A stretch of 63,819 bases of DNA, the filler included, from Octopus bimaculoides (taxonomy: Eukaryota): NCBI RefSeq assembly GCF_001194135.2. It is 5 parts of 4 records of this genome, joined end to end, with 100 filler letters (N's around TTAATTAATTAA, not from the genome) between each part and the next. Parts side by side here need not be neighbours in the genome. Positions count along the whole stretch, not along the records: positions 30,974 to 59,544 come from NC_068989.1; 4 more parts are not named here. The stretch is one strand, 5' to 3'. The position numbers and the translations under genes were made by a program. This document shows positions 1 through 63,819 of the stretch, piece by piece. The notes beneath the pieces are model-generated. The model was not told where the DNA came from and made no database searches. It worked only from the letters and a program-made list of their open reading frames with translations. Within the stretch, counting starts at the first letter, position 1; each line of letters begins with the position of its first letter.

Positions 1-180
1 ATATATATATATATAAACAGATGTGTGTATTTTTCCCTTGTTAACAATTAACACAGAAAGAATAGATAAATAGTTACCAGGGTAGCAAAAAATCACACAA
101 AGAAAAAGTTGTAACTCCTTGTTTTTAAAAGTAGAAACTCCGGGTTTACGTGAAATATTTTATATAATATATATAAATAA

Positions 181-445
181 ATAAATGGAGTTAAACGCAG
201 GTGTTATTCAAATTCTGTTACTTCCGACATATATTTGGAAGACAACATTAGTATTATTCCAAAGAAATAAAATGGTGTAAAACAATGAAATCTTCTCATC
301 AGGGAAATGAAGAAATGAAACTCGTTAATAAGTCATTTTAACAGAAAATGATGGTTATGTATAGTGATTAACTGAACGCTATTAAGTTTGTTTCGAAAAA
401 ACGTTACATGATATAACGTTAGCACCTGCGTTTAACTCCATTTAT
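181..445. mobile_element. Fold-back element with 23-bp terminal inverted repeats in (TA)n; probable Penelope-like pseudo-LTR remnant
   Basis: ATAAATGGAGTTAAACGCAGGTG (181-203) is the exact reverse complement of 423-445; it encloses a degenerate hammerhead motif on the minus strand. Confidence 0.55.
222..306 (-). ncRNA. Degenerate minimal hammerhead ribozyme
   Basis: Minus strand: UUCC-CUGAUGA-GAAGAU...GUCUUC-cAAA-uAUAUG-UC-GGAA. Stem I UUCC/GGAA and stem II GAAGAU/GUCUUC pair, but G12 is C and the helix III palindrome is broken. Confidence 0.5.
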
Positions 446-464
446 ATATATGTCTATATATATA

Positions 465-700
465 TTGGCGCGAATTTTGCTCGGTGATCAGAGCGAATGG
501 TTAGAACCGTTCAACATCGTGTGTTCGATCCGTCAAGGTTGCCTCTACTCGGCCTTTTTGTACTTACTGACACGTGAGCCAATACTGCAGAAGTGCTCCT
601 CAACAAAAACAATAACATGTAACGAAAACATCTTTAAATGATTGTTCCGGAGTATATTCACCATCCGCTTCAATTACTGCTTCCCATTTGTGTGACAGAC
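465..700 (+). pseudogene. Degenerate non-LTR retrotransposon (L1/Tx1-like) reverse transcriptase fragment
   Basis: EPFNIVCSIRQGCLYSAFLYLLTREPILQK resembles the RT motif F.I..SVRQGCPLSP.LY.L..EPLL.K. Confidence 0.6.
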
Positions 701-1117
701 GGTCAGACCGTCATTTAAAGATGTTTTTGTTAAATATCGTTATTGCTGAATAAAGTTTGTATATATCAATAGCCCTCCCCCCCAATGGGATAAGAACATA
801 ACAGACGACAATAAAAACATACGGACAGATAGACGATACAAAGTCGGACAGGAAAAAACAAGGATGGATCATTCGTGGCCTTCTATTCATCAGTCAAGTT
901 TCCAAATTATCATTACAGTTTTGGCCTATTATACTTGAGACTAAGCTAAGAGCATTAAATTTTTGGAAGAAAGCAAGCGAACTTGTACGACAACATAGAC
1001 AAAAAAAAAAGCGAGAAAACGTTACACGATTACAAATACAATACGTACGTACATACATACATACATACATACATACATACATACATACATGCATACATAC
1101 TGTCTAAATACCAATCT

Positions 1118-1228
1118 TGAGAAATTAGGCTTTTCAAAACCAGAAAGGAGAAAGCTGATTCGAAGACTACAAATGCAAGCCATCACTGGAACTATAAAAA
1201 TCTTTAAAACTTTCCGGAAGATTATCAT
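1118..1228 (+). pseudogene. Possible C-terminal fragment of a restriction-like-endonuclease LINE ORF
   Basis: Translates as EKLGFSKPERRKLIRRLQMQAITGTIKIFKTFRKI, similar to the typical LQ...L.GT.KI...F terminus; short and unverified. Confidence 0.3.
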
Positions 1229-2376
1229 TTAAGTATATATGAGTATGTATATAGATATGCAACTATATTGCATGAGAATACATACATAAAAGAAAACATA
1301 CAAATCTGCACGTATACATACCTACAAACATACATACATACAAAAATACCCTGCTGCTGATGTTGAAATTCCAATAAAGGAACCTTGGATCTAGGTTAGA
1401 AACCAGCTCTTTCTATATTGACAAGAAATGTTTAAATAAAACTGAACGACATATATATAGACGCGCACGCGCGCACACACGCATACACACACGCATACAC
1501 GCGTATATTGCTTTTTGAAGTTGAAAACTTTCAGGGGCCTCGTGTTTCGTGTAAAACATATAGAGGGAATGTACGTGTAACAGAGAGACAGGGAGATGGG
1601 AGATAGCGCGAGGGAATGGAAAGAGTAGGAAGGAGATAGAGGGAGGGGAAGAAGAAAGGGGAGAGAGGTGTAGGGAAGGAATGAGAGAATGAGAAAGGGG
1701 GAGATTGGAAGAAGCCGTTTGAAATGATTGTCGACAAGTTAAAGAGATAATCCAGTCGAATCAGATTGGGTTAATCCTCAGAGTAAGTATGTCCAAGCAT
1801 AGGAAGGAGAGACACGATCAATATCGGGAGGTGTGGGGTGGGTGCTGTTCTATAGGAAAGTGGTGGGGGAGGAAGCGGATTGTTTTAAAAGAGGATTACA
1901 CGGACAGATCTATTATGATTAAGGTTTGGAGGCAAGGGATCGGATGTGAGGGGNNNNNNNNNNNNNNNNNNNNNNNNNNNNNNNNNNNNNNNNNNNNNNN
2001 NNNNNNNNNNNNNNNNNNNNNNNNNNNNNNNNNNNNNNNNNNNNNNNNNNNNNNNNNNNNNNNNNNNNNNNNNNNNNNNNNNNNNNNNNNNNNNNNNNNN
2101 NNNNNNNNNNNNNNNNNNNNNNNNNNNNNNNNNNNNNNNNNNNNNNNNNNNNNNNNNNNNNNNNNNNNNNNNNNNNNNNNNNNNNNNNNNNNNNNNNNNN
2201 NNNNNNNNNNNNNNNNNNNNNNNNNNNNNNNNNNNNNNNNNNNNNNNNNNNNNNNNNNNNNNNNNNNNNNNNNNNNNNNNNNNNNNNNNNNNNNNNNNNN
2301 NNNNNNNNNNNNNNNNNNNNNNNNNNNNNNNNNNNNNNNNNNNNNNNNNNNNNNNNNNNNNNNNNNNNNNNNNNNN

Positions 2377-2425
<49 letters not shown>

Positions 2426-3552
2426 GTGTGTGTGTATGTGCATGTGTGTGTGTATGTGCTTCTTTGTGTTTATTCGTCCCCCACCACTGCTTGACAACCA
2501 GTGTTGGTCTGTTTACATCCCCGTAATTTAGTAGTTCATGATCACGCGACCGACCTGACTATCAGATGTTGTTACACATCATTCGTCACAGTGCGCTTCG
2601 CATCGTTTTAACCTTCGAATGACGCCACTCTACTGGCTAGGTGAGTAGGCCAACTATTCTCCTCTGGTCGAAAGGGGAACGTGATCACGTGGTAATTATT
2701 CCACTGCCATCCCCACTTCTATTCCCCTTCTATTGCATCGTTCTCTGTTCTATTATTGTTGACCCACTCAGTTCCCTTCTATACCCTTTAACACTCTCTT
2801 TATCTTTCATTTTTTCTTTTATTTGTTCCAGTCATTGGATTGTGGTCATGCTGAGGCATCGCATTGAAGAATTTAGTCAAACAAATCGATCAAAGTACAT
2901 AATTTCTTTTTATATCTGATACGTATTCTATCGACTTCACTTGACAGGAACAAAATTTCAAAACGTCGAGGAAATCCAACTGGATGCGACAAGGCAGCTT
3001 CTCGCTATCCTCCAAATGGGGTTCCAGGAATGCTTCCATGAATGGAGACGATACCGGATAAAGTGTGCAGCTTCAGGGTGGGGTGGGGTGGGCTACTTCG
3101 AAGGAGATTAAATGCCGAATTGATGTCTTGTAGTTTTGTTTTTATAGCACAAGTCCCAACACTTTATAACATGAGAGGATCTCTCATATGGACTNNNNNN
3201 NNNNNNNNNNNNNNNNNNNNNNNNNNNNNNNNNNNNNNNNNNNNNNNNNNNNNNNNNNNNNNNNNNNNNNNNNNNNNNNNNNNNNNNNNNNNNNNNNNNN
3301 NNNNNNNNNNNNNNNNNNNNNNNNNNNNNNNNNNNNNNNNNNNNNNNNNNNNNNNNNNNNNNNNNNNNNNNNNNNNNNNNNNNNNNNNNNNNNNNNNNNN
3401 NNNNNNNNNNNNNNNNNNNNNNNNNNNNNNNNNNNNNNNNNNNNNNNNNNNNNNNNNNNNNNNNNNNNNNNNNNNNNNNNNNNNNNNNNNNNNNNNNNNN
3501 NNNNNNNNNNNNNNNNNNNNNNNNNNNNNNNNNNNNNNNNNNNNNNNNNNNN

Positions 3553-3588
<36 letters not shown>

Positions 3589-4796
3589 GAGAGAGGGAGA
3601 GAGAGAGAGAGAGAGAGAGTACTTAGTCAGTCACTGGAGTCGCAAATAGCCATTAGGCTTATTACAAAATAGCTACTAGCGACAGAAGGAGCCTCAATAC
3701 CAAAGAGTAATGCTTATTTCCAACTCAACGTGAATATCTTGTCTGTCATTGACAAGGAAAGCCAAGATCACGTGATATGGCAGTAATATAAACACGAGTG
3801 CTTTTATTCACTACAGGTTGTTACGAGAGGTTCTCTCGGGGTAAGTGATTCAGTATTTTGTGTTCTAACACAGCATTCACTTTTAAGTGGCGATAGATAT
3901 TACCTTTTGGTATTGATATTGCTTCTGTCGCTATTAATTATGAGTGTGTGTGTGTGTGTATGTGTGTGTCCCTCTACCAACCTTCAATTCTTTGTTTGTT
4001 TGTTTGTTTGTTTCTTTCTTTTGTTCTCCCCCCCTCTCTCTCTTTCTCTCCAGCTCTGTGTTTTCTTTTTCTTTCTCTCCTTATACCACCATATGTTACC
4101 TTTACATCTCCTTTTTCTCAGCTATGAAACACGCGCGCGCGCGCTCATTTATGAACACACAAATACACACAGGTACTCACACACGCATGTGCCTAGTCCG
4201 ATCATCAAGTCTCACACACACACACACACGCACTCAAAGACACTCGTTCATACCACACACACACACACATACCCCTACACACAAAAATACACACGCAGAT
4301 ACACATACATCCATCCACGCCCCCACGCACATAAACACACTCACACGTACCCCCCACATGCACGCATACTCACAATCTTCCCCCCTCTCTNNNNNNNNNN
4401 NNNNNNNNNNNNNNNNNNNNNNNNNNNNNNNNNNNNNNNNNNNNNNNNNNNNNNNNNNNNNNNNNNNNNNNNNNNNNNNNNNNNNNNNNNNNNNNNNNNN
4501 NNNNNNNNNNNNNNNNNNNNNNNNNNNNNNNNNNNNNNNNNNNNNNNNNNNNNNNNNNNNNNNNNNNNNNNNNNNNNNNNNNNNNNNNNNNNNNNNNNNN
4601 NNNNNNNNNNNNNNNNNNNNNNNNNNNNNNNNNNNNNNNNNNNNNNNNNNNNNNNNNNNNNNNNNNNNNNNNNNNNNNNNNNNNNNNNNNNNNNNNNNNN
4701 NNNNNNNNNNNNNNNNNNNNNNNNNNNNNNNNNNNNNNNNNNNNNNNNNNNNNNNNNNNNNNNNNNNNNNNNNNNNNNNNNNNNNNNNNNNNNNNN

Positions 4797-5192
4797 GGTA
4801 GTGCTTGTGGTAGTGGTGGGGGTGAAGGTGGTGATGATGGTGATAGTGGTGATGGTAGTGATGGTGATGGCGGTTGTGGTCGTGGTGGTGGAAATATTAA
4901 TAGTAGTAGTAGTTGAAGTAGTAGTAGTAGAAGTAGTGGCGGTGGTAATAGTGGTAGTATTGGTGGTGGTACTTGTGGTGGTGGTATGGTAGCAGTGGTG
5001 GTAGAGATGGGGGTGGGAGCAGCTGTGATAGTACTAGTGGTGGCAGTGGTAGTAGTTGTGGAGGTGGTAGTAGTGCTAGTCGTAGTGGTAGCAAAGGTAG
5101 TAACGATAGTGGTGGTGGTGGTTGCAATGAAATGGTGGTAGTAGTGGCAGTAGTGGTGGCGATGAAGCAGTTGTTGTTGCTGGAGATGATAC

Positions 5193-5278
<86 letters not shown>

Positions 5279-5282
5279 GTGG

Positions 5283-5328
<46 letters not shown>

Positions 5329-5420
5329 CGGGGTAATAACGATGCAGTTGGAGGTGGTGATGGTGTTAGTGACGTCAAGAGTGACGGTTGTTGTAATGAT
5401 GATGATGATGGTAGTGGGAG
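4797..5420. repeat. Compound trinucleotide array (GTA/GTG/GAT)n including a long (GAT)n tract
   Basis: Direct inspection; source of the spurious poly-M, poly-V and poly-S ORFs. Confidence 0.95.
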
Positions 5421-5864
5421 GGGGGCATGGTAATAAACTTTTTAGTGTGTGTGTGTGTGTGTGTGAGTGTGTAGGATAACCAAAGAGGTAGGGAGCTGTT
5501 CTGCGTCCCTTCCGTCAGCGCGTGGGGCGGGGGGGGGATCCTTGCGTCACCACTCGCTCAGTGATTGTTTTGGCAGGTGATGGCAGCCATTTTAACCTGT
5601 TTTCAATCATCAACTTGAAGGTGTTGCGTTCGTGGTTGAGGTAGGGGTGGCAGTGGGGAGGGGATGGTGGTAAAAAAAACTAGAATATAGTGTATGTATG
5701 TATGTATATGCGCAATTACACACACACACACACACACGCTCACGCACGCACACACACACACAAACGAACAAGCACACACAAACAAACATACACACACATA
5801 TACACAAATGTGAGCACATTCGTACAAAACTAAAGTTGAAAAATTATCACTCGGAAACCAAAGG

Positions 5865-5912
<48 letters not shown>

Positions 5913-6472
5913 AGTGTGTGTGTGTAAGCTCGTACACACACGCACACACGCACGCACGCACGCACACACGCACACACACGCACGCACGCACACACACACA
6001 CACACACGCACGCACACGCACGCACGCACGTACGCACACACACGGTTATTGCATTGTTCTGAATACACAGGATTTTCTGATGATCGGTTACGCGAAACGC
6101 TGAGTAACGGTTTCCCTGTGTAGTTTTTTTTAGCCTCAGTAAAACCCAATTTTATCTTTGGTTTTCGAGGGTTATATTTTTGCATCTTGTTTTGCACGTA
6201 TGTACTCACCCTTGTGTATATGTGTGTGTGTACACGCGTTTGTGTTTGTGTCTGTGCTTTTGTTTGTGTGTATGTACGTATTTAGATACATACATATATA
6301 CAGACAGACAGAGAATGCATAGGATTCAAGCGCACCCAGTGAAAACTATATTTTTGGGGTGTTGGGTCATAAAAATGAAAAACTTAATCTCCGAATCGAA
6401 CGAACTTAGAAACATTTTGGGACTGATTTGAAACATTACATTTATAATATTGGATTTATCTCATATGGTCAA

Positions 6473-6786
6473 TGAGTGACCCCCTTCGGTCATGACTGAC
6501 CCTGGGATTGTACCTAGAAAGTTACTCTCCGAGGCACAAGTCTGGGAAAGGTTGTTTGTGGAAGACCAGTAGTCGCCCATGCATACCGGCCTCCCCTCTC
6601 CACGCCACCAGTGTTATCCAAGGGAAAGGCAAAGGGGCCGACACAGCTTGGCACCAATGACGTCGCAACTCATTTCTACAGACAACTGGAGCAACGGGAA
6701 ATAAAGTGTCTTGCTCAAGTGTTCAACACGCAGCCCGATCTGGGAATCGAACTCGACGCTCTAACCACTGAGCCATGCGCCTTCAC
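6473..6786 (-). mobile_element. tRNA-derived SINE, family C
   Basis: Minus strand starts GTGAAGGCGCATGGCTCAGTGGTTAGAGCG..GTTCGATTCCC (A and B boxes), then TTGAGCAAGACACTTTATTT core; related copies near 22775, 48520-48660 (-) and 49228-49510 (+). Confidence 0.75.
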
Positions 6787-7089
6787 GATGTACAAATATG
6801 ATAATAATAACTATTTATATTAGCATGCCTGTGTTTGTTTTGATGGTAAGAGTGAAAAAGAAAATCGATCTTGTTTGTAAAACGTTTTGGGCCTGGATTT
6901 GCACTCACTACGAAAATTTCGTTCATTTTGTTCACTTACGCATGCATTTCTGTGGAACATCATGGTCTTCAAGTTCTATTACATCGTTCTCATTCTTTTC
7001 CTTCCAATTTGGTACATACTTCATCGATATCTGATGTCCAACCGCTATGTTACAGGTATAAATAGCCAGGGCTTAAATCATAAAGCTGT

Positions 7090-7230
7090 TATTTCAACCG
7101 GTGTAAACCACGTGGTTTCGGGTGGAATCGCACTGCATGGCACCTTGGGCAAGAGTTCTCTGCTATAGCTCCGGGATAATCAATACTTTGTAAGTGAACT
7201 TGGTAGACAGAAACTGTGTGGAATCCTGTA

Positions 7231-7274
<44 letters not shown>

Positions 7275-7392
7275 ACGGGATGGGGGAGGGGTCGGCAAAA
7301 AAGACCGATGAAATATCACTCCTAGAATAATAAGTTCGACAAAACTGTTCAAGGTGGTGCTCTAGCATGGCCGCAGTCCAATGACTGAAACA
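7090..7392 (+). mobile_element. SINE family A (CORE-like, internal microsatellite)
   Basis: GCACCTTGGGCAAG core, TTGGTAGACAGAAACTG, (TG)n, then tail GCATGGCCGCAGTCCAATGACTGAAAC shared with other copies. Confidence 0.75.
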
Positions 7393-7519
7393 ACCGACAA
7401 ACGATAAACATACATGTATGAATAAACACCCACACAAACCCACACATTCATATCCGTTAATCCATCCACCCTCTTTATCTATCTGTCTGTCTGTCTGTCC
7501 GTCGGTCTTCTGCTTGTAC

Positions 7520-7765
7520 ATGCATACATACACACACATACATACACACACATTCATACACACATACACACATACATACATGCAAACATGCATACATACT
7601 TACACACACATACATGCATACACACATACACATATACATACATGCACACACATACATACATACATATATACATAATACATTCATACACACATACATACAT
7701 ACATACATACATACACATAGACACATGCACATATACATACATACACACACATACACACATACATA

Positions 7766-7796
<31 letters not shown>

Positions 7797-7812
7797 CATA
7801 CATACATACATA
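7520..7812. repeat. (ACAT)n/(AC)n compound microsatellite
   Basis: Direct inspection. Confidence 0.95.
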
Positions 7813-8370
7813 CCCCCCCACTTTTTTCACACCTCCTTTTCATAATACCGGAGAAGGGTGTTAATGCATTGGCGAAATATAATGGACCCTGTTATCCCTT
7901 ACCTCAGGCACACACGATGCAGGTGTGGAATATTTAGGGGGGGGGGACCATTATTCACTGACTTTGTACCCAACCCCCTGGTGTGGTTATGAGGTACTTT
8001 TCAACAGTTAGGGGCCAATCGGGTTGGCTCTCATAGAGTACAGTTACATAAGTCAAGGTAACAATGGGTGTAGAAGGATTAGTGGCTGGTGGTGGTGTTG
8101 GTAACGGTGGTGGTGGTAGTGGTAATGATGGTGGTGATGATGGTGGTGGTGGTGGTGGTGGTGGTGGTGGTAATGATGGTGGTGATGATGATGGTATTGG
8201 TGATGTTGTTGGTGACGGTTTTGGTGACGGCAGTGGTGGTGATGGCATTTGTATAAAAAATTTTATGTATGTGTGTGTTTGTGTATGTTTGTATGTATGT
8301 ATGTATGTATGTATGTATGCATTCATGTGTGTGCATATATGTATATATGTATATATCTTTTTATCGTGTG

Positions 8371-8573
8371 TCAGCCATTAGACTGCGGCCATGCTGGGGC
8401 ACCGCCTTGAGTTTTTAGTGGATTGAATCGACCCCAGGACTTATTGTTTGTAAAGCTTGGTGCTAATCTATCGGCCACTTGTGCTGAACTGCTAGGTTAC
8501 GGGGATGTTAACATACCAACACCGGTTGTCAACTAGTTGTTGGGGAACAAACAAACACACACATACATACATA

Positions 8574-8653
<80 letters not shown>

Positions 8654-8772
8654 TACGACGAGCTTCTTCAAGTTTCTGTCAGCCAAATTCACTTACAAGG
8701 CTTCGGTCAGCCCAAGGTGACACGCAGTGGTACCGAACCTAGAATCGTGTCGTTGGGAAGCAAGCTTCTAAC
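8371..8772 (-). mobile_element. SINE family A copy with long internal (CA)n
   Basis: Reverse complement of the 14608 copy's head and of the shared tail (GACTGCGGCCATGCTGGGGCACCGCC). Confidence 0.75.
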
Positions 8773-8942
8773 CAAAGAGCCAAGTTGATAAGAAACTTTA
8801 AAAATATAAAGTCCCAACAAATTTCCAAACAGAGCTTACAAAGGTGCTGCAAACAGAAATAGGTTGTCCCCAAAATAACGAAGCAGGCTTTTACAACAAC
8901 AGGGCAGTAAGGGATTTACTCTTGCAGAACAATATTCTACAG

Positions 8943-9030
8943 CAGTGCTACTCAAAGAGGTGATCCGCGGACCGGTGCCGGTCCACGAGCCATCAGCTGC
9001 CGGTCCACGAGCCATCAGCTGCCGGTACTA
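8943..9030 (+). mobile_element. hAT/Charlie-type MITE 5' end with 22-bp internal tandem duplication
   Basis: CAGTGCTACTCAAAG..GGACCGGTGCCGGTCC is a Charlie/MER5-like terminus; CCGGTCCACGAGCCATCAGCTG occurs twice (8978-8999, 9000-9021). Confidence 0.5.
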
Positions 9031-9162
9031 ACATTATAAAATGCTTATTTAATATTGTATTATTTGTTTACAAAACAAATATAAAATGAAAATAAATTTT
9101 CAATTTTTATTATGTTCATTATTTCCATTTGACAGATATTTGTCCTCATCTTGTTTGTTGTT

Positions 9163-9208
9163 AACACAACGTTTCGGCTGATATACCCTCCAGCCTTCAT
9201 CAGGTGAC
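9163..9208 (-). ncRNA. Minimal hammerhead ribozyme (mirror copy)
   Basis: Same motif on the minus strand; one U:U mismatch in stem I (GUCAC). Confidence 0.65.
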
Positions 9209-9252
9209 TTGGGGGAATTTCGAACCTGGGTCCCCATTCGAAATTTCCCCAA

Positions 9253-9298
9253 GACACCTGATGAAGGCTGGAGGGTATATCAGCCGAAACGTTGTGTT
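9253..9298 (+). ncRNA. Minimal type I hammerhead ribozyme
   Basis: GACAC-CUGAUGA-A-GGCUG(gagggtatat)CAGCC-GAAA-CG-UU-GUGUU: complete core, 5-bp stem I, 5-bp stem II, palindromic ACGU helix III; predicted cleavage after 9293. Confidence 0.75.
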
Positions 9299-9401
9299 AA
9301 CAACAAACAAGATGAGGACAAATATCTGTCAAATGTAAATAATGTAAATAATGTACATAATTCCTCATCTCTTAAATATAGAACATACATACATACATAT
9401 A

Positions 9402-9432
<31 letters not shown>

Positions 9433-9999
9433 TCTTTTATTATTTCACTTCTTTCAGTCATTTGACTGCAGCGGCCATGCTGGAGCACCTCCATCGATCC
9501 CAGGACTTATTCTATCAGTCTCTTATGCCGAATCGCTAGCTTACGGGGATTTAAACACACCAACATCGTCAAGCAATGGTGGTGGGGGAAACACAGACAG
9601 ACAAACACACACACACACACACATTATATTATATCATACCCTTATGTTTACTGGGGTGTGGGTACATACCTACGTACACAGACGTTCGTTAGGTGTTCGG
9701 GAATAGCAGGAGTCATCCCCCTTGAACCTCAAATTAAGGGAACCAATAATAAAAAAAAAGAATCGATTTGTCTTTAAAAAAATCAGAAGTTCTCTGCATT
9801 CTTATTTTTTTCTTTCTCTCTTGTATGTAAATAATAATATTGATTAACGAATATTATCCTGGCATGTGAAAATACTATTTTCCCGATAAACCTTTTATTA
9901 TGGAACGGGAACAGCTTCTATACGCCATATTTCCCACGATCGACCCACCTTCTCTGCTGGCATGCAGAGGGATCTCACTGGATATCTAATCGGCATCCG

Positions 10000-10046
<47 letters not shown>

Positions 10047-11090
10047 CACACACACATTTATAGGGAGAGAGAGATACATCCATCCATCTATCCATCCATA
10101 CATACATCCATCCATCCATCTATCCATCCTTCCATGCATCCATACGCGCACACACACTCACGCACACATACACCCACGCGCACACATACACCCACCCACG
10201 CGCTCTCTCTCTCTCTCGCACACACACACGTTGGTAAGAGATGATTTCTGGAGATGAATATCGCAGTTTCGAATATTAATTATATTAATATTAGAATTAA
10301 ACTCATTTGTACCCGAGGCGACATTCACCCGGGGTAGGTTGAGGTAGCTCTCACCAACGAGTTCACCACGTCCCTCACGAATGCTGAATACATCCAACGT
10401 TCCAACAGGCAAAATAATACTTCTGTTAGCGGCCCAAAAATCCAGCTTGCAAATTTAACAAATGCTCCCTGGGAGAGCAGGTGCGTCGGATATGGCGGCG
10501 CCGTGGCCGTAGACATCATTCGTTGTTGAAATGTAGAATCCATGTTCGGAGTTTCAGAAGGAGCACAAGTTCACGCGTGGTCCTCAGTCACATGCATACA
10601 CATGGGATAGTATGATCCATAATAGCTTATCTTACCATCGATTGTCGACCATCGCAGAGGATTCGCTAACCTAGTCACAGCCGATTGTCAGTGCAGACGT
10701 AGCCTGAGTTTGAAGCGGGTGGCATAGGTGCTATTTAACTCGTTGTTGGGACCCGAACGGGTGCTACTACCCCGGGTCAGAGTAGATCTGGGAACAAATA
10801 GTGACTAAGAGGTGGTTCCACAATCCTCAAAACCCCGGAATTCCCGTACCAAGGCCCCACACAAACAGATGTGGTTTAAAGTCTAACTTAAGACTAGTCT
10901 TATCCATACCTGGTTTTCAACAATGTATATACGTTAAATATGATTTATATATATGTGTGTCTGTGTGTGAGCGTGCGTGCGCGCGTGTATGTACATGCAC
11001 CGTATCAATCTTCCTCAAAATACGCTGCCATCTCTCAAAACCAGCAAAGGGTGAAATTCCAACAACTTATGCTCCCTTATTTCTGTCACT

Positions 11091-11152
<62 letters not shown>

Positions 11153-12223
11153 GTTCACCCTTTATGCTCTCCTCTTTCTACCGACCATATGTCTTTATTT
11201 CGTTTTATTTATTTACTTATTTATTCATTCATTCATTTATTCTATTATTCACCTAAATTAATACTTATTAATTGCTGGCAAGGACACAAATAATTCGTTT
11301 TACAACCATAATATACTACCAAGAGTATTACCAGTTTACAAATCAATACTGTACCTTATCCTGTGTTAGCAGTGCGATAGTCTCACTTTTAAGTCGACCT
11401 CCTTAGATTTTCTATTGAATTCAGAGCTAGCACCATCGTAGCTTACAGCGCTGGCTCTGAATTCTATAGAAAATCTATAAAAATAAACCTAAAAGTGTAA
11501 ATCAATACCAGACTGGTCAACCTATCTCTCTTTGGAAATCAGTTCTCTCTTAGTACTCATATACTACTTCGACCAACTTATTTTATTATTGTGATTATTT
11601 GACTTCGTTTATCCCCGATTTTTTTTTTTTTTTACTTTACTGCATTTATCTGCTGTTTCTTCCTCTGAATTTGTGTTGTTCTGTAAACATTGTTCCCTTA
11701 AAGTAAATCATAAATGGCAACACGCTGAGTACATCTGTTGCCTGTGGATATATAGGGAGTCAACCTCCTCTCCAGTAGTAGTCCTGATGTCTTCAACCAC
11801 GATGTATCGTTCTGAGGATACTACTGTTGGTGCACATATACGTGCCCTTTTATGTATGGTTACACACACGCATATATGTTTATTTATATATGTTTGTATA
11901 TGTATATTTATATATGTTTGTATATGTATATTTATATGTGAGTTGCTATTGATGCAATATCTGTTACATAACTAACAAGGTTATGGAACAGCTGTAAACG
12001 AATGGAACAAACATTTACCCTCTCACCTCACTTCTCATCTCTTATATACATACATACGTACACACACACACACACACACACACATTGGTACTCAACAACA
12101 CTGACTTGATGAAAGTAACGTGAAGTGACGAGCTATACTCGAGGGCAAAACTCGCTGTATGGCCTTAAAGTTAAATTCATGACCTAATGATTATAAGTAG
12201 AACAGTCTAACCACGCAGCTATA

Positions 12224-12289
<66 letters not shown>

Positions 12290-12305
12290 CATATATTTAT
12301 ATATA

Positions 12306-12555
12306 TATATGCTAAATAAAATGAGATAACAAAGCCAAGGACATTTATAGGACATTTACAATGAGAAAAGTAGTCTTACAGCTGTTTCAAGGATATGAGG
12401 GATATCCCTTCATCAGAGACGATATGAGAGAGTTAAATAGAGGGAAATAGTAGAGTTCAATATATTCTCGAAGCAGCTGTATAAATGTCCTCTTTATAAA
12501 TGTCCTGGAAATTTCACACTGCCTGGTTTTGTTGTCTCATTTTATATAGCATATA
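12306..12555. mobile_element. Fold-back element of a second Penelope-like family
   Basis: Imperfect IR 12306-12340 / 12522-12555 plus inner AGGACATTTATA / TATAAATGTCCT IR; sits next to (TG)n(TA)n and contains a hammerhead. Confidence 0.6.
12373..12420 (-). ncRNA. Minimal hammerhead ribozyme, family 2
   Basis: Minus strand: GUCU-CUGAUGA-AGGGAUAU(cccuc)AUAUCCUU-GAAA-CAGCUG-UA-AGAC; 4-bp stem I, 8-bp stem II, palindromic CAGCUG. Confidence 0.7.
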
Positions 12556-12987
12556 CACGCTCACACACGACCCGCATTAAACTTCTCACTCATGCTATTA
12601 TTGAACCGGGAGTCTAATAGCGGTCCTTCCTTAGCACTTACATCGCCTTACCTGCCCTTTGGGTCTTCTGGATACCAAAACCTCTCTACCCCCCCTCTCT
12701 CTCTCTCACACACACACACACATTTTCCGGCATACTGGCCCACGTAGTACAAAGTGTAAACATTCAAATACAGCCACTATCTTCCCAACTCTTGCAGCAT
12801 GTCCTATGTCGTTTTTTGGTCCTCCGAAGTCTTCTCTGTGTATAAGTCGACCTACATTTTGGGGGCGAGCTGTACATTTTCGCCTGAGAAATTCGATTTG
12901 CAATACGGTACACAGCGTCTGATAATACAGCATTTGTACTACGTCCTTGCGTTATTGTTTTTTCTTGTTTGTTCTTTGTTTGGATTC

Positions 12988-13030
<43 letters not shown>

Positions 13031-14111
13031 CTTTTAAATTTGCTTACGGGAAACGTTTTGAATATACAAAGAAAGCTCCTATAGATATANNNNNNNNNNN
13101 NNNNNNNNNNNNNNNNNNNNNNNNNNNNNNNNNNNNNNNNNNNNNNNNNNNNNNNNNNNNNNNNNNNNNNNNNNNNNNNNNNNNNNNNNNNNNNNNNNNN
13201 NNNNNNNNNNNNNNNNNNNNNNNNNNNNNNNNNNNNNNNNNNNNNNNNNNNNNNNNNNNNNNNNNNNNNNNNNNNNNNNNNNNNNNNNNNNNNNNNNNNN
13301 NNNNNNNNNNNNNNNNNNNNNNNNNNNNNNNNNNNNNNNNNNNNNNNNNNNNNNNNNNNNNNNNNNNNNNNNNNTATATATATATATATATATGAATTTG
13401 CGTGTGTGGTGTAAAATATATACAAAAAACACAATATGTGTATATACATAAATATATATATGTGTATATGAATAAATTTCTCGTCTTGTGAGGCCAAACA
13501 TTTTTCAACAACAACAACAACAGTAATATTTTTAATACACACTAAGACACACATACACATACAATGATTACATAAAACCGAGCTAAGTTCTCTCCTTGAA
13601 GGACCTTCCCGCCGATTGCCCTTGGCGAAAAGTACACTGACCTTGTAGTGACAACATCTGAAATGATAGTAGAGCAGCGAGAGTAACTTCGGTTTCGTTA
13701 TAATATATATATCTTTATTATTTCTCTTATTTTAGTATCGTCTGGGATGACGCAGTGACATCGTCACTTCGCGGTGGTAGTGAGAGGAACAGGTGTGAGA
13801 GTGAGAGGGAGACAGAGAGAGAGAGGGGTGATATTAATGGTAATATAGAAAGAGGAAGAGCAAATAGCTATGTTAGTGTGTGTGTGTGTGTGTGTATACA
13901 TATGTGCGTGCCAGATACGCATGTTTGCTTGTACGTGAGTGTATGTTTGGTTGCGCGTGCGTACATGCATTGCGCGTTCACACACACACACACAGACGCA
14001 CGCACACACACACTGTTACAGAAATACACATATATCTATAGTGAAAGAGGTTTGTGCGTGTATATGTCTGTGAATAATTGGAATGAGAAATAGGAAAAAC
14101 GTGTGTGTGTA

Positions 14112-14147
<36 letters not shown>

Positions 14148-14607
14148 TGACAGAGACAGACAGAGTAGTTTAGAGATGAAACCGGATGTTAATATTTGTA
14201 TATGTATTTATATGTAGGTATTTTAATGTGCGTATTTGTGAGTAAGGGTGTGTGTGCGTGCGTGCGGTTGTGAGTATGAATGAATTGTAAGGGATAATAG
14301 ATATGGATATGGAAGGAGCAGATAACAAACTAGAGATAGGAAAAGGGAGATAAGAAAGGAATTGGAGGGAAACTATGAGTGATGGATGAAACGGAAGAAT
14401 ATAACCAAATACCAGCTGTAGAAATAGTGAGCGGAGAGAGAGAGGGGGGGGAGAGAGAGAGAGAGGAAAGGGATGGAGGGAGAGTGGTTCATATAGACAA
14501 TGAAAAAGATAACGAAATATGGAAAGATTAAAGAAAGAAACACGTGTGTATGTATGTATATATGTATATTATATATATCTTTATAATATATATATATATA
14601 TATCATA

Positions 14608-14910
14608 GGCGTAGGAGTGGCTGTGTGGTAAGTAGCTTGCTTACCAACCACATGGTTCCGGGTTCAGTCCCACTGCGTGGCACCTTGGGCAAGTGTCTTC
14701 TACTATAGCCTCGGGCCGACCAAAGCCTTGTGAGTGGATTTGGTAGACGGAAACTGAAAGAAGCCTGTCGTATATATGTGTATATATGTATGTGTGTGTA
14801 TATGTTTGCGTGTCTGTGTTTGTCCCCCCAACATCGCTTGACAACCGATTCTGGTGTGTTTACGTCCCCGTAACTTAGCGGTTCGGCAAAAGAGCGATAG
14901 AATAAGTACT
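14608..14910 (+). mobile_element. SINE family A, well-preserved copy (3' end lost in gap)
   Basis: A box TGGCTGTGTGG, B box GGTTCAGTCCC, GCACCTTGGGCAAGTGTCTT core, internal TA/TG tract. Confidence 0.85.
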
Positions 14911-15041
14911 NNNNNNNNNNNNNNNNNNNNNNNNNNNNNNNNNNNNNNNNNNNNNNNNNNNNNNNNNNNNNNNNNNNNNNNNNNNNNNNNNNNNNNNNNN
15001 NNNNNNNNNNNNNNNNNNNNNNNNNNNNNNNNNNNNNNNNN

Positions 15042-15084
<43 letters not shown>

Positions 15085-15087
15085 CAT

Positions 15088-15181
<94 letters not shown>

Positions 15182-16365
15182 GTATATATATGCAGTGATA
15201 AAATGTAGGAATTTAGGAAATGTGGGCGAACACCTCAATAATCCATGCGAAATTCTGATTAGCTTAATGTATAGGGAGGAAAATCAGAATTCGCCTTCAT
15301 TTAATCCGTAAGGTGTTCTGTACAAACTGTAAAACCGAGGAAATTTATCAATTATGCGTTTGGTGCATACATTGCAGAGTACAATAGTAATCAAATGAAG
15401 GAATGAAAATAAAGGTGTTACATATCTTCTTGAAATGGTTACGATCGTTTCAATAGTTAGTGGAACTATTTCATCAATTTATATGTTGATTTATGCATAT
15501 AAAAAAAACTATGTCCATCCATACAATAATCAATGGGGTTACTATAAATCATGTCTTCGAATCATTTAAAGAAGTAATACGTAAGTATATGTTGAGTCAT
15601 TTTCAGTGAATATAGTGGCAGGGTTCAGAATATCAGAGTAATAAATTAAATAGCAAGATTTCACTCCATCGTGGATATAGTCGAGCAGAAGGATAATGAA
15701 AGTAAGGGATATGATTTTCTTTTGATCTAGTACAAATCAGACTGTATCACCGGCTCTAAGAGGTCAAGGGTTTGTTAGATTAATTAACGTGTATATTGGT
15801 GGAGAGAAAGAAATTTTAAATATAAGACCAGGGACTTCAAAGAGGCGGAAGTTTACTGCTACAGCTTGAAAGGCGTCAGTAAAGGAAGGAATAGTTGAAT
15901 AAAAAAGAAAAAAAGAAGAAGAAATTATCAATATTGAGATCAAACTGGAAAAGAACTAAAAATAACAAGTAAACGGAGTTTTATTGTAGAGGCATAGAAT
16001 AAATTCGTGCACCACCTCAGTACTCAAGCCCAGATAAATAATTGGTAATCTTAAATTAATATTAAACTAACATTACATTAAAATTTAATTAGATACATCA
16101 GTTAAGAAATAAAAGATTGGTTGGTTACATAAGAGGAAAATCGAGTGGAAGATGAGAGAATTGAAATCGTAACAATGCTAGAATTGGTGCTATTTGAATC
16201 AAGTTGGCTAAATGGAGTTTTTGAGTGAAAATTTAAAGAAACTGTTAGTAAATAAGTCGGAGCAACAGATCAATAATTCATTATATTTATTAATTAAATC
16301 AGGCATACAACTGAGAATTTCTCACGCCTCTACCGAGCACATATCACAACTGCCAACTCCTTCAG

Positions 16366-16419
<54 letters not shown>

Positions 16420-16794
16420 NNNNNNNNNNNNNNNNNNNNNNNNNNNNNNNNNNNNNNNNNNNNNNNNNNNNNNNNNNNNNNNNNNNNNNNNNNNNNNNNN
16501 NNNNNNNNNNNNNNNNNNNNNNNNNNNNNNNNNNNNNNNNNNNNNNNNNNNNNNNNNNNNNNNNNNNNNNNNNNNNNNNNNNNNNNNNNNNNNNNNNNNN
16601 NNNNNNNNNNNNNNNNNNNNNNNNNNNNNNNNNNNNNNNNNNNNNNNNNNNNNNNNNNNNNNNNNNNNNNNNNNNNNNNNNNNNNNNNNNNNNNNNNNNN
16701 NNNNNNNNNNNNNNNNNNNNNNNNNNNNNNNNNNNNNNNNNNNNNNNNNNNNNNNNNNNNNNNNNNNNNNNNNNNNNNTATATATATATATATT

Positions 16795-17112
16795 CTTTCT
16801 TTTATTCTTTCATTTGTTTCAGTCATTTGACTGCGGCCATGCTGGAGTACCGCCTTTAGTCGAACAAATCGACCCCGGGACTTATTCTTTGTAAGCCTAG
16901 TACTTATTCTATCGGTCTCTTTCGCTGAACCGCTAAGTTACAAGGACGTAAACACACCAACATCGGTCGTCAAGCTATGGTGAGGGGACAAACATTGGCA
17001 CAAACACACGCGCGCGCGCATGTACACACACACACACACACATATACGACGGGCTTCTTTTAGTTTCAATCTACCAAATCTACTCACAAGGTTTTGGTCG
17101 GCCCGAGGCTAG
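16795..17112 (-). mobile_element. SINE family A copy
   Basis: Tail CAGTCATTTGACTGCGGCCATGCTGG, internal (CA)n, then part of the head. Confidence 0.75.
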
Positions 17113-17180
17113 AAATCAGTTGCCTTCATATTTGATAATAAACATAACAGTAAAATAAAGAATGAGAAAATAAACTCCCA

Positions 17181-18170
17181 TGTTTTCAATATGGCATTAT
17201 TTATAAAGCCAGAGAAGCTTAATACTCCTGCTAACACTCAGTCCTGGATTTGTGCTGCGATGTTGGATATGGATGTACTTCATGGACTCCAAAAGGATTT
17301 GTGCGATTCTGGCATCTCACGGCTGCTTCCTTTTGTACGTGCCAGATATCTTCCATATTCTGTAAAGGAAATCAAAAGAATGATTTTTACACGTTCTATT
17401 AGTGTTGAGATAATACCGAGGTTTTGTAATCCGATACTCGTTCATGTGATAAAAATTCTCAGGACTTTGAGAGACTAGGACTTTAATTTAAGGGACCTCA
17501 TCCCCCCATTTAAAAAAAAAAAGACTCCCTATCCCCGCCCGCCCGCCAAAAAGTCGATATTTGCTGCTATCGTGAATGAATTCTCGGGTTTTACTTTCAC
17601 TTTACCATGCGCTGAAACGACCAACGAAACTTATAAAGCGCTTATCAAAAGTCTTCTCCATTTTTGGAATGCCATCATTGAGTCATTCTGATCGTCGTAT
17701 ATCTTTCATGTTGAAGGATTACAACAATTCTTGGAACAGTAAAGAATAGCTTCTAACAGAACAACTCCTTATAATCCAAAGGGAATGGACAAACAGAATG
17801 ATATAACGGAATAATTCGGAGAACAATATATCACTGACCCTGAAATCGTGGTATTTGAAACCCTCTGAATCGGAACTAATCCTTTTAGATTCACTCCGAT
17901 TAATCCGTTCTCTACTCCCGATTTCAACATTTGGACTCTACACAATGGTTCTTTTTGTCTGTCAGCGTAAATCTTCAAGTGGGCAGTCCATCCATCTATT
18001 CGTTACTGTCTCCTCTGCGTAACAATGTTTTTCTGAAGTGTCACAACCGCCAGTATAAATACGATCCGTTGGTAGAAGTAGATCTCCTGGATAATGAATC
18101 CTCACTTCGCCGTCATCAGATTCTCAGAAAGTAAAGAGCTTACTGTGTCGTTAAGACACCTAGCTGCTTG
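17181..18170 (+). pseudogene. Gypsy/Ty3 LTR-retrotransposon pol remnant (RNase H end + integrase)
   Basis: Across frameshifts: LC.SGISRLLPFVRARYLPYSVKEIK; FERLGL*FKGP; IVNEFSGFTFTLPC; FGMPSLSHSDR; NRTTPYNPKGNGQTE*YNGII; KYDPLVEVDLL; NPHFAVIRFSESKELTVSLRHLA. These are collinear integrase motifs. Confidence 0.85.
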
Positions 18171-18270
18171 TGCTGATTACCTCTCCCTAGTATTGTACTT
18201 AACCCAGCAGTATCCGAGCGCCCTGAGCACGCCTGAACTCGAATCTTCTACATCTATGAATCCTTTCAAT

Positions 18271-18530
18271 CAGTGATTCTCAACCAGGATCCAAATGGCC
18301 CTTAGGGGTTCATACAAGAATTTGCTGTTAATATTTATTAGCAATAAATTTCTTGTATTTGTACAATATACAAAATATTTTAACAATTTTTAAAAATACA
18401 TTTCCTAATAATTATGAAAATACGATAGGATTTAAAAAAAAAATATCGAATGGCTTTAGGGGTCCATCCGAGTAAAATAGGAATAAAAAAGGTCCGTAGA
18501 TAAAAACAAAAAAATGGTTGAGAACCACAG
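18271..18530. mobile_element. hAT (Charlie/Buster-type) MITE, 260 bp
   Basis: TIRs CAGTGATTCTCAACC / GGTTGAGAACCACAG; 8-bp TSD CTTTCAAT / CTTTAAAT (7/8 match). Confidence 0.8.
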
Positions 18531-19888
18531 CTTTAAATGGTTCTCCTGAATTAGATCATCAGAGACGCCAAATGGGTTGATGAACCCTTCCTTTTGGTCC
18601 GTTGCTATTGGGATTGGTGGTGATAGTTGTAGTGGTGGTGGTGGTGGTGGTGGTGGTGCAAGTGGCATTGGTGATACTGATGATGATGATGATGGTGGCA
18701 GTGGTGTTTGTAGTTAAACCCTTGTCAGCTCTTATCCAGCAGATCTATATGACCAAACGCATTCCAGCCACGACAATCCTATCTTTTACTGAGGCACTGC
18801 TTACCAGGAATTATGTTTTCCACAGTGTCTTTCGTTTCTTAAAACGGTTAGGTGTGGTTTCAGAGAGACTTAACTGCTATTTCTTGTAGGTCGAGCGACC
18901 ACGTTGAGGTTCCCCAGTCGGGTCGACGACTTTAATGGAACTGTGCAGCGGAGAAGAGTATAGTGGTGTGTCAGTATAGTAGTGCAGCGGTATGTTCCGT
19001 AGTGGTGTGCATACTGCAGAGGAGTGCACAGTTCTATTACGTAACAGCGTGAAGCTATTTATAGCTCAAGAGTGAAAGTGAAAGTGAAAGTGGTGAAAGA
19101 GGAGGAGAGAGAAACAATAAATGAAGTCACTGCCGACAGAAAATAGATGACGTCAGTAAAACAGAGTAGTAATAGTAGCAGCAGCAATAGCAGTAGTAGT
19201 TGTAGTAGTCGTCGTCGTCATCGTAGTAGTAGTAGTATTAGTAGTAGGTTTTATTGATTAGCCGTGGAGATGCTAGTAGTAGTAGTAGTAGTAGTGGTGG
19301 CGGTGGTGGTGGTTGTAGCGACTGTTGTTGCTATTTAACCCCAGGCCAAGTTTGGTAGCGCTGACTTCCAACTGTGATCGTTCAATCATTTTCGAGCAAC
19401 TGTCCAGGGAAGCCATTTTCTAATAAATCCTTCCCCATTTTTTTACGACGGTGAATTATTGTTTGGAGACGGTGCGGAGAGGGTGGTGGTGGTTACTATT
19501 TATAGCAAGTCGAGAGTCATTGTGGAAGATGACATTGATAGCGACGCTTATGGTGAGGGTGGCGGTGGAGAGTAAAAGTGGTGATGGTGATGGTGGCGAT
19601 CAAGTTAGTAATAGTAGCAGTGTTGATGGCAAAGGTGGCGGTGGTGGGGTTGGTATTGGTTGTAGAGGTGGTAGTAGCAGTGTTGCTGGCAATAGTTGTT
19701 GTGGCGGCAATGGTGGTGGCGGTGATGGTGGTTGTTGTGACGGCGGCGGCGGTGTCGGTGATGGTTGTAGAGGGGATAGTAATGTTGGTAGTAGCAGTGT
19801 TGATATCAACGGTGGCAGTGGTGGTGGTGGCGGTGTCAGTGGTGGTGATGGTGGTGGCGTTTATTTTGTCATTATCAAATCAAGCCAG

Positions 19889-20255
19889 ACGATGAGCTGG
19901 CAGAAGCGTTAGCGCGTCGGACAAACTGCTTAGCGGCATTTCTTCCGGCCTCTTACATTCTCGGTTCGAATTCCTCCGTTGTCGGCTTGTCTTTCATCCT
20001 TTCGATGCCTATGAAATTAGTACCAGTCGAATACTGAGGTCGATGTAATCGACAAGGCCCCTCCCCACAAATTTCAGGCCTTGAGCCTACAGTAGAAAGA
20101 ACAGACAGCTGCGAGCAGGCCTAATCGTTAGCGCGTCGGACAAAATGCTTTGTGGCTTTTCTTCCGTTTCTTACGTTCTGAGTTCAAATTTTGCTAAGGT
20201 CGAGTACCCCCCTCCTCCTCCAAAACTTCAGGCTCGCTGCCTAGTAGTAAGGGTT
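19889..20255 (+). mobile_element. Two tandem SINE family B copies
   Basis: GAGCTGGCAGAA..GTTAGC head, GTTCGAATTCC / GAGTTCAAATT B box, CTTTCATCCTTTCG core. Confidence 0.7.
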
Positions 20256-21186
20256 ATTATTTAACGTAAGAGGTTCAGTTTTCATGCCCAAGTCGATCCC
20301 ACTTCTCAGACTGGACAGATTCAGGATCAAGCTGCTAATACCACACTGTCTGTTGATTGGCTAAAATTACCCAAATTTCCCAACTTTAATTCCAAATAAC
20401 ATTAGATTCTTTAATTTACAAGATAAAGTAATTGGTTGAACGTAATCAAAATTCAGAGTTGCATCGATCCACCAGAATTGAAAGCAATCTGAGCAAAAAT
20501 TAAAAGGGGCTCATTTTGCGAATGAGAAAGACTAGATCCCAGATCTATCCTCGTCCATTGCTGGTTCGAATTACTATATGATAATAACTATAGCAGGAAA
20601 ACGTTGGGGGGAAAACGTTAGCAAGGGGAGAATTCCACATTGTTGAATGTTAGTGCGGAGTCACTGAAGTGNNNNNNNNNNNNNNNNNNNNNNNNNNNNN
20701 NNNNNNNNNNNNNNNNNNNNNNNNNNNNNNNNNNNNNNNNNNNNNNNNNNNNNNNNNNNNNNNNNNNNNNNNNNNNNNNNNNNNNNNNNNNNNNNNNNNN
20801 NNNNNNNNNNNNNNNNNNNNNNNNNNNNNNNNNNNNNNNNNNNNNNNNNNNNNNNNNNNNNNNNNNNNNNNNNNNNNNNNNNNNNNNNNNNNNNNNNNNN
20901 NNNNNNNNNNNNNNNNNNNNNNNNNNNNNNNNNNNNNNNNNNNNNNNNNNNNNNNNNNNNNNNNNNNNNNNNNNNNNNNNNNNNNNNNNNNNNNNNNNNN
21001 NNNNNNNNNNNNNNNNNNNNNNNNNNNNNNNNNNNNNNNNNNNNNNNNNNNNNNNNNNNNNNNNNNNNNNNNNNNNNNNNNNNNNNNNNNNNNNNNNNNN
21101 NNNNNNNNNNNNNNNNNNNNNNNNNNNNNNNNNNNNNNNNNNNNNNNNNNNNNNNNNNNNNNNNNNNNNNNNNNAGCATACATATA

Positions 21187-22484
21187 CAGGGTGCGGTGAA
21201 TAAACTGTCGTCTAAATTACACAAAAATGAAAATAACACTGATATCTCATTTTAACAGATATATTTACCAAAATTGCATAAAAATATCTTGAAATACTAA
21301 GGAGTAAATTTATTCAATAAAATCGCCATTGGCTTCAACCACGGCTTCCAGATGACTTCGGAATCTCCTGCAACTCATCTGGACGGTCTCCTTAGTTAAG
21401 TTGGTGAATGCTGCCATAATCCTTGCCTTCAGTTCATCTTTGGTGTTACGAGGAATTTTGTTGGTTTCTCGTTCAACTGCGCCCCACATAGAATAATCAA
21501 GGGGGTTGCAGTCTGAGGAGTTAGATGGCCAGATGTTAGAGGTGATGTGGTCGCAGAAATTGTCTGACAGCCATGACTGGGTTCTCCTGCTTGTATGGCA
21601 TGGTGCAGAGTCCTGTTGCAAGGCATAAGGCCTTCCAGCAGCCACCCTCTCGACCCAGGGCAGCACTACCTCCTGCAGGCACTTGATGTAGGCCTCCGTG
21701 TTGAGTGGGAGGCTGTGTGGGATGATGAATGGAGGCATAATGTCGTTATCACTAGTGATCACTCTAAACACTATGATGTTGACTGGATATTTGATTTTTG
21801 TCACTTTCGGGACATGTTTTCGGGACATGGCAAGCCAACGGTTCTGTGTGTTCATCATCTGATCCTGGCAGAAATTTTTCTCGTCTGAGAAAAACCTAAG
21901 CATGTTTGGTTGGAGGGGGATGCTTGAGCTTGTTCAAAAGCTTCGTAGTGTGGTCTTCGTTCTTGTCCTTGATGGCTTGGGATAAAAATTGGCCCTTTCT
22001 CATCTTGTATGAGGAATGCCGAATGTTTTCATGCACTAGCTGCTTGATAAGAAACTCAGATACTCCCATGTCCCTGGTGATGGACCTGATTGACTTAGAG
22101 GGATCGTTGTCAATCATGGCCTGGATCTCACCAACAAATTCAGGAGTTTTTTTCTTATCAGAACGATCAGAGTAAATTTTCCGAGCTGCCGTACCTTCGT
22201 AATCACCACTAGACTAATCTGACTCTGTTCGAATCATCTGCACTATCTTCAGATTGACACACAGACACTCTGAAATGTTCGTATTGGAGATTCCGGTACG
22301 TATACCAAGCAGTACAGCACGTCGTTTCCAATTTTCTGGCATAATGATTTGCGTCATGGTGCTGTTTTTCTCACAGACGGTGCCCAACTGAACCTATTAT
22401 ACTGTGTAGACCGCTAAATCGAAAACAAACAATGCACATGCACGAAAGTAAAAATATAAAATGGCGACAATTTACCCTTCGCAC

Positions 22485-22488
<4 letters not shown>
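21187..22488 (-). mobile_element. Tc1/mariner superfamily DD37D (maT-type) DNA transposon, 1302 bp
   Basis: Imperfect 24-bp TIRs CAGGGTGCG(gtgaa/aaggg)TAAA(c/t)TGTCG; TA at the left flank, right end runs into (TG)n. Confidence 0.9.
21310..22357 (-). pseudogene. maT transposase with one in-frame stop and one frameshift
   Basis: MTQIIMPENWKRR... to ANGDFIE*; triad FFSDEK / QQDSAPCH / SDCNPLDY with 37 residues between the second and third Asp; frameshift near 21910. Confidence 0.9.
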
Positions 22489-22541
<53 letters not shown>

Positions 22542-22641
22542 NNNNNNNNNNNNNNNNNNNNNNNNNNNNNNNNNNNNNNNNNNNNTTAATTAATTAANNN
22601 NNNNNNNNNNNNNNNNNNNNNNNNNNNNNNNNNNNNNNNNN
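22542..22641. other. Artificial 100-bp contig spacer (44N-TTAATTAATTAA-44N)
   Basis: Six-frame stop 12-mer at 22586-22597 centred in Ns; the same construct occurs four times. Confidence 0.9.
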
Positions 22642-25600
22642 GTGGTCTTGGGTTGATATGAAACAGGTTGAATTTCTTTGTGTAAGATGGATTAAAATAC
22701 TGCAAGATCTAAAGATAACAGAAATTGACTTGCTGTACATGCAGTAATTAATATTTCATGAAAATATAACATTTAGGTGAGCATGAATGGTTAATGTGTT
22801 TGGCTCATGATCATAACATCATGGGTTCAATTACTGAATTGGACAATGTATTGTCCTTGAGCAAAGCACTTCATTTGCAATTGCTCCAGTGTATTCAGCT
22901 ATGAGTACCAGCCAGCTGCAGGTACAACCTTCTCACCCTTTTGTCACATTCTCATTGTAGCACTGGGTTTAACCTGAGTATTTAAATTACTGTATCAAAT
23001 ATAAGGCTTATTTATTCACGTCGTTTTGAATTAATCATGCATTATGTCGCAGCATCATGATTCCAATGGTGGGATTGTTTATTTTTGTAATGATATTGGA
23101 GGATAAGTGTGAATGGCCAGTTTTAACAGTAAACAGGTAGCAAGTTGGAGTGTCTGCTTGCAATTAAACAAGCATTTAAAACAATCAGTGCAAGTATGGT
23201 GCATGTTAACGAATGATACACATTCAAAGGAGACATTTGGCTGCGTTATTGATTTCTGTCTCCAAAGTTATGCATACGTTTGTAATTTGAAAGTAGAAGT
23301 CTAACCAAAATGTATATTTTGCACAGAACTGCTTGAAAATAAACAGGTATGGCTGTGTGGTTAAGAATCTCACTTTGTAACCATTTGGTTAAGGGTTCAG
23401 TCCCACTGTGTGGCACTTTGGGCAAGTGTTTTCTATTATTACCCCAGACTGACTAGTGGCTTGTGAGTGAACTTTGTAGATGGAGACTGTGTGGAAGCCT
23501 GCTGTATATATATATATATAACAGAGGGGTTGTGTTTGCCCATTGCTTGACAACCAGTGTTGGTTTCTTTATATCCCTGTAAATTTAGCTGTAAGAAGTC
23601 TTGATTTGTTTGACCAAATGGTCACAGTTCAAACAAACAAAGGATAAAAGATTTTTAAAATTCCATCTACATCTCTGATTGTAATGCAAAATGCTTTAGT
23701 ATTCAATACTCAGACAAGATGATTCTTGGCCTCTTTTATATATATTTTATGCTTTTCAATATTAGCAGAATATGATTTTAATGTTGGTTTTAAAATAATT
23801 TTCTCTTGTAGCATATGCATTTTCAACATTACCAGTTGCATCACATTTACATCATGATTTCAGTGTTTAACTCATTGGAGATATTAAATCTGTTCCCAAT
23901 TCTCTCCCTAATCTGTAAAAACTGTCATGGGACTTGTTTCTTTCTCATCAACTCACCTTCTTCACAAATTATTCCAACAGATCTAGAATCTGTTACTTTT
24001 CTCATCCATTATTTTATTCTTTAAAATTCATCAATTTAATTTCTTTGTTTAAAAAGAAATGTTTAATTCTGCAGGAAGTTTCATGAAAGTTTTTGAATGA
24101 ATTAAAACTTGCTTGACATTATTGCTTCCAGATGTGTAGGCATGTGTACATCATATGGTTAAAAAATTTCCCTTGCAGTCCCACTACATGGCATTTAGGC
24201 AAGTATCTTCTACTGTAATCTCCAGGCTGACCAATGTTGTGTGAGTGAATTTGGTAGACAGAAACTGAACAAAGCCTATTGAGTACTAGTTATGTATAAA
24301 AATACAAAATAAAGTGAATCACCAATGATTTCAGTGACAAATTTAGTGTGAAGGTAGGAGTCCGTCAAGGTTTAGCTTCTCCTTGATACCACTTATCTTT
24401 TTTTTACAACCTGGAAGCATTTCAACTTGATATAAATCCTTTCTTTCTTAATACTGTCTTCTCCATTCACATTTCCAATCACTCTTCTATGCCACCAGAT
24501 TATGTCTTCACCACCATATATCTGTCACTTTTCTCATGCACTACACCTCTCTCTCCCAACTTTACACTTTTGCAATTTACTAAGATGAATCTCATCTCTC
24601 TCTTGCTTGCTTACTCTCTCTCTTTCTTTCATCCTTCTGTCTATCATATCATTAATATTTTCTGCACTGGCAATCATCTACTCCCCACCACCAACTGATA
24701 TGTATCATTGATCTCCTCCACCTCCTATTCCCTTTTACTACATTCACCCCTCAACCTTACTCACTCTCTACAGTTGTCACCTACTCTTCCATGTATATTT
24801 ATCATCCTTCAGTACTGGGTTTTCACTCATTATAATCACTCCCTTAATCATTCCCCATCTCTAACCACCACTCACTTTTCTCCCTATACACTCTTGCTAT
24901 CTCTACACACCCATACTACCTGTTCCTCTCTCCTCACCTCATCTCTATTTTTATCTCTTTCTAGCTCTACACCAGTCACTCCCACCCTCTCTTCTATAAT
25001 GTAAGTAGCTGTGTAGCTCCTCTACAGCAAGAAGACTTTTCTGTTCTGGTCTCTTCTCATAATTTAACCTTTCATCTTCTTGCATAAAGCCCCTCGCTTT
25101 CTCCTGCACCCTTACCTAGTCAAAGGTAATTTTAATCTTGCAAGCTGCATAACAACCTCACTAGTGCTGGTACTATGAAAAGATGCCCAGTTCACTGTGT
25201 AAAGTGATTAACATTTGGAAGAGCAACCGGCCATAGAAACTAAGCCAAAGCAGACATTGAAGTATGATGTAGTCCTTGAACCCATTAGATCCTGTCCAAC
25301 TCAGGCCATCCTGAAAGATAAACATCAAAAGATGATGATGTTTGTGTGAATGTTTTCCTTCTGTGCTTCACATGGAAAATTCCTGAGATATGGATGTTAG
25401 TTTTTTTGTTTTTTTTTTCCTTTACTAGTTTCACATCAAGAGCTGCAGCCAAGCTAGGACTCTGCCGTTTGTTGACATTTTTCAGTCAGCAAATTTTTCA
25501 TTAACTCTGCATATTCAAAAATGAATGAAATGGAAACTCTCTTACTTGAAAAACAGCAATGAATTTGCAACAGAAATGACATCCAGCTGTAAAACAATGC

Positions 25601-26056
25601 TTCAATAATATGTATGCATCAAACAAATGCTAGCATAGAAAAAAAAATGGAATATAAAGCATGTGAATGAAGCATTATTCTAAGTTGTTTTTAATAAAAA
25701 AAAATTAGAAAAAGAAATACAAGTGTTACCAATTTTGACAGATAAAATTTATTGATTGGTTTAAAGCCAGCAAACAAAGATGTCCTTAAATGAATGTAAT
25801 GTACAAAATACCCCTAAAAGTTCTAATATGTTTCTTAACCATGCGTCTAAGGAAATAATGTCTGTATGCTTTAGCCTTTTTGTTAGAAATTTCTGTTGAA
25901 ATACACTGCCTTTAGTTCAATTAATTTTGAAAGTAATGAACAATTTAAATGATTTCGTTATTAAGCTGGTCTCTGGGACATTAATAGGAAATTTTGATGG
26001 GAGGCTTTAACATTATTTACATTTGACGGATATTTGTCCTCATCTTGTTTGTTGTT

Positions 26057-26102
26057 AACACAACGTTTCGGCTGATATACCCTCCAGCCTTCGTCAGGTG
26101 TC
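26057..26102 (-). ncRNA. Minimal hammerhead ribozyme in Penelope 3' pseudo-LTR
   Basis: GACAC-CUGACGA-A-GGCUG..CAGCC-GAAA-CG-UU-GUGUU; differs from the 9253 copy only at the variable N7 position. Confidence 0.75.
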
Positions 26103-26289
26103 TTGGGGAAATTTTGAACCTGGGTTCTTATTCCTAACGATGTTACTATTATTATATTATTATTATTATTATTACTATTATTAATCAGGTCGCTGCCGTG
26201 AATTGAACTCAGAATCTTGGGGTTAGTAGCCCGCGCTATTAACCACTATGCCATATGCCTGTGGGCAATTATGGAGTGAATTTTAGGGC

Positions 26290-26631
26290 TTATAAATCTA
26301 TTATTTTTCTATCCTTCCTCAATACCGGTTCCCATATGCTATTCATATCTGCACTTGGTCTGCTTAGGAGGTTGTTGTGTCCTAGCATATGTGCTGCTTC
26401 TTTTAGTTTTCGTATTTTCCAGTGTTCCCTGTCTATTATTTTAACTTCATCCCACAGGGGGAGGTGGTCTCCATTTTGCCATACATGATCCGCTATACCC
26501 GATTTATCAATATCTCCTCGTGTCACAGCTTTGCAATGTTCTTCTACCCTTATTTTGAGGGGGCGGCATGTTTCGCTTTTGTATAATCTTCCACAGCTGC
26601 ATGGGATGGAGTACACACAGTTTTTGGTCAT
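26290..26631 (-). pseudogene. GIY-YIG endonuclease domain of a Penelope-like element (C-terminal fragment)
   Basis: CVYSIPCSCGRLYKSETCRPLKIRVEEH...SGIADHVW...KLKEAAHM matches the PLE pattern VY.IPC.CG..YIGET.R.L..R..EH; YIG has degenerated to YKS. Confidence 0.85.
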
Positions 26632-26875
26632 ATTCTCTTCTGTTGGTGGTTTTACCCGAAGGAGATATTTGCATCAAATGTAAATAATGTAAATAATTCC
26701 TCATCTCTTAAATATAGAACTGTAGGGAGGCTTTAATATAGATCATTTTGAAATAGTGAGTTTGCATCATAGAGCCAGAGGTGATCTTAGGCAAATTGGT
26801 ATCAAGAGGATTAATGAATTTTTTAAATAACATATTTGGAGGGATTTATTCATATAAACTTATCTATTATAAAGT

Positions 26876-27146
26876 TGTCAAAAATCCTTTTGTGTTTTCC
26901 AACATCATATCTTGTCGAAACTGGATTTAGTACTGTCAATCACATTTTGCAGAAGGAAAGAAACATATTTGACATTATTTTACATGGAGATATTCATACC
27001 TGTTTGAGTAGAATTAAGCCTAACACTGAATTTCCTGCTGAACATCACCAATCTCAAGGTTCACACTAGTTAGTCCTTTTCTACATTTAAATTTAGAATA
27101 AAGTTTTATCTCAATTTGATTTTCTTTTGCATTTACATGTACAAAT
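26876..27146 (+). repeat. Direct duplicate of the hAT transposase 3' end (29466-29737)
   Basis: About 270 bp of high identity with 29466-29737; encodes LLCFPTSYLVETGFS (hAT C-terminal dimerisation motif). Confidence 0.85.
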
Positions 27147-27943
27147 AAAACGTTCTCACACAAAATTATATTGGAATGTTTTTATTAAAATATAAATATG
27201 TTTAACACCTTACCAACCAAGCCCATTTCCACCATATTTTCTTTTGCACTAGTGGTCTAATTTTGTTATATATTAAGTGTTTTTTAATTGTTTAAAACCA
27301 TACATACATTTTAGTTCACTGTATAAACTGCCACATTGATTTAGAACATGGGTATCATTGGTGATTCCCATGATACAGAACAAATATATTCATTTTGTAC
27401 AGTGGGAGTACCACTGATACACGTCATAAAGTATTAAAATATCCATTATACCTCCATTTATGGATATTTTTTCCCCTTTATTTATGATTTTTTTCAACAG
27501 TTTATTTTATGGTTTCTTTTTCTTAAAAATTACTTTATGAAGGGCATCACTTACATCAGCGAAAATCAAATTTTGAGGGTTAATGAATGCAATCTTTGAT
27601 TGGCGACTGTATAAAAGGCAATCATGCATCCAGTGCATCATAACAAGGACTCTTTTCGATAACTGCAGTCAAGCCATAAAACCAACTCTTTCTTAATTCA
27701 AATACAGTAACTATGCACCTCAGTAAACGCATTTTCTTTCAGGATTTAGTTCACCGATTTATAATGGTCCATTCATCACTGAATTTCTTACCCTTGTTAC
27801 TAAGGCACTGGCCACTGGGCTGTGTGATTCATTGAATATACGGCGCTCTCCTGAATTTGACGTTCTCTCTCTAAACCGTCAAATTGCATATATAATAGTC
27901 AGTTTAGTGTTTACTAATTTGCATTTGTTCTCACCCACTTTCT

Positions 27944-29872
27944 ATGGCAGGCTTGGGGAAAAATAAGTGTTGATAGTATATCAATGAGTACTTACAATAC
28001 AGTTTTATCAAAAACTCTACAGACCCAAAGCAGTCCTTTTGTCTCATGTGTCATCAATCTTTATCCAATGAAGCCATGAAGCCCTCTCGACTCTCTGACC
28101 ACATGAGAAGAAAACACCCCGTAAAAGTCAGTAAGCCTATCAAATATTTTGAAAAACTAATTTTGAAAACCGAAATACTGTTAACTCATTTAAGAAATAA
28201 ACAAAAATTAATGATGGTGAACTGATTGCTTCCTACAGAATCATTGCAAAAACAGGTAGTGCACATACAGTGGCTGAAAAGATTATTGAGCCTGCAGAGC
28301 CTTCATCTCTCATTAAAGCTCTACCTTTGAGTAATGATTCTATCTGTAAGAGAATTGATGAAATGTCAGGTCATATCGAAGTCGTACTAATTCAAAGATT
28401 GAAAACAACGAATTTTTCTATTCAAATTGATGAAAGCACAGTTATTGACAACAAGGCCCTTTTAATGGGATATGTATGATACTTTGATAGAAACAGTGTA
28501 TGACAAGAAGATTTATTATTTGTAAAACTGTTGGAGACTGATGCAACGGGTGCTTCTATATTTTCTGCTGTGAAAACATTTTTTAAAGAAAAAGAAATTC
28601 CATACTATGAAAATTTAGTTTCAGGTGCTACAGATGGTGCAATGTCTACCGTTGGGAAACACAAAGGATTTATCTCCGTAAATTCTAGTTTGTGCCCCCA
28701 AATTCTAGTTTGTGTGCTACACAGGCATAACCTCATAGTCAAAAATATAAACCCTATTCTAAATCAGTCATTGAACACTGTTATAAAAACAATAAACAAA
28801 TGAAATCTAACAGTAATGTGACCGTCTTTTCCGAAAATTTTGTGTCAATGCTGATGAACAATATATGACTTACTTTGCATTCCAATGTCCATTGGCTATC
28901 CAAAGGCAACTAATTGGAAAGATTTGTAAACTTATTTAATACAATAGTTGTGTTCTTACAAATAGAAGGACACTTAGACTTAGCCGTTGAAATTCAAGCT
29001 CAAAAGAACATACACTATCTTAGTTGGATTTTCTGTAAGCTGAACAAGGTCTCTCTTCTGCTGCAATGAAAAAATGATAACGCTGATAGACAGTAAACAG
29101 GTGATGAGAGCTTATTGAAAAACTCAATCTTATTCCAGTTAATTCAAAACTAAGGTAGTTTCATATGCCCGAACTAGCAGAAATCAAATTATGTGAAAAT
29201 GACACTAGTATTTATTGCGACCATCTGTCTGCCTTGAAAAATGATTTAGAAACCAGATTTGCCGATTTATTTAACTTCACTATTCAGCCATGGATGATTG
29301 ACCCATTCAATTGTGATCCTCACAGTGCACATGAAAATATCCAGGAGGCAGTCATCAAGATGAAATGTAATGATGAATTTCAAGTTAAGTTCAAAAAAGA
29401 AAGGCTGACTGAATTTTGGTAATCAGACGCTCTAAAATCACTATATCCAAATTTGTGGTCACAGATGTCAAAAATCCTTTTGTGTTTTCCAACATCATAT
29501 CTTGTCGAAACTGGATTTCGAAAAAGACGGTCACATTTTGCAGAAGGAAAGAAACAGATTTGACATTATTTCACGTGGAGATATTCATACTTGTTTGAGT
29601 AGCATTAAGCCTGACATTGAATTTTTTGCTGAACATCACCAATCTCAAGGTTCACACTAATTAGTCCTTTTCTACATTTAAATTTAGAATAAAGTTTTAT
29701 CTCAATTTGATTTTCTTTTGCATTTACATGTACAAATTTTTTTTAGTGTTGATTAGTCATAATTACATTATATTTAATATTTGTTATCATCTTTTGGTGG
29801 GCGATTATCAATTAGCTTACATCAAAAATAGATTTTAGAGGGCAATGGCTGGGAAAAGGTTGAGAATCACTG
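27944..29872 (+). mobile_element. Degenerate hAT (Buster/Charlie, ZBED8/SCAND3-like) DNA transposon
   Basis: BED finger FCLMCHQSLSNEAMKPSRLSDHMRRKHP; LPLSNDSICKRIDEMS; FSIQIDEST; ATDGA; 3' TIR GGTTGAGAATCACTG at 29858-29872. Many stops and frameshifts; no 5' TIR found. Confidence 0.88.
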
Positions 29873-30873
29873 ACTTACGTGATGGAGATGACAGTGACAT
29901 GCACTCTTCTTAGCAAGTCCTATCTCAGCTTCCATAGATTCACACTAAAAACCATCCAAGAAATACAAATGAATGTGTTCTTTTCATTGCCTAAAATTTG
30001 AATAATACAGTTTGAACCACAGTAATGTGTAACTTCATACACTACATCAACACTGGGAGTCACTGGTGCCTCTCATGATATATTAAAAATATTGCACGGA
30101 GAGTCAATGGTGACTCTGTCATAAATCAAGAGGCAGTTTCAGGCAAGTCTCAAAAGGATTAATGATAATTACCATACTATTTAATACAATAAGTTCTAAC
30201 TGCTTATGTATGAGTATATATAGGTATTAATTTCATTTGATCTAATAATTATATTTTATTAAAATAGAACAATTTGTCACATAGAGTAAATAGATACAAA
30301 ATCTTGGTTTCGATTACAATTTAGTACTTAATTAGGATATAATAATAAAAATATATTTTTCACATGGGTCCAAGTCCACAATTTTGTAGTCAGAAATGTA
30401 GGTTTATTTTTAAAAAATTGACAGCTATATATGACTGCCACTAGTTTGATGTTCCTGGAATATTAAGAAACAAAGTTGATCTCAAAAATATCTGTGCTCA
30501 AAACATACATGTCCAAAGCAATATACCAAAGGCATTCAATCAGTCATTTTATTGATCCTGCAACTCCACTAGTCTTCATAAGTGATATTAACAATTTCAA
30601 ATTTTGGCACAGAGGAGAGATATATTTCAGGTAAGCTCTGAAGGACTTGAGATAGTTGATAGGATTTAAATCTAGAACAATAAGGAATATAATAAAAAAT
30701 GTATGTCCAATGCTGTATTAATTTTTGTCTTGCATCATAAATTCTATTAGCGTGTGTGTGTATAGAACATTTGTATTTTATAACACAATATGAAGTGTTA
30801 AGCAGGAGATAACATACAAAACTTATATATTGTATAGATAAACAAGTGCATATATATATATATATATATATAA

Positions 30874-30973
30874 NNNNNNNNNNNNNNNNNNNNNNNNNNN
30901 NNNNNNNNNNNNNNNNNTTAATTAATTAANNNNNNNNNNNNNNNNNNNNNNNNNNNNNNNNNNNNNNNNNNNN
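30874..30973. other. Artificial 100-bp contig spacer
   Basis: TTAATTAATTAA at 30918-30929 within Ns. Confidence 0.9.
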
Positions 30974-31033
<60 letters not shown>

Positions 31034-33511
31034 GTGTGTGTGTGTGTGTGAGTAGAGTGTGTGAGTTTGTGTGTGTGACCGCATGTGAGCATGCGTGTCA
31101 GCATTTGACAGTTATTTGAGGTTTCACGAAGCAAAGCTTCTCATATTGTTTCGATTTGAAATCCCAGACTTAGACTGAGCTTCGAAATTACAATGTCTCT
31201 GTTTGAAGAATAAATGATTAACTCTTATTTTCACATCTAGATCTCTTTATTCATATTATTTTGGTTTATATATGTGTATGTGTGTGTGCGCGCGCGCGCC
31301 CGAAACTATGCGTATATCTGCTAATACATATATAAAAACTGTGAATGTGTGCACATATACGCGTGTGTGCACGCGTATATGTCTATATGCGTGTGAATTC
31401 GAATACACACACACACATATGCACACATACACATACATTCACCTGTTCATATAATCATCGGTCGTCATAGTGACGCGGATAAAGTTGTATATTGGCTGAT
31501 AAAACTCAGCTATAACACTGGAAATATATTAACTCATATAATTATATAGAACTCTAATCTTTACCATAAAACCTCTTTTAATAGTTCAGTCGTGTCCTGT
31601 GTTTTGAGAACCATAGATAACTGCGGTTTATTAACCCTATCACTGACGATGTGCAGTGAGTATGTCTAATACGTTTAACTCTCGACTGTCCCAGTCCACT
31701 AAGATGTAATTAGCTACAACCGAGTTGTATGGCTCGCTTTTGTGAGCAGCAACAATACCGTTAAACCGATAAATGGCTCTGTTAGTTGCTTTAACGAATC
31801 CATCGTCTTTCTATGAGTGCAGCTTAACTATGTATCGAGTCCCGCTATCGTTCTTCTCCCCTTCCCTCTCTCCACGCCTTTCCCTCTATTTATATGTGTG
31901 ACATTCTAGTCTTGTTTGCATGTATGTATGTGCATTGTCTCCCCACATTTTCTCTCTCTCTCTCTATATATATATATATTTCTACGAGCATGCACGCGCG
32001 TACGCGAGTGTTTGCTTGCAGTGCTAAAAGGTACTGTCGTCCAAAACATGCAGAACGTCCAGTCAGCCGCACCAAGTCGCCAGCGCCGAAACAGCCGCGC
32101 CCATTCGACTCATTCCGGGTTGATTCGAAGTTAAATGACAATACAAACGCTACATTCGCCCTTACTGATGCCACCACCAAATTCTTGCTGCATTCTATTC
32201 TACCAACACCAGGAGCATGACAATTATAATCATCATCATCACTCTTTCCACAATCACTTCATCACTACCACCACCACCACCACCACCACCACCACCACCA
32301 CTAGTACCAACTCTATCAATCCCAAAACCACAACTAACACGTCCCCGACCACCACATCACCCAGCATAATCACAATCACCTTCACCGCCGCTGCCACCAC
32401 CGCCACCACCAACAACTGGGAGGGAGTCTGAAAAGTTGTTGACTTTAAGAATAACGCGAANNNNNNNNNNNNNNNNNNNNNNNNNNNNNNNNNNNNNNNN
32501 NNNNNNNNNNNNNNNNNNNNNNNNNNNNNNNNNNNNNNNNNNNNNNNNNNNNNNNNNNNNNNNNNNNNNNNNNNNNNNNNNNNNNNNNNNNNNNNNNNNN
32601 NNNNNNNNNNNNNNNNNNNNNNNNNNNNNNNNNNNNNNNNNNNNNNNNNNNNNNNNNNNNNNNNNNNNNNNNNNNNNNNNNNNNNNNNNNNNNNNNNNNN
32701 NNNNNNNNNNNNNNNNNNNNNNNNNNNNNNNNNNNNNNNNNNNNNNNNNNNNNNNNNNNNNNNNNNNNNNNNNNNNNNNNNNNNNNNNNGGGGGGGGTGT
32801 TAGTATGTAAAGGGCCCATCCCCTCAAGTTTGAGAATTTTTTATTCACTCCTGGAAGTATGCATTAATTATTTCAGCCCGGCTGTGTTTGTAGACAGTTG
32901 AAAAGAAGAATACTTTTAACAAAAACAAAAAAGAAAAAAGAAAATTACATGATAGCATTGTAGTTGCAGGTGGGCCCCCTTAGTCTCATGGCAACCAATA
33001 TTTTTAGCCCCAGTACGCCACTCTTTATAACCATAGAATATCCTCATTTAACCATATGATAAGTATTTTCTTCAAACAGTATTCAGGTCGTCTTTATTAT
33101 TATTATTATATTTTCCTCAACTCCTAATCTCATTATCCACAATACAATGTTAGGTTGAGTTTATTCAGAGCATGCTACCAATACATTTCTATAGCTTCTC
33201 AGTTTATATGAAATGTTATGCACTATTGATTCACACAATACATTTTAGAAATATTTTATTTGATAAAACACTTTCAAATGTACATTATTGTGATAGTTCA
33301 GAACAAAACCTAATTTTCAACAGACGTTCGTTACGCCTCTGGCTATATAAAAGACGTGCTAGTTGAGGTTTATAACACGAAATACCGTATTTTTCGGTAC
33401 AAAAAGCACACTTTTCTTCCAAATAGTTTCCCGCAAAAGTCACCCTGCGCCTTACCTGCTGAAAGTCAGGTTTTGGCTTAGATTTGGTTGGTGTTTTAAC
33501 GATGAACAATA

Positions 33512-33543
<32 letters not shown>

Positions 33544-33847
33544 NNNNNNNNNNNNNNNNNNNNNNNNNNNNNNNNNNNNNNNNNNNNNNNNNNNNNNNNN
33601 NNNNNNNNNNNNNNNNNNNNNNNNNNNNNNNNNNNNNNNNNNNNNNNNNNNNNNNNNNNNNNNNNNNNNNNNNNNNGTGTTAAAACGGGGGTAGCTGATG
33701 AAGAAGAATGTTCTCTATGTGGCTTGTGTGTTTTCTCGTCTACGTTTTGTTTGCAATGTCCTGTACCCAGATATGCACCTATACATACAAGTAGATGTCG
33801 GTATGCACATACCTGTACGTATATATGCATATACTCATTTACTATTT

Positions 33848-33888
<41 letters not shown>

Positions 33889-35905
33889 CACAGAGAGGTG
33901 GAGAGAAACACAGTCTCGAATGGTACATCTTTGAACATTGGTCTGCTCAAACAGGATTGATCTGACGCTAAGACCAACATCATCACCACCACGAGCAACA
34001 ATAACGCAAGCAGTCGACTATGCAGGAGAGATGGTGGATGGGAACGACGTAAATAACACTCTCTCGAAGTCGGATCAGCCATTAATCAAAATAATTCTAT
34101 TTGCAGGGTACCAAGGGAATAGAAATCACTGAGTGATTTTACATAGAGCAAATATAAAATTATAATAGTTTTAAAAGTTAATTTTAAAAAGTATTGAAAA
34201 TTAACTTTTTTTGTGTGTGCTGCTCTTGTTATCTCTCTCTATAAAAGGCCAAGTCACGTGCTATTTTTTTGTCTGCTAACGAGACTGTATGAAAGCAGCA
34301 GACGATCAAGCGGTAGAGAGTGGGCGAGTGACAGAAGGAGAATTAAAAAGCGAGTGAATTTGTATTAAGAAATATTACGCTGCTCGGAGAGGCAGACTAA
34401 CAAATGAAAAAGAAACAGAGTGGAACTCGACAAAGGATCGCATTTCGAAACAATTAACCGGGTGTAAAAGACTGTAGAGTCACGTAGGTGTAGTGTAGAG
34501 TCCAGTAAACTAATCGACCGGGCGCTTTTCTTGAAATTACAGGTTATGAAAATCAGAGAAAACTCGAAGAAGTCAGCGCTTTTAGGATATATAATGGGAT
34601 TAAGGGATTATCACAGTGAATATTTTTATACAAAATTTGCGTAATTTAAAACATATTCAAATAAATTACGTTCCGTCATGTGTGAGCATTTAAAAAAAGG
34701 GAGGTCATTTACAATGGGTGTCTTTCGACTAAGGACGAATTAAATTAAGCTGGCGTGTGTGGAAGTAAAGCCTTACGGCAGGGACATAAGATTTGACAGG
34801 CACAGGGTGAAATGCAGATATTGCGCGAATAGTAGTCGAACCGAGAAAGAAAGGTCAGGCTTGGCCGAACACCGGTCACGTGGGGGGAGAGAAGAGAGAG
34901 AAGTAGGGGCAGAGGAATAGAAGAATTAAGGAAGGGCGAGAAAAAATGAAAGAGACAGAGTGAAGTAAAAGAGGAGGGAAGGTGAGCATGAAGAGAAAGC
35001 CAGGAAATGTGAGAGAGGGGGAACGAAAGAACGAAGAGTGGAATGAATGAAGTAAGTGTGAAGGGGCTGATATGTAAGTATATATATATATATACATGCA
35101 TAATACATACGTATACGTACATACATACATACTACCNNNNNNNNNNNNNNNNNNNNNNNNNNNNNNNNNNNNNNNNNNNNNNNNNNNNNNNNNNNNNNNN
35201 NNNNNNNNNNNNNNNNNNNNNNNNNNNNNNNNNNNNNNNNNNNNNNNNNNNNNNNNNNNNNNNNNNNNNNNNNNNNNNNNNTGTGACGTACTTAAGATTT
35301 CATGATGGCCACAGTCCAGCTCTGCCCTCGGCAGAATTGTATTAAAATCAAACAATGAGACTACCCCTACCTTACCTTAACTAATCACAAACCAACTCCT
35401 CTCTTAAAATTTCAGTTCCATTTCGCTTGATTAAGGAATTAGATTGCATTTTTGTGTTTGTTTGAATATTTGTTGTTGTTATTTTTTTTTTTTCAAGTTG
35501 TTCAAGCAAAAACTCATTATGTAGATGGGTTGTCGGCGTGCAGGGCGTGGATGGTGGGGAAGGGTGAATGCTGTTGTTGTTGTTTTAATTAAATCTACGC
35601 CTGCGCGTCATTGTTTAAGACACGTAGTTGTAATTATAAGCATAGTTATTGTTTATACCATTAACGTAAGCCTGTCTATATTATCTGTACGCGCGCGCGT
35701 GTGCGTGCGTGCGTGTGTGTGTGCGTGCGTGCGTGTGAACGTGCGTGTACTTACAGATGTATGTTTGTGTGTGTACGCGCGTATGTGTGTGTGTGTGTGT
35801 ACACATATATACATACATATACACACGCACAATAAACACATATATATATACATTCTGAAAAATATAGACACATACATATACATATTCATACACACACACA
35901 CAAAC

Positions 35906-35957
<52 letters not shown>

Positions 35958-35970
35958 CCATATATACATG

Positions 35971-36064
<94 letters not shown>

Positions 36065-36899
36065 CATGGACATATACCCAATATCGGCAATGGGATAATA
36101 ACGTATACAACCATATTTGCGTGTCTACATATATCTGCATAGATTCACAGCATCCAGTATGTGAATCTTGCGTGTGTGCCTGTGTGTGTGTGTATGCACA
36201 CACATACACACACCCAAACACATTTCTACATCACATCTCTACATACGTACACAGTACCACATGAGCTACATACGCAAAGACTATATCGCTACATTTCCAA
36301 TATCTTTCATTGAAGTCTTAATCCCAAGATGCAGACAGGAAGCTATTATAACTTCTTTTGAACTACAATGAATCTAGTTAAATTTCCACTGTTGCTATGG
36401 ACACCAGTATCGTCTAGAAGGGGTAACATGCACCGCAGTGTAGGAAAATATATTCCCAGCGTGCCAAAACTATGACCCGGTTTCGATAACTGCTCTAGGC
36501 TTGTGTGTTGTTGAGTCGTGATAATAGCTGCTGGGTTGAGCTCCCTATTCCACCCCCTGGCAAGATGTAATCAAGTAGGTCGAGATTTTAATCTTATTTT
36601 TTCTTCACCACCCCCTTTTTAAAAATTATTATCAGTAGTCATTGGACTGCGGCTATGCTGGGGCACCAACTTGAAGGATTTTAGTGAAATAAATCGGCCT
36701 TAAAAAAAAAAAATCGAATTTTTTTCCCTAAAATTAGGTATTTATTCTGTTGGTTTATTTTGCCGAACTGTTTTTGTCTGCTAGAAATTGCAGCCAAAGA
36801 CCGCCTTTAAAGGATGCATTAGAGAAAGAACGCTTTTGTTTAGGGATGAAATGAGTTACACATCAAAAGCAATCTCTCTACCAGAAATAAAGAGGCAAA

Positions 36900-37860
36900 T
36901 CCGCGTAGAGGCTTATGCTTTGATTCAAACGAGGATTTTCGCTGCTATTTCTCGCTGTTCAAAGAACCGTGTAGATGCTTCTGCTTTGGTTGGTGTACCA
37001 CTAAAGAATTTATCTTCCCGTATCATATTTAGAGCAAGTCAGCTTAGTGCCTGACATCCATCTTTCACCAAGTTGAACTCTAAACAGCCAGACTTACTCT
37101 ATTTCTTATCATTTAGGAGATTCGGGTCAGAGACTCTTAACCTCTTGTACCTCGATGTCTCCTTTCATCGAATGGCGTTTAAAAAACACACACAAAATCA
37201 GATTATTTTAATCAGACACTCATTTAGGCGAAGGCGTGACTGCGTGGTAAATACTTTGCTTACCAACCACATGGTTCCGGTTTCAGTCCCACTGCGTGGT
37301 ACCATGGGAAAGCGTTTTATACTATAGCTTCCTTTCAAATCTTACGTTTTGTTACCCAGCATCTCAAAGTTTAATGGAGATTCATTCATATTTCCAATAT
37401 GAGACGATGGAAACCGATACCGTTTTCTCAGTTGGATAACGAACTGGTGAAAACTGGTTTCTTTGTGATCGAAATTTCCCTGAAGTTTTGGGGCGATTTT
37501 TGTTTTCTCCTTTATTACCAGATTTTTTCTGCTCACAAAACGATTGCACAAGCCCACTGTTGCTTTAAAATCTTTACTTTCTTCTTTATATATTCTAGCC
37601 CATTTTAGAGCATTAGATCTTATTCTAATTCGTGTTACAATGTAGCCATCTTGTCTCTGCTATTATGCAAAAGTGTCGTAAGTCCAAAACGTTGCTTTTT
37701 CAGAAAACGAAAAAATAGTTTCACCATTCCATAGCAAAACCGCAGTATTACATTTTGACAATTTTTTTTTGATACCTTAGCATCTGAAGCAGCTGGAGAT
37801 ACGACAGTCTGACCAAGAGAACCAGCTATTGGAAGCAAAAATGAATATTGAAAAAAACGC
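36900..37860 (-). pseudogene. Degenerate pogo/Tigger-like transposase remnant interrupted by a SINE A head (about 37228-37330)
   Basis: RFVSRKNLVIKEKTKIAPKL...FHQFVIQLRKRYRFPSSHIGNMNESPLNFEMLGNKT resembles the pogo RFM.R..L..R.KT.IAQKL / IGNMDETPL.FDMP motifs. Boundaries approximate. Confidence 0.65.
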
Positions 37861-37905
37861 ACTTGGGTCAAATTTGGACATACGACAGTTTAACATAATA
37901 GCAAC

Positions 37906-37958
<53 letters not shown>

Positions 37959-38174
37959 GAAGTCTATGAGGATTACTTAATAAAGGTTTTGAAGTGTTAA
38001 GGTGATTTTTCGAAAAGAGTTTTTAAAAAATGCTACTAAACTTTTTGAGAAGTTTTTTTCTAGTGTGTGAGCGCTTTCGTTAAACCTTTTCAAACACACG
38101 AGTTCGGATGGATGAATGTGTATTTATGTTTTGACAGAATTTGATTGCAGAATGTGAAGACGGATGTAATACCT

Positions 38175-38636
38175 ATTTCGTTATTGCCCACAAGGGGCTA
38201 AACATAGAGGGAACAAACAAGAACAGACGAACGGATTAAGTCGATTACATCGACCCCAGTGCGTAACTGGTACTTAATTTATCGACTCCGAAAGGATGAA
38301 AGGCAAAGTCGACCTCGGCGGAATTTGAACTCAGAACGTAACGGCAGACGAAATACCGCTAAGCATTTCGCCCGGCGTGCTAACGTTTCTGCCAGCTCGC
38401 CGCCTTAACGATTCTTTTTTACTCTAGGAACAAGGCCCGAAATTTTGGGGGCGGCCGCCGGTCGATTAGATCGACTCCAGTATGCAACTGGTACTCAAAT
38501 TATCGACTCCGAAAGGATGAAAGGCAAAGTCAACCTCGGCGGAATTTGAACTCAGAACGTAAAGACAGACGATGCATAGCGATATCGCTATGCACTTCGC
38601 CCGGCGTGCTAACGATTTCAGCAGCTCACCGCCTTC
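38175..38636 (-). mobile_element. Two tandem SINE family B copies with different 3' tails
   Basis: Heads GGCGGCGAGCTGGCAG end at about 38406 and 38636; shared core GTCGACTTTGCCTTTCATCCTTTCGGAGTCGATAA. Confidence 0.85.
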
Positions 38637-39150
38637 GGCGAGGGCTTTAATATTGGAATAGTATTTAGATTTATTATCGCAAGTGCACGTAAACGAACAA
38701 TAAGAAAAAAAAATACAGAGCAAAGAACAACATTACAATTTAAATTTAAAATAAAATACTATTAACTTTATTACCGGTGTTAAAGAACCTAACACTGATA
38801 TCAATATTTGTTACCTTCAAGAAAAAAAGAAAACGCATTATGTAGAAATAATTTAAGATATTCAACAAGCCATTACATTCCCGGAGCATTATTCAATAAT
38901 TGAAAAATAACTAATGGCTACATTGTACTCGATGAAATTTAAAGATATCGAGCTCCGTATTTCACAGAGTATCAAGTCGCCTCTTTTATAAATTTGCAAG
39001 ATATTCGGTTATTTAGATAACAGTTATACATATTATATTAAACCCTTTCTCAACCAGGTATGAGGGGAGAACATGCTAACAACAGCAATTTTGCTTCTTT
39101 CCCAAAGACAGGGATATTTTGCTGCTTAAATCACGATTCTTAATTTTTGA

Positions 39151-39273
39151 TACAGTTCTTTATTTAAGAGATGAGGGACTGTGTACATTATTTACGTTAT
39201 TTACATTATTTACATTTGACGGAAACAAGATGAGGACAAATATCCGTCAAATGTAAATAATGTAAATAATGTG
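39151..39273. mobile_element. 123-bp Penelope fold-back mini-insertion
   Basis: Same termini as 26011-26724; inverted ACATTATTTACATTTGACGGA / TCCGTCAAATGTAAATAATGT; 12-bp TSD CTTAATTTTTGA (39139-39150 / 39274-39285). Confidence 0.85.
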
Positions 39274-40009
39274 CTTAATTTTTGACTTGTTAATTTGCGG
39301 ATACAAAAAGTAGAAGTAGAAAAAGAAACTCCAGTATTAGAAGACAGGGAATGGGAAATAGTCGGGAAAAGAAAAGAAAGAAAAAGTAAGAAAGTACTTG
39401 TGAACCCCAACCCACCCTGTGCCCACCAGCTCCCTTTTCCCCACACCCTCCCCATGCAGACACCAAACCTACCCATTCCCCTCCTGCAACAAAACAGAAA
39501 AGAAATGCAAGCACACATGATGTAGATATGGTTCCTCCTCCCCTTGTTTGTTTTGCTTGCGTTCTGTATGCGGAAGCGGAGGATGACATTGTAAACCGGG
39601 TGAGCGAGTGGAAGGATGCGGTTGAAGGGGAATTCTGGGGTGAAGAGGGTGAGACTATGATATGCCAATTGTTAAATAAGGCACAAATGGAAATAGTTAA
39701 AAAGAATCATAAAGGTATTGAGTTGTGGAAGGTGATCGGCGATAGAGAGAAATTGCCAAAACAGACTTGTTGTACCGAACTAAAAAAAGACTATGGTATT
39801 GAACTGGTGGATTTTAGATGTATATACTTGAGCGGTAAAACGGTTTCAATGTAACCACTCGACTTCGGGGGTCGAGTGGGCATTCCGCCACATCATATCA
39901 TCTTTTTCATGATTCATTCGTTTCTTTTAATTTTGCGTCTTTCTTTATGCCCCCCCCCCGTTTTATACTTTTAGTTCCCCGATATTGTGTTTGTACCGTC
40001 TATGTTGGC

Positions 40010-40410
40010 CCCCTGGTGGGTAATAAAGAAATCGGTATTTCATCTGCCGCTACGTTCTGAGTTCAAATTCCGCCGAGGTCGACTTTACTTTTCATTCTTT
40101 CGGGGTCGACAAATTAAGTACCAGTTACGCACTGGAGTCTATGTAATCTACTTAATCCCTTTGTCTGTCCTTGTTTGTCTCCTCTATGTTTAGCCCCTTG
40201 TGGGCAATAAAGAACTAAGAAACAGCACACCGAGCGAAATGCTTAGCAGTATTTCGTCTGTCTTTACGTTCTGAGTTCAGATTCGACTTTGCCTTTCATT
40301 CTTTCGGGGTCGATAAGTTAAGTACCAGTTGCTTACTGGGTCGATCTAAGTCGACTGGTCCCCTCACCCTGCCAAAAAAATTTCGAGTCTTGTGCCTAGG
40401 GTAGGAAAGA
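40010..40410 (+). mobile_element. Two tandem SINE family B copies
   Basis: GTTCTGAGTTCAAATTCCGCCGAGGTCGACTTT core; the two copies end in different tails. Confidence 0.75.
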
Positions 40411-40659
40411 ACATTTCTACATAAAGAAGGGCAATTTCAAATTTGAGGATCATCAATTATTATGAAAGTCTACTCTTAAAGTGACTGACTGCATTTGACT
40501 CAATAATCATCTTTGATCTGGGGGCTGTTTGAGCGTAAATTAATACCAATTTGAATTGATCTTGCTTGAATAGGTTCACTATCTTACTAGTTCGTTGAAT
40601 AATTTCTTAGAAAATTATGTGCGCGTGCGTGTTTGTGAGTGTATGTGTGTTTTATTCTT

Positions 40660-41340
<681 letters not shown>

Positions 41341-42166
41341 AAAGAGTGAAAGAGAAAAGGTGGGAGAGACTCCCAATTCGAGCATCTGCATTGCATTCGG
41401 TCTGAATGCCTGTAACATGGTGAAGTCATCTAAAGACACGAAGGGAATATGTGTTGGTGCTTAACCGAACGCTGTGTAAGACCTATCAGATTAATACCTT
41501 TCAATTTCAAAGGTAAAAAAATCAGTTTGTAGATATATGCAAAATAACTGTTGAGGGTTGTGTCCAATAGATGCTATTTTTTAATTACATTTTTTACGCA
41601 GCTAAACAAATCTTCACATTTATCAATACCATTTGTATTGAGCTTACGTTGTATTTAATTTTTAGAGTATGCTTTCTCAAATTTGAATCTGTTTACGACC
41701 ATGTACACACTCATGTTTCATGTCGTATTTACTAACTCGCAAAGATGCACAGATTAGAACGTGAAGACGGCGAGCATGAAAAGTAGAGAAGCACTCTGAG
41801 TTGTTGGACAATGAGGTCACTAAATCAGACCCTTTGATTTGAAACTGAAACGCAGACATCTTAAGTCGAAATCTAAAATTTAAAAAAAAAAAAAAAAAAA
41901 AAGAAATCCATTGTTATTATTAAATTGTAACAAAACTGCTGCACGTATTCTAAGATTTTCTCAAGCTCTCACGCACACAAACATATAAATATAGGCAGTA
42001 AGCCATGTCCTATCTTTAAACATCGCACAGAACTGAAGACAGATAACAATAGTCTGAAACGCTTAACACTCTCTATCCAACCACTTCACTGCAGACGTCG
42101 AAGATTCGAGACATCGAAGCAAAGCTAGTCTTTTGTGAATGCTAGCATAATATTGAAATTGTCACA

Positions 42167-44917
42167 ATGAAATCGGTTAATATAAATACTAAAGATTGCA
42201 CGAAGGTTATTGTGTACGCGTTCGATAAAGTTTGTTTTGAAACTATGGTATTCCCTCACACGGTCGGTCATGAGTGCATGGCTTTTGCTATCCACCAACT
42301 TGGATTAACAGACGCAAGATATTTCGGTTTCCGTCATGTCACTAGTGACTTGAGAGTTGAATGGATTGATTTGAATAAACGTTTGGGAAAGCAACTCGAC
42401 AAAGATTGTAAGCAACATTGTTTTTATTTTGGAGTGATGTACTATATATCGCGTGCTTATAACATTAAAGATGAGGTTGCACTGTATCAGTATTTCAGGC
42501 AACTTCATGTTGATTATTTATATAGTCAGTATGATTGTTTACTTGAAAGGGCTATCAAACTGGCTTCGTTTTACCTTCGAGTGATTCTAGGTCCATACGA
42601 TCCCCAAAAGCATACGGCTGCGACAGTGAGCCGCCAGCTTCTTTTTCCTGTTAGCATATGGAAGGACGAGAAAATTGCTGCAGATGCTCAAGAAAAAGCT
42701 TTTCAGAATTACCAAACCCTTAATATAACTTCTAAAACTAGTATGGTTTTTTATATAATTGAATTCGAGTCTGCGACGTACTACGGACTAGAGTGTCACT
42801 CTGCCCTGCTTTCCGAGAGACGAGAGGCGGTGCATCTAATAACATCCTACAATGGTATCATGATAAAATATTTAACATCCCCTAATGCTTTACTCCTCAA
42901 GTGGTCAGATATTGTCGCAATCACACGCTCTCAAAAGTCTAGTATAATTATCCAACAGCAATCTCGCTCCATACAACTAGAACTGGCTGATAAGAACAGA
43001 GCAAAATATTTCTTCCAAATGGCTTTCCTTTTGATGCACTTTTATCAAGATAATCCAGAGTTCTGCGACAGATCGTCAAAGGAACCTGCCAAGCCTGACG
43101 GCTACGAATCTTACTCATTGCTGCTATCAACTTCTCAGTCGGAGACTCTGAGATCCGTTCTTCGTTACCAGCAGTCGCTGACTTCTATTCCTGACAACAT
43201 TCAGTTATCTCCAAAAACTCTTCATGAAGCTGCTGAAACTGCGGAATACCTCCTCGCACAACCCTCACGTCCAAAACAAACTGCTCTAGGTGCAACAGAA
43301 GCAATTGCTAGGCCATCGAAACCCGTAGCGAGTGTCAGAACTGCTGAGGTACGTCTTGATGAAGAATTTTTCTTGACTCATTCTAAGGATATAAAATATG
43401 AAGCGAAGAAACTTAACAAAGGTTGTCAAACGCAACCTTTTTTGACATCTATGATTAATGAGCGATTCCAGAAGTATACTGAAGCTAGTCCGATGCGTTT
43501 ACTTTCTCAAACTGTAAAAAATATTCTGCAGTATCTAGATGAAATAGAAAAGACGGAACGTGAAACCCAAGCGGATATTAAATCTAAACAAAGTACGGGA
43601 AAACATTTCTCCGATTCGCAACCATTGCAAGAATGTGGCATTCCTTATAGACCTCCACCCAAATATCCATTTCCAAAAACCAAGTCGAAGGATACGGACA
43701 TAGACTATACGAAACCTATTACCCCAGGGCAAATTTTGAAGAGAATTCAAGACATCCAAATACGAGATAAAAGCACTGAGGCTGTTTCACCCGCTAAATC
43801 GGAGAAAAGTAAAGAGTCAAAAGTTTCTGAAACTCCTATGCTGCCTAGTAGGGAGTACGCACGTCTGGAACCTGCGAAAAGTGAGCCAGTTCATCAATCC
43901 CTATCTAAAGCGGAGTTGTTGGCCCTAGATGAAAGTTCTAAAGGAGCTAAACATAAGCATTCCAAGAAGCCATTTATTATGGTGGCTTCAAATGCACTTA
44001 AAGAAATTCGAAGTAGAGATAAATATGAAAATCTGCAACGTAAATTAAATGAGGGCCAGGTTTTCGCTGAGTTTCGCTCAACTGGCGTAAAAAGTCAACA
44101 AATGCCTTGTTCTGTTGGTTATCATTTTGAAAACGCTATTAGAAACCGCTATCAATCTGTTGTACCTTATGACGAAAATCGTGTACAACTGACTGGAAGA
44201 CTTGAGAATGTATTCGGTTATATAAATGCGTCTAGTATAAAATGGAGACGCGGTCCGCATGAATTGAGCTTCATTGCAGCTCAAGCGCCGCTAAAAAATA
44301 ATCTCGAAGATTTTTGGCAAATGGTTTGGGAACAAAAGGTTTCTATAATAATTATGCTGAATTCTATAGATAACGAGAGTAAACTTGGCTGTTGTCTGTA
44401 CTGGCCTCAAGAATGGAATCTTGATCAAAAATTTCAGAGTGGACCGTTTACAGTTACTTTCCATACTTATAGGAGAACTCCCGAGTACTATTTGGATGTT
44501 CTGACTATCACCGATCCTTCTGGTGAGCAACAGCTAATAAGTAATCTTCATTTCACTCAATGGTCACAAGATGATTGTCCGTGTGATTTATCAATTTTTG
44601 TCAGCTTTTTGGAAGAGATTGAATCTGTACAAAATCTTATGCGCACTAAACATCCCGTCCAAGCTCCTATCGCTGTGCTGTGTCATGATGGAGTTGGTCG
44701 TACTGGTGTCCTAATAATGTCTTATATTATGAAATATTGTCTAAAGTGTGACCTTGAAATGAATCTGCAAAATTTGCTTGGCTTCCTCCGCTCCAATAGA
44801 ATGCTTATGGTTACTTCATTAAAACAATATATTTCCGTTTATGAAGCTTTGATTTATTTCCTGAAAGGACAATTTTCTCCTCCAAAAACGTATCTCGTTG
44901 GTCCATTTAAGATTTAA
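42167..44917 (+). CDS. PTPN14-like: Single-exon FERM-domain protein tyrosine phosphatase-like protein (PTPN14/PTPN21/Pez family), probable pseudophosphatase
   Basis: 916-aa uninterrupted ORF with in-frame TAG upstream (42143-42145). N-terminal FERM (YFGF..WIDLNKRLGKQLDK..FYFGVMYY..YQYF); RPPPKYP; LQRKLNEGQVFAEF helix typical of PTPN14/21; NRY, YINAS, IAAQAP, DFWQMVWEQ, CX5R motif, RMLMV...QY. Confidence 0.92.
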   Translation: MKSVNINTKDCTKVIVYAFDKVCFETMVFPHTVGHECMAFAIHQLGLTDARYFGFRHVTSDLRVEWIDLNKRLGKQLDKDCKQHCFYFGVMYYISRAYNIKDEVALYQYFRQLHVDYLYSQYDCLLERAIKLASFYLRVILGPYDPQKHTAATVSRQLLFPVSIWKDEKIAADAQEKAFQNYQTLNITSKTSMVFYIIEFESATYYGLECHSALLSERREAVHLITSYNGIMIKYLTSPNALLLKWSDIVAITRSQKSSIIIQQQSRSIQLELADKNRAKYFFQMAFLLMHFYQDNPEFCDRSSKEPAKPDGYESYSLLLSTSQSETLRSVLRYQQSLTSIPDNIQLSPKTLHEAAETAEYLLAQPSRPKQTALGATEAIARPSKPVASVRTAEVRLDEEFFLTHSKDIKYEAKKLNKGCQTQPFLTSMINERFQKYTEASPMRLLSQTVKNILQYLDEIEKTERETQADIKSKQSTGKHFSDSQPLQECGIPYRPPPKYPFPKTKSKDTDIDYTKPITPGQILKRIQDIQIRDKSTEAVSPAKSEKSKESKVSETPMLPSREYARLEPAKSEPVHQSLSKAELLALDESSKGAKHKHSKKPFIMVASNALKEIRSRDKYENLQRKLNEGQVFAEFRSTGVKSQQMPCSVGYHFENAIRNRYQSVVPYDENRVQLTGRLENVFGYINASSIKWRRGPHELSFIAAQAPLKNNLEDFWQMVWEQKVSIIIMLNSIDNESKLGCCLYWPQEWNLDQKFQSGPFTVTFHTYRRTPEYYLDVLTITDPSGEQQLISNLHFTQWSQDDCPCDLSIFVSFLEEIESVQNLMRTKHPVQAPIAVLCHDGVGRTGVLIMSYIMKYCLKCDLEMNLQNLLGFLRSNRMLMVTSLKQYISVYEALIYFLKGQFSPPKTYLVGPFKI

Positions 44918-45017
44918 ATAGTCTGAAATTATACGACTTTAATCGTATGGAATTTATACATTTTTCTTTTGGAACTACATTTTTCACGAGAGTACTTTCC
45001 TTTTAAAAAAAAATTGC

Positions 45018-45023
45018 AATAAA
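45018..45023 (+). terminator. Candidate polyadenylation signal for the FERM-PTP gene
   Basis: AATAAA 100 nt after the stop codon; weak evidence in AT-rich DNA. Confidence 0.35.
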
Positions 45024-45372
45024 GTGGAAAACTAAGACATCTCATGAGACATTTTATTTTTAACTAACCTAAGGGAAACCCTTTACTTTCAACAATTTCC
45101 TACGTGTAAATTATCAACTACCTGAAGCTTCGAAGTTTTGCGAGAGCACCAAGTTAAATGTCGAGTGTGGAAATTAAAAAAAATATGCCTCTCATATATT
45201 CACAATATTGTCTATTCAGCTTTTTAAAGCTTTAATTGGAAGAATTTGTTGTTTGAACTGTTTAGATGCAGCTGTAAAAAAATTTTTCTAGAAAACTTTT
45301 CCTCTAGAAGAGTGAGAAATAGAACCCCCATAACTGATTAACTACTATCTATGTTGGAGCTTTGTCACTGTA

Positions 45373-45414
<42 letters not shown>

Positions 45415-47349
45415 ATACTTCTATAAAATCCTCAAAGGTGTAATCGAGGCATGCCTTTTTTATCTGCCAATTATCTCCCCACTCTCACCAGGCGTCGTTC
45501 TACTTCAAGATTTTCCTTATCTTTTTCTCCGAGAACAAACTCTTGCAACGACTAAAATTAAAAATTTATAAATTCTGCGTTTGTTGTTATTCTCCAGTCT
45601 GACGACTTGAAAATATTGGATCTGCATCCTCATAAATTAACGATTTTCAAGGGATCTTTTCAAGGAACCCTTAGCTCTGTAGCAACAGTAGCTAAATCTC
45701 TCAAATCTGACCATACTGTCGTAAATGAGAAAGCGCAGGTTGGAATCTTCCGTCCAGTTAAGTTGAGAGGAAGTCCAGCTTGCACACCTTTGTTATAGGC
45801 CTGCTCAATTGAGATCCGTCTGAATCTAAATAGCGAATGTCGTAGCAAAGGAGAGAATAATTCTCCGTTTCGTTTCTGTATAGTAGTTTAAAATCCTATA
45901 GCGTTTAAACCGGCCCTATTAGGCCCAGATAGTCTGTTCAAACTAGCCAGATTTGGCCTTTCACTCCTACCCTACAATGTCATTCTAAAAATAATCACCT
46001 CATCGAAATCTCAAAACTACAAGATAGTGCATGAGTAGTTAAAAACCATGTGAATAAATATTACATTAAACAGTGAAATCTGAATTCTAGATGATTAAAT
46101 AAGTCCATGCAGTTTTCTTTTTACATGGCTGATATTGTTTAGACTCGTATAGAATAATTTACTCGATTTTAGGCGTAATTGTAATTTAAGCCTTGGAAAT
46201 AAACATCGGACCAGTTGAGTGTGGTTCTCATTTACCTTAAAAATCGAACATGAATTTTGGTAGGCACTTTTGGGAAAGTCCTTGTGAGATTGAAACTATA
46301 CCGCCAATTTTAAATACACTATCAAATTAATAATTCGTGACGTCCGCTTCGCTTTCATAAGTTTGAATGTCACACCCTAGCAGAAAAGGGAAGCAACTGT
46401 AGTTATTAAGCTTGTGTGTGTGTTTTTAATGATTAGGTGTATTATCTCCTTATCGGCATGTCTCTCCGGCTATCTCGAAAATTCGAATGTAGCCTTGAAA
46501 TATGTACCAAAAGAGATGCAAATTCAACAGGAGTAATGTAACTTTCGTTGGCTCACAGTGCTGAGTTGTTAAATTTCTCCCAGATACAAATCCCAATAAA
46601 TTTGTACCTCTCACCTACTTTATCTAGAAATTAGAATAAGTTGCAACATATCACCTTACATTAGTAAATAAAAACGAATCTTATTTCCTACTTAAAAAAA
46701 AAAAAAACTTAGTTGTCGTGTACTTTTCCTTGCCACTTAATATAATCGCTAATATTTTTTTTTATTAGCAACCTTAGAATGTTAAAACCTCAATATTTCA
46801 GCATTGACCTTGCAATCTGTTTAGTGTGCAATTTTTTCTCCATTAAGATTATATTTTCATATAATAATTTTAAAGCATAAAACAACTTCAATGATTATGC
46901 AACATACAGAGAAGCGGTCTTTCTGCCGTCGACGGAGAAATTCTTGATAATTTTTTTTTTTTTTTTGTTTCTAACTCATTTACAGAAACAGAATTTCTTT
47001 AAACGGTTTTGTTTCTCTTGCATCAAATGCCATTATTGCAGTGCGGAACGAAACTATTGGGTGCAGTTGTCTGGACGCTGACTTGTGGCACGGCTGACTG
47101 GACACTGTTTGGCAACGGTACTATTTGGAGCTAGATGTAAACGCACTCACACGATAGACATAATTTATTAACACGATTGACGTAACCACTTTTCTCTCTT
47201 CTCCTGCACATAAAGTGAAATATATTGACAGACAGACAGACAGACAGGGCTGTCAAATAGGCAGCACCAAGACGACTATGCTAAAATGTCTCGTACAAAT
47301 TCCAATGTTATGCTTTTCCATTTATGTATGTCAATATCTTACTGGCAGA

Positions 47350-47765
47350 GGGCGGCGAGCTGGCAGAAGCGTCAGCACGCCGGGCGAAATGCTTAGTATT
47401 ACGCCTGTCAGTACGTTCTGAGTTCAAATTCTGCTGAGGTCGACTTTGCCTTTCATCCTTTCGGAGTCGATAAATTAAGTACCAGTTGCATACTGGAGTC
47501 GATCTAATCGACTGGTCTCCTCCCCAAAAATTTCGAGCCGTGTGCCTAGAGTAGAAACGAATATCTTACTGGCAGAAATGTTAGCACGCCGGAAAAAATG
47601 CCTTGCAGCATTTCGTCTGCTGTTATGTTCTGAGTTCAAATTCCGCCGAGGTCGACTTTGCCTTTCATCCTATCGGGCTCGATAAAATAAGTACTAGTTG
47701 AGCACTGGGGCCGATGTAATCGACTTAGCTCCTCCCCATGAAATTGCTAGCCTTGTATTAAAATT
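47350..47765 (+). mobile_element. Nested SINE family B pair
   Basis: Young copy at about 47350-47562 is flanked by a 17-bp direct repeat AATATCTTACTGGCAGA (47333-47349 / 47560-47576) that includes the head of the second copy. Confidence 0.85.
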
Positions 47766-47971
47766 TGAAATCAATATTTTGCTATTCAATATTGCCGAAA
47801 TATCGATCAACAGATACATCTTCCAATGTTATTTCCAACTTGTGAGAGCTGCAATATATGGTTGCAATTTTTGCTTGAAACATATACTTTACAAAATTCA
47901 TACAACTTAATTGAAAGCATTAACGTCACAACATCCAATATTATCCTTTTGAGATATACGGTATATTTACA

Positions 47972-48024
<53 letters not shown>

Positions 48025-49227
48025 CAAAAACATATGTTCGACTTTTCTCAGAAAATTGATGTCATTTCACGATTACTATACTATTCTTATTTACGGTTTT
48101 GCAACTACGGGATTTCAGGTTCAATCTCACTGCACGGAACCTTCAAATGTTTTCTACCCCATCTCCGGGCCGATCAGCGACTTATGCAGTACCTAATATT
48201 TTGACAAACAAAACATTTTTCTTTTGTCCTTTGCATGGTTCAGTCATTGGGGCACCGCCTTGAAGTCGACTGCATTACCTTTCTAAGTCTAGTAGTATTC
48301 TATATCGTTCTTTTTTTCTGTCGAATCGATAACATAAACCAGTCAACACCGGTTGTCAAGCTATGGTCACTACCCACGTACACACATGTATGCATATATA
48401 TCACGTGACCGACCAGACTACCGGATGTTATGTATGGGTGGTCACAATGCGCTTAGCGTTGTATCCGCTTTTGAATGATATGATGCCATCCCGTTGACTA
48501 CGCCGTCAAAAGATTCACCCATTTACAGCTGACTGGACTCAAGCAACGTGAAATGAAGTGTTTTGCTCAAGAACACATCGTACTGCCCGGTCCGTGGTTC
48601 GAAACCTCGACTGCAATATCGTGAGCGCAACATTTCTAACCAGTAAGCCACGCACCTTCACTGTAGATGGATGTGTGGATAGACCTACACAAAGAGCTCC
48701 AGTGTGTGCGTGCGTGTTTAATTTCAATTATAAATTGGGAAATACTTAAATTAGTTTCATATTTTACAAGATTCTTGTGAAATAAACATTCAAATGGAGA
48801 ACCCACTTTTTTTCTATTTAGAAATACTGAGAATTCTATCTGTTCTATGATGGTCTTTGAACGCAAGATGATAAACATTAATTTCTGAACTGAATAATAT
48901 TTTGGACACGTATCAATTCAAAAGTCAAAAGATGTCGATAAAAGTCTGATAATTTGAAATCACTAGTAAAACTAGTATTTAACCAGTATCATTAAGTCTG
49001 TCACGTCATGAAGATTTGGTCTTAAGTTTCATTTGCATTATATATCCTATAGAAATTTTAACCGATTCCTCTCCCTCGGTGCGTTTAACTCTTATCTGCT
49101 TCATAACTAAAAGCGCAGCCGTTGCTGTTTCTGAGCTCCATGCATTTTGTTTTCTTTTTTGTACCAAGACGCTACGAAGGAAGGAGAGAACGCTATGTTG
49201 TCCAGCCTTTCTAAACAGCAGCACTGA

Positions 49228-49510
49228 CAGCGCGTGGCTTAGAGGTTAGGGTATTCGATACACAATCGTAAGGTCGTCAGCTCGATTTCCGCCAGTGCGT
49301 TGTGCCTTTAAGCAAGACATTTTATTTCACGTTGCTTCAGTTCACTCAGCTGTGATTCAAAAGGGGCCAGCCTTGTCACATTCTGTGTCACGCTGAATCT
49401 CTCTGAGAACTACGTTAAGGATATGAGTGTCTGTGGAGTACTCAGTCACCTGCATGTTAATTTCATGAGGAGGCTGTTCCGTTGATTGGATCAACTGGAA
49501 CCCTCGTTGT
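49228..49510 (+). mobile_element. SINE family C copy
   Basis: GCGTGGCTTAGAGGTTAGGG head; TAAGCAAGACATTTTATTTCACGTTGCTTCAGTTCACTCAGCTG core. Confidence 0.65.
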
Positions 49511-50511
49511 CGCAACGGACGGAGTATCAATAAGCAACAACATTAGCGTAAGTGGGTAAAATCGTTTCAATCTCAAATTGAAAGTTAAACAAATAACTAT
49601 TCTAACTTTGGACACAAGGTCAGCAATTTTTGAGGTCACAGAGCAAGGTCGATTACATTGGTCCTAGCACTTGGCATATAATGTTTTATCTTATCGACCG
49701 CCGAAAGGATGAAAGTCAAAGCTGACCTCGGCGGATTTGAACTCAGAACGTAAAGAACCGGAAGAAATGTAGCTAAGCATTTTGTCCAGCATGATAATGA
49801 TTTTGCCAACCTATCGCTTTAATTATCTTTTCTACAATAGATACAGGGCCTGATACAGGGTACTTGTGCGTTGATTTCACGAGCCGGCTGTTCCATTGAT
49901 CGGATCAACTGCAACTCTCTTCGTAACTGACGGACTGTCAGTTTTTTAAAATTTTTTTATTTTTTTTACGTGAAATGAAGTTTTGCTCAGGAATACAACG
50001 CACCACCTGATCATACGAAGGTGAGTGCAATACTTTAATAAACTCAGCCAGGCATCTTCACTGCTCATCTGCTTAGCAGAACAAAACCTGTAAAGGTACA
50101 AAGCTTTTGTGGTTATGGTCTGCGTGTTTTTATCAAAACCCCCTGGTTAATAGAGTATAATTAATTAGAAAATGATATTCATGGTTTTCTGGAGGTATTA
50201 CAGAATCTTTACGTAAGCGTTTAACTATGATCTTTTGGGCATTCACACGTGGTTGAATATTAAGCTGTGGCGTGTCGACGGTTTAGCTGAAACCGACAAT
50301 CGCAAATTGAGCTAATTTGTAAAATCACAAACTGTGACAAGAATACACACTAGTTTGTGGTATACAAGGTGGATTCTTCCATACCAGACACGATCACAGT
50401 TGAGAGTTTATGCATTGCTACACATTACATCTATGCAAAAACACTCATTAAACACCTGATATATATATATTTTGCTGTAAATATATATTTATAGTTTAGG
50501 CGGTGAGAGAG

Positions 50512-52098
50512 AGCGGCGAGTCGGCAGGATCGTTAGCACACCGGATAAAATGCTTAGCAACACTTCGTCCGGCGTACTGCCCAGATCGTTAGCACGCCGG
50601 TGAAAATGTTTAGCAATATTTCATCAGTCTACACGTTCCGAGTTCAAATTCCGCCGAGGTTGACATTGCCTTTCATCCTTTCGGACCCGGTGAAATAAGT
50701 ACCAGTTAAACACTGGGGTTGATGTAACCTACTTACACCTCCCCCTCACCCAAATTGCTAGCCTTATGCCAAAAATTTGAAAGGCGGCAGAATCGAGCTG
50801 GTAGAATCATTACCGTGCCGGACAAAAGGCTCAGCGGCATTTTGTCTGTATTTAACGTTCTGAGTTCAAATTCCACCCTGGTCGGCTTTCCTCCGAGATC
50901 GATTTTGCCTTTCATCCTTTTTGGGGTCGATAAATTAAGTACCAGTTGTGTACTGGAGTCGATCTAATCAACTGGCTCCTCCCCACAAATTTCAGGCCTT
51001 GTGTCTAGAGTAGAAAAGAATTTCATCTATTGTTGTTATTTTTTATATTAAAATAAGTATCCGCCAATATTCAAAAGAAATTTTGAAATATAAAAATAAC
51101 TGCGTCATACAGTAAAATTGAACTCGTGACCTAGTTTGGTCTGTAGTAATTTTGTTGCTCACTCAACGAAGTTTCTTGAGAAAGATATGATTGCCTTGTG
51201 TTGACGGTCATGATAATAAAAGTAAATGGATCCTCCGTCGGTTTCGACAATCACTATTCCAATTATTTGATCAGGGGGACTACCTAGGCATTATAATACG
51301 AATGGTTAAGGTGGTGACTTGGCAGGAACGTTAGCACGCCGGACAAAATGCTTAGCAGTATTTCGTCAGTTTTGACATTCTGAGTTCAAATTCCACCGAG
51401 GTCGACTTTACCTGTCATCCTTTCGGGCTCGATAAAGTAAGTACCAGTTGCGTACTGGGGTCGATCTAATCGACTGGCCCCCCTCCCCAGAAGTTTCGGG
51501 CCTCGTGCCTAGAGTGGAAAAGAATACGAATGGTTAAGGTGGTGAGCTGGCAGAATCGTTAGCACACTGGGCAAAATGCTGAGCGGTATTTCGTCTGTCT
51601 TTACGTTCTGAGTTCAAATTCCACTGAGGTCGACTTTGCCTTTTATCCTTTCGGGGTCGATAAAATAATTACTAACTGAGCCCTAGGGTCGATATAATCG
51701 ATTAGTCTCATCTCCACGAAAATTTCAGGTCTTGTGACTACAGCTGAGAGGATTATAATATGAGTGTTTGAGGCGGCGAACTGGCAGAATCGCTAGAGCA
51801 TCAGAAAATTTCATGGTGGCATTCATTCCGGGCCTTTGGATTTTGAGTTCAATTCCTGCCAAAGTCAGCTTTGCGTTTCATGCATTCAGCGTCGACAAAA
51901 GTACTAATAAACTAATGGGATCGATGTAATCGACTAACCCTCTTTCCCTAAAATTGCTGGCCCTAAGCTAAAATTTAAAACCGTTATGAGTGGTTAGGGT
52001 GGCGTACTGGCAGAGTCGCTAGAGCGTCCGACAAACTGCTGGGCAGTATTTCTTCCGACCCATTACGTTCTCAGTTCAAATCCCGCCGAGGTCAACTA
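50512..52098 (+). mobile_element. Head-to-tail stack of at least six SINE family B copies
   Basis: Heads near 50512, 50782, 51310, 51538, 51772 and 51998, all on the + strand; extra partial head near 50585. Confidence 0.85.
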
Positions 52099-52598
52099 GT
52101 CTCTCATTATTTTGTAAATTCAAACAAAAATGAGCAAACAGTAGCATGTATTTGAACAACATAAACACATATAGGTATGTCAAATAGCATATGATATAAA
52201 TTCTTGATTTACTAAAATTATCTCCGTTTCTAAAGAATGTACTATAGTTGCCAATTAGTTATTAAGACTGGCTCCATATGTGAAGGGAAAATAATTTCAA
52301 GACTGAAGAATTCTCCAAATTTCGAAACAATTAGCCTGTTCTTTTCTTTAGTGCCCTGTCACCTTTGGGGAATTATTGAATCTTAAGATTATCTCCCCTT
52401 CTCAAGAGGAGCAGCTCTTAATTGCCATTTGGTAAATATGACACATGCTCTTGAGGCGGAGATGATTTTAATAAATGAAAAATTTATGTTATATGGTATT
52501 TGATATACCTGTATTGACCTATAATTTTATTATGCAGATTTGACCGCGTCGTTTTAAAGTATGACTAAGTGCTCTAAACTCATGTAGTAGTGGTGATG

Positions 52599-52632
<34 letters not shown>

Positions 52633-53322
52633 AGATGGTGGTAGTGGTGGTAGTAGTAGTTGTGGTGGTAGTGGTGGTGGTGGTAATTAAAAAGAAGTCA
52701 ATGAAGCAATGTTCGTTATTTAGTGCTGAAAAGGAAAATGGTTGAACGGTGAAGGCAGTGGAGTGTTGAGGGTGGAAACAGCTGTAATATTCCCGAACCA
52801 GCAAATAAACCAGACAGAGTCATATCGACCGCACCTGCACCACCACTCTACCACAATAATAAACTGTGTATTTTGCTGTAGATTAAAATAAGTAGTAATT
52901 TAATGTAGACAAGCGAAAGTTGATTTTGCTCACGAAGTTCAGAAAAAAATAAATAAACTGAGGAAAAAGAGAAGCTGTGATATTCATGCATTTCCCTAAA
53001 AGCCTTTCACGATGTACTTGAAATGAGATGTCTTTAACCGGAAAGGGAAACTAGCACGAAACCCTGACCCTCTGGGTACGTATTCCGAATCGATAATCGA
53101 TAGTGTTAGCTGGTCCTCGTCTCTATGTTGATTGATTCTGTAGACATGTGGGTAAAAAGCTTGTTTTGCCACCGCGTGGTTTTGGGTTCAGTCCCACAGC
53201 ACGGCACCTCTAGCAAGTGTCTTCAACTATAGCCCTTGGTTGAGTGAAAGAAGCCCGTCGCATATATCGCTGAAATCTACAACTTTTTTTCCATTCTCTC
53301 TCTGTTTATTTTTCTCTTATTC

Positions 53323-53358
53323 CTTTCTGCTGAAGAGCGTAGGCTCGAAATGTAAAAG
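53323..53358 (+). ncRNA. Hammerhead-like motif with core variants, family 4
   Basis: CUUU-CUGcUGA-A-GAGC(guag)GCUC-GAAA-uG-UA-AAAG; stems I and II pair, but A6 is C and ACGU is AUGU. Confidence 0.45.
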
Positions 53359-53451
53359 ACGTTTTCATTTTTCCGAGCGTCAAACTAATACACCTGCTTC
53401 TTGTTCATACACCCGTCTTCATTTTTTGTTTTTCTATAAATAAATTTCAAC

Positions 53452-53490
<39 letters not shown>

Positions 53491-54893
53491 GTGTATATAT
53501 ATGTGTGTGTATGTATATATATGTATGTATATGTATGCATGCATGCTTGCATGTACGTATGCATGTATGTATGTATGTATGTAATGTATGTAATGTATGT
53601 GTCTATGTGTGTGTGTGTGTGTGTGTGTCTGTGCTTGTGTTTGTCTCCCACTACCGTTAAACAACCGGTGTTAGTTTGTTTACCTCCCCATAACTTAGTA
53701 ACACGGCAAAAAGGAACCGGTAGAATAAGTACAAGATTCATAAAAAAAATCAAATAAACAAAGAGTCAAATAAATATATAAATACTAGTCGATTCGTTCG
53801 ACTAAACTCTTCACGGCGGTGCTGCAGCATGGCCTCATTCATTAATTTAAACAGGTAAAAGAGAAAAGGTAGAAGATATGGAGCCCAGTATTTCTAGAGG
53901 AGAAGATAGGGAAGTTTCAAGTTTCGTTTTCTTTCTCAAGAATATTTAACCAGTTTTGAAACGAAGTGGGTCCTAACCAGAAATCGAAACCGTATCGTAG
54001 AGTCGCCATACAACTTGTTTTAACGGTGTGTGCCTTTTTCTTATCAAGATATGAAACAGGGGCAGCCTTCGGGTTGAAATCTATGCAATCATATCCCGCC
54101 TCCCTCTTCATAACTAGGCATTTAGAATCAAATTACATACGTGAAGTAGTGGTGGTGGTGAGAGTAGATCTTTGCACACACACTCATATATTTATATAAC
54201 TAAGAGAGACAGCAATGGTGTGAGTGAGTCAGTCGGTGATAAGAAACCTAAGTGGAGTGTACGTGGTTCTTAGCCATACAAATGCACTTTTCTGGCTGCC
54301 GTGTCTCCACTGAAACTGACAGAGTCTAACTTGATCGCCGACTACATTCACCCATGCGTGGTTTACAGACGTCCATACACAAATGCGTGCGTGCGGATTA
54401 ATTAATTAATTAATATCACTACCACTAATACCAACAACAAAAATATTTTTTGTTGAATTTATTTTTTCTTAATTCGTTCTTTCTTTTAAATTTTATGATA
54501 TCCAAAAAAAAAAAAAGAAGTAAAAAAGCAAAAAAAATTGAGGATAAAAACGTTATAGTTTGTTGTTGCAGCCCATTTACAATTTAAATGAAGATTTTAA
54601 AAAGATCTCACGAAAGAAAAGTTTAACTTTCAACATTAAACTAAACAACGATATCTATGACTGAGAAATATANNNNNNNNNNAAAAAAAAAAAAAAAAAA
54701 CAAGAACAGAAAATATTTAAAAAAAGCATAAATAACAAAACTATCATTTTAAATTTTGGAATCTTGTACACAGACTTTCGTGACAACGCCTTGAGAATTT
54801 ATCGGTACTTCTGTAAAATTTATTATCATTACTACTGTTATTATTAATTTATTATTGCTATTATTATTGTTATTATTATTATTATTATTATTA

Positions 54894-54928
<35 letters not shown>

Positions 54929-55386
54929 TGATGGTGTTGCTGTTATGAATTTTTTTTCTCGCCAAAATTATTTGACTCACATAATCGAAACTTAATTTTC
55001 TTTTTTTGTATCCTTTTTTTCTATCTCTATTGAACATATAACTTTTTGACTTTATCAATTAGCACTGTTTCGTTTCTCTAGACACCCTGTGGCCACGGCA
55101 GAAACAGTTATATTTATATAGATTGCTTTCGACCAATCTTTATTATTGATTTAATTTAGTGTCCTGTTGTATATATTGCATTCAATCCCTAGGCAAGATT
55201 CTTAAATCTACTAGCGCAGAAGAGCTCTGTCATTAAGAAATTATTATTTTTATATAGAATATTATTTATAAAATACTTTTTGTGTGAAGACGTTTAGAAA
55301 ACCAAAAAAAAAGAAAAACATTGATTTATGAAATAACGATAATAATAATAATATCAATTAAATTTTACAAATAATATAAAATAGAT

Positions 55387-57696
55387 ATGGATAACGAATT
55401 TGTGAACTATGTTAAAACTGAGACCAAGGTAAATGAGAAGTCTTTGACAAATCTGGAAGGATATAACCAGGATAGTTCAGTTAAATCAACCGTGATTGGA
55501 CAGCCAAGTACGTCAATGGAAATTAATGGAAATATTTCCACAGAGACCTGTCAACTGCAGGACACACTGTATGCAGAAAGTAACAACACAACAGACACGT
55601 CATATCCGAAGGTCCTGTCTAATGCTGAACCTAATTTCTTCCAATCGACTTTGAACGAAGCGACAGATTCGCAAATGTATGTTCCTGTAGTTAACAACAC
55701 TTTCAGCGAATTAGCTGATGGAAACAACATTGAGGGGGACAGTTTTAAACCAGAAAATATTGAAGAAGTAAAACTTATGAACACATCGTCGGCGAAATGT
55801 GACATAGAATCTGGTGAGGTCATTCAGGATGCCATTTTAATAGAACAAAAACAAAGTTCGGTAGAGTTATCTGAAAATATTTTTCCTGTAGTAACTGATA
55901 CACACGCGCTTAATTCTGAGGAATTACATATCACCGGAAATCTTACTAACCTATCAGAAGGTGATTTGAATTTCAGCACTGGCATCGAAGGTGTATGTGG
56001 TTCATACACCGAAACAGAAGTTGCTCCTGATTACATCCAAGTTTCGTCTCACAAAGTAGCAGAGTTTTCTACAGAACCTACACGTGAAAGAGCTGAAAAA
56101 CTCGAAGAGAATCTGAAAAATGTTTCAACATCTGCGTCGTCTTATTATGAAGAAGTAGGAAATGTTGAAAGCGTTAATCCCGAAATAATTGAAAAACCGT
56201 CCGTATTTTCTGTTGGAGATGTCGATAGCTCACTGGAAATCCTTGAAGAGAAACCTGAAGTCGTTTCTTTTAATCAATTTACATTAAAGACCGAAACAAT
56301 TGGAGGAGACAAAATATTAGAAGAGAGAACAAATGTGGAAATAACCGAAGAATTAAATGTGCAAAACGCAACCATAGACAATATGATGGTATCAGAACAC
56401 TTTGAAATTGTCGAGAAAGGAAACGTGGAAACCGATAGCAATTTTATTGGGACACCCAAAGATAATGATTCTACCGTTTTATTTGAACAAGTTGACGTAC
56501 AGGTCGAAGAATTTGGAATTTCTGCTTCAACAAAACCGTTGATGACTTCTATCGAACAATCTGAAAATTTTAAAATGAATATTCCAAATGAAACGGAAAC
56601 ATCGTTTCCCGGGAAAATTCTTCCGTCCAGGGAAGACAGTGGTTTACTTGAAAACATGGTAGCTGTTGCACCTTTGGTAGAAAACCAAACGGTTGTAGTT
56701 CAAAAGGAAGAAATGTTATTGTTGGAAAACGAAGACAATAATGTTGTTGATATGACAGTAAAAGGGGTAAAACTTATAGAAACGATTGTGAATGAACCGG
56801 CTGAAGAAATTTCTAGAGAACCAATGGGAAGTCTTAAGATTGCCACTGAACTCTCAAAAGTCCAGGAAGAAAATAAAGTGAAAATAACAGAATTTGAAGC
56901 TGTAGAAAACCACGTTCCAACAAAGAAATTAACTGAAATAGAAAGTCATGATATAAAAACCTTTTCTATGGCAGATAAAAATACGATGGAAGCACCAACA
57001 TATATTGGAGCTGAAGTTTCTTCGAACGAAAACATCGACGTATTTTCAGTGAAACCAAATGAAAGTACGAAACTCGATTCTCTAGAAACAGAAACGATTG
57101 TGACCACCAAAGATGTTGACAGACGTGAGAAGAAACCAGAGCACATTGTATCGAGTGAACGAAAGCAAATTCCAGTAACAATGACAGAAAATAATCGTCC
57201 AAGACAAACTGACATTCTAAGGTTGACCAGAGGAAAGACTAAACGCGAGGCGAAAATGATTATGTCACAGGTAGCATTTGATAGAGCTTCAGAAATATTG
57301 AAAATTGTTCAAAACAAATCGAATACATATGAAGATGGTATCTATGTTCACCCCACGCACCGGGCCTATGCCACAGAAATAAAAGACGGTAATATAAATC
57401 TTTTGAAATATATCAGGCTTAGTGATGGTCAGTTATCAGATGATTCCAATCATTACGAGTATTTGAAGTCATTCAAAAGCCAGAACCGTAATGGCTATAT
57501 CAACATGAAAATCAATGGGAGGAAACGGCGTAAAATGGTTGGTCGATTCATCTACGAATGCTGTAACAAAATTACTTTGCTGGAAAATATAGCCATAAAT
57601 TACATTGATGGTAATAAACAGAATCAAAACCCTTCAAACTTATCGATTCAGATCGAATATGGCGGAGGAGAAAAACACAAAAATAAAACAAAGTAA
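55387..57696 (+). CDS. Single-exon 769-aa acidic (Glu-rich) protein with C-terminal degenerate NUMOD4/HNH-like domain
   Basis: 2.3-kb non-repetitive ORF in AT-rich DNA, in-frame TAA upstream (55372-55374), AATAAA at 57732. C-terminus GYINMK...KMVGRFIYEC...INYIDGNKQNQNPSNL aligns by eye to HNH_3 GY.......VHR.V.E.F....V.HIDGNK.NN...NL. Confidence 0.8.
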   Translation: MDNEFVNYVKTETKVNEKSLTNLEGYNQDSSVKSTVIGQPSTSMEINGNISTETCQLQDTLYAESNNTTDTSYPKVLSNAEPNFFQSTLNEATDSQMYVPVVNNTFSELADGNNIEGDSFKPENIEEVKLMNTSSAKCDIESGEVIQDAILIEQKQSSVELSENIFPVVTDTHALNSEELHITGNLTNLSEGDLNFSTGIEGVCGSYTETEVAPDYIQVSSHKVAEFSTEPTRERAEKLEENLKNVSTSASSYYEEVGNVESVNPEIIEKPSVFSVGDVDSSLEILEEKPEVVSFNQFTLKTETIGGDKILEERTNVEITEELNVQNATIDNMMVSEHFEIVEKGNVETDSNFIGTPKDNDSTVLFEQVDVQVEEFGISASTKPLMTSIEQSENFKMNIPNETETSFPGKILPSREDSGLLENMVAVAPLVENQTVVVQKEEMLLLENEDNNVVDMTVKGVKLIETIVNEPAEEISREPMGSLKIATELSKVQEENKVKITEFEAVENHVPTKKLTEIESHDIKTFSMADKNTMEAPTYIGAEVSSNENIDVFSVKPNESTKLDSLETETIVTTKDVDRREKKPEHIVSSERKQIPVTMTENNRPRQTDILRLTRGKTKREAKMIMSQVAFDRASEILKIVQNKSNTYEDGIYVHPTHRAYATEIKDGNINLLKYIRLSDGQLSDDSNHYEYLKSFKSQNRNGYINMKINGRKRRKMVGRFIYECCNKITLLENIAINYIDGNKQNQNPSNLSIQIEYGGGEKHKNKTK

Positions 57697-59306
57697 ACTA
57701 CACAAGCTTTTCAGAAGAGATGCCATACTAAAATAAACAACAACAAATCGATATGGTATTGCTGGGCTGCTGCTGTTGTTAGTGAAGGTGGTGGTGGTGG
57801 TGGTGGTGGTGGTGGTGATGATGATGCTGGTGGTGATGGTGGTGCTGTTGATGTAGGTGGACATTGTGTGCACATAGTAGAAGAGAGATTGATTCGCCTT
57901 TCAATGCATATTAAGTCAGATGCCTTACGTATTTCAGTTCCATTCGGCTTCGCCTTACATCCCAGCTGGTTCGATTATATTAAGTATCAGTACCACACTG
58001 ATCGATTCAGTCAACTAAAATGCCTTGCCCACCACCATTTAAAACAAAATGACATTGCACTTCGTTAAAAGAAAACGCCTTCATCATCATCATCATCATC
58101 ATCATGAAGAAAAAGGTAAAAGTTTGGAAGCAAACTTTTAATNNNNNNNNNNNNNNNNNNNNNNNNNNNNNNNNNNNNNNNNNNNNNNNNNNNNNNNNNN
58201 NNNNNNNNNNNNNNNNNNNNNNNNNNNNNNNNNNNNNNNNNNNNNNNNNNNNNNNNNNNNNNNNNNNNNNNNNNNNNNNNNNNNNNNNNNNNNNNNNNNN
58301 NNNNNNNNNNNNNNNNNNNNNNNNNNNNNNNNNNNNNNNNNNNNNNNNNNNNNNNNNNNNNNNNNNNNNNNNNNNNNNNNNNNNNNNNNNNNNNNNNNNN
58401 NNNNNNNNNNNNNNNNNNNNNNNNNNNNNNNNNNNNNNNNNNNNNNNNNNNNNNNNNNNNNNNNNNNNNNNNNNNNNNNNNNNNNNNNNNNNNNNNNNNN
58501 NNNNNNNNNNNNNNNNNNNNNNNNNNNNNNNNNNNNNNNNNNNNNNNNNNNNNNNNNNNNNNNNNNNNNNNNNNNNNNNNNNNNNNNNNNNNNNNNNNNN
58601 NNNNNNNNNNNNNNNNNNNNNNNNNNNNNNNNNNNNNNNNNNNNNNNNNNNNNNNNNNNNNNNNTTTAAAATAGGTACATACCTATGTAACTTATATATC
58701 AGATATCCATAACAACAATATCTTTGTATTCTAAACTTATATTTCATAGTATATGATCCCATTTCAACTAAACAGTTAATCTAAAGCAGCGGTCCTCAAT
58801 CACCATTTCGGAGCATTTGGCAACCGTATAACCTTCTGTGACAAACAATTAAAAACAAAAAAAATGAAGATAGGGGAGCACACTCAACATATGATACATC
58901 CTTTTTCCTGGAGAAATATTTCTCGTTTTTATTTGTTTGCTGTGAATATCATGTTGTGGCTCTCGTTCAGGTGACTGAATTATAAAAATAACCATGATCA
59001 TTTTTATCAAATGTTTTCAAATTAAAAACTTATTTTGGTGGTATTTTTAAAATCATACTGCGACATTAATCGGGACAAGTTGATCTAAAGCAGTGTTCAT
59101 ATTTTAGTTTCAACACTATGATTGCATCGATCGCGCTTAGCCACAACTCACAGTCTGAAGCAACTAATAAAAAAAAAAAGTAATAATAACTATTTAACAA
59201 GGAAAGTAAAAAAAAAATTACACAGAAACGAACCAAATCTGAAAACGAAGGATTTCATCAGAAAACGCCATTTATCCACCCCCTCTCTCTCTCCCGACCT
59301 CCTTAA

Positions 59307-59337
<31 letters not shown>

Positions 59338-59491
59338 AATATTATTAACTACATATACCTAATGAATATGCTTCGTGTATTTTCCGGTGGCTGCAATAGC
59401 GTGGTGGAGTACATACGCTATAAAAGCGCCGGTTGTTAAAACACCCCAATCATGGACAGGCGAGGTAACTCACCTTCAATCTGCTTTTATC

Positions 59492-59544
<53 letters not shown>

Positions 59545-59644
59545 NNNNNNNNNNNNNNNNNNNNNNNNNNNNNNNNNNNNNNNNNNNNTTAATTAATTAA
59601 NNNNNNNNNNNNNNNNNNNNNNNNNNNNNNNNNNNNNNNNNNNN
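59545..59644. other. Artificial 100-bp contig spacer
   Basis: TTAATTAATTAA at 59589-59600 within Ns. Confidence 0.9.
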
Positions 59645-60289
59645 AATAATACAGGTGATATAATCTTGATTAATTTTCTAAAATAACATTTTTCCAGATA
59701 TAAGTATGTGTGTATGTGTATGCACACATACATACACACGTATATAATATACAAAAAATATATGTTAACGATTTATGTATACATACATACATATATATAT
59801 ATATATACATATATTTGACGGGCTTCTTTCAGTTTCCGTCTACCAAATCCACTCACAAGTCTTTGGTCGGCCCGAGGCTATAGTAGAAGACACTTACCAC
59901 ACAGCCACTCCTACGCCTGGTGTTGAAAATATTCCAAACGACATTGCTCAAATGATGTTGGCATTCACTTTAAAATTCAATCAAGGTTTTTGTCCCCGTA
60001 ACATCCCGTCTTCTACCAGAATCATACTCACATCACATCACATCGCAACACTAGAACAGAACTGTTTTTTACGCCTCAACTGGCCTTTCTCTCTTTAACA
60101 CCATGCCAAGACACACACAAAAGAAGAAAAGAACTCGTAACAATTAAATGGCTCCGGAATCAATATCTCCAGCAAATTCCAGATAAACCACCTCCACCCG
60201 GATATATCTCTTCAAACAATAGCTCTTTACTCGACTGGATTATAGGACCCAAAGAATGACTGTAACATCATTAAATATCTATCAAGTTT

Positions 60290-60447
60290 AATGTCTTCCT
60301 TTCAGTTAATAGATCTCCCTCTGTCTTTCTGTCTCTCCCTCTCTCTCCCCCCTTTTATCTGCCTGTCTATTTCGTTACTGCTCTCTGCCTTTCTCTCTGT
60401 CACTATCTATCTATCTCTCTATCTATCTACCTCTCTACCTTTTTATA

Positions 60448-60494
<47 letters not shown>

Positions 60495-61273
60495 ATGACT
60501 CCCTCTCTATCTATCTATCTATCTATTCTCTCATACTTGTGTATCTTTCTCTCTGTCTCCCAGTCTCCCACACAATCGATCTCCATGTTTGTCTTGTGTC
60601 GTCTGCTTTCAGTCAATTCCCTCCAACACGTGTCGCTCGTCTTCTCCCCTTCCTTCTCCCCCGCCTCTCTCTCTCTCTGTCTACTCCTCTATCTTTCCGT
60701 CATTGTCCCTCTCCTCCTCTCTCTTCCCTTTTCTTCCTCTCTATTCCCATCCCTCTCTCTTTCTCTCTCAATCTATCACCCTCTCCCTCTCCACGTCAAT
60801 CTGTCCTGTGTCGTCTGCTCTCAGTCAAATTCTCCTCCACACGTGTCTGTCATCTTCTCCTCTTCCTGCTCCTCCCTCTCTCTAGTTGTTTACCTCGTTT
60901 ACCTTTCTTTCTCTACTACTCTCTACCTCTCTCTTTTATTCTCCATCTCTCTCCGTTATTCTCTATTTCTCTCTCTTTCCTCCTTTCCTTTCTCCCTTTC
61001 CCCCTCTCTCTTTCTCTCTGTATCCCTCTATCTTTATCTCAGTATCTTTCCTGCGTCATCTGCTTTCTGTCAAGTCTCTTCAACACGTCTTTCAACTACC
61101 CTTTCTTCTCCCCCCCTCTTTCTTTCTATTTCTCTATCCGTCTGTCTCTCTGTCTCTCTCTGTCTCTGTCTCTCTCTGTTTCTGTCTTTGTCTCTTTTCC
61201 TTTCTCCTCCCACTTCTTTTTCTTTTCCTTCTTTTCTGCTCTTTCTCTCATCTCTTCCGTCTCTCTCTTTCTT

Positions 61274-61308
<35 letters not shown>

Positions 61309-61414
61309 ACCCCTCTCTCTCTACTCCCTCTTTCTATCTACTCCTCTCTCTCTTCCTCTGTCTATCTATCTACCCTTTCTCTCTTCCTCTCTCTATCTAC
61401 CCTCTCTTCCTTCT

Positions 61415-61445
<31 letters not shown>

Positions 61446-61732
61446 ACGTCATTGTCTGTCCTGTGTCATCTGCTCTCACTCACTTCTCAACACGTGTCTT
61501 TCATCTTCTCCCCTTCCTTTCCCTCTCTCACTGTGTCTAGATTTCTCCATCTCTCTCTTTCTCCCCTTCCCTTTCTCTTCTTCCCTCACCTTTCTCTCTT
61601 CCTCTCCTCCTCCCCTTCTTCCTCTCTCTATCTATCTACTTGTCCAACTACTCCCCCTCTCTCTCTACCTTAGTATCTCTCCCGTGTCGTCTGCTCTCAG
61701 TCAATTCTTTCCAACACGTGTCTTCCATTTTC
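60290..61732. repeat. 1.4-kb polypyrimidine (CT/CTAT) tract with five embedded ~55-bp units
   Basis: Unit CCTGTGTCGTCTGCTCTCAGTCAA..CAACACGTGTC..TCTTCTCC near 60595, 60805, 61050, 61460 and 61681. Confidence 0.85.
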
Positions 61733-62354
61733 TGTTTACAAAAATCGCTCACGAAAAGCCTCCGTTCCTCACATGACGAAAGGTTTTCCGGCCGCGACCA
61801 TCCCTTCTTTTTGAAAAAAAATGAAAGACAACATTGACAACGTAGAAGATTTACCTACAAACAGCAGTCAAATTACACACATCCAAGAGACCTACATAAT
61901 ATTCAGAGACATTCCGGACATGGCCACCACGTCTTTCTGTTGAAGTACATTTCTTTTATTTCAATTAATTTCTGAAAAATTTAATTAAGTAACTATGTAA
62001 TTATAAAGCTGATGTTTGAATCATAAATTCACATGAAATTTTGATGGGAGATTTTGGTTTAGATCACTTTAGAGAATGTGTAGCCTATAGACAGGGGTGG
62101 TCACGGGTGGGTTCGTATTAAAAGTGTTAAAGGGGATGTGGCTGTTGTTTGCCTAGAAGCTGTGCTCCGTCACTGACTAATGTGGCCCCTATTTTAAAAC
62201 CCTCGTAGTTATCATATCTCCACTGAAATACAGTGCATTTGTTTTCAGCTAATTTTGAAAATAATAAGGAATCTTGCGAAATAACTTTGTTATTAAGCTG
62301 AGCGGTACCATGTCAAATGCTTTCTCCTCATTAATACGGGCTAAATCTATCTGC

Positions 62355-62412
<58 letters not shown>

Positions 62413-62688
62413 GTCTACCTCTGTCTATATATTTATCTCTCTCTCTCTCTCTCTCTGTATATATTATATATATATATATATATAACGCTTAGTTTTAGAA
62501 TATTGGCAGCTGATGAAGGAAATGTTCTACGTGGCCTGTGTGTTTTCCGTACTCTGTTTATCACTTTGTCTACGTTTTGTTTGCAATGTCCTGTACCCAG
62601 ATATGCATCTATATATACACGTAGATGTAGGTATGTACATACATGTACGTATATATGCATAAACTCATTTATTATTTGTATTATATAT

Positions 62689-62788
62689 NNNNNNNNNNNN
62701 NNNNNNNNNNNNNNNNNNNNNNNNNNNNNNNNTTAATTAATTAANNNNNNNNNNNNNNNNNNNNNNNNNNNNNNNNNNNNNNNNNNNN
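62689..62788. other. Artificial 100-bp contig spacer
   Basis: TTAATTAATTAA at 62733-62744 within Ns. Confidence 0.9.
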
Positions 62789-63040
62789 CTCAGCACATGT
62801 CTGCGCATCATCAACCACGGCATGCCCAGCCCTCCTTTTAGCGGGTGTTGGCAGCAAACAGATCTCCTGACCATCGGAACGCTTCCTTTCCACAAGAAGC
62901 AGAAGACGATGCGTTCCAGTTTGGTGATGGTAGAGTCGGGACAAGGCACGACGGTCAGGCGGTAGTAGATGACGGACGCGATGTACGCGTTCGCCACCTC
63001 CGCTCGACCTTTTAGGGACAGCTTCCCCTCGGCTCATTGC
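62789..63040 (-). pseudogene. Tx1/L1-clade LINE ORF2 fragment (region C-terminal to the RT core)
   Basis: GC-rich; KLSLKGRAEVANAYIASVIYYRLTVVPCP...FLWKG...GGLGMP matches the LS..GR..V.N......Y.L / FLW.G / GGLG.P motifs. Confidence 0.8.
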
Positions 63041-63065
63041 CGGGAAGAGTGGCCACTCTATTTGT

Positions 63066-63123
<58 letters not shown>

Positions 63124-63819
63124 TCGGCAACTCCTGTCAATTAAGCAGTTAGACAAAAATCAAAGCAGTGACAGCAGTTACACATAGCATCGGTGTTACG
63201 TCCACCCACTTGTCTCTTCTAAAACTCTCTGAGAGTAATATCTGATTTGTTATTCACATGTATAGATCTTACAAGGAAATGACTTTGATACATGTGTGTA
63301 TATACAAACACAGAAATACAAACAAACATATGTACATGCATGTGTGTGTGTATGTGCACGTATGAGATTGAAATCAAAAGAAGCAAAATAGCTGCTAAAG
63401 CATTTGAGTTTAATGGACAGTTTGACCTAGTACCAGGTTACTTTAAGTATTGTGAGCGTAGAACTTGTCCACATCATCAAATTTCGATTCGAACATCTGA
63501 TGTCGTAGATGTGTCCTTCAACTATAAAATATATGTGTGTGTGTATGCGTGTGTGCGCGCGCGTGTATGTTTGCATGTATGTATGCATATACATATACAC
63601 AAATTGATCAAAATTGTACAAAAACAAAAGAGACAAGTAAGGTAACAATAAACAGAATTTAGTACTTTGATGCTCAGATCAAAAAATGGAAAAGTCTTTG
63701 ACTTTTCAAGTTACGATCTTCTACAGAAAGGAATGAAGAAAAAAACATAGAAAGAGAAAACGTGTTTATGTGAGTGTGTACATACGTATATGTATGTATA
63801 TACATACATACATATATAT

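What the first reader, a model, noticed from the sequence alone, without database searches (positions are those of the whole stretch)
44141..44830. Pez/PTPN14-like protein with three catalytic loops rewired: candidate pseudophosphatase
SEEN: the PTP domain keeps RNRY (659-662), YINAS, DFWQMVWEQ, the nucleophile Cys839 and Arg845. However, WPDHGCP reads WSQDDCP (general-acid Asp replaced by Gln801), VHCSAGVGRTG reads VLCHDGVGRTG, and the Q-loop M[IV]QT reads MVTS (Thr883 at the PTP1B Gln262 position). KNOWN: loss of the WPD Asp together with the P-loop Ala-to-Asp change is the pair of substitutions that inactivates IA-2/PTPRN. INFERENCE: little or no phosphatase activity; it may act as a substrate trap, scaffold or redox sensor.
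Basis: partly seen in the sequence, partly recalled or inferred. Interest (0 to 1): 0.7.

Follow-up and report, generated by a model that had tools for sequence, protein, structure and literature searches.

The report
Octopus extra Pez gene, dead phosphatase
Octopus bimaculoides carries, beside its normal Pez/PTPN14 gene, a second fast-evolving copy whose phosphatase active site has lost most catalytic residues while the gene stays intact, so it is most likely one more non-catalytic "pseudophosphatase" in a family that loses activity repeatedly.

Summary
Window 42167-44917 (+) is one uninterrupted 916-codon ORF of Octopus bimaculoides: a FERM domain, a disordered linker with one PPxY motif, and a classical PTP domain. 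The PTP domain reads RNRY, WSQDDCP, VLCHDGVGRTG and MVTS. The P-loop and Q-loop changes are identical in O. vulgaris and O. sinensis; the old general-acid position varies (Gln or Gly). They are therefore real and fixed, not assembly errors.

It is not the species' Pez orthologue. A canonical Pez with WPDHGCP, VHCSAGVGRTG and MVQT lies on another chromosome. The window gene is a divergent paralogue, 36-42% identical to cephalopod Pez and sister to it in an NJ tree (88% bootstrap).

It evolves about seven times faster in protein sequence (dN/dS 0.64 against 0.08) but is still under selection:
- Neutral simulation gave 0 of 5000 stop-free ORFs.
- All three CDS indels are 3 bp.
- Recent replacements avoid fold-conserved sites.

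Best reading: a catalytically dead or crippled Pez paralogue acting through FERM, PPxY and PTP-fold docking. Activity and expression are untested.

Novelty is modest. Human PTPN14 and PTPN21 are already near-inert, and I found degenerate P-loops in Pez proteins of Hydra, a nematode, Hemiptera, Diptera and a teleost.

The parts
42167..44917 (+). Complete single-exon ORF of 916 aa plus stop: the divergent Pez/PTPN14-21 paralogue of Octopus bimaculoides
   Evidence: ORF listing. The exact protein is on record at GCA_001194135.2 CM046609.1. Orthologous intact 915-aa ORF in O. vulgaris, L005 5308-8055.
42191..43066 (+). FERM domain (about aa 9-300; lobes F1-F3)
   Evidence: Pfam FERM_N and FERM_M. 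PDB PTPN21 FERM, E about 1e-31, aa 10-296. AF2 pLDDT 77-93. Foldseek 8gvl_A TM 0.92. dN/dS 0.50.
43067..44014 (+). Linker (aa 301-616), predicted disordered. About 316 aa against about 510 aa in canonical Pez.
   Evidence: AF2 pLDDT below 50 over 302-454 and 467-607. dN/dS 0.72.
43655..43666 (+). PPKY (aa 497-500): the one retained PPxY motif and a candidate WW-domain ligand. It aligns with the family's PPPPYPR motif.
   Evidence: Motif position. P497, P498, P501 and P503 fall in nearly invariant columns of alignment A1. PPKY is retained in O. sinensis and O. vulgaris.
44015..44872 (+). Classical PTP domain (aa 617-902), fold retained
   Evidence: Pfam PF00102, 198 bits. AF2 pLDDT 72-90. Foldseek 6iwd_A (PTPN14) TM 0.89. 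It keeps 53 of 80 family-invariant columns.
44141..44152 (+). pTyr-recognition loop RNRY (aa 659-662). It has Tyr where 98% of canonical Pez sequences have Phe.
44387..44389 (+). Gly741, replacing the family's Lys of the K-C-x-x-Y-W-P motif (Leu in O. vulgaris and O. sinensis). The adjacent Cys742 is retained.
   Evidence: The surrounding loop 735-742 has pLDDT below 50.
44561..44581 (+). WPD-loop equivalent WSQDDCP (aa 799-805). Pro800 is Ser. The general-acid Asp is Gln801 (Gly in O. vulgaris and O. sinensis). Asp802 and Asp803 are conserved.
44675..44707 (+). P-loop VLCHDGVGRTG (aa 837-847). Cys839 and Arg845 are kept. His838Leu, Ser840His and Ala841Asp are changed.
   Evidence: Identical in three Octopus species.
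44807..44818 (+). Q-loop MVTS (aa 881-884). The first Gln is Thr883 and Thr is Ser884. The second Gln (Gln887) is kept.
45018..45023 (+). AATAAA, 101 nt after the stop codon: a candidate polyadenylation signal (unverified)
   Evidence: Read directly from the sequence.

Best explanation
The window holds a real protein-coding, single-exon gene of Octopus bimaculoides. It is an additional, highly divergent paralogue of the FERM-PTP protein Pez (the PTPN14/PTPN21 family). It arose from the cephalopod Pez lineage and now evolves about seven times faster in protein sequence than the canonical copy.

Its PTP domain keeps the fold, the nucleophile Cys839, Arg845 and the pTyr-pocket Tyr662. It has lost:
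- the general acid (Asp to Gln or Gly) and the loop's Pro;
- the His before the Cys;
- the P-loop Ser and Ala (now His and Asp);
- the Lys of the KCxxYWP motif;
- the first Q-loop Gln.

I therefore expect phosphotyrosine hydrolysis to be abolished or reduced by orders of magnitude (inferred). The protein would then act non-catalytically, as canonical Pez/PTPN14 largely does. The FERM domain would give localisation, the retained PPxY would engage a WW-domain partner such as Yorkie/YAP or Kibra, and the PTP fold would serve as a docking module (inferred).
For: SHOWN
- The ORF and its domains.
- Motif states, and their identity in O. vulgaris and O. sinensis.
- His838, Ala841 and Gln883 lie in columns 99-100% conserved in 129 canonical Pez domains.
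- A canonical O. bimaculoides Pez (XP_014778688.1) with intact WPDHGCP, VHCSAGVGRTG and MVQT lies on another chromosome.
- The paralogue is 36% (FERM) and 42% (PTP) identical to cephalopod Pez and less to every other Pez. In an NJ tree it is sister to coleoid Pez with 88% bootstrap, 98% for FERM alone.
- Selection: dN/dS is 0.64 (bootstrap interval 0.47-0.875), against 0.082 for canonical Pez in the same species pair at similar dS.
- 228 neutral substitutions would give a mean of 9.1 stop codons. None of 5000 simulations stayed open.
- The CDS has three indels, all of 3 bp. The 3 kb of flanks have 36, of which 12 are multiples of three.
- O. bimaculoides/O. vulgaris replacements hit 7.5% of family-conserved columns against 21.3% of variable ones (p = 0.013).
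- Both domains are predicted folded and Pez-like.

LITERATURE
- Two variant residues inactivate IA-2, and back-mutation restores activity (PMC11802530, PMC7320164).
- Changing the WPD Asp to Glu already costs about three orders of magnitude in PTP1B. PTPD1, PTPD2 and HDPTP are inert on phosphopeptides (PMC2638020).
- Q-loop Gln-to-Ala mutants greatly reduce PTPN21 turnover (PMC10901363).
- PTPN14 restrains YAP through its PPxY motifs, independently of phosphatase activity (PMC4929422).
Against: - No enzymatic, binding or expression data exist for this protein.
- The CX5R core, the Thr after the Arg, Tyr662 and the second Q-loop Gln are kept.
- Asp802 and Asp803, directly after the lost general acid, are conserved in all three species. 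A displaced general acid cannot be excluded.
- dN/dS of the PTP domain alone (0.70, interval 0.46-1.15) is not distinguishable from 1 by that test.
- PTPN21 was long called dead and has weak real activity (PMC10901363), so prediction from motifs has failed before in this family.
- The O. sinensis assembly has a 1-bp deletion in the linker.
- Only one of the family's two PPxY-type motifs is retained, and its WW binding is untested.
Confidence: 0.7

Rival explanations
1. It is an active phosphatase with a rewired mechanism or a different substrate. Asp802 or Asp803 would serve as a displaced general acid. The His-Asp in the P-loop and the Thr in the Q-loop would retune the pocket for a non-pTyr substrate, for example a lipid or another phospho-compound.
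For: - Cys839, Arg845, Thr846, Gly842, Gly844 and Tyr662 are kept.
- Asp802 and Asp803 are conserved in three species while residue 801 varies.
- The WPE-bearing PTPRQ prefers phospholipids, and PTPN21 has weak activity despite its WPE loop (PMC2638020, PMC10901363).
Against: - Five or more catalytic-site positions are changed at once, including the invariant His before the Cys and the P-loop Ala-to-Asp change that helps inactivate IA-2.
- The high dN/dS and the varying residue 801 suggest relaxed rather than retuned constraint.
- PTPD1, PTPD2 and HDPTP showed no lipid or inositol-phosphate activity when tested (PMC2638020).
Confidence: 0.1
2. It is a natural substrate trap or dominant-negative Pez. 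The domain would still bind phosphotyrosine proteins but could not release them, or it would compete with canonical Pez for FERM and PPxY partners. Either way it would protect or sequester targets.
For: - Loss of the general acid together with loss of the first Q-loop Gln mimics the engineered PTP1B Asp181Ala/Gln262Ala trapping mutant (my own knowledge).
- Tyr662, Cys839 and Arg845 are kept.
- PTPRU is described as a pseudophosphatase that sequesters substrates (PMC7320164, PMC9900141).
- PPKY and the FERM fold are kept.
Against: - An Asp in the P-loop, loss of the Lys of KCxxYWP and loss of the Asp after NRY (RNRYQS against RNRFQD) should weaken phosphate and peptide binding.
- No binding data exist.
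Confidence: 0.13
3. It is a non-functional relic: a duplicated or retroposed copy drifting toward pseudogenisation. The open frame would then be incidental.
For: - dN/dS is high, and for the PTP domain alone is not significantly below 1.
- The O. sinensis assembly has a frameshift that splits the gene model.
- CDS nucleotide divergence (8.2%) is close to that of the 3' flank (8.5%) against O. sinensis.
- No transcript evidence could be obtained.
Against: - None of 5000 neutral simulations kept the ORF open, with a mean of 9.1 stops expected.
- A full-length ORF is intact in both O. bimaculoides and O. vulgaris despite roughly 60% protein divergence from the parent.
- Only 3-bp indels occur in the CDS, at about an eleven-fold lower density than in the flanks.
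- Whole-gene dN/dS is below 1 (1 of 500 bootstrap replicates, 0.2%, reached 1).
- Replacements avoid fold-conserved sites.
- 11 of 18 O. sinensis/O. vulgaris substitutions fall at third codon positions.
- The O. sinensis deletion sits next to two further mismatches and is absent from its close relative O. vulgaris. A local assembly error is plausible.
Confidence: 0.07

Closest known systems
Canonical Pez / PTPN14 (PTPD2) and PTPN21 (PTPD1), the NT6 FERM-PTP subfamily, including the octopus's own Pez XP_014778688.1
   Same: - The same architecture: FERM, then a long disordered linker with PPxY, then a C-terminal PTP domain.
- The best sequence and fold matches for both domains.
- It groups with cephalopod Pez in the tree.
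- The family already works largely non-catalytically and is near-inert in vitro (PMC2638020, PMC4929422).
   Different: - It is a paralogue, not the orthologue.
- It is only 36-42% identical to cephalopod Pez.
- The linker is about 200 aa shorter, and one of the two PPxY-type motifs is lost.
- The conserved C-terminal LKN(T/S)RLI tail is replaced by LKGQFSPPKTYLVGPFKI.
- The P-loop, WPD loop and Q-loop are all degenerate, whereas canonical Pez keeps VHCSAGVGRTG and MVQT.
- dN/dS is 0.64 against 0.08.
IA-2 / PTPRN and IA-2beta / PTPRN2 (R8 receptor pseudophosphatases)
   Same: The WPD general acid is lost and the P-loop Ala is replaced by Asp, while the Cys and Arg are retained. In IA-2 these two residues account for inactivity (Magistrelli 1996, cited in PMC11802530 and PMC7320164).
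   Different: - It is unrelated within the PTP tree: a cytosolic FERM protein, not a granule transmembrane receptor.
- The changes are convergent.
- The octopus protein additionally loses the His before the Cys, the P-loop Ser and the Q-loop Gln.
HD-PTP / PTPN23 and PTPRU D1 (classical-PTP pseudophosphatases with several altered loops)
   Same: Several catalytic motifs are altered at once while the nucleophile Cys is retained. Scaffold or sequestering functions have been proposed for them (PMC2638020, PMC7320164, PMC9900141).
   Different: They belong to different subfamilies, with different domain contexts and different substitutions: WPE, a P-loop Ser or Thr, and a disordered pTyr loop in PTPRU.
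Other Pez-family proteins with degenerate P-loops found here
   Same: All show independent loss of catalytic residues inside the same family.
- Diaphorina citri: HCSDGVEKTG
- Hydra vulgaris: HCEDGSSRTG
- Steinernema hermaphroditum: VVCQDGTRDSG
- Hermetia illucens: HCSEGGGRSG
- Condylostylus longicornis: INCRDGAGRSG
- Lycorma delicatula: HCSSGVGLSA
- Scleropages formosus paralogue: HCSTGAGQTG
- Echinoderm WPN or WPH, and mammalian PTPN21 WPE

   Different: The insect proteins carry the names Pez, PTPN14 or PTPN21. I did not check whether they are the only Pez in those genomes. In Octopus an intact canonical copy coexists with the degenerate one.

Membership tests
Classical protein tyrosine phosphatase domain (Pfam PF00102) | Profile match above the curated cut-off, and the PTP fold | tested here: met
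   198.1 bits against a cut-off of 20.9. AF2 pLDDT 72-90. Foldseek TM 0.87-0.89 to the PTPN21 and PTPN14 PTP domains.
Classical protein tyrosine phosphatase domain (catalytically competent) | HC(X)5R(S/T) signature with the nucleophile Cys and the Arg | tested here: inconclusive
   Cys839, Arg845 and Thr846 are present. The His before the Cys is Leu, and X5 reads HDGVG instead of SAGVG.
Classical protein tyrosine phosphatase domain (catalytically competent) | WPD loop with the general-acid Asp | tested here: not met
   WSQDDCP. Gln801 (Gly in O. vulgaris and O. sinensis) aligns with the Asp, with no indel.
Classical protein tyrosine phosphatase domain (catalytically competent) | Q-loop Gln that positions the hydrolytic water | tested here: not met
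   MVTS instead of MVQT (Thr883). The second Gln (Gln887) is kept.
Classical protein tyrosine phosphatase domain (catalytically competent) | Measured phosphatase activity | not testable with these tools
   Needs the recombinant protein and pNPP, DiFMUP or phosphopeptide assays.
Pez / PTPN14 / PTPN21 (NT6) subfamily | N-terminal FERM, long linker and C-terminal PTP domain, each domain closest to PTPN14/21 | tested here: met
   The next-best full-length relatives are all Pez proteins.
Pez / PTPN14 / PTPN21 (NT6) subfamily | Phylogenetic grouping inside the family | tested here: met
   NJ tree: sister to coleoid Pez, inside molluscs. Bootstrap 88% for paralogue plus cephalopod Pez and 92% for paralogue plus molluscs. 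Only a distance method was used, and the branch is long.
Pez / PTPN14 / PTPN21 (NT6) subfamily | PPxY motifs in the linker | tested here: inconclusive
   One is kept (PPKY 497-500, conserved in three species). The family's first motif (YRPSPDY) has no counterpart. WW binding was not tested.
Pez / PTPN14 / PTPN21 (NT6) subfamily | Conserved C-terminal tail LKN(T/S)RLI | tested here: not met
   It ends ...LKGQFSPPKTYLVGPFKI. Arg903 and Leu904 of the family are Phe and Ser.
Orthologue of Pez in Octopus | It is the species' single copy at the conserved locus | tested here: not met
   The canonical Pez P0175 lies on CM046625.1, nested in a PAXNEB-domain gene, with the same arrangement in O. vulgaris. 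The window gene lies on CM046609.1.
Pseudophosphatase (bioinformatic definition: a phosphatase-family member with a mutation predicted to impair catalysis, PMC11802530) | A substitution at a catalytic residue predicted to impair activity | tested here: met
   General acid, His838, Ala841 and Gln883.
Processed pseudogene / retrocopy | Intronless copy of an intron-containing parent, with poly(A) tail, target-site duplications and disabling mutations | tested here: not met
   - The gene is intronless, but so is the canonical octopus Pez CDS (3375 bp for 1124 codons). That feature is therefore uninformative.
- No poly(A) tail adjoins the 3' end.
- There are no stops or frameshifts in O. bimaculoides or O. 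vulgaris.
- Target-site duplications were not looked for.

The most novel reading that the evidence does not exclude
The octopus lineage may have evolved a natural trapping or dominant-negative Pez. Losing the general acid together with the Q-loop Gln, while keeping Cys, Arg and the pocket Tyr, reproduces the engineered PTP1B substrate-trapping double mutant. Such a protein would sequester phosphotyrosine targets or Hippo-pathway partners (through FERM and PPxY) away from the canonical Pez. Its fast evolution would reflect an arms-race or tissue-specific regulatory role.
Probability: 0.12. Interest if true: 0.55.

Novelty: new member of a known kind. Interest (0 to 1): 0.3.

Why it matters
If the reading is right, Octopus offers a natural pair: a canonical Pez under strong constraint, and a fast-evolving paralogue with a dismantled active site. 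That pair could be used to separate the catalytic from the scaffolding roles of the PTPN14/PTPN21 family, a question still debated for the human proteins.

Together with the degenerate Pez proteins seen in Hydra, a nematode, Hemiptera, Diptera and a teleost, it also shows that this subfamily loses catalytic residues repeatedly. That pattern argues its conserved function is non-catalytic.

It does not open a new class of mechanism. Without expression or activity data it remains a sequence-level prediction.

Tried and rejected
1. Recent retrocopy of Pez. I first took the single-exon structure as a retrogene hallmark. The canonical octopus Pez CDS is also one exon, so the feature is uninformative. 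No poly(A) tail adjoins the gene. Target-site duplications were not looked for.

2. Pseudogene. This was suggested by the split O. sinensis gene models. I rejected it because O. vulgaris reads through, neutral simulation never keeps the ORF open, and the O. sinensis deletion sits in a cluster of three differences within 8 nt.

3. Dating the duplication with a crude protein clock. The domains disagree. FERM places the octopod-decapod split at 89 times the O. bimaculoides/O. vulgaris time and the duplication at 17 times. PTP gives 8.6 and 11.6. I abandoned the estimate. The NJ placement before the octopod-decapod split may also be long-branch attraction.

4. Using the absence of Logan (read-archive assembly) copies as evidence of no expression. 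The canonical octopus Pez cluster also has no Logan members, so this is uninformative.

5. Searching for orthologues in other cephalopods. The protein searches returned only O. bimaculoides, O. sinensis and O. vulgaris, and the next hit is at 38-39% identity. No tool here searches unannotated cephalopod genomes, so absence from decapods is not established.

6. The first word-indexed search returned only one hit. The exhaustive representative search was needed to see the family.

7. The 769-aa ORF at 55387-57696 has no Pfam match and no record. I did not pursue it.
Full report
**What is in the sequence.** The piece comes from Octopus bimaculoides, assembly GCA_001194135.2, chromosome record CM046609.1. 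Positions 42167-44917 on the + strand form one uninterrupted ORF of 916 codons. Pfam finds FERM_N, FERM_M and a strong Y_phosphatase match at aa 657-896 (198 bits, cut-off 20.9). Among solved structures, PTPN14 and PTPN21 are the best single-domain matches for the PTP half, though tandem-domain receptor PTP chains score higher overall. PTPN21 is the best match for the FERM half (aa 10-296, E about 1e-31).

An AlphaFold2 model built on a 26-sequence alignment predicts three parts:
- a folded FERM domain (aa 9-300, pLDDT 77-93);
- a disordered linker (302-607, pLDDT below 50, apart from one helix);
- a folded PTP domain (610-902, pLDDT 72-90), with only the loop 735-742 uncertain.

Foldseek returns the PTPN21 FERM domain (8gvl_A, TM 0.92) and the PTPN14 PTP domain (6iwd_A, TM 0.89) as the best structural matches.

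**Check of the observation.**
- RNRY 659-662
- YINAS 685-689
- DFWQMVWEQ 715-723
- WSQDDCP 799-805
- VLCHDGVGRTG 837-847
- MVTS 881-884

HMMER alignments to RPTP-alpha, PTP-sigma and LAR put these strings opposite WPDFGVP, VHCSAGVGRTG and MVQT with no gaps. Gln801 therefore occupies the general-acid position, Asp841 the P-loop Ala position, and Thr883 the first Q-loop Gln position.

I aligned 143 Pez-family PTP domains recovered in the searches. 129 of them have a canonical P-loop. In those 129, 80 columns are at least 95% conserved. The octopus protein keeps 53, including YINAS, FWQMVWE, YWP, C-x2-G-x-G-R-x-G and QY. It changes 27, including Lys741 (to Gly), Pro800 (Ser), His838 (Leu), Ser840 (His), Ala841 (Asp), Gln883 (Thr) and Thr884 (Ser). 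It is concentrated on residues that established PTP enzymology assigns to catalysis and substrate binding.

**Are the substitutions real and fixed?** The orthologous locus in O. sinensis (L001) is collinear with the window over 4.4 kb at 87.5% identity. The O. vulgaris locus (L005) carries an intact full-length ORF of 915 codons. Both species read WSGDDCP, VLCHDGVGRTG and MVTS. Three independent assemblies therefore agree on the P-loop and Q-loop changes. The old general-acid position varies (Gln or Gly), as expected if that residue no longer matters. Asp802 and Asp803 are conserved.

The O. sinensis assembly has a 1-bp deletion in the linker that splits the annotation into 571-aa and 311-aa models. 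O. vulgaris differs from O. sinensis at only 19 of 2748 positions and lacks the deletion. The deletion lies in a cluster of three differences within 8 nt. It is either a private lesion or, plausibly, an assembly error.

**It is a paralogue, not the octopus Pez.** An exhaustive search of 1.84 billion representative proteins found only the Octopus orthologues as close relatives (85% identity). The next hit is a cuttlefish-type Pez at 39%, followed by Pez proteins of other molluscs, echinoderms, arthropods and vertebrates. O. bimaculoides has a canonical Pez (XP_014778688.1, 1124 aa) on a different chromosome. It has RNRF, WPDHGCP, VHCSAGVGRTG, MVQT and the family's LKNTRLI tail.

That canonical CDS is itself a single exon, nested inside a PAXNEB-domain gene. 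The arrangement is the same in O. vulgaris. The intronless state of the window gene therefore says nothing about retroposition.

The paralogue is most similar to cephalopod Pez:
- FERM: 36%, against 28-35% for other molluscs and 24-29% for non-molluscs.
- PTP: 40-42%, against 35-40% for all others.

A bootstrapped NJ tree places it as sister to the coleoid Pez clade: 88% for FERM plus PTP, and 98% for FERM alone. The PTP domain alone is uninformative. The branch is very long, so the position below the octopod-decapod split may be an attraction artefact. A crude clock gave inconsistent dates. No decapod orthologue turned up, but unannotated cephalopod genomes could not be searched.

**Is it a living gene?** I compared the same species pair (O. 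bimaculoides and O. vulgaris), at similar synonymous divergence (dS 0.12-0.14), with the Nei-Gojobori method.

| Gene | Whole-gene dN/dS | FERM | Linker | PTP | Protein identity |
|---|---|---|---|---|---|
| Canonical Pez | 0.082 | 0.011 | 0.111 | 0.095 | 97.2% |
| Paralogue | 0.64 (bootstrap interval 0.47-0.875) | 0.50 | 0.72 | 0.70 (interval 0.46-1.15) | 84.5% |

Constraint is therefore strongly relaxed, but it is not absent:
- Placing the observed 228 substitutions at random creates a mean of 9.1 stop codons and never leaves the frame open (0 of 5000).
- The CDS has only three indels, each of 3 bp. The 3 kb of flanks have 36, and only a third are multiples of three.
- Within the PTP domain, recent replacements hit 7.5% of family-conserved columns against 21.3% of variable columns (Fisher p = 0.013).
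- 11 of 18 O. sinensis/O. vulgaris substitutions are at third codon positions.

Given also roughly 60% protein divergence from the parent with a 916-codon frame still open in two species, a drifting pseudogene is very unlikely.

**How it most likely works.** The sequence shows a Pez-type protein whose PTP fold is maintained but whose catalytic apparatus is dismantled. Established knowledge bears on this as follows:
- The WPD Asp is the general acid, and changing it to Glu alone costs about three orders of magnitude in PTP1B (PMC2638020).
- The Q-loop Gln positions the hydrolytic water (PMC7320164), and Q-loop mutants greatly reduce PTPN21 turnover (PMC10901363).
- IA-2 and IA-2beta are inactive because of two variant residues and regain activity on back-mutation (Magistrelli 1996, cited in PMC11802530 and PMC7320164). 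That these are the WPD Asp and the P-loop Ala, now Asp, is from my own knowledge.

I infer that the protein has little or no phosphotyrosine phosphatase activity.

The parent family already acts mainly as a scaffold. PTPD1, PTPD2 and HDPTP are inert on phosphopeptides (PMC2638020). PTPN14 restrains YAP through its PPxY motifs, independently of phosphatase activity (PMC4929422). The paralogue keeps a folded FERM domain and one PPxY motif (PPKY 497-500, conserved in three species and aligned to the family's PPPPYPR). The most economical mechanism is therefore non-catalytic: FERM-mediated localisation, WW-partner binding, and docking through the PTP fold. That step is inferred and untested.

Three alternatives remain, each with lower probability:
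- a displaced general acid (Asp802 or Asp803) or a new substrate;
- a natural substrate trap or dominant-negative competitor of canonical Pez;
- a dying gene.

**Comparison with what is known, and novelty.** In function it resembles the classical-PTP pseudophosphatases: IA-2 and IA-2beta, HD-PTP, PTPRU D1 and the receptor D2 domains. By descent it belongs to the Pez/PTPN14/PTPN21 subfamily, as a lineage-restricted paralogue rather than the orthologue. It fails two family features, the C-terminal LKNxRLI tail and the first PPxY-type motif.

Catalytic decay is not unusual in this subfamily. The same alignment shows degenerate P-loops in Pez proteins of:
- Diaphorina citri (HCSDGVEKTG);
- Hydra vulgaris (HCEDGSSRTG);
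- Steinernema hermaphroditum (VVCQDGTRDSG);
- Hermetia illucens and Condylostylus longicornis (Diptera);
- Lycorma delicatula;
- a Scleropages formosus paralogue.

WPE occurs in mammalian PTPN21, and WPN or WPH in echinoderms.

I found no paper on an octopus PTP pseudophosphatase. The gene is annotated only as 'PTPN14-like'. I therefore class it as a new member of a known kind. It is of moderate-to-low interest and useful mainly as a natural canonical/dead pair for dissecting the scaffold and catalytic roles of Pez.

Noticed in passing
L003 501-3875 (O. bimaculoides CM046625.1) and L004 1001-4384 (O. vulgaris OX597838.1): The canonical octopus Pez/PTPN14 CDS is a single exon (3375 bp for 1124 codons). 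It lies inside the span of a PAXNEB-domain (ELP4-like) gene on the same strand, in both species. I did not check whether Pez is intronless in other molluscs.
   Followed up: partly
L001 about 11700 (equivalent to window 43867): The O. sinensis assembly GCA_006345805.1 has a 1-bp deletion next to two further mismatches. It splits the orthologue into two gene models (571 aa, and 311 aa = XP_029641943.1). O. vulgaris reads through.
   Followed up: yes
L005 5308-8055: The O. vulgaris annotation CAI9728038.1 (684 aa) starts at an internal Met. The frame is open upstream to the same MKSV... start as in O. bimaculoides, which gives 915 aa.
   Followed up: yes
Proteins P0029, P0033, P0095, P0139, P0025, P0027, P0273, P0275, P0276: Pez-family proteins of Diaphorina, Hydra, Steinernema, Scleropages, Lycorma, Hermetia and Condylostylus have degenerate P-loops, WPD loops or Q-loops. 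Echinoderm Pez has WPN or WPH. Loss of catalytic residues recurs across the subfamily.
   Followed up: partly
window 55387-57696 (+): A 769-aa ORF rich in acidic and Ser/Thr/Asn residues. It has no Pfam match, and no gene with this exact product is on record. It may be a lineage-specific gene or exon, or a chance ORF.
   Followed up: partly
window 38137-38640, 40030-40415, 47351-47780, 49686-49810, 50585-51025, 51307-51760: Many copies of an interspersed repeat of about 170-400 bp. Each copy matches a dozen or more places in the O. sinensis locus L001 on both strands at 70-94% identity.
   Followed up: no
window 40697-40866, 41880-41903, 45375-45413: Simple repeats flank the gene: (AT)16 followed by (TG)69 upstream, an A run of about 24 bases 265 bp before the start codon, and T39 about 460 bp after the stop codon. 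Several N gaps lie elsewhere in the piece (about 32.4-32.8 kb, 33.6-33.8 kb, 35.1-35.3 kb and 58.1-58.7 kb).
   Followed up: no

What the first reader, a model, noticed from the sequence alone, without database searches (positions are those of the whole stretch)
55387..57696. Intronless animal gene ending in an apparently dead phage/virus-type NUMOD4-HNH endonuclease module
SEEN: an intact 769-codon single-exon ORF bounded by an upstream in-frame stop. About 600 aa are acidic and low in aromatics and Cys; a basic C-terminal domain follows (aa ~651-754, nt 57337-57648): GIYVHPTHRAYATEIKDGNINLLK...NGYINMKINGRKRRKMVGRFIYECCNKITLLENIAINYIDGNKQNQNPSNLSI. KNOWN: HNH_3/NUMOD4 homing endonucleases of phages and large DNA viruses follow Y.V...G.I....GY..V.L......VHRLV...F......V.HIDGNK.NN...NL. 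Here the scaffold is kept but the conserved His/Asn positions are replaced (VHR to VGR, HIDG to YIDG, NN to NQ), and RKRRK looks like an NLS. INFERENCE: a horizontally acquired viral/Polinton-type endonuclease domesticated as a nuclease-dead nucleic-acid-binding module and fused to a large acidic region. No flanking viral genes or TIRs are visible and the long frame is open amid decayed TEs, which suggests purifying selection. The match is by eye only.
Basis: partly seen in the sequence, partly recalled or inferred. Interest (0 to 1): 0.78.

Follow-up and report, generated by a model that had tools for sequence, protein, structure and literature searches.

The report
Octopus gene with dead phage-type endonuclease domain
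An intronless, single-copy gene kept in octopuses and the paper nautilus Argonauta ends in a domain that descends from phage/giant-virus HNH homing endonucleases but has lost its catalytic residues, so it most likely survives as a DNA-binding module attached to a long acidic tail.

Summary
Window 55387-57696 (+) is an intact 769-codon single ORF. It has an acidic, probably disordered N-terminal 575 aa (pI 4.2) and a basic C-terminal part (pI 9.75).

The last ~105 aa are homologous to I-HmuI-type HNH_3 homing endonucleases:
- PHROGs phrog_959, E 1e-6.
- phmmer to a phage protein, E 1e-10 across 1.8 billion proteins.
- hhalign probability 98.4%.
- An AlphaFold model (pLDDT 81) whose best PDB match is I-HmuI and whose top BFVD matches are nearly all phage or giant-virus HNH/NUMOD4 enzymes.
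- Pfam HNH_3 alone stays below its cut-off.

The general-base His is Tyr739. The metal-binding Asn of the alpha-helix is missing, and so is the helix, because the protein ends 13 residues after the second strand. A nuclease-dead state is therefore well supported by sequence.

The gene is single-copy, intronless and syntenic in Octopus vulgaris, a third octopus and Argonauta hians. At dS ~1.0 the frame is still open, with omega 0.25 in the domain and 0.5 in the acidic region. It is therefore a maintained host gene, not a mobile element.

DNA binding, viral origin by horizontal transfer and expression remain inferences. The NLS, NUMOD4 and Polinton details are not supported.

The parts
55387..57696 (+). 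Complete single-exon coding sequence (769 codons plus stop) of the octopod-specific gene
   Evidence: ORF listing. Orthologues are intact single ORFs in O. vulgaris (864 aa, L001 10001-12595), an unnamed octopus (772 aa, L041) and Argonauta hians (796 aa, L004 10001-12391). Chance of an open frame of this length is 9e-27.
55387..57111 (+). Acidic, low-complexity N-terminal region (aa 1-575), probably intrinsically disordered
   Evidence: pI 4.21, 19% D+E, 31% S/T/N/Q. No Pfam domain. 22-42% aa identity to Argonauta per 50-residue block. omega 0.47-0.51 with all indels in frame. It tolerates a threefold tandem repeat of a ~44-aa unit in O. vulgaris.
57112..57336 (+). Basic linker (aa 576-650), predicted helical, conserved between Octopus and Argonauta
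   Evidence: pI 9.89, 23% K+R. 28/50 identities to Argonauta in aa 601-650, omega 0.31-0.44. Helices were predicted only at low confidence. No family match.
57337..57654 (+). Degenerate I-HmuI-type HNH_3 module (aa 651-756): N-terminal antiparallel beta-sheets, one helix (aa 718-727) and the beta-hairpin of the His-Me finger (aa 735-739 and 752-756)
   Evidence: phrog_959, E 1.3e-6. phmmer to P0004, E 1.1e-10. hhalign 98.4%, E 1e-14. AlphaFold pLDDT 80.8, pTM 0.78. Foldseek top PDB hit 1U3E and phage HNH/NUMOD4 proteins in BFVD. omega 0.23-0.28 against Argonauta.
57598..57603 (+). Codons Asn738-Tyr739, at the positions of I-HmuI Asp74-His75 (metal ligand and general base)
   Evidence: Profile alignment to 1U3E and alignment A6. 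His is present at this position in all 20 canonical viral domains aligned. Tyr is present in all four cephalopod sequences.
57655..57696 (+). Short Gly/Lys-rich C-terminal tail (aa 757-769) and stop, lying where relatives have the alpha-helix with the metal-binding Asn
   Evidence: In 11/11 IMG/VR relatives an Asn lies 9 residues after the conserved Asn-Leu. The octopus protein has Gly760 there and Argonauta has Arg. The protein ends at 769. The tail is poorly conserved.
54915..55386 (+). Conserved upstream non-coding stretch (candidate promoter/5' UTR), bounded upstream by an (ATT)n microsatellite
   Evidence: 91-95% identical to O. vulgaris and 87-90% to the third octopus, similar to the acidic coding region. 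Sequence read. No function tested.

Best explanation
This is a lineage-restricted host gene of octopods, seen in Octopus species and Argonauta. Its C-terminal ~105 residues descend from an I-HmuI-type (Pfam HNH_3, His-Me finger group 2) homing endonuclease of the kind found in phages and giant viruses.

The module keeps the N-terminal antiparallel beta-sheets and the beta-hairpin. In I-HmuI and I-PpoI these form the DNA-recognition surface. It has lost the general-base His (now Tyr739), the helix-borne metal-binding Asn, and the helix itself.

The most likely mechanism is that the protein no longer cuts DNA. It would use the basic linker plus the dead endonuclease fold to bind DNA. The 575-residue acidic disordered region would act as an effector or regulatory arm, for example an activation or chromatin-interaction region, or an intramolecular mimic that masks the basic domain.

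- **Shown:** homology, loss of catalytic residues, single-copy syntenic conservation, purifying selection.
- **Inferred:** DNA binding, the role of the acidic region, and acquisition by horizontal transfer from a virus or bacterium before the Octopus-Argonauta split.
For: **Homology**
- PHROGs HNH endonuclease families: phrog_959 E 1.3e-6, phrog_59 E 7e-5, plus two more.
- An exhaustive phmmer of aa 601-769 against 1.84 billion representatives found only cephalopod orthologues plus five proteins. All five pass Pfam HNH_3 independently, at 43-158 bits.
- hhalign of the cephalopod profile against those domains: 98.4%, E 1e-14.
- The joint profile hits PDB 1U3E (I-HmuI) at E 6e-19.

**Structure**
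- The AlphaFold model has pLDDT 80.8.
- Best PDB match is 1U3E, probability 0.97, with I-PpoI further down the list.
- The top 50 BFVD matches are almost all HNH/NUMOD4 homing endonucleases: TM up to 0.65, E down to 1e-4.

**Catalytic loss**
- PMC5714182 defines the active site by the His in strand 1 and the Asn/His at the start of the helix. PMC3384342 names H75 of I-HmuI as the general base.
- In the octopus protein these positions are Tyr739 and Gly760, and the protein ends at 769.
- All four cephalopod sequences share the Tyr.

**Maintained host gene**
- One place per genome, on a 119-Mb O. vulgaris chromosome and a 27-Mb Argonauta scaffold.
- Collinear flanks with O. vulgaris.
- The same intronless FERM-phosphatase gene lies upstream in Octopus and Argonauta.
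- No paralogue in the piece.
- Against Argonauta, dS is ~1.0 with the frame intact. omega is 0.23-0.28 in the domain and 0.47-0.51 in the acidic region. The difference in nonsynonymous change has p = 1e-10.

**Precedent**
- SMAD MH1 is a degraded His-Me endonuclease kept as a DNA-binding domain.
Against: - Pfam HNH_3 itself is below its gathering score (14.3 vs 24.8 bits).
- Foldseek E against PDB is only 0.05.
- The confident model was obtained with an alignment that already contained HNH_3 domains, so the structural support is not independent. The model built from cephalopod sequences alone was useless (pLDDT 37).
- There is no expression evidence. Only two annotation pipelines called the gene, and the window's own protein is not in the protein collection.
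- A Tyr can replace the catalytic His in some His-Me nucleases (PacI), so residual chemistry cannot be excluded from sequence alone.
- DNA binding is untested.
- The acidic region evolves about as fast as the flanking non-coding DNA.
Confidence: 0.7

Rival explanations
1. The module is still a nuclease or nickase that uses Tyr739 as nucleophile or base, as PacI uses a tyrosine, so the gene encodes an active host endonuclease.
For: Tyr sits exactly at the general-base position and is conserved in all four cephalopod sequences. PMC3384342 and PMC5714182 describe PacI-type His-Me nucleases that work with a tyrosine. Asn738 and the Asp-Gly that follow the site are retained.
Against: The metal-binding Asn at the start of the alpha-helix and the helix itself are missing, since the protein ends 13 residues after strand 2. 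In PacI the tyrosine lies in the omega-loop, not in strand 1. The second Asn of the conserved Asn pair is also lost. The closest phage relative, P0004, shows Phe, Tyr or Pro at this position in its three repeats, which indicates relaxed, non-catalytic use.
Confidence: 0.08
2. The ORF is a non-functional relic: a piece of viral, bacterial or mobile-element DNA that happens to remain open, or an annotation artefact without biological role.
For: No expression data. Named only 'hypothetical protein'. The acidic region has omega ~0.5 and nucleotide identity like the flanks. One individual of the third octopus carries one frame disruption near the 5' end. The surroundings are repeat-rich.
Against: A 750-860-codon frame is intact in four genomes separated by dS ~1.0, with all indels in frame. 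With a 7.5% stop probability per random codon this is not expected without selection. Domain omega is 0.25. Synteny is conserved. The gene is single-copy with no terminal inverted repeats.
Confidence: 0.08
3. The gene belongs to, or is the cargo of, a still-recognisable mobile or viral element (Polinton/Maverick, endogenous giant-virus fragment, homing element), and its conservation reflects element activity and not host function.
For: HNH_3 enzymes are typically selfish homing genes. Relatives lie in phage and giant-virus-like contigs. The gene is intronless.
Against: There is one copy per genome at an orthologous position in Octopus and Argonauta. There are no other viral-type ORFs within 24 kb upstream or 1.8 kb downstream. 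There are no true terminal inverted repeats. The catalytic residues needed for homing are gone.
Confidence: 0.04
4. The domain is an old eukaryotic or animal HNH_3 relative inherited vertically and lost almost everywhere, not a horizontal acquisition.
For: HNH_3 group 2 has a few eukaryotic members (28 counted in PMC5714182). The donor cannot be identified. The grouping with phage P0004 has only 66% bootstrap support.
Against: The exhaustive representative search found no other animal or eukaryote-encoded relative at E <= 1e-3. Every non-cephalopod hit examined is in a phage or giant-virus-like contig. The gene has no introns.
Confidence: 0.1

Closest known systems
I-HmuI and related phage HNH_3 homing endonucleases (PDB 1U3E; Pfam PF13392; His-Me finger group 2 of PMC5714182)
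   Same: Same fold elements in the same order: N-terminal antiparallel beta-sheets, a short helix beginning at the conserved Arg, and the beta-hairpin with the I-D-G-N-K turn and the Asn-Leu of strand 2. Best sequence-profile and structural matches.
   Different: The general-base His is replaced by Tyr. The His before the conserved Arg is replaced by Gly. The second Asn of the Asn pair is replaced by Gln (His in Argonauta). The alpha-helix with the metal-binding Asn is absent. There are no C-terminal NUMOD/helix-turn-helix DNA-binding modules. It is encoded in an animal nuclear genome, fused to a 575-aa acidic region, and is not in an intron or a phage.
SMAD MH1 domain (degraded His-Me finger used as a DNA-binding domain of animal transcription factors)
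   Same: An animal protein in which a homing-endonuclease-type His-Me fold has lost catalysis but kept the DNA-binding beta-sheet surface, according to PMC3384342 and PMC5714182. This is the closest functional analogy to what is proposed here.
   Different: MH1 belongs to a different His-Me group (16, closer to I-PpoI), is pan-metazoan, binds zinc and retains its helix. The octopod module is an independent, lineage-restricted derivative of the I-HmuI/HNH_3 group. No sequence relationship to MH1 was detected.
Phage protein P0004 (613 aa, Logan SRR30832627 contig, locus L003 5429-7270)
   Same: Nearest non-cephalopod sequence (58 bits, E 1e-10). Its three HNH_3-like repeats also lack the His before Arg, the general-base His (Phe, Tyr, Pro) and the helix Asn. 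It groups with the cephalopod clade in neighbour joining (66% bootstrap).
   Different: Encoded between an endolysin and a DNA polymerase in a bacteriophage contig. Three tandem modules with Thr-rich linkers and no acidic region. Only its third repeat passes Pfam HNH_3. No relatives found in INPHARED or IMG/VR, so it is itself uncharacterised.
AP2/ERF plant transcription factors, thought to derive from DNA-binding modules of HNH-AP2 homing endonucleases
   Same: A precedent for a host transcription-factor domain that originated from an HNH_3-associated homing endonuclease. PMC5714182 lists ERF-type proteins and AP2 modules with group 2.
   Different: In plants the accessory AP2 domain was recruited, not the nuclease fold itself. 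No AP2 match was found in the octopus protein.

Membership tests
Pfam HNH_3 (PF13392) / I-HmuI-type HNH endonucleases | Scores at or above the curated Pfam gathering threshold (24.8 bits) | tested here: not met
   12.4-14.3 bits, E 0.03-0.13, covering only profile positions 18-36. Argonauta orthologue: no hit.
Pfam HNH_3 (PF13392) / I-HmuI-type HNH endonucleases | Detectable homology to family members by independent profile or sequence methods | tested here: met
   phrog_959 E 1.3e-6 plus three more HNH PHROGs. phmmer E 1e-10 to P0004 and E 4e-5 to 8e-4 to four proteins that all pass PF13392. hhalign 98.4%. The joint profile hits 1U3E at E 6e-19.
Pfam HNH_3 (PF13392) / I-HmuI-type HNH endonucleases | I-HmuI-like fold (N-terminal beta-sheets plus beta-hairpin) | tested here: met
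   AlphaFold pLDDT 80.8. Top PDB hit 1U3E, probability 0.97 but E 0.05 and TM 0.41. BFVD hits to HNH/NUMOD4 phage proteins, TM 0.5-0.65. Caveat: the input alignment contained HNH_3 domains.
His-Me finger (beta-beta-alpha-metal) nucleases, active | Invariant general-base His in the first strand of the hairpin | tested here: not met
   Tyr739 aligns with I-HmuI His75. Tyr in all four cephalopod sequences. Definition from PMC5714182.
His-Me finger (beta-beta-alpha-metal) nucleases, active | Asn/His in the first turn of the alpha-helix that coordinates the metal ion | tested here: not met
   Gly760 (Arg in Argonauta) stands where 11/11 IMG/VR relatives have Asn. Only 13 residues follow strand 2, and no helix is modelled.
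His-Me finger (beta-beta-alpha-metal) nucleases, active | DNA cleavage or nicking activity | not testable with these tools
   No biochemical data. Inferred absent from the two unmet features above.
NUMOD4 (PF07463) | Match to the NUMOD4 profile upstream of the HNH core | tested here: not met
   No NUMOD4 hit even at E <= 10. The region aa 651-700 is nevertheless modelled as beta-strands and superposes on proteins annotated NUMOD4, with a cephalopod-specific insertion.
Domesticated (host-maintained) gene of viral or mobile origin | Single orthologous locus with conserved synteny across species | tested here: met
   One place per genome. Flanks collinear with O. vulgaris. The same intronless FERM-phosphatase ORF lies upstream in Argonauta.
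Domesticated (host-maintained) gene of viral or mobile origin | Purifying selection on the coding sequence | tested here: met
   omega 0.23-0.28 (domain) and 0.47-0.51 (acidic region) at dS ~1.0. Frame intact in four genomes.
Domesticated (host-maintained) gene of viral or mobile origin | Expression in the host | not testable with these tools
   No transcript data are accessible. The Logan contigs L002 and L041 end at microsatellites and cannot be told apart from genomic DNA.
Domesticated (host-maintained) gene of viral or mobile origin | Phylogenetic nesting inside a viral or prokaryotic clade (direction of transfer) | tested here: inconclusive
   All non-cephalopod relatives are in phage or giant-virus-like contigs. 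The 90-column neighbour-joining tree gives only 66% support for the nearest group.
Polinton/Maverick or other integrated viral element | Neighbouring element genes and terminal inverted repeats | tested here: not met
   The only other long ORF in the piece is a FERM-phosphatase gene. The inverted repeats are microsatellites.

The most novel reading that the evidence does not exclude
Octopods recruited a phage/giant-virus I-HmuI-type endonuclease fold, possibly one already inactivated in the virus world as in phage protein P0004. They have kept it since before the Octopus-Argonauta split as the sequence-specific DNA-binding domain of a new, cephalopod-restricted nuclear regulator with a very long acidic effector arm. 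This would be a second, independent animal invention of a transcription-factor domain from a His-Me endonuclease, after SMAD MH1.
Probability: 0.3. Interest if true: 0.8.

Novelty: new variant of a known kind. Interest (0 to 1): 0.55.

Why it matters
Catalytically dead His-Me fingers reused as binding modules are known in animals (SMAD MH1, the ENPP nuclease-like domain). Those cases are ancient and pan-metazoan.

This case is young enough to trace. It is a lineage-restricted, intronless, single-copy gene whose nearest relatives are still phage and giant-virus homing endonucleases.

It offers a clean example of how a selfish nuclease fold becomes a host DNA-binding domain. It also adds a candidate to the short list of cephalopod-specific genes of foreign origin. 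Neither a published list of 12 horizontally transferred O. bimaculoides genes nor the literature I could search mentions it.

Tried and rejected
- **Sequence search of PDB.** The single domain gave only chance L25 hits. The cephalopod-only profile gave nothing.
- **AlphaFold on the four cephalopod sequences alone.** pLDDT 37, unusable.
- **The search for homologous proteins.** Both the cephalopod alignment and the C-terminal 171 aa returned nothing, not even the known orthologues. I treat this as a failure of the word-candidate step, not as absence. All three searches are used, so I could not list further octopod orthologues.
- **A supposed second copy in O. vulgaris.** I first misread a row that way. 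It was the L002 record stored in the same file. There is no paralogue.
- **Search for Tyr-variant relatives in viruses.** A DNA pattern for the seven residues around Tyr739 gave 20 IMG/VR stretches, none related.
- **Relatives of phage protein P0004.** None in INPHARED or IMG/VR.
- **Literature.** No paper links HNH endonucleases with octopus genes.
- **Rfam scan of the piece.** No match.
- **Rejected:** RKRRK as NLS evidence; a Polinton context.
Full report
**1. The observation**

Window 55387..57696 (+) is an ATG-to-stop ORF of 769 codons. The stop-to-stop frame is 773 codons, so an in-frame stop lies just upstream. With the local composition (38% A, 7.5% stop probability per random codon) the chance of such a frame is about 9e-27. 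It is the second longest open frame in the 28.6-kb piece.

Residues 1-575 are acidic (pI 4.21, 19% D+E, 31% S/T/N/Q, 5% aromatics, 3 Cys). Residues 576-769 are basic (pI 9.75).

**2. Whose genome, and is it a real gene?**

The full protein finds O. vulgaris 'Hypothetical predicted protein' P0001 (864 aa, 90% identity) and P0002 from a third octopus.

- P0001 lies on a 119-Mb chromosome (OX597822.1) as a single 2595-nt exon.
- The flanks are collinear with window 52384-59520 at 85-94% identity.
- The exhaustive representative search added P0003, Argonauta hians GAB1603394.1 (796 aa). It is also a single exon, on a 27-Mb scaffold.
- About 10 kb upstream of the window gene, on the same strand, lies an intact intronless 916-aa FERM plus tyrosine-phosphatase ORF (42167..44917). 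Argonauta has an intact 1322-aa single ORF with the homologous phosphatase domain about 6 kb upstream of its copy, also on the same strand. The locus is therefore orthologous.
- Self-comparison finds no paralogue in the piece. An apparent second O. vulgaris copy was my misreading of a two-record file.
- Inverted repeats around the gene are only (TA)n/(CA)n microsatellites. No other viral-type ORFs are present.

**3. Selection**

Nei-Gojobori estimates against Argonauta:

| Region | omega (dS ~1.0) |
|---|---|
| aa 1-580 (acidic) | 0.47-0.51 |
| aa 581-650 (linker) | 0.31-0.44 |
| aa 651-754 (domain) | 0.23-0.28 |

- The nonsynonymous difference between the domain and the acidic region has p = 1e-10.
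- All four genomes keep a 750-860-codon frame with in-frame indels only. One individual of the third octopus (L002) has a single frame disruption near the 5' end that its conspecific L041 (99.75% identical) lacks.
- The acidic region changes at about the rate of the flanking non-coding DNA. It even carries a threefold ~44-aa tandem repeat in O. vulgaris. This fits a disordered arm whose composition and openness, not its exact sequence, are constrained.
- Within Octopus the domain also shows depressed synonymous change: dS 0.017-0.08 against 0.12-0.24, p = 0.007-0.018. I cannot explain this.

**4. What the C-terminal module is**

*Sequence evidence*
- Pfam HNH_3 matches only at 12-14 bits, below its 24.8-bit cut-off. 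NUMOD4 does not match at all.
- PHROGs gives four HNH endonuclease families, the best being phrog_959 at E 1.3e-6 over aa 675-754.
- phmmer of aa 601-769 against 1.84 billion representatives found seven proteins at E <= 1e-3. Two are cephalopod clusters. The other five are P0004 (E 1.1e-10) and P0005-P0008 (4e-5 to 8e-4).
- All five independently pass Pfam HNH_3. Most contain two to four repeats of the module.
- hhalign of the cephalopod profile against these domains gives 98.4% probability, E 1e-14.
- Thirteen IMG/VR loci encode domains 34-43% identical.
- A joint profile hits I-HmuI (PDB 1U3E) at E 6e-19.

*Structural evidence*
- AlphaFold on cephalopod sequences alone failed (pLDDT 37).
- With the 16-sequence alignment it gave pLDDT 80.8 and pTM 0.78. 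The model has six N-terminal strands, a helix at aa 718-727, and a hairpin at aa 735-739 / 752-756.
- The best PDB match is 1U3E (probability 0.97, E 0.05, TM 0.41), with I-PpoI lower in the list.
- The top 50 BFVD matches are almost all phage or giant-virus HNH/NUMOD4 homing endonucleases (E to 1e-4, TM to 0.65).
- The structural evidence is not independent of the alignment used, but it agrees with the sequence evidence.

Homology to I-HmuI-type HNH_3 enzymes is, in my judgement, established.

**5. Is it dead?**

PMC5714182 defines the His-Me site by the near-invariant His in the first hairpin strand and the Asn/His in the first turn of the alpha-helix that holds the metal. PMC3384342 names His75 of I-HmuI as the general base.

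Using the tool's own alignment of I-HmuI residues 10-94 and alignment A6:

| I-HmuI position | Octopus residue |
|---|---|
| His56-Arg57 | Gly719-Arg720 |
| Asp74-His75 | Asn738-Tyr739 |
| Asn83 | Gln747 (His in Argonauta) |
| Asn87 | Asn751 |

- The helix Asn lies nine residues after that last Asn in 11 of 11 IMG/VR relatives. It corresponds to Gly760 in Octopus and Arg in Argonauta.
- The protein stops at 769 with a poorly conserved Gly/Lys tail. The alpha of the beta-beta-alpha finger is simply not there.
- The two key residues are both absent.
- Caveat: PacI-type enzymes use a tyrosine. That tyrosine sits in the omega-loop, however, and those enzymes keep the metal site.

**6. Relatives and origin**

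- P0004 lies in a bacteriophage contig between an endolysin and a DNA polymerase. A topoisomerase II gene nearby itself carries a canonical HNH insertion.
- The three repeats of P0004 lack the same residues as the octopod module: Ala for the first His, Phe/Tyr/Pro for the general base, and no helix Asn. Inactive HNH_3-like modules therefore already exist in phages.
- The cephalopod clade (99.5% bootstrap) groups with the P0004 repeats in a 90-column neighbour-joining tree, but with only 66% support.
- P0006 sits in a contig with ankyrin, glycosyltransferase and acetyltransferase genes typical of giant viruses.
- The best INPHARED hits are Vibrio phage HNH endonucleases (E 2e-3).
- No other animal relative appeared. 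PMC5714182 counts only 28 eukaryotic members of this group, against 795 viral and 3288 bacterial ones.
- Horizontal acquisition before the Octopus-Argonauta split is the most economical reading. The donor and the direction of transfer are not demonstrated.

**7. How it most likely works**

The parts retained are the antiparallel sheets and the hairpin. According to PMC3384342 these form the sequence-reading DNA surface in I-HmuI, I-PpoI and the catalytically devolved SMAD MH1. They are preceded by a conserved, strongly basic, probably helical linker.

I therefore propose a non-cutting DNA-binding module with a 575-residue acidic disordered arm. The arm could recruit partners or mask the basic domain. 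This step is inference.

The RKRRK run is not good NLS evidence, because phage homologues carry K/R-rich runs at the same aligned position.

**8. Verdict**

It is a new, lineage-restricted variant of a known theme: a dead His-Me finger reused by an animal. Function and expression are still open. No step had to be referred.

Noticed in passing
window 42167-44917 (+); L004 146-4114 (+): An intact intronless 916-aa ORF with FERM_N, FERM_M and Y_phosphatase domains lies ~10 kb upstream on the same strand. Its positional homologue in Argonauta is an intact 1322-aa single ORF that the record's gene calls do not list. It looks like a conserved intronless (possibly retrocopied) FERM-type tyrosine phosphatase gene.
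   Followed up: partly
window 57315-57614: Synonymous divergence among the three Octopus-type sequences is several-fold lower in the dead-endonuclease domain than in the rest of the ORF (dS 0.017-0.08 vs 0.12-0.24; Fisher p 0.007-0.018). Nucleotide identity there exceeds that of the flanks. This suggests constraint at the nucleotide or RNA level, or a local rate difference. Unexplained.
   Followed up: partly
window ~38169-38635, 40035-40411, 47351-47770, 49686-49840, 50584-51743: Multiple copies, in both orientations, of a ~150-400-nt dispersed repeat (70-94% identical). It is also abundant in the flanks of the O. vulgaris locus. Probably a SINE-like octopus repeat family.
   Followed up: no
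L001 10704-10838 and neighbours (O. vulgaris orthologue): The O. vulgaris protein carries a threefold tandem repeat of a ~44-residue unit inside the acidic region. The repeat is single in the window and in the third octopus.
   Followed up: partly
L002 versus L041: Two Logan contigs from sibling runs (SRR11869394, SRR11869390) are 99.75% identical. One has a single frame disruption close to the 5' end, so its called product starts at an internal Met (750 vs 772 aa). This is either a polymorphism or an assembly error.
   Followed up: partly
L003 5429-7270 (phage contig, Logan SRR30832627): A phage protein of 613 aa is built from three HNH_3-like repeats that all lack the catalytic His and the helix Asn, joined by Thr-rich linkers. 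It has no relatives in INPHARED or IMG/VR. It may represent an uncharacterised class of non-catalytic HNH_3-derived DNA binders in phages.
   Followed up: partly
L003 9689-12706: The topoisomerase II / gyrase A-like gene of the same phage contig carries a canonical HNH_3 plus NUMOD1 endonuclease at its N-terminus, as an in-frame fusion or insertion.
   Followed up: no
window 32436-32810, 33560-33700, 35130-35290, 58150-58700: Runs of N (assembly gaps) interrupt the piece. One lies ~450 nt downstream of the gene's stop codon, so the 3' end of the transcription unit cannot be read fully from this window.
   Followed up: no
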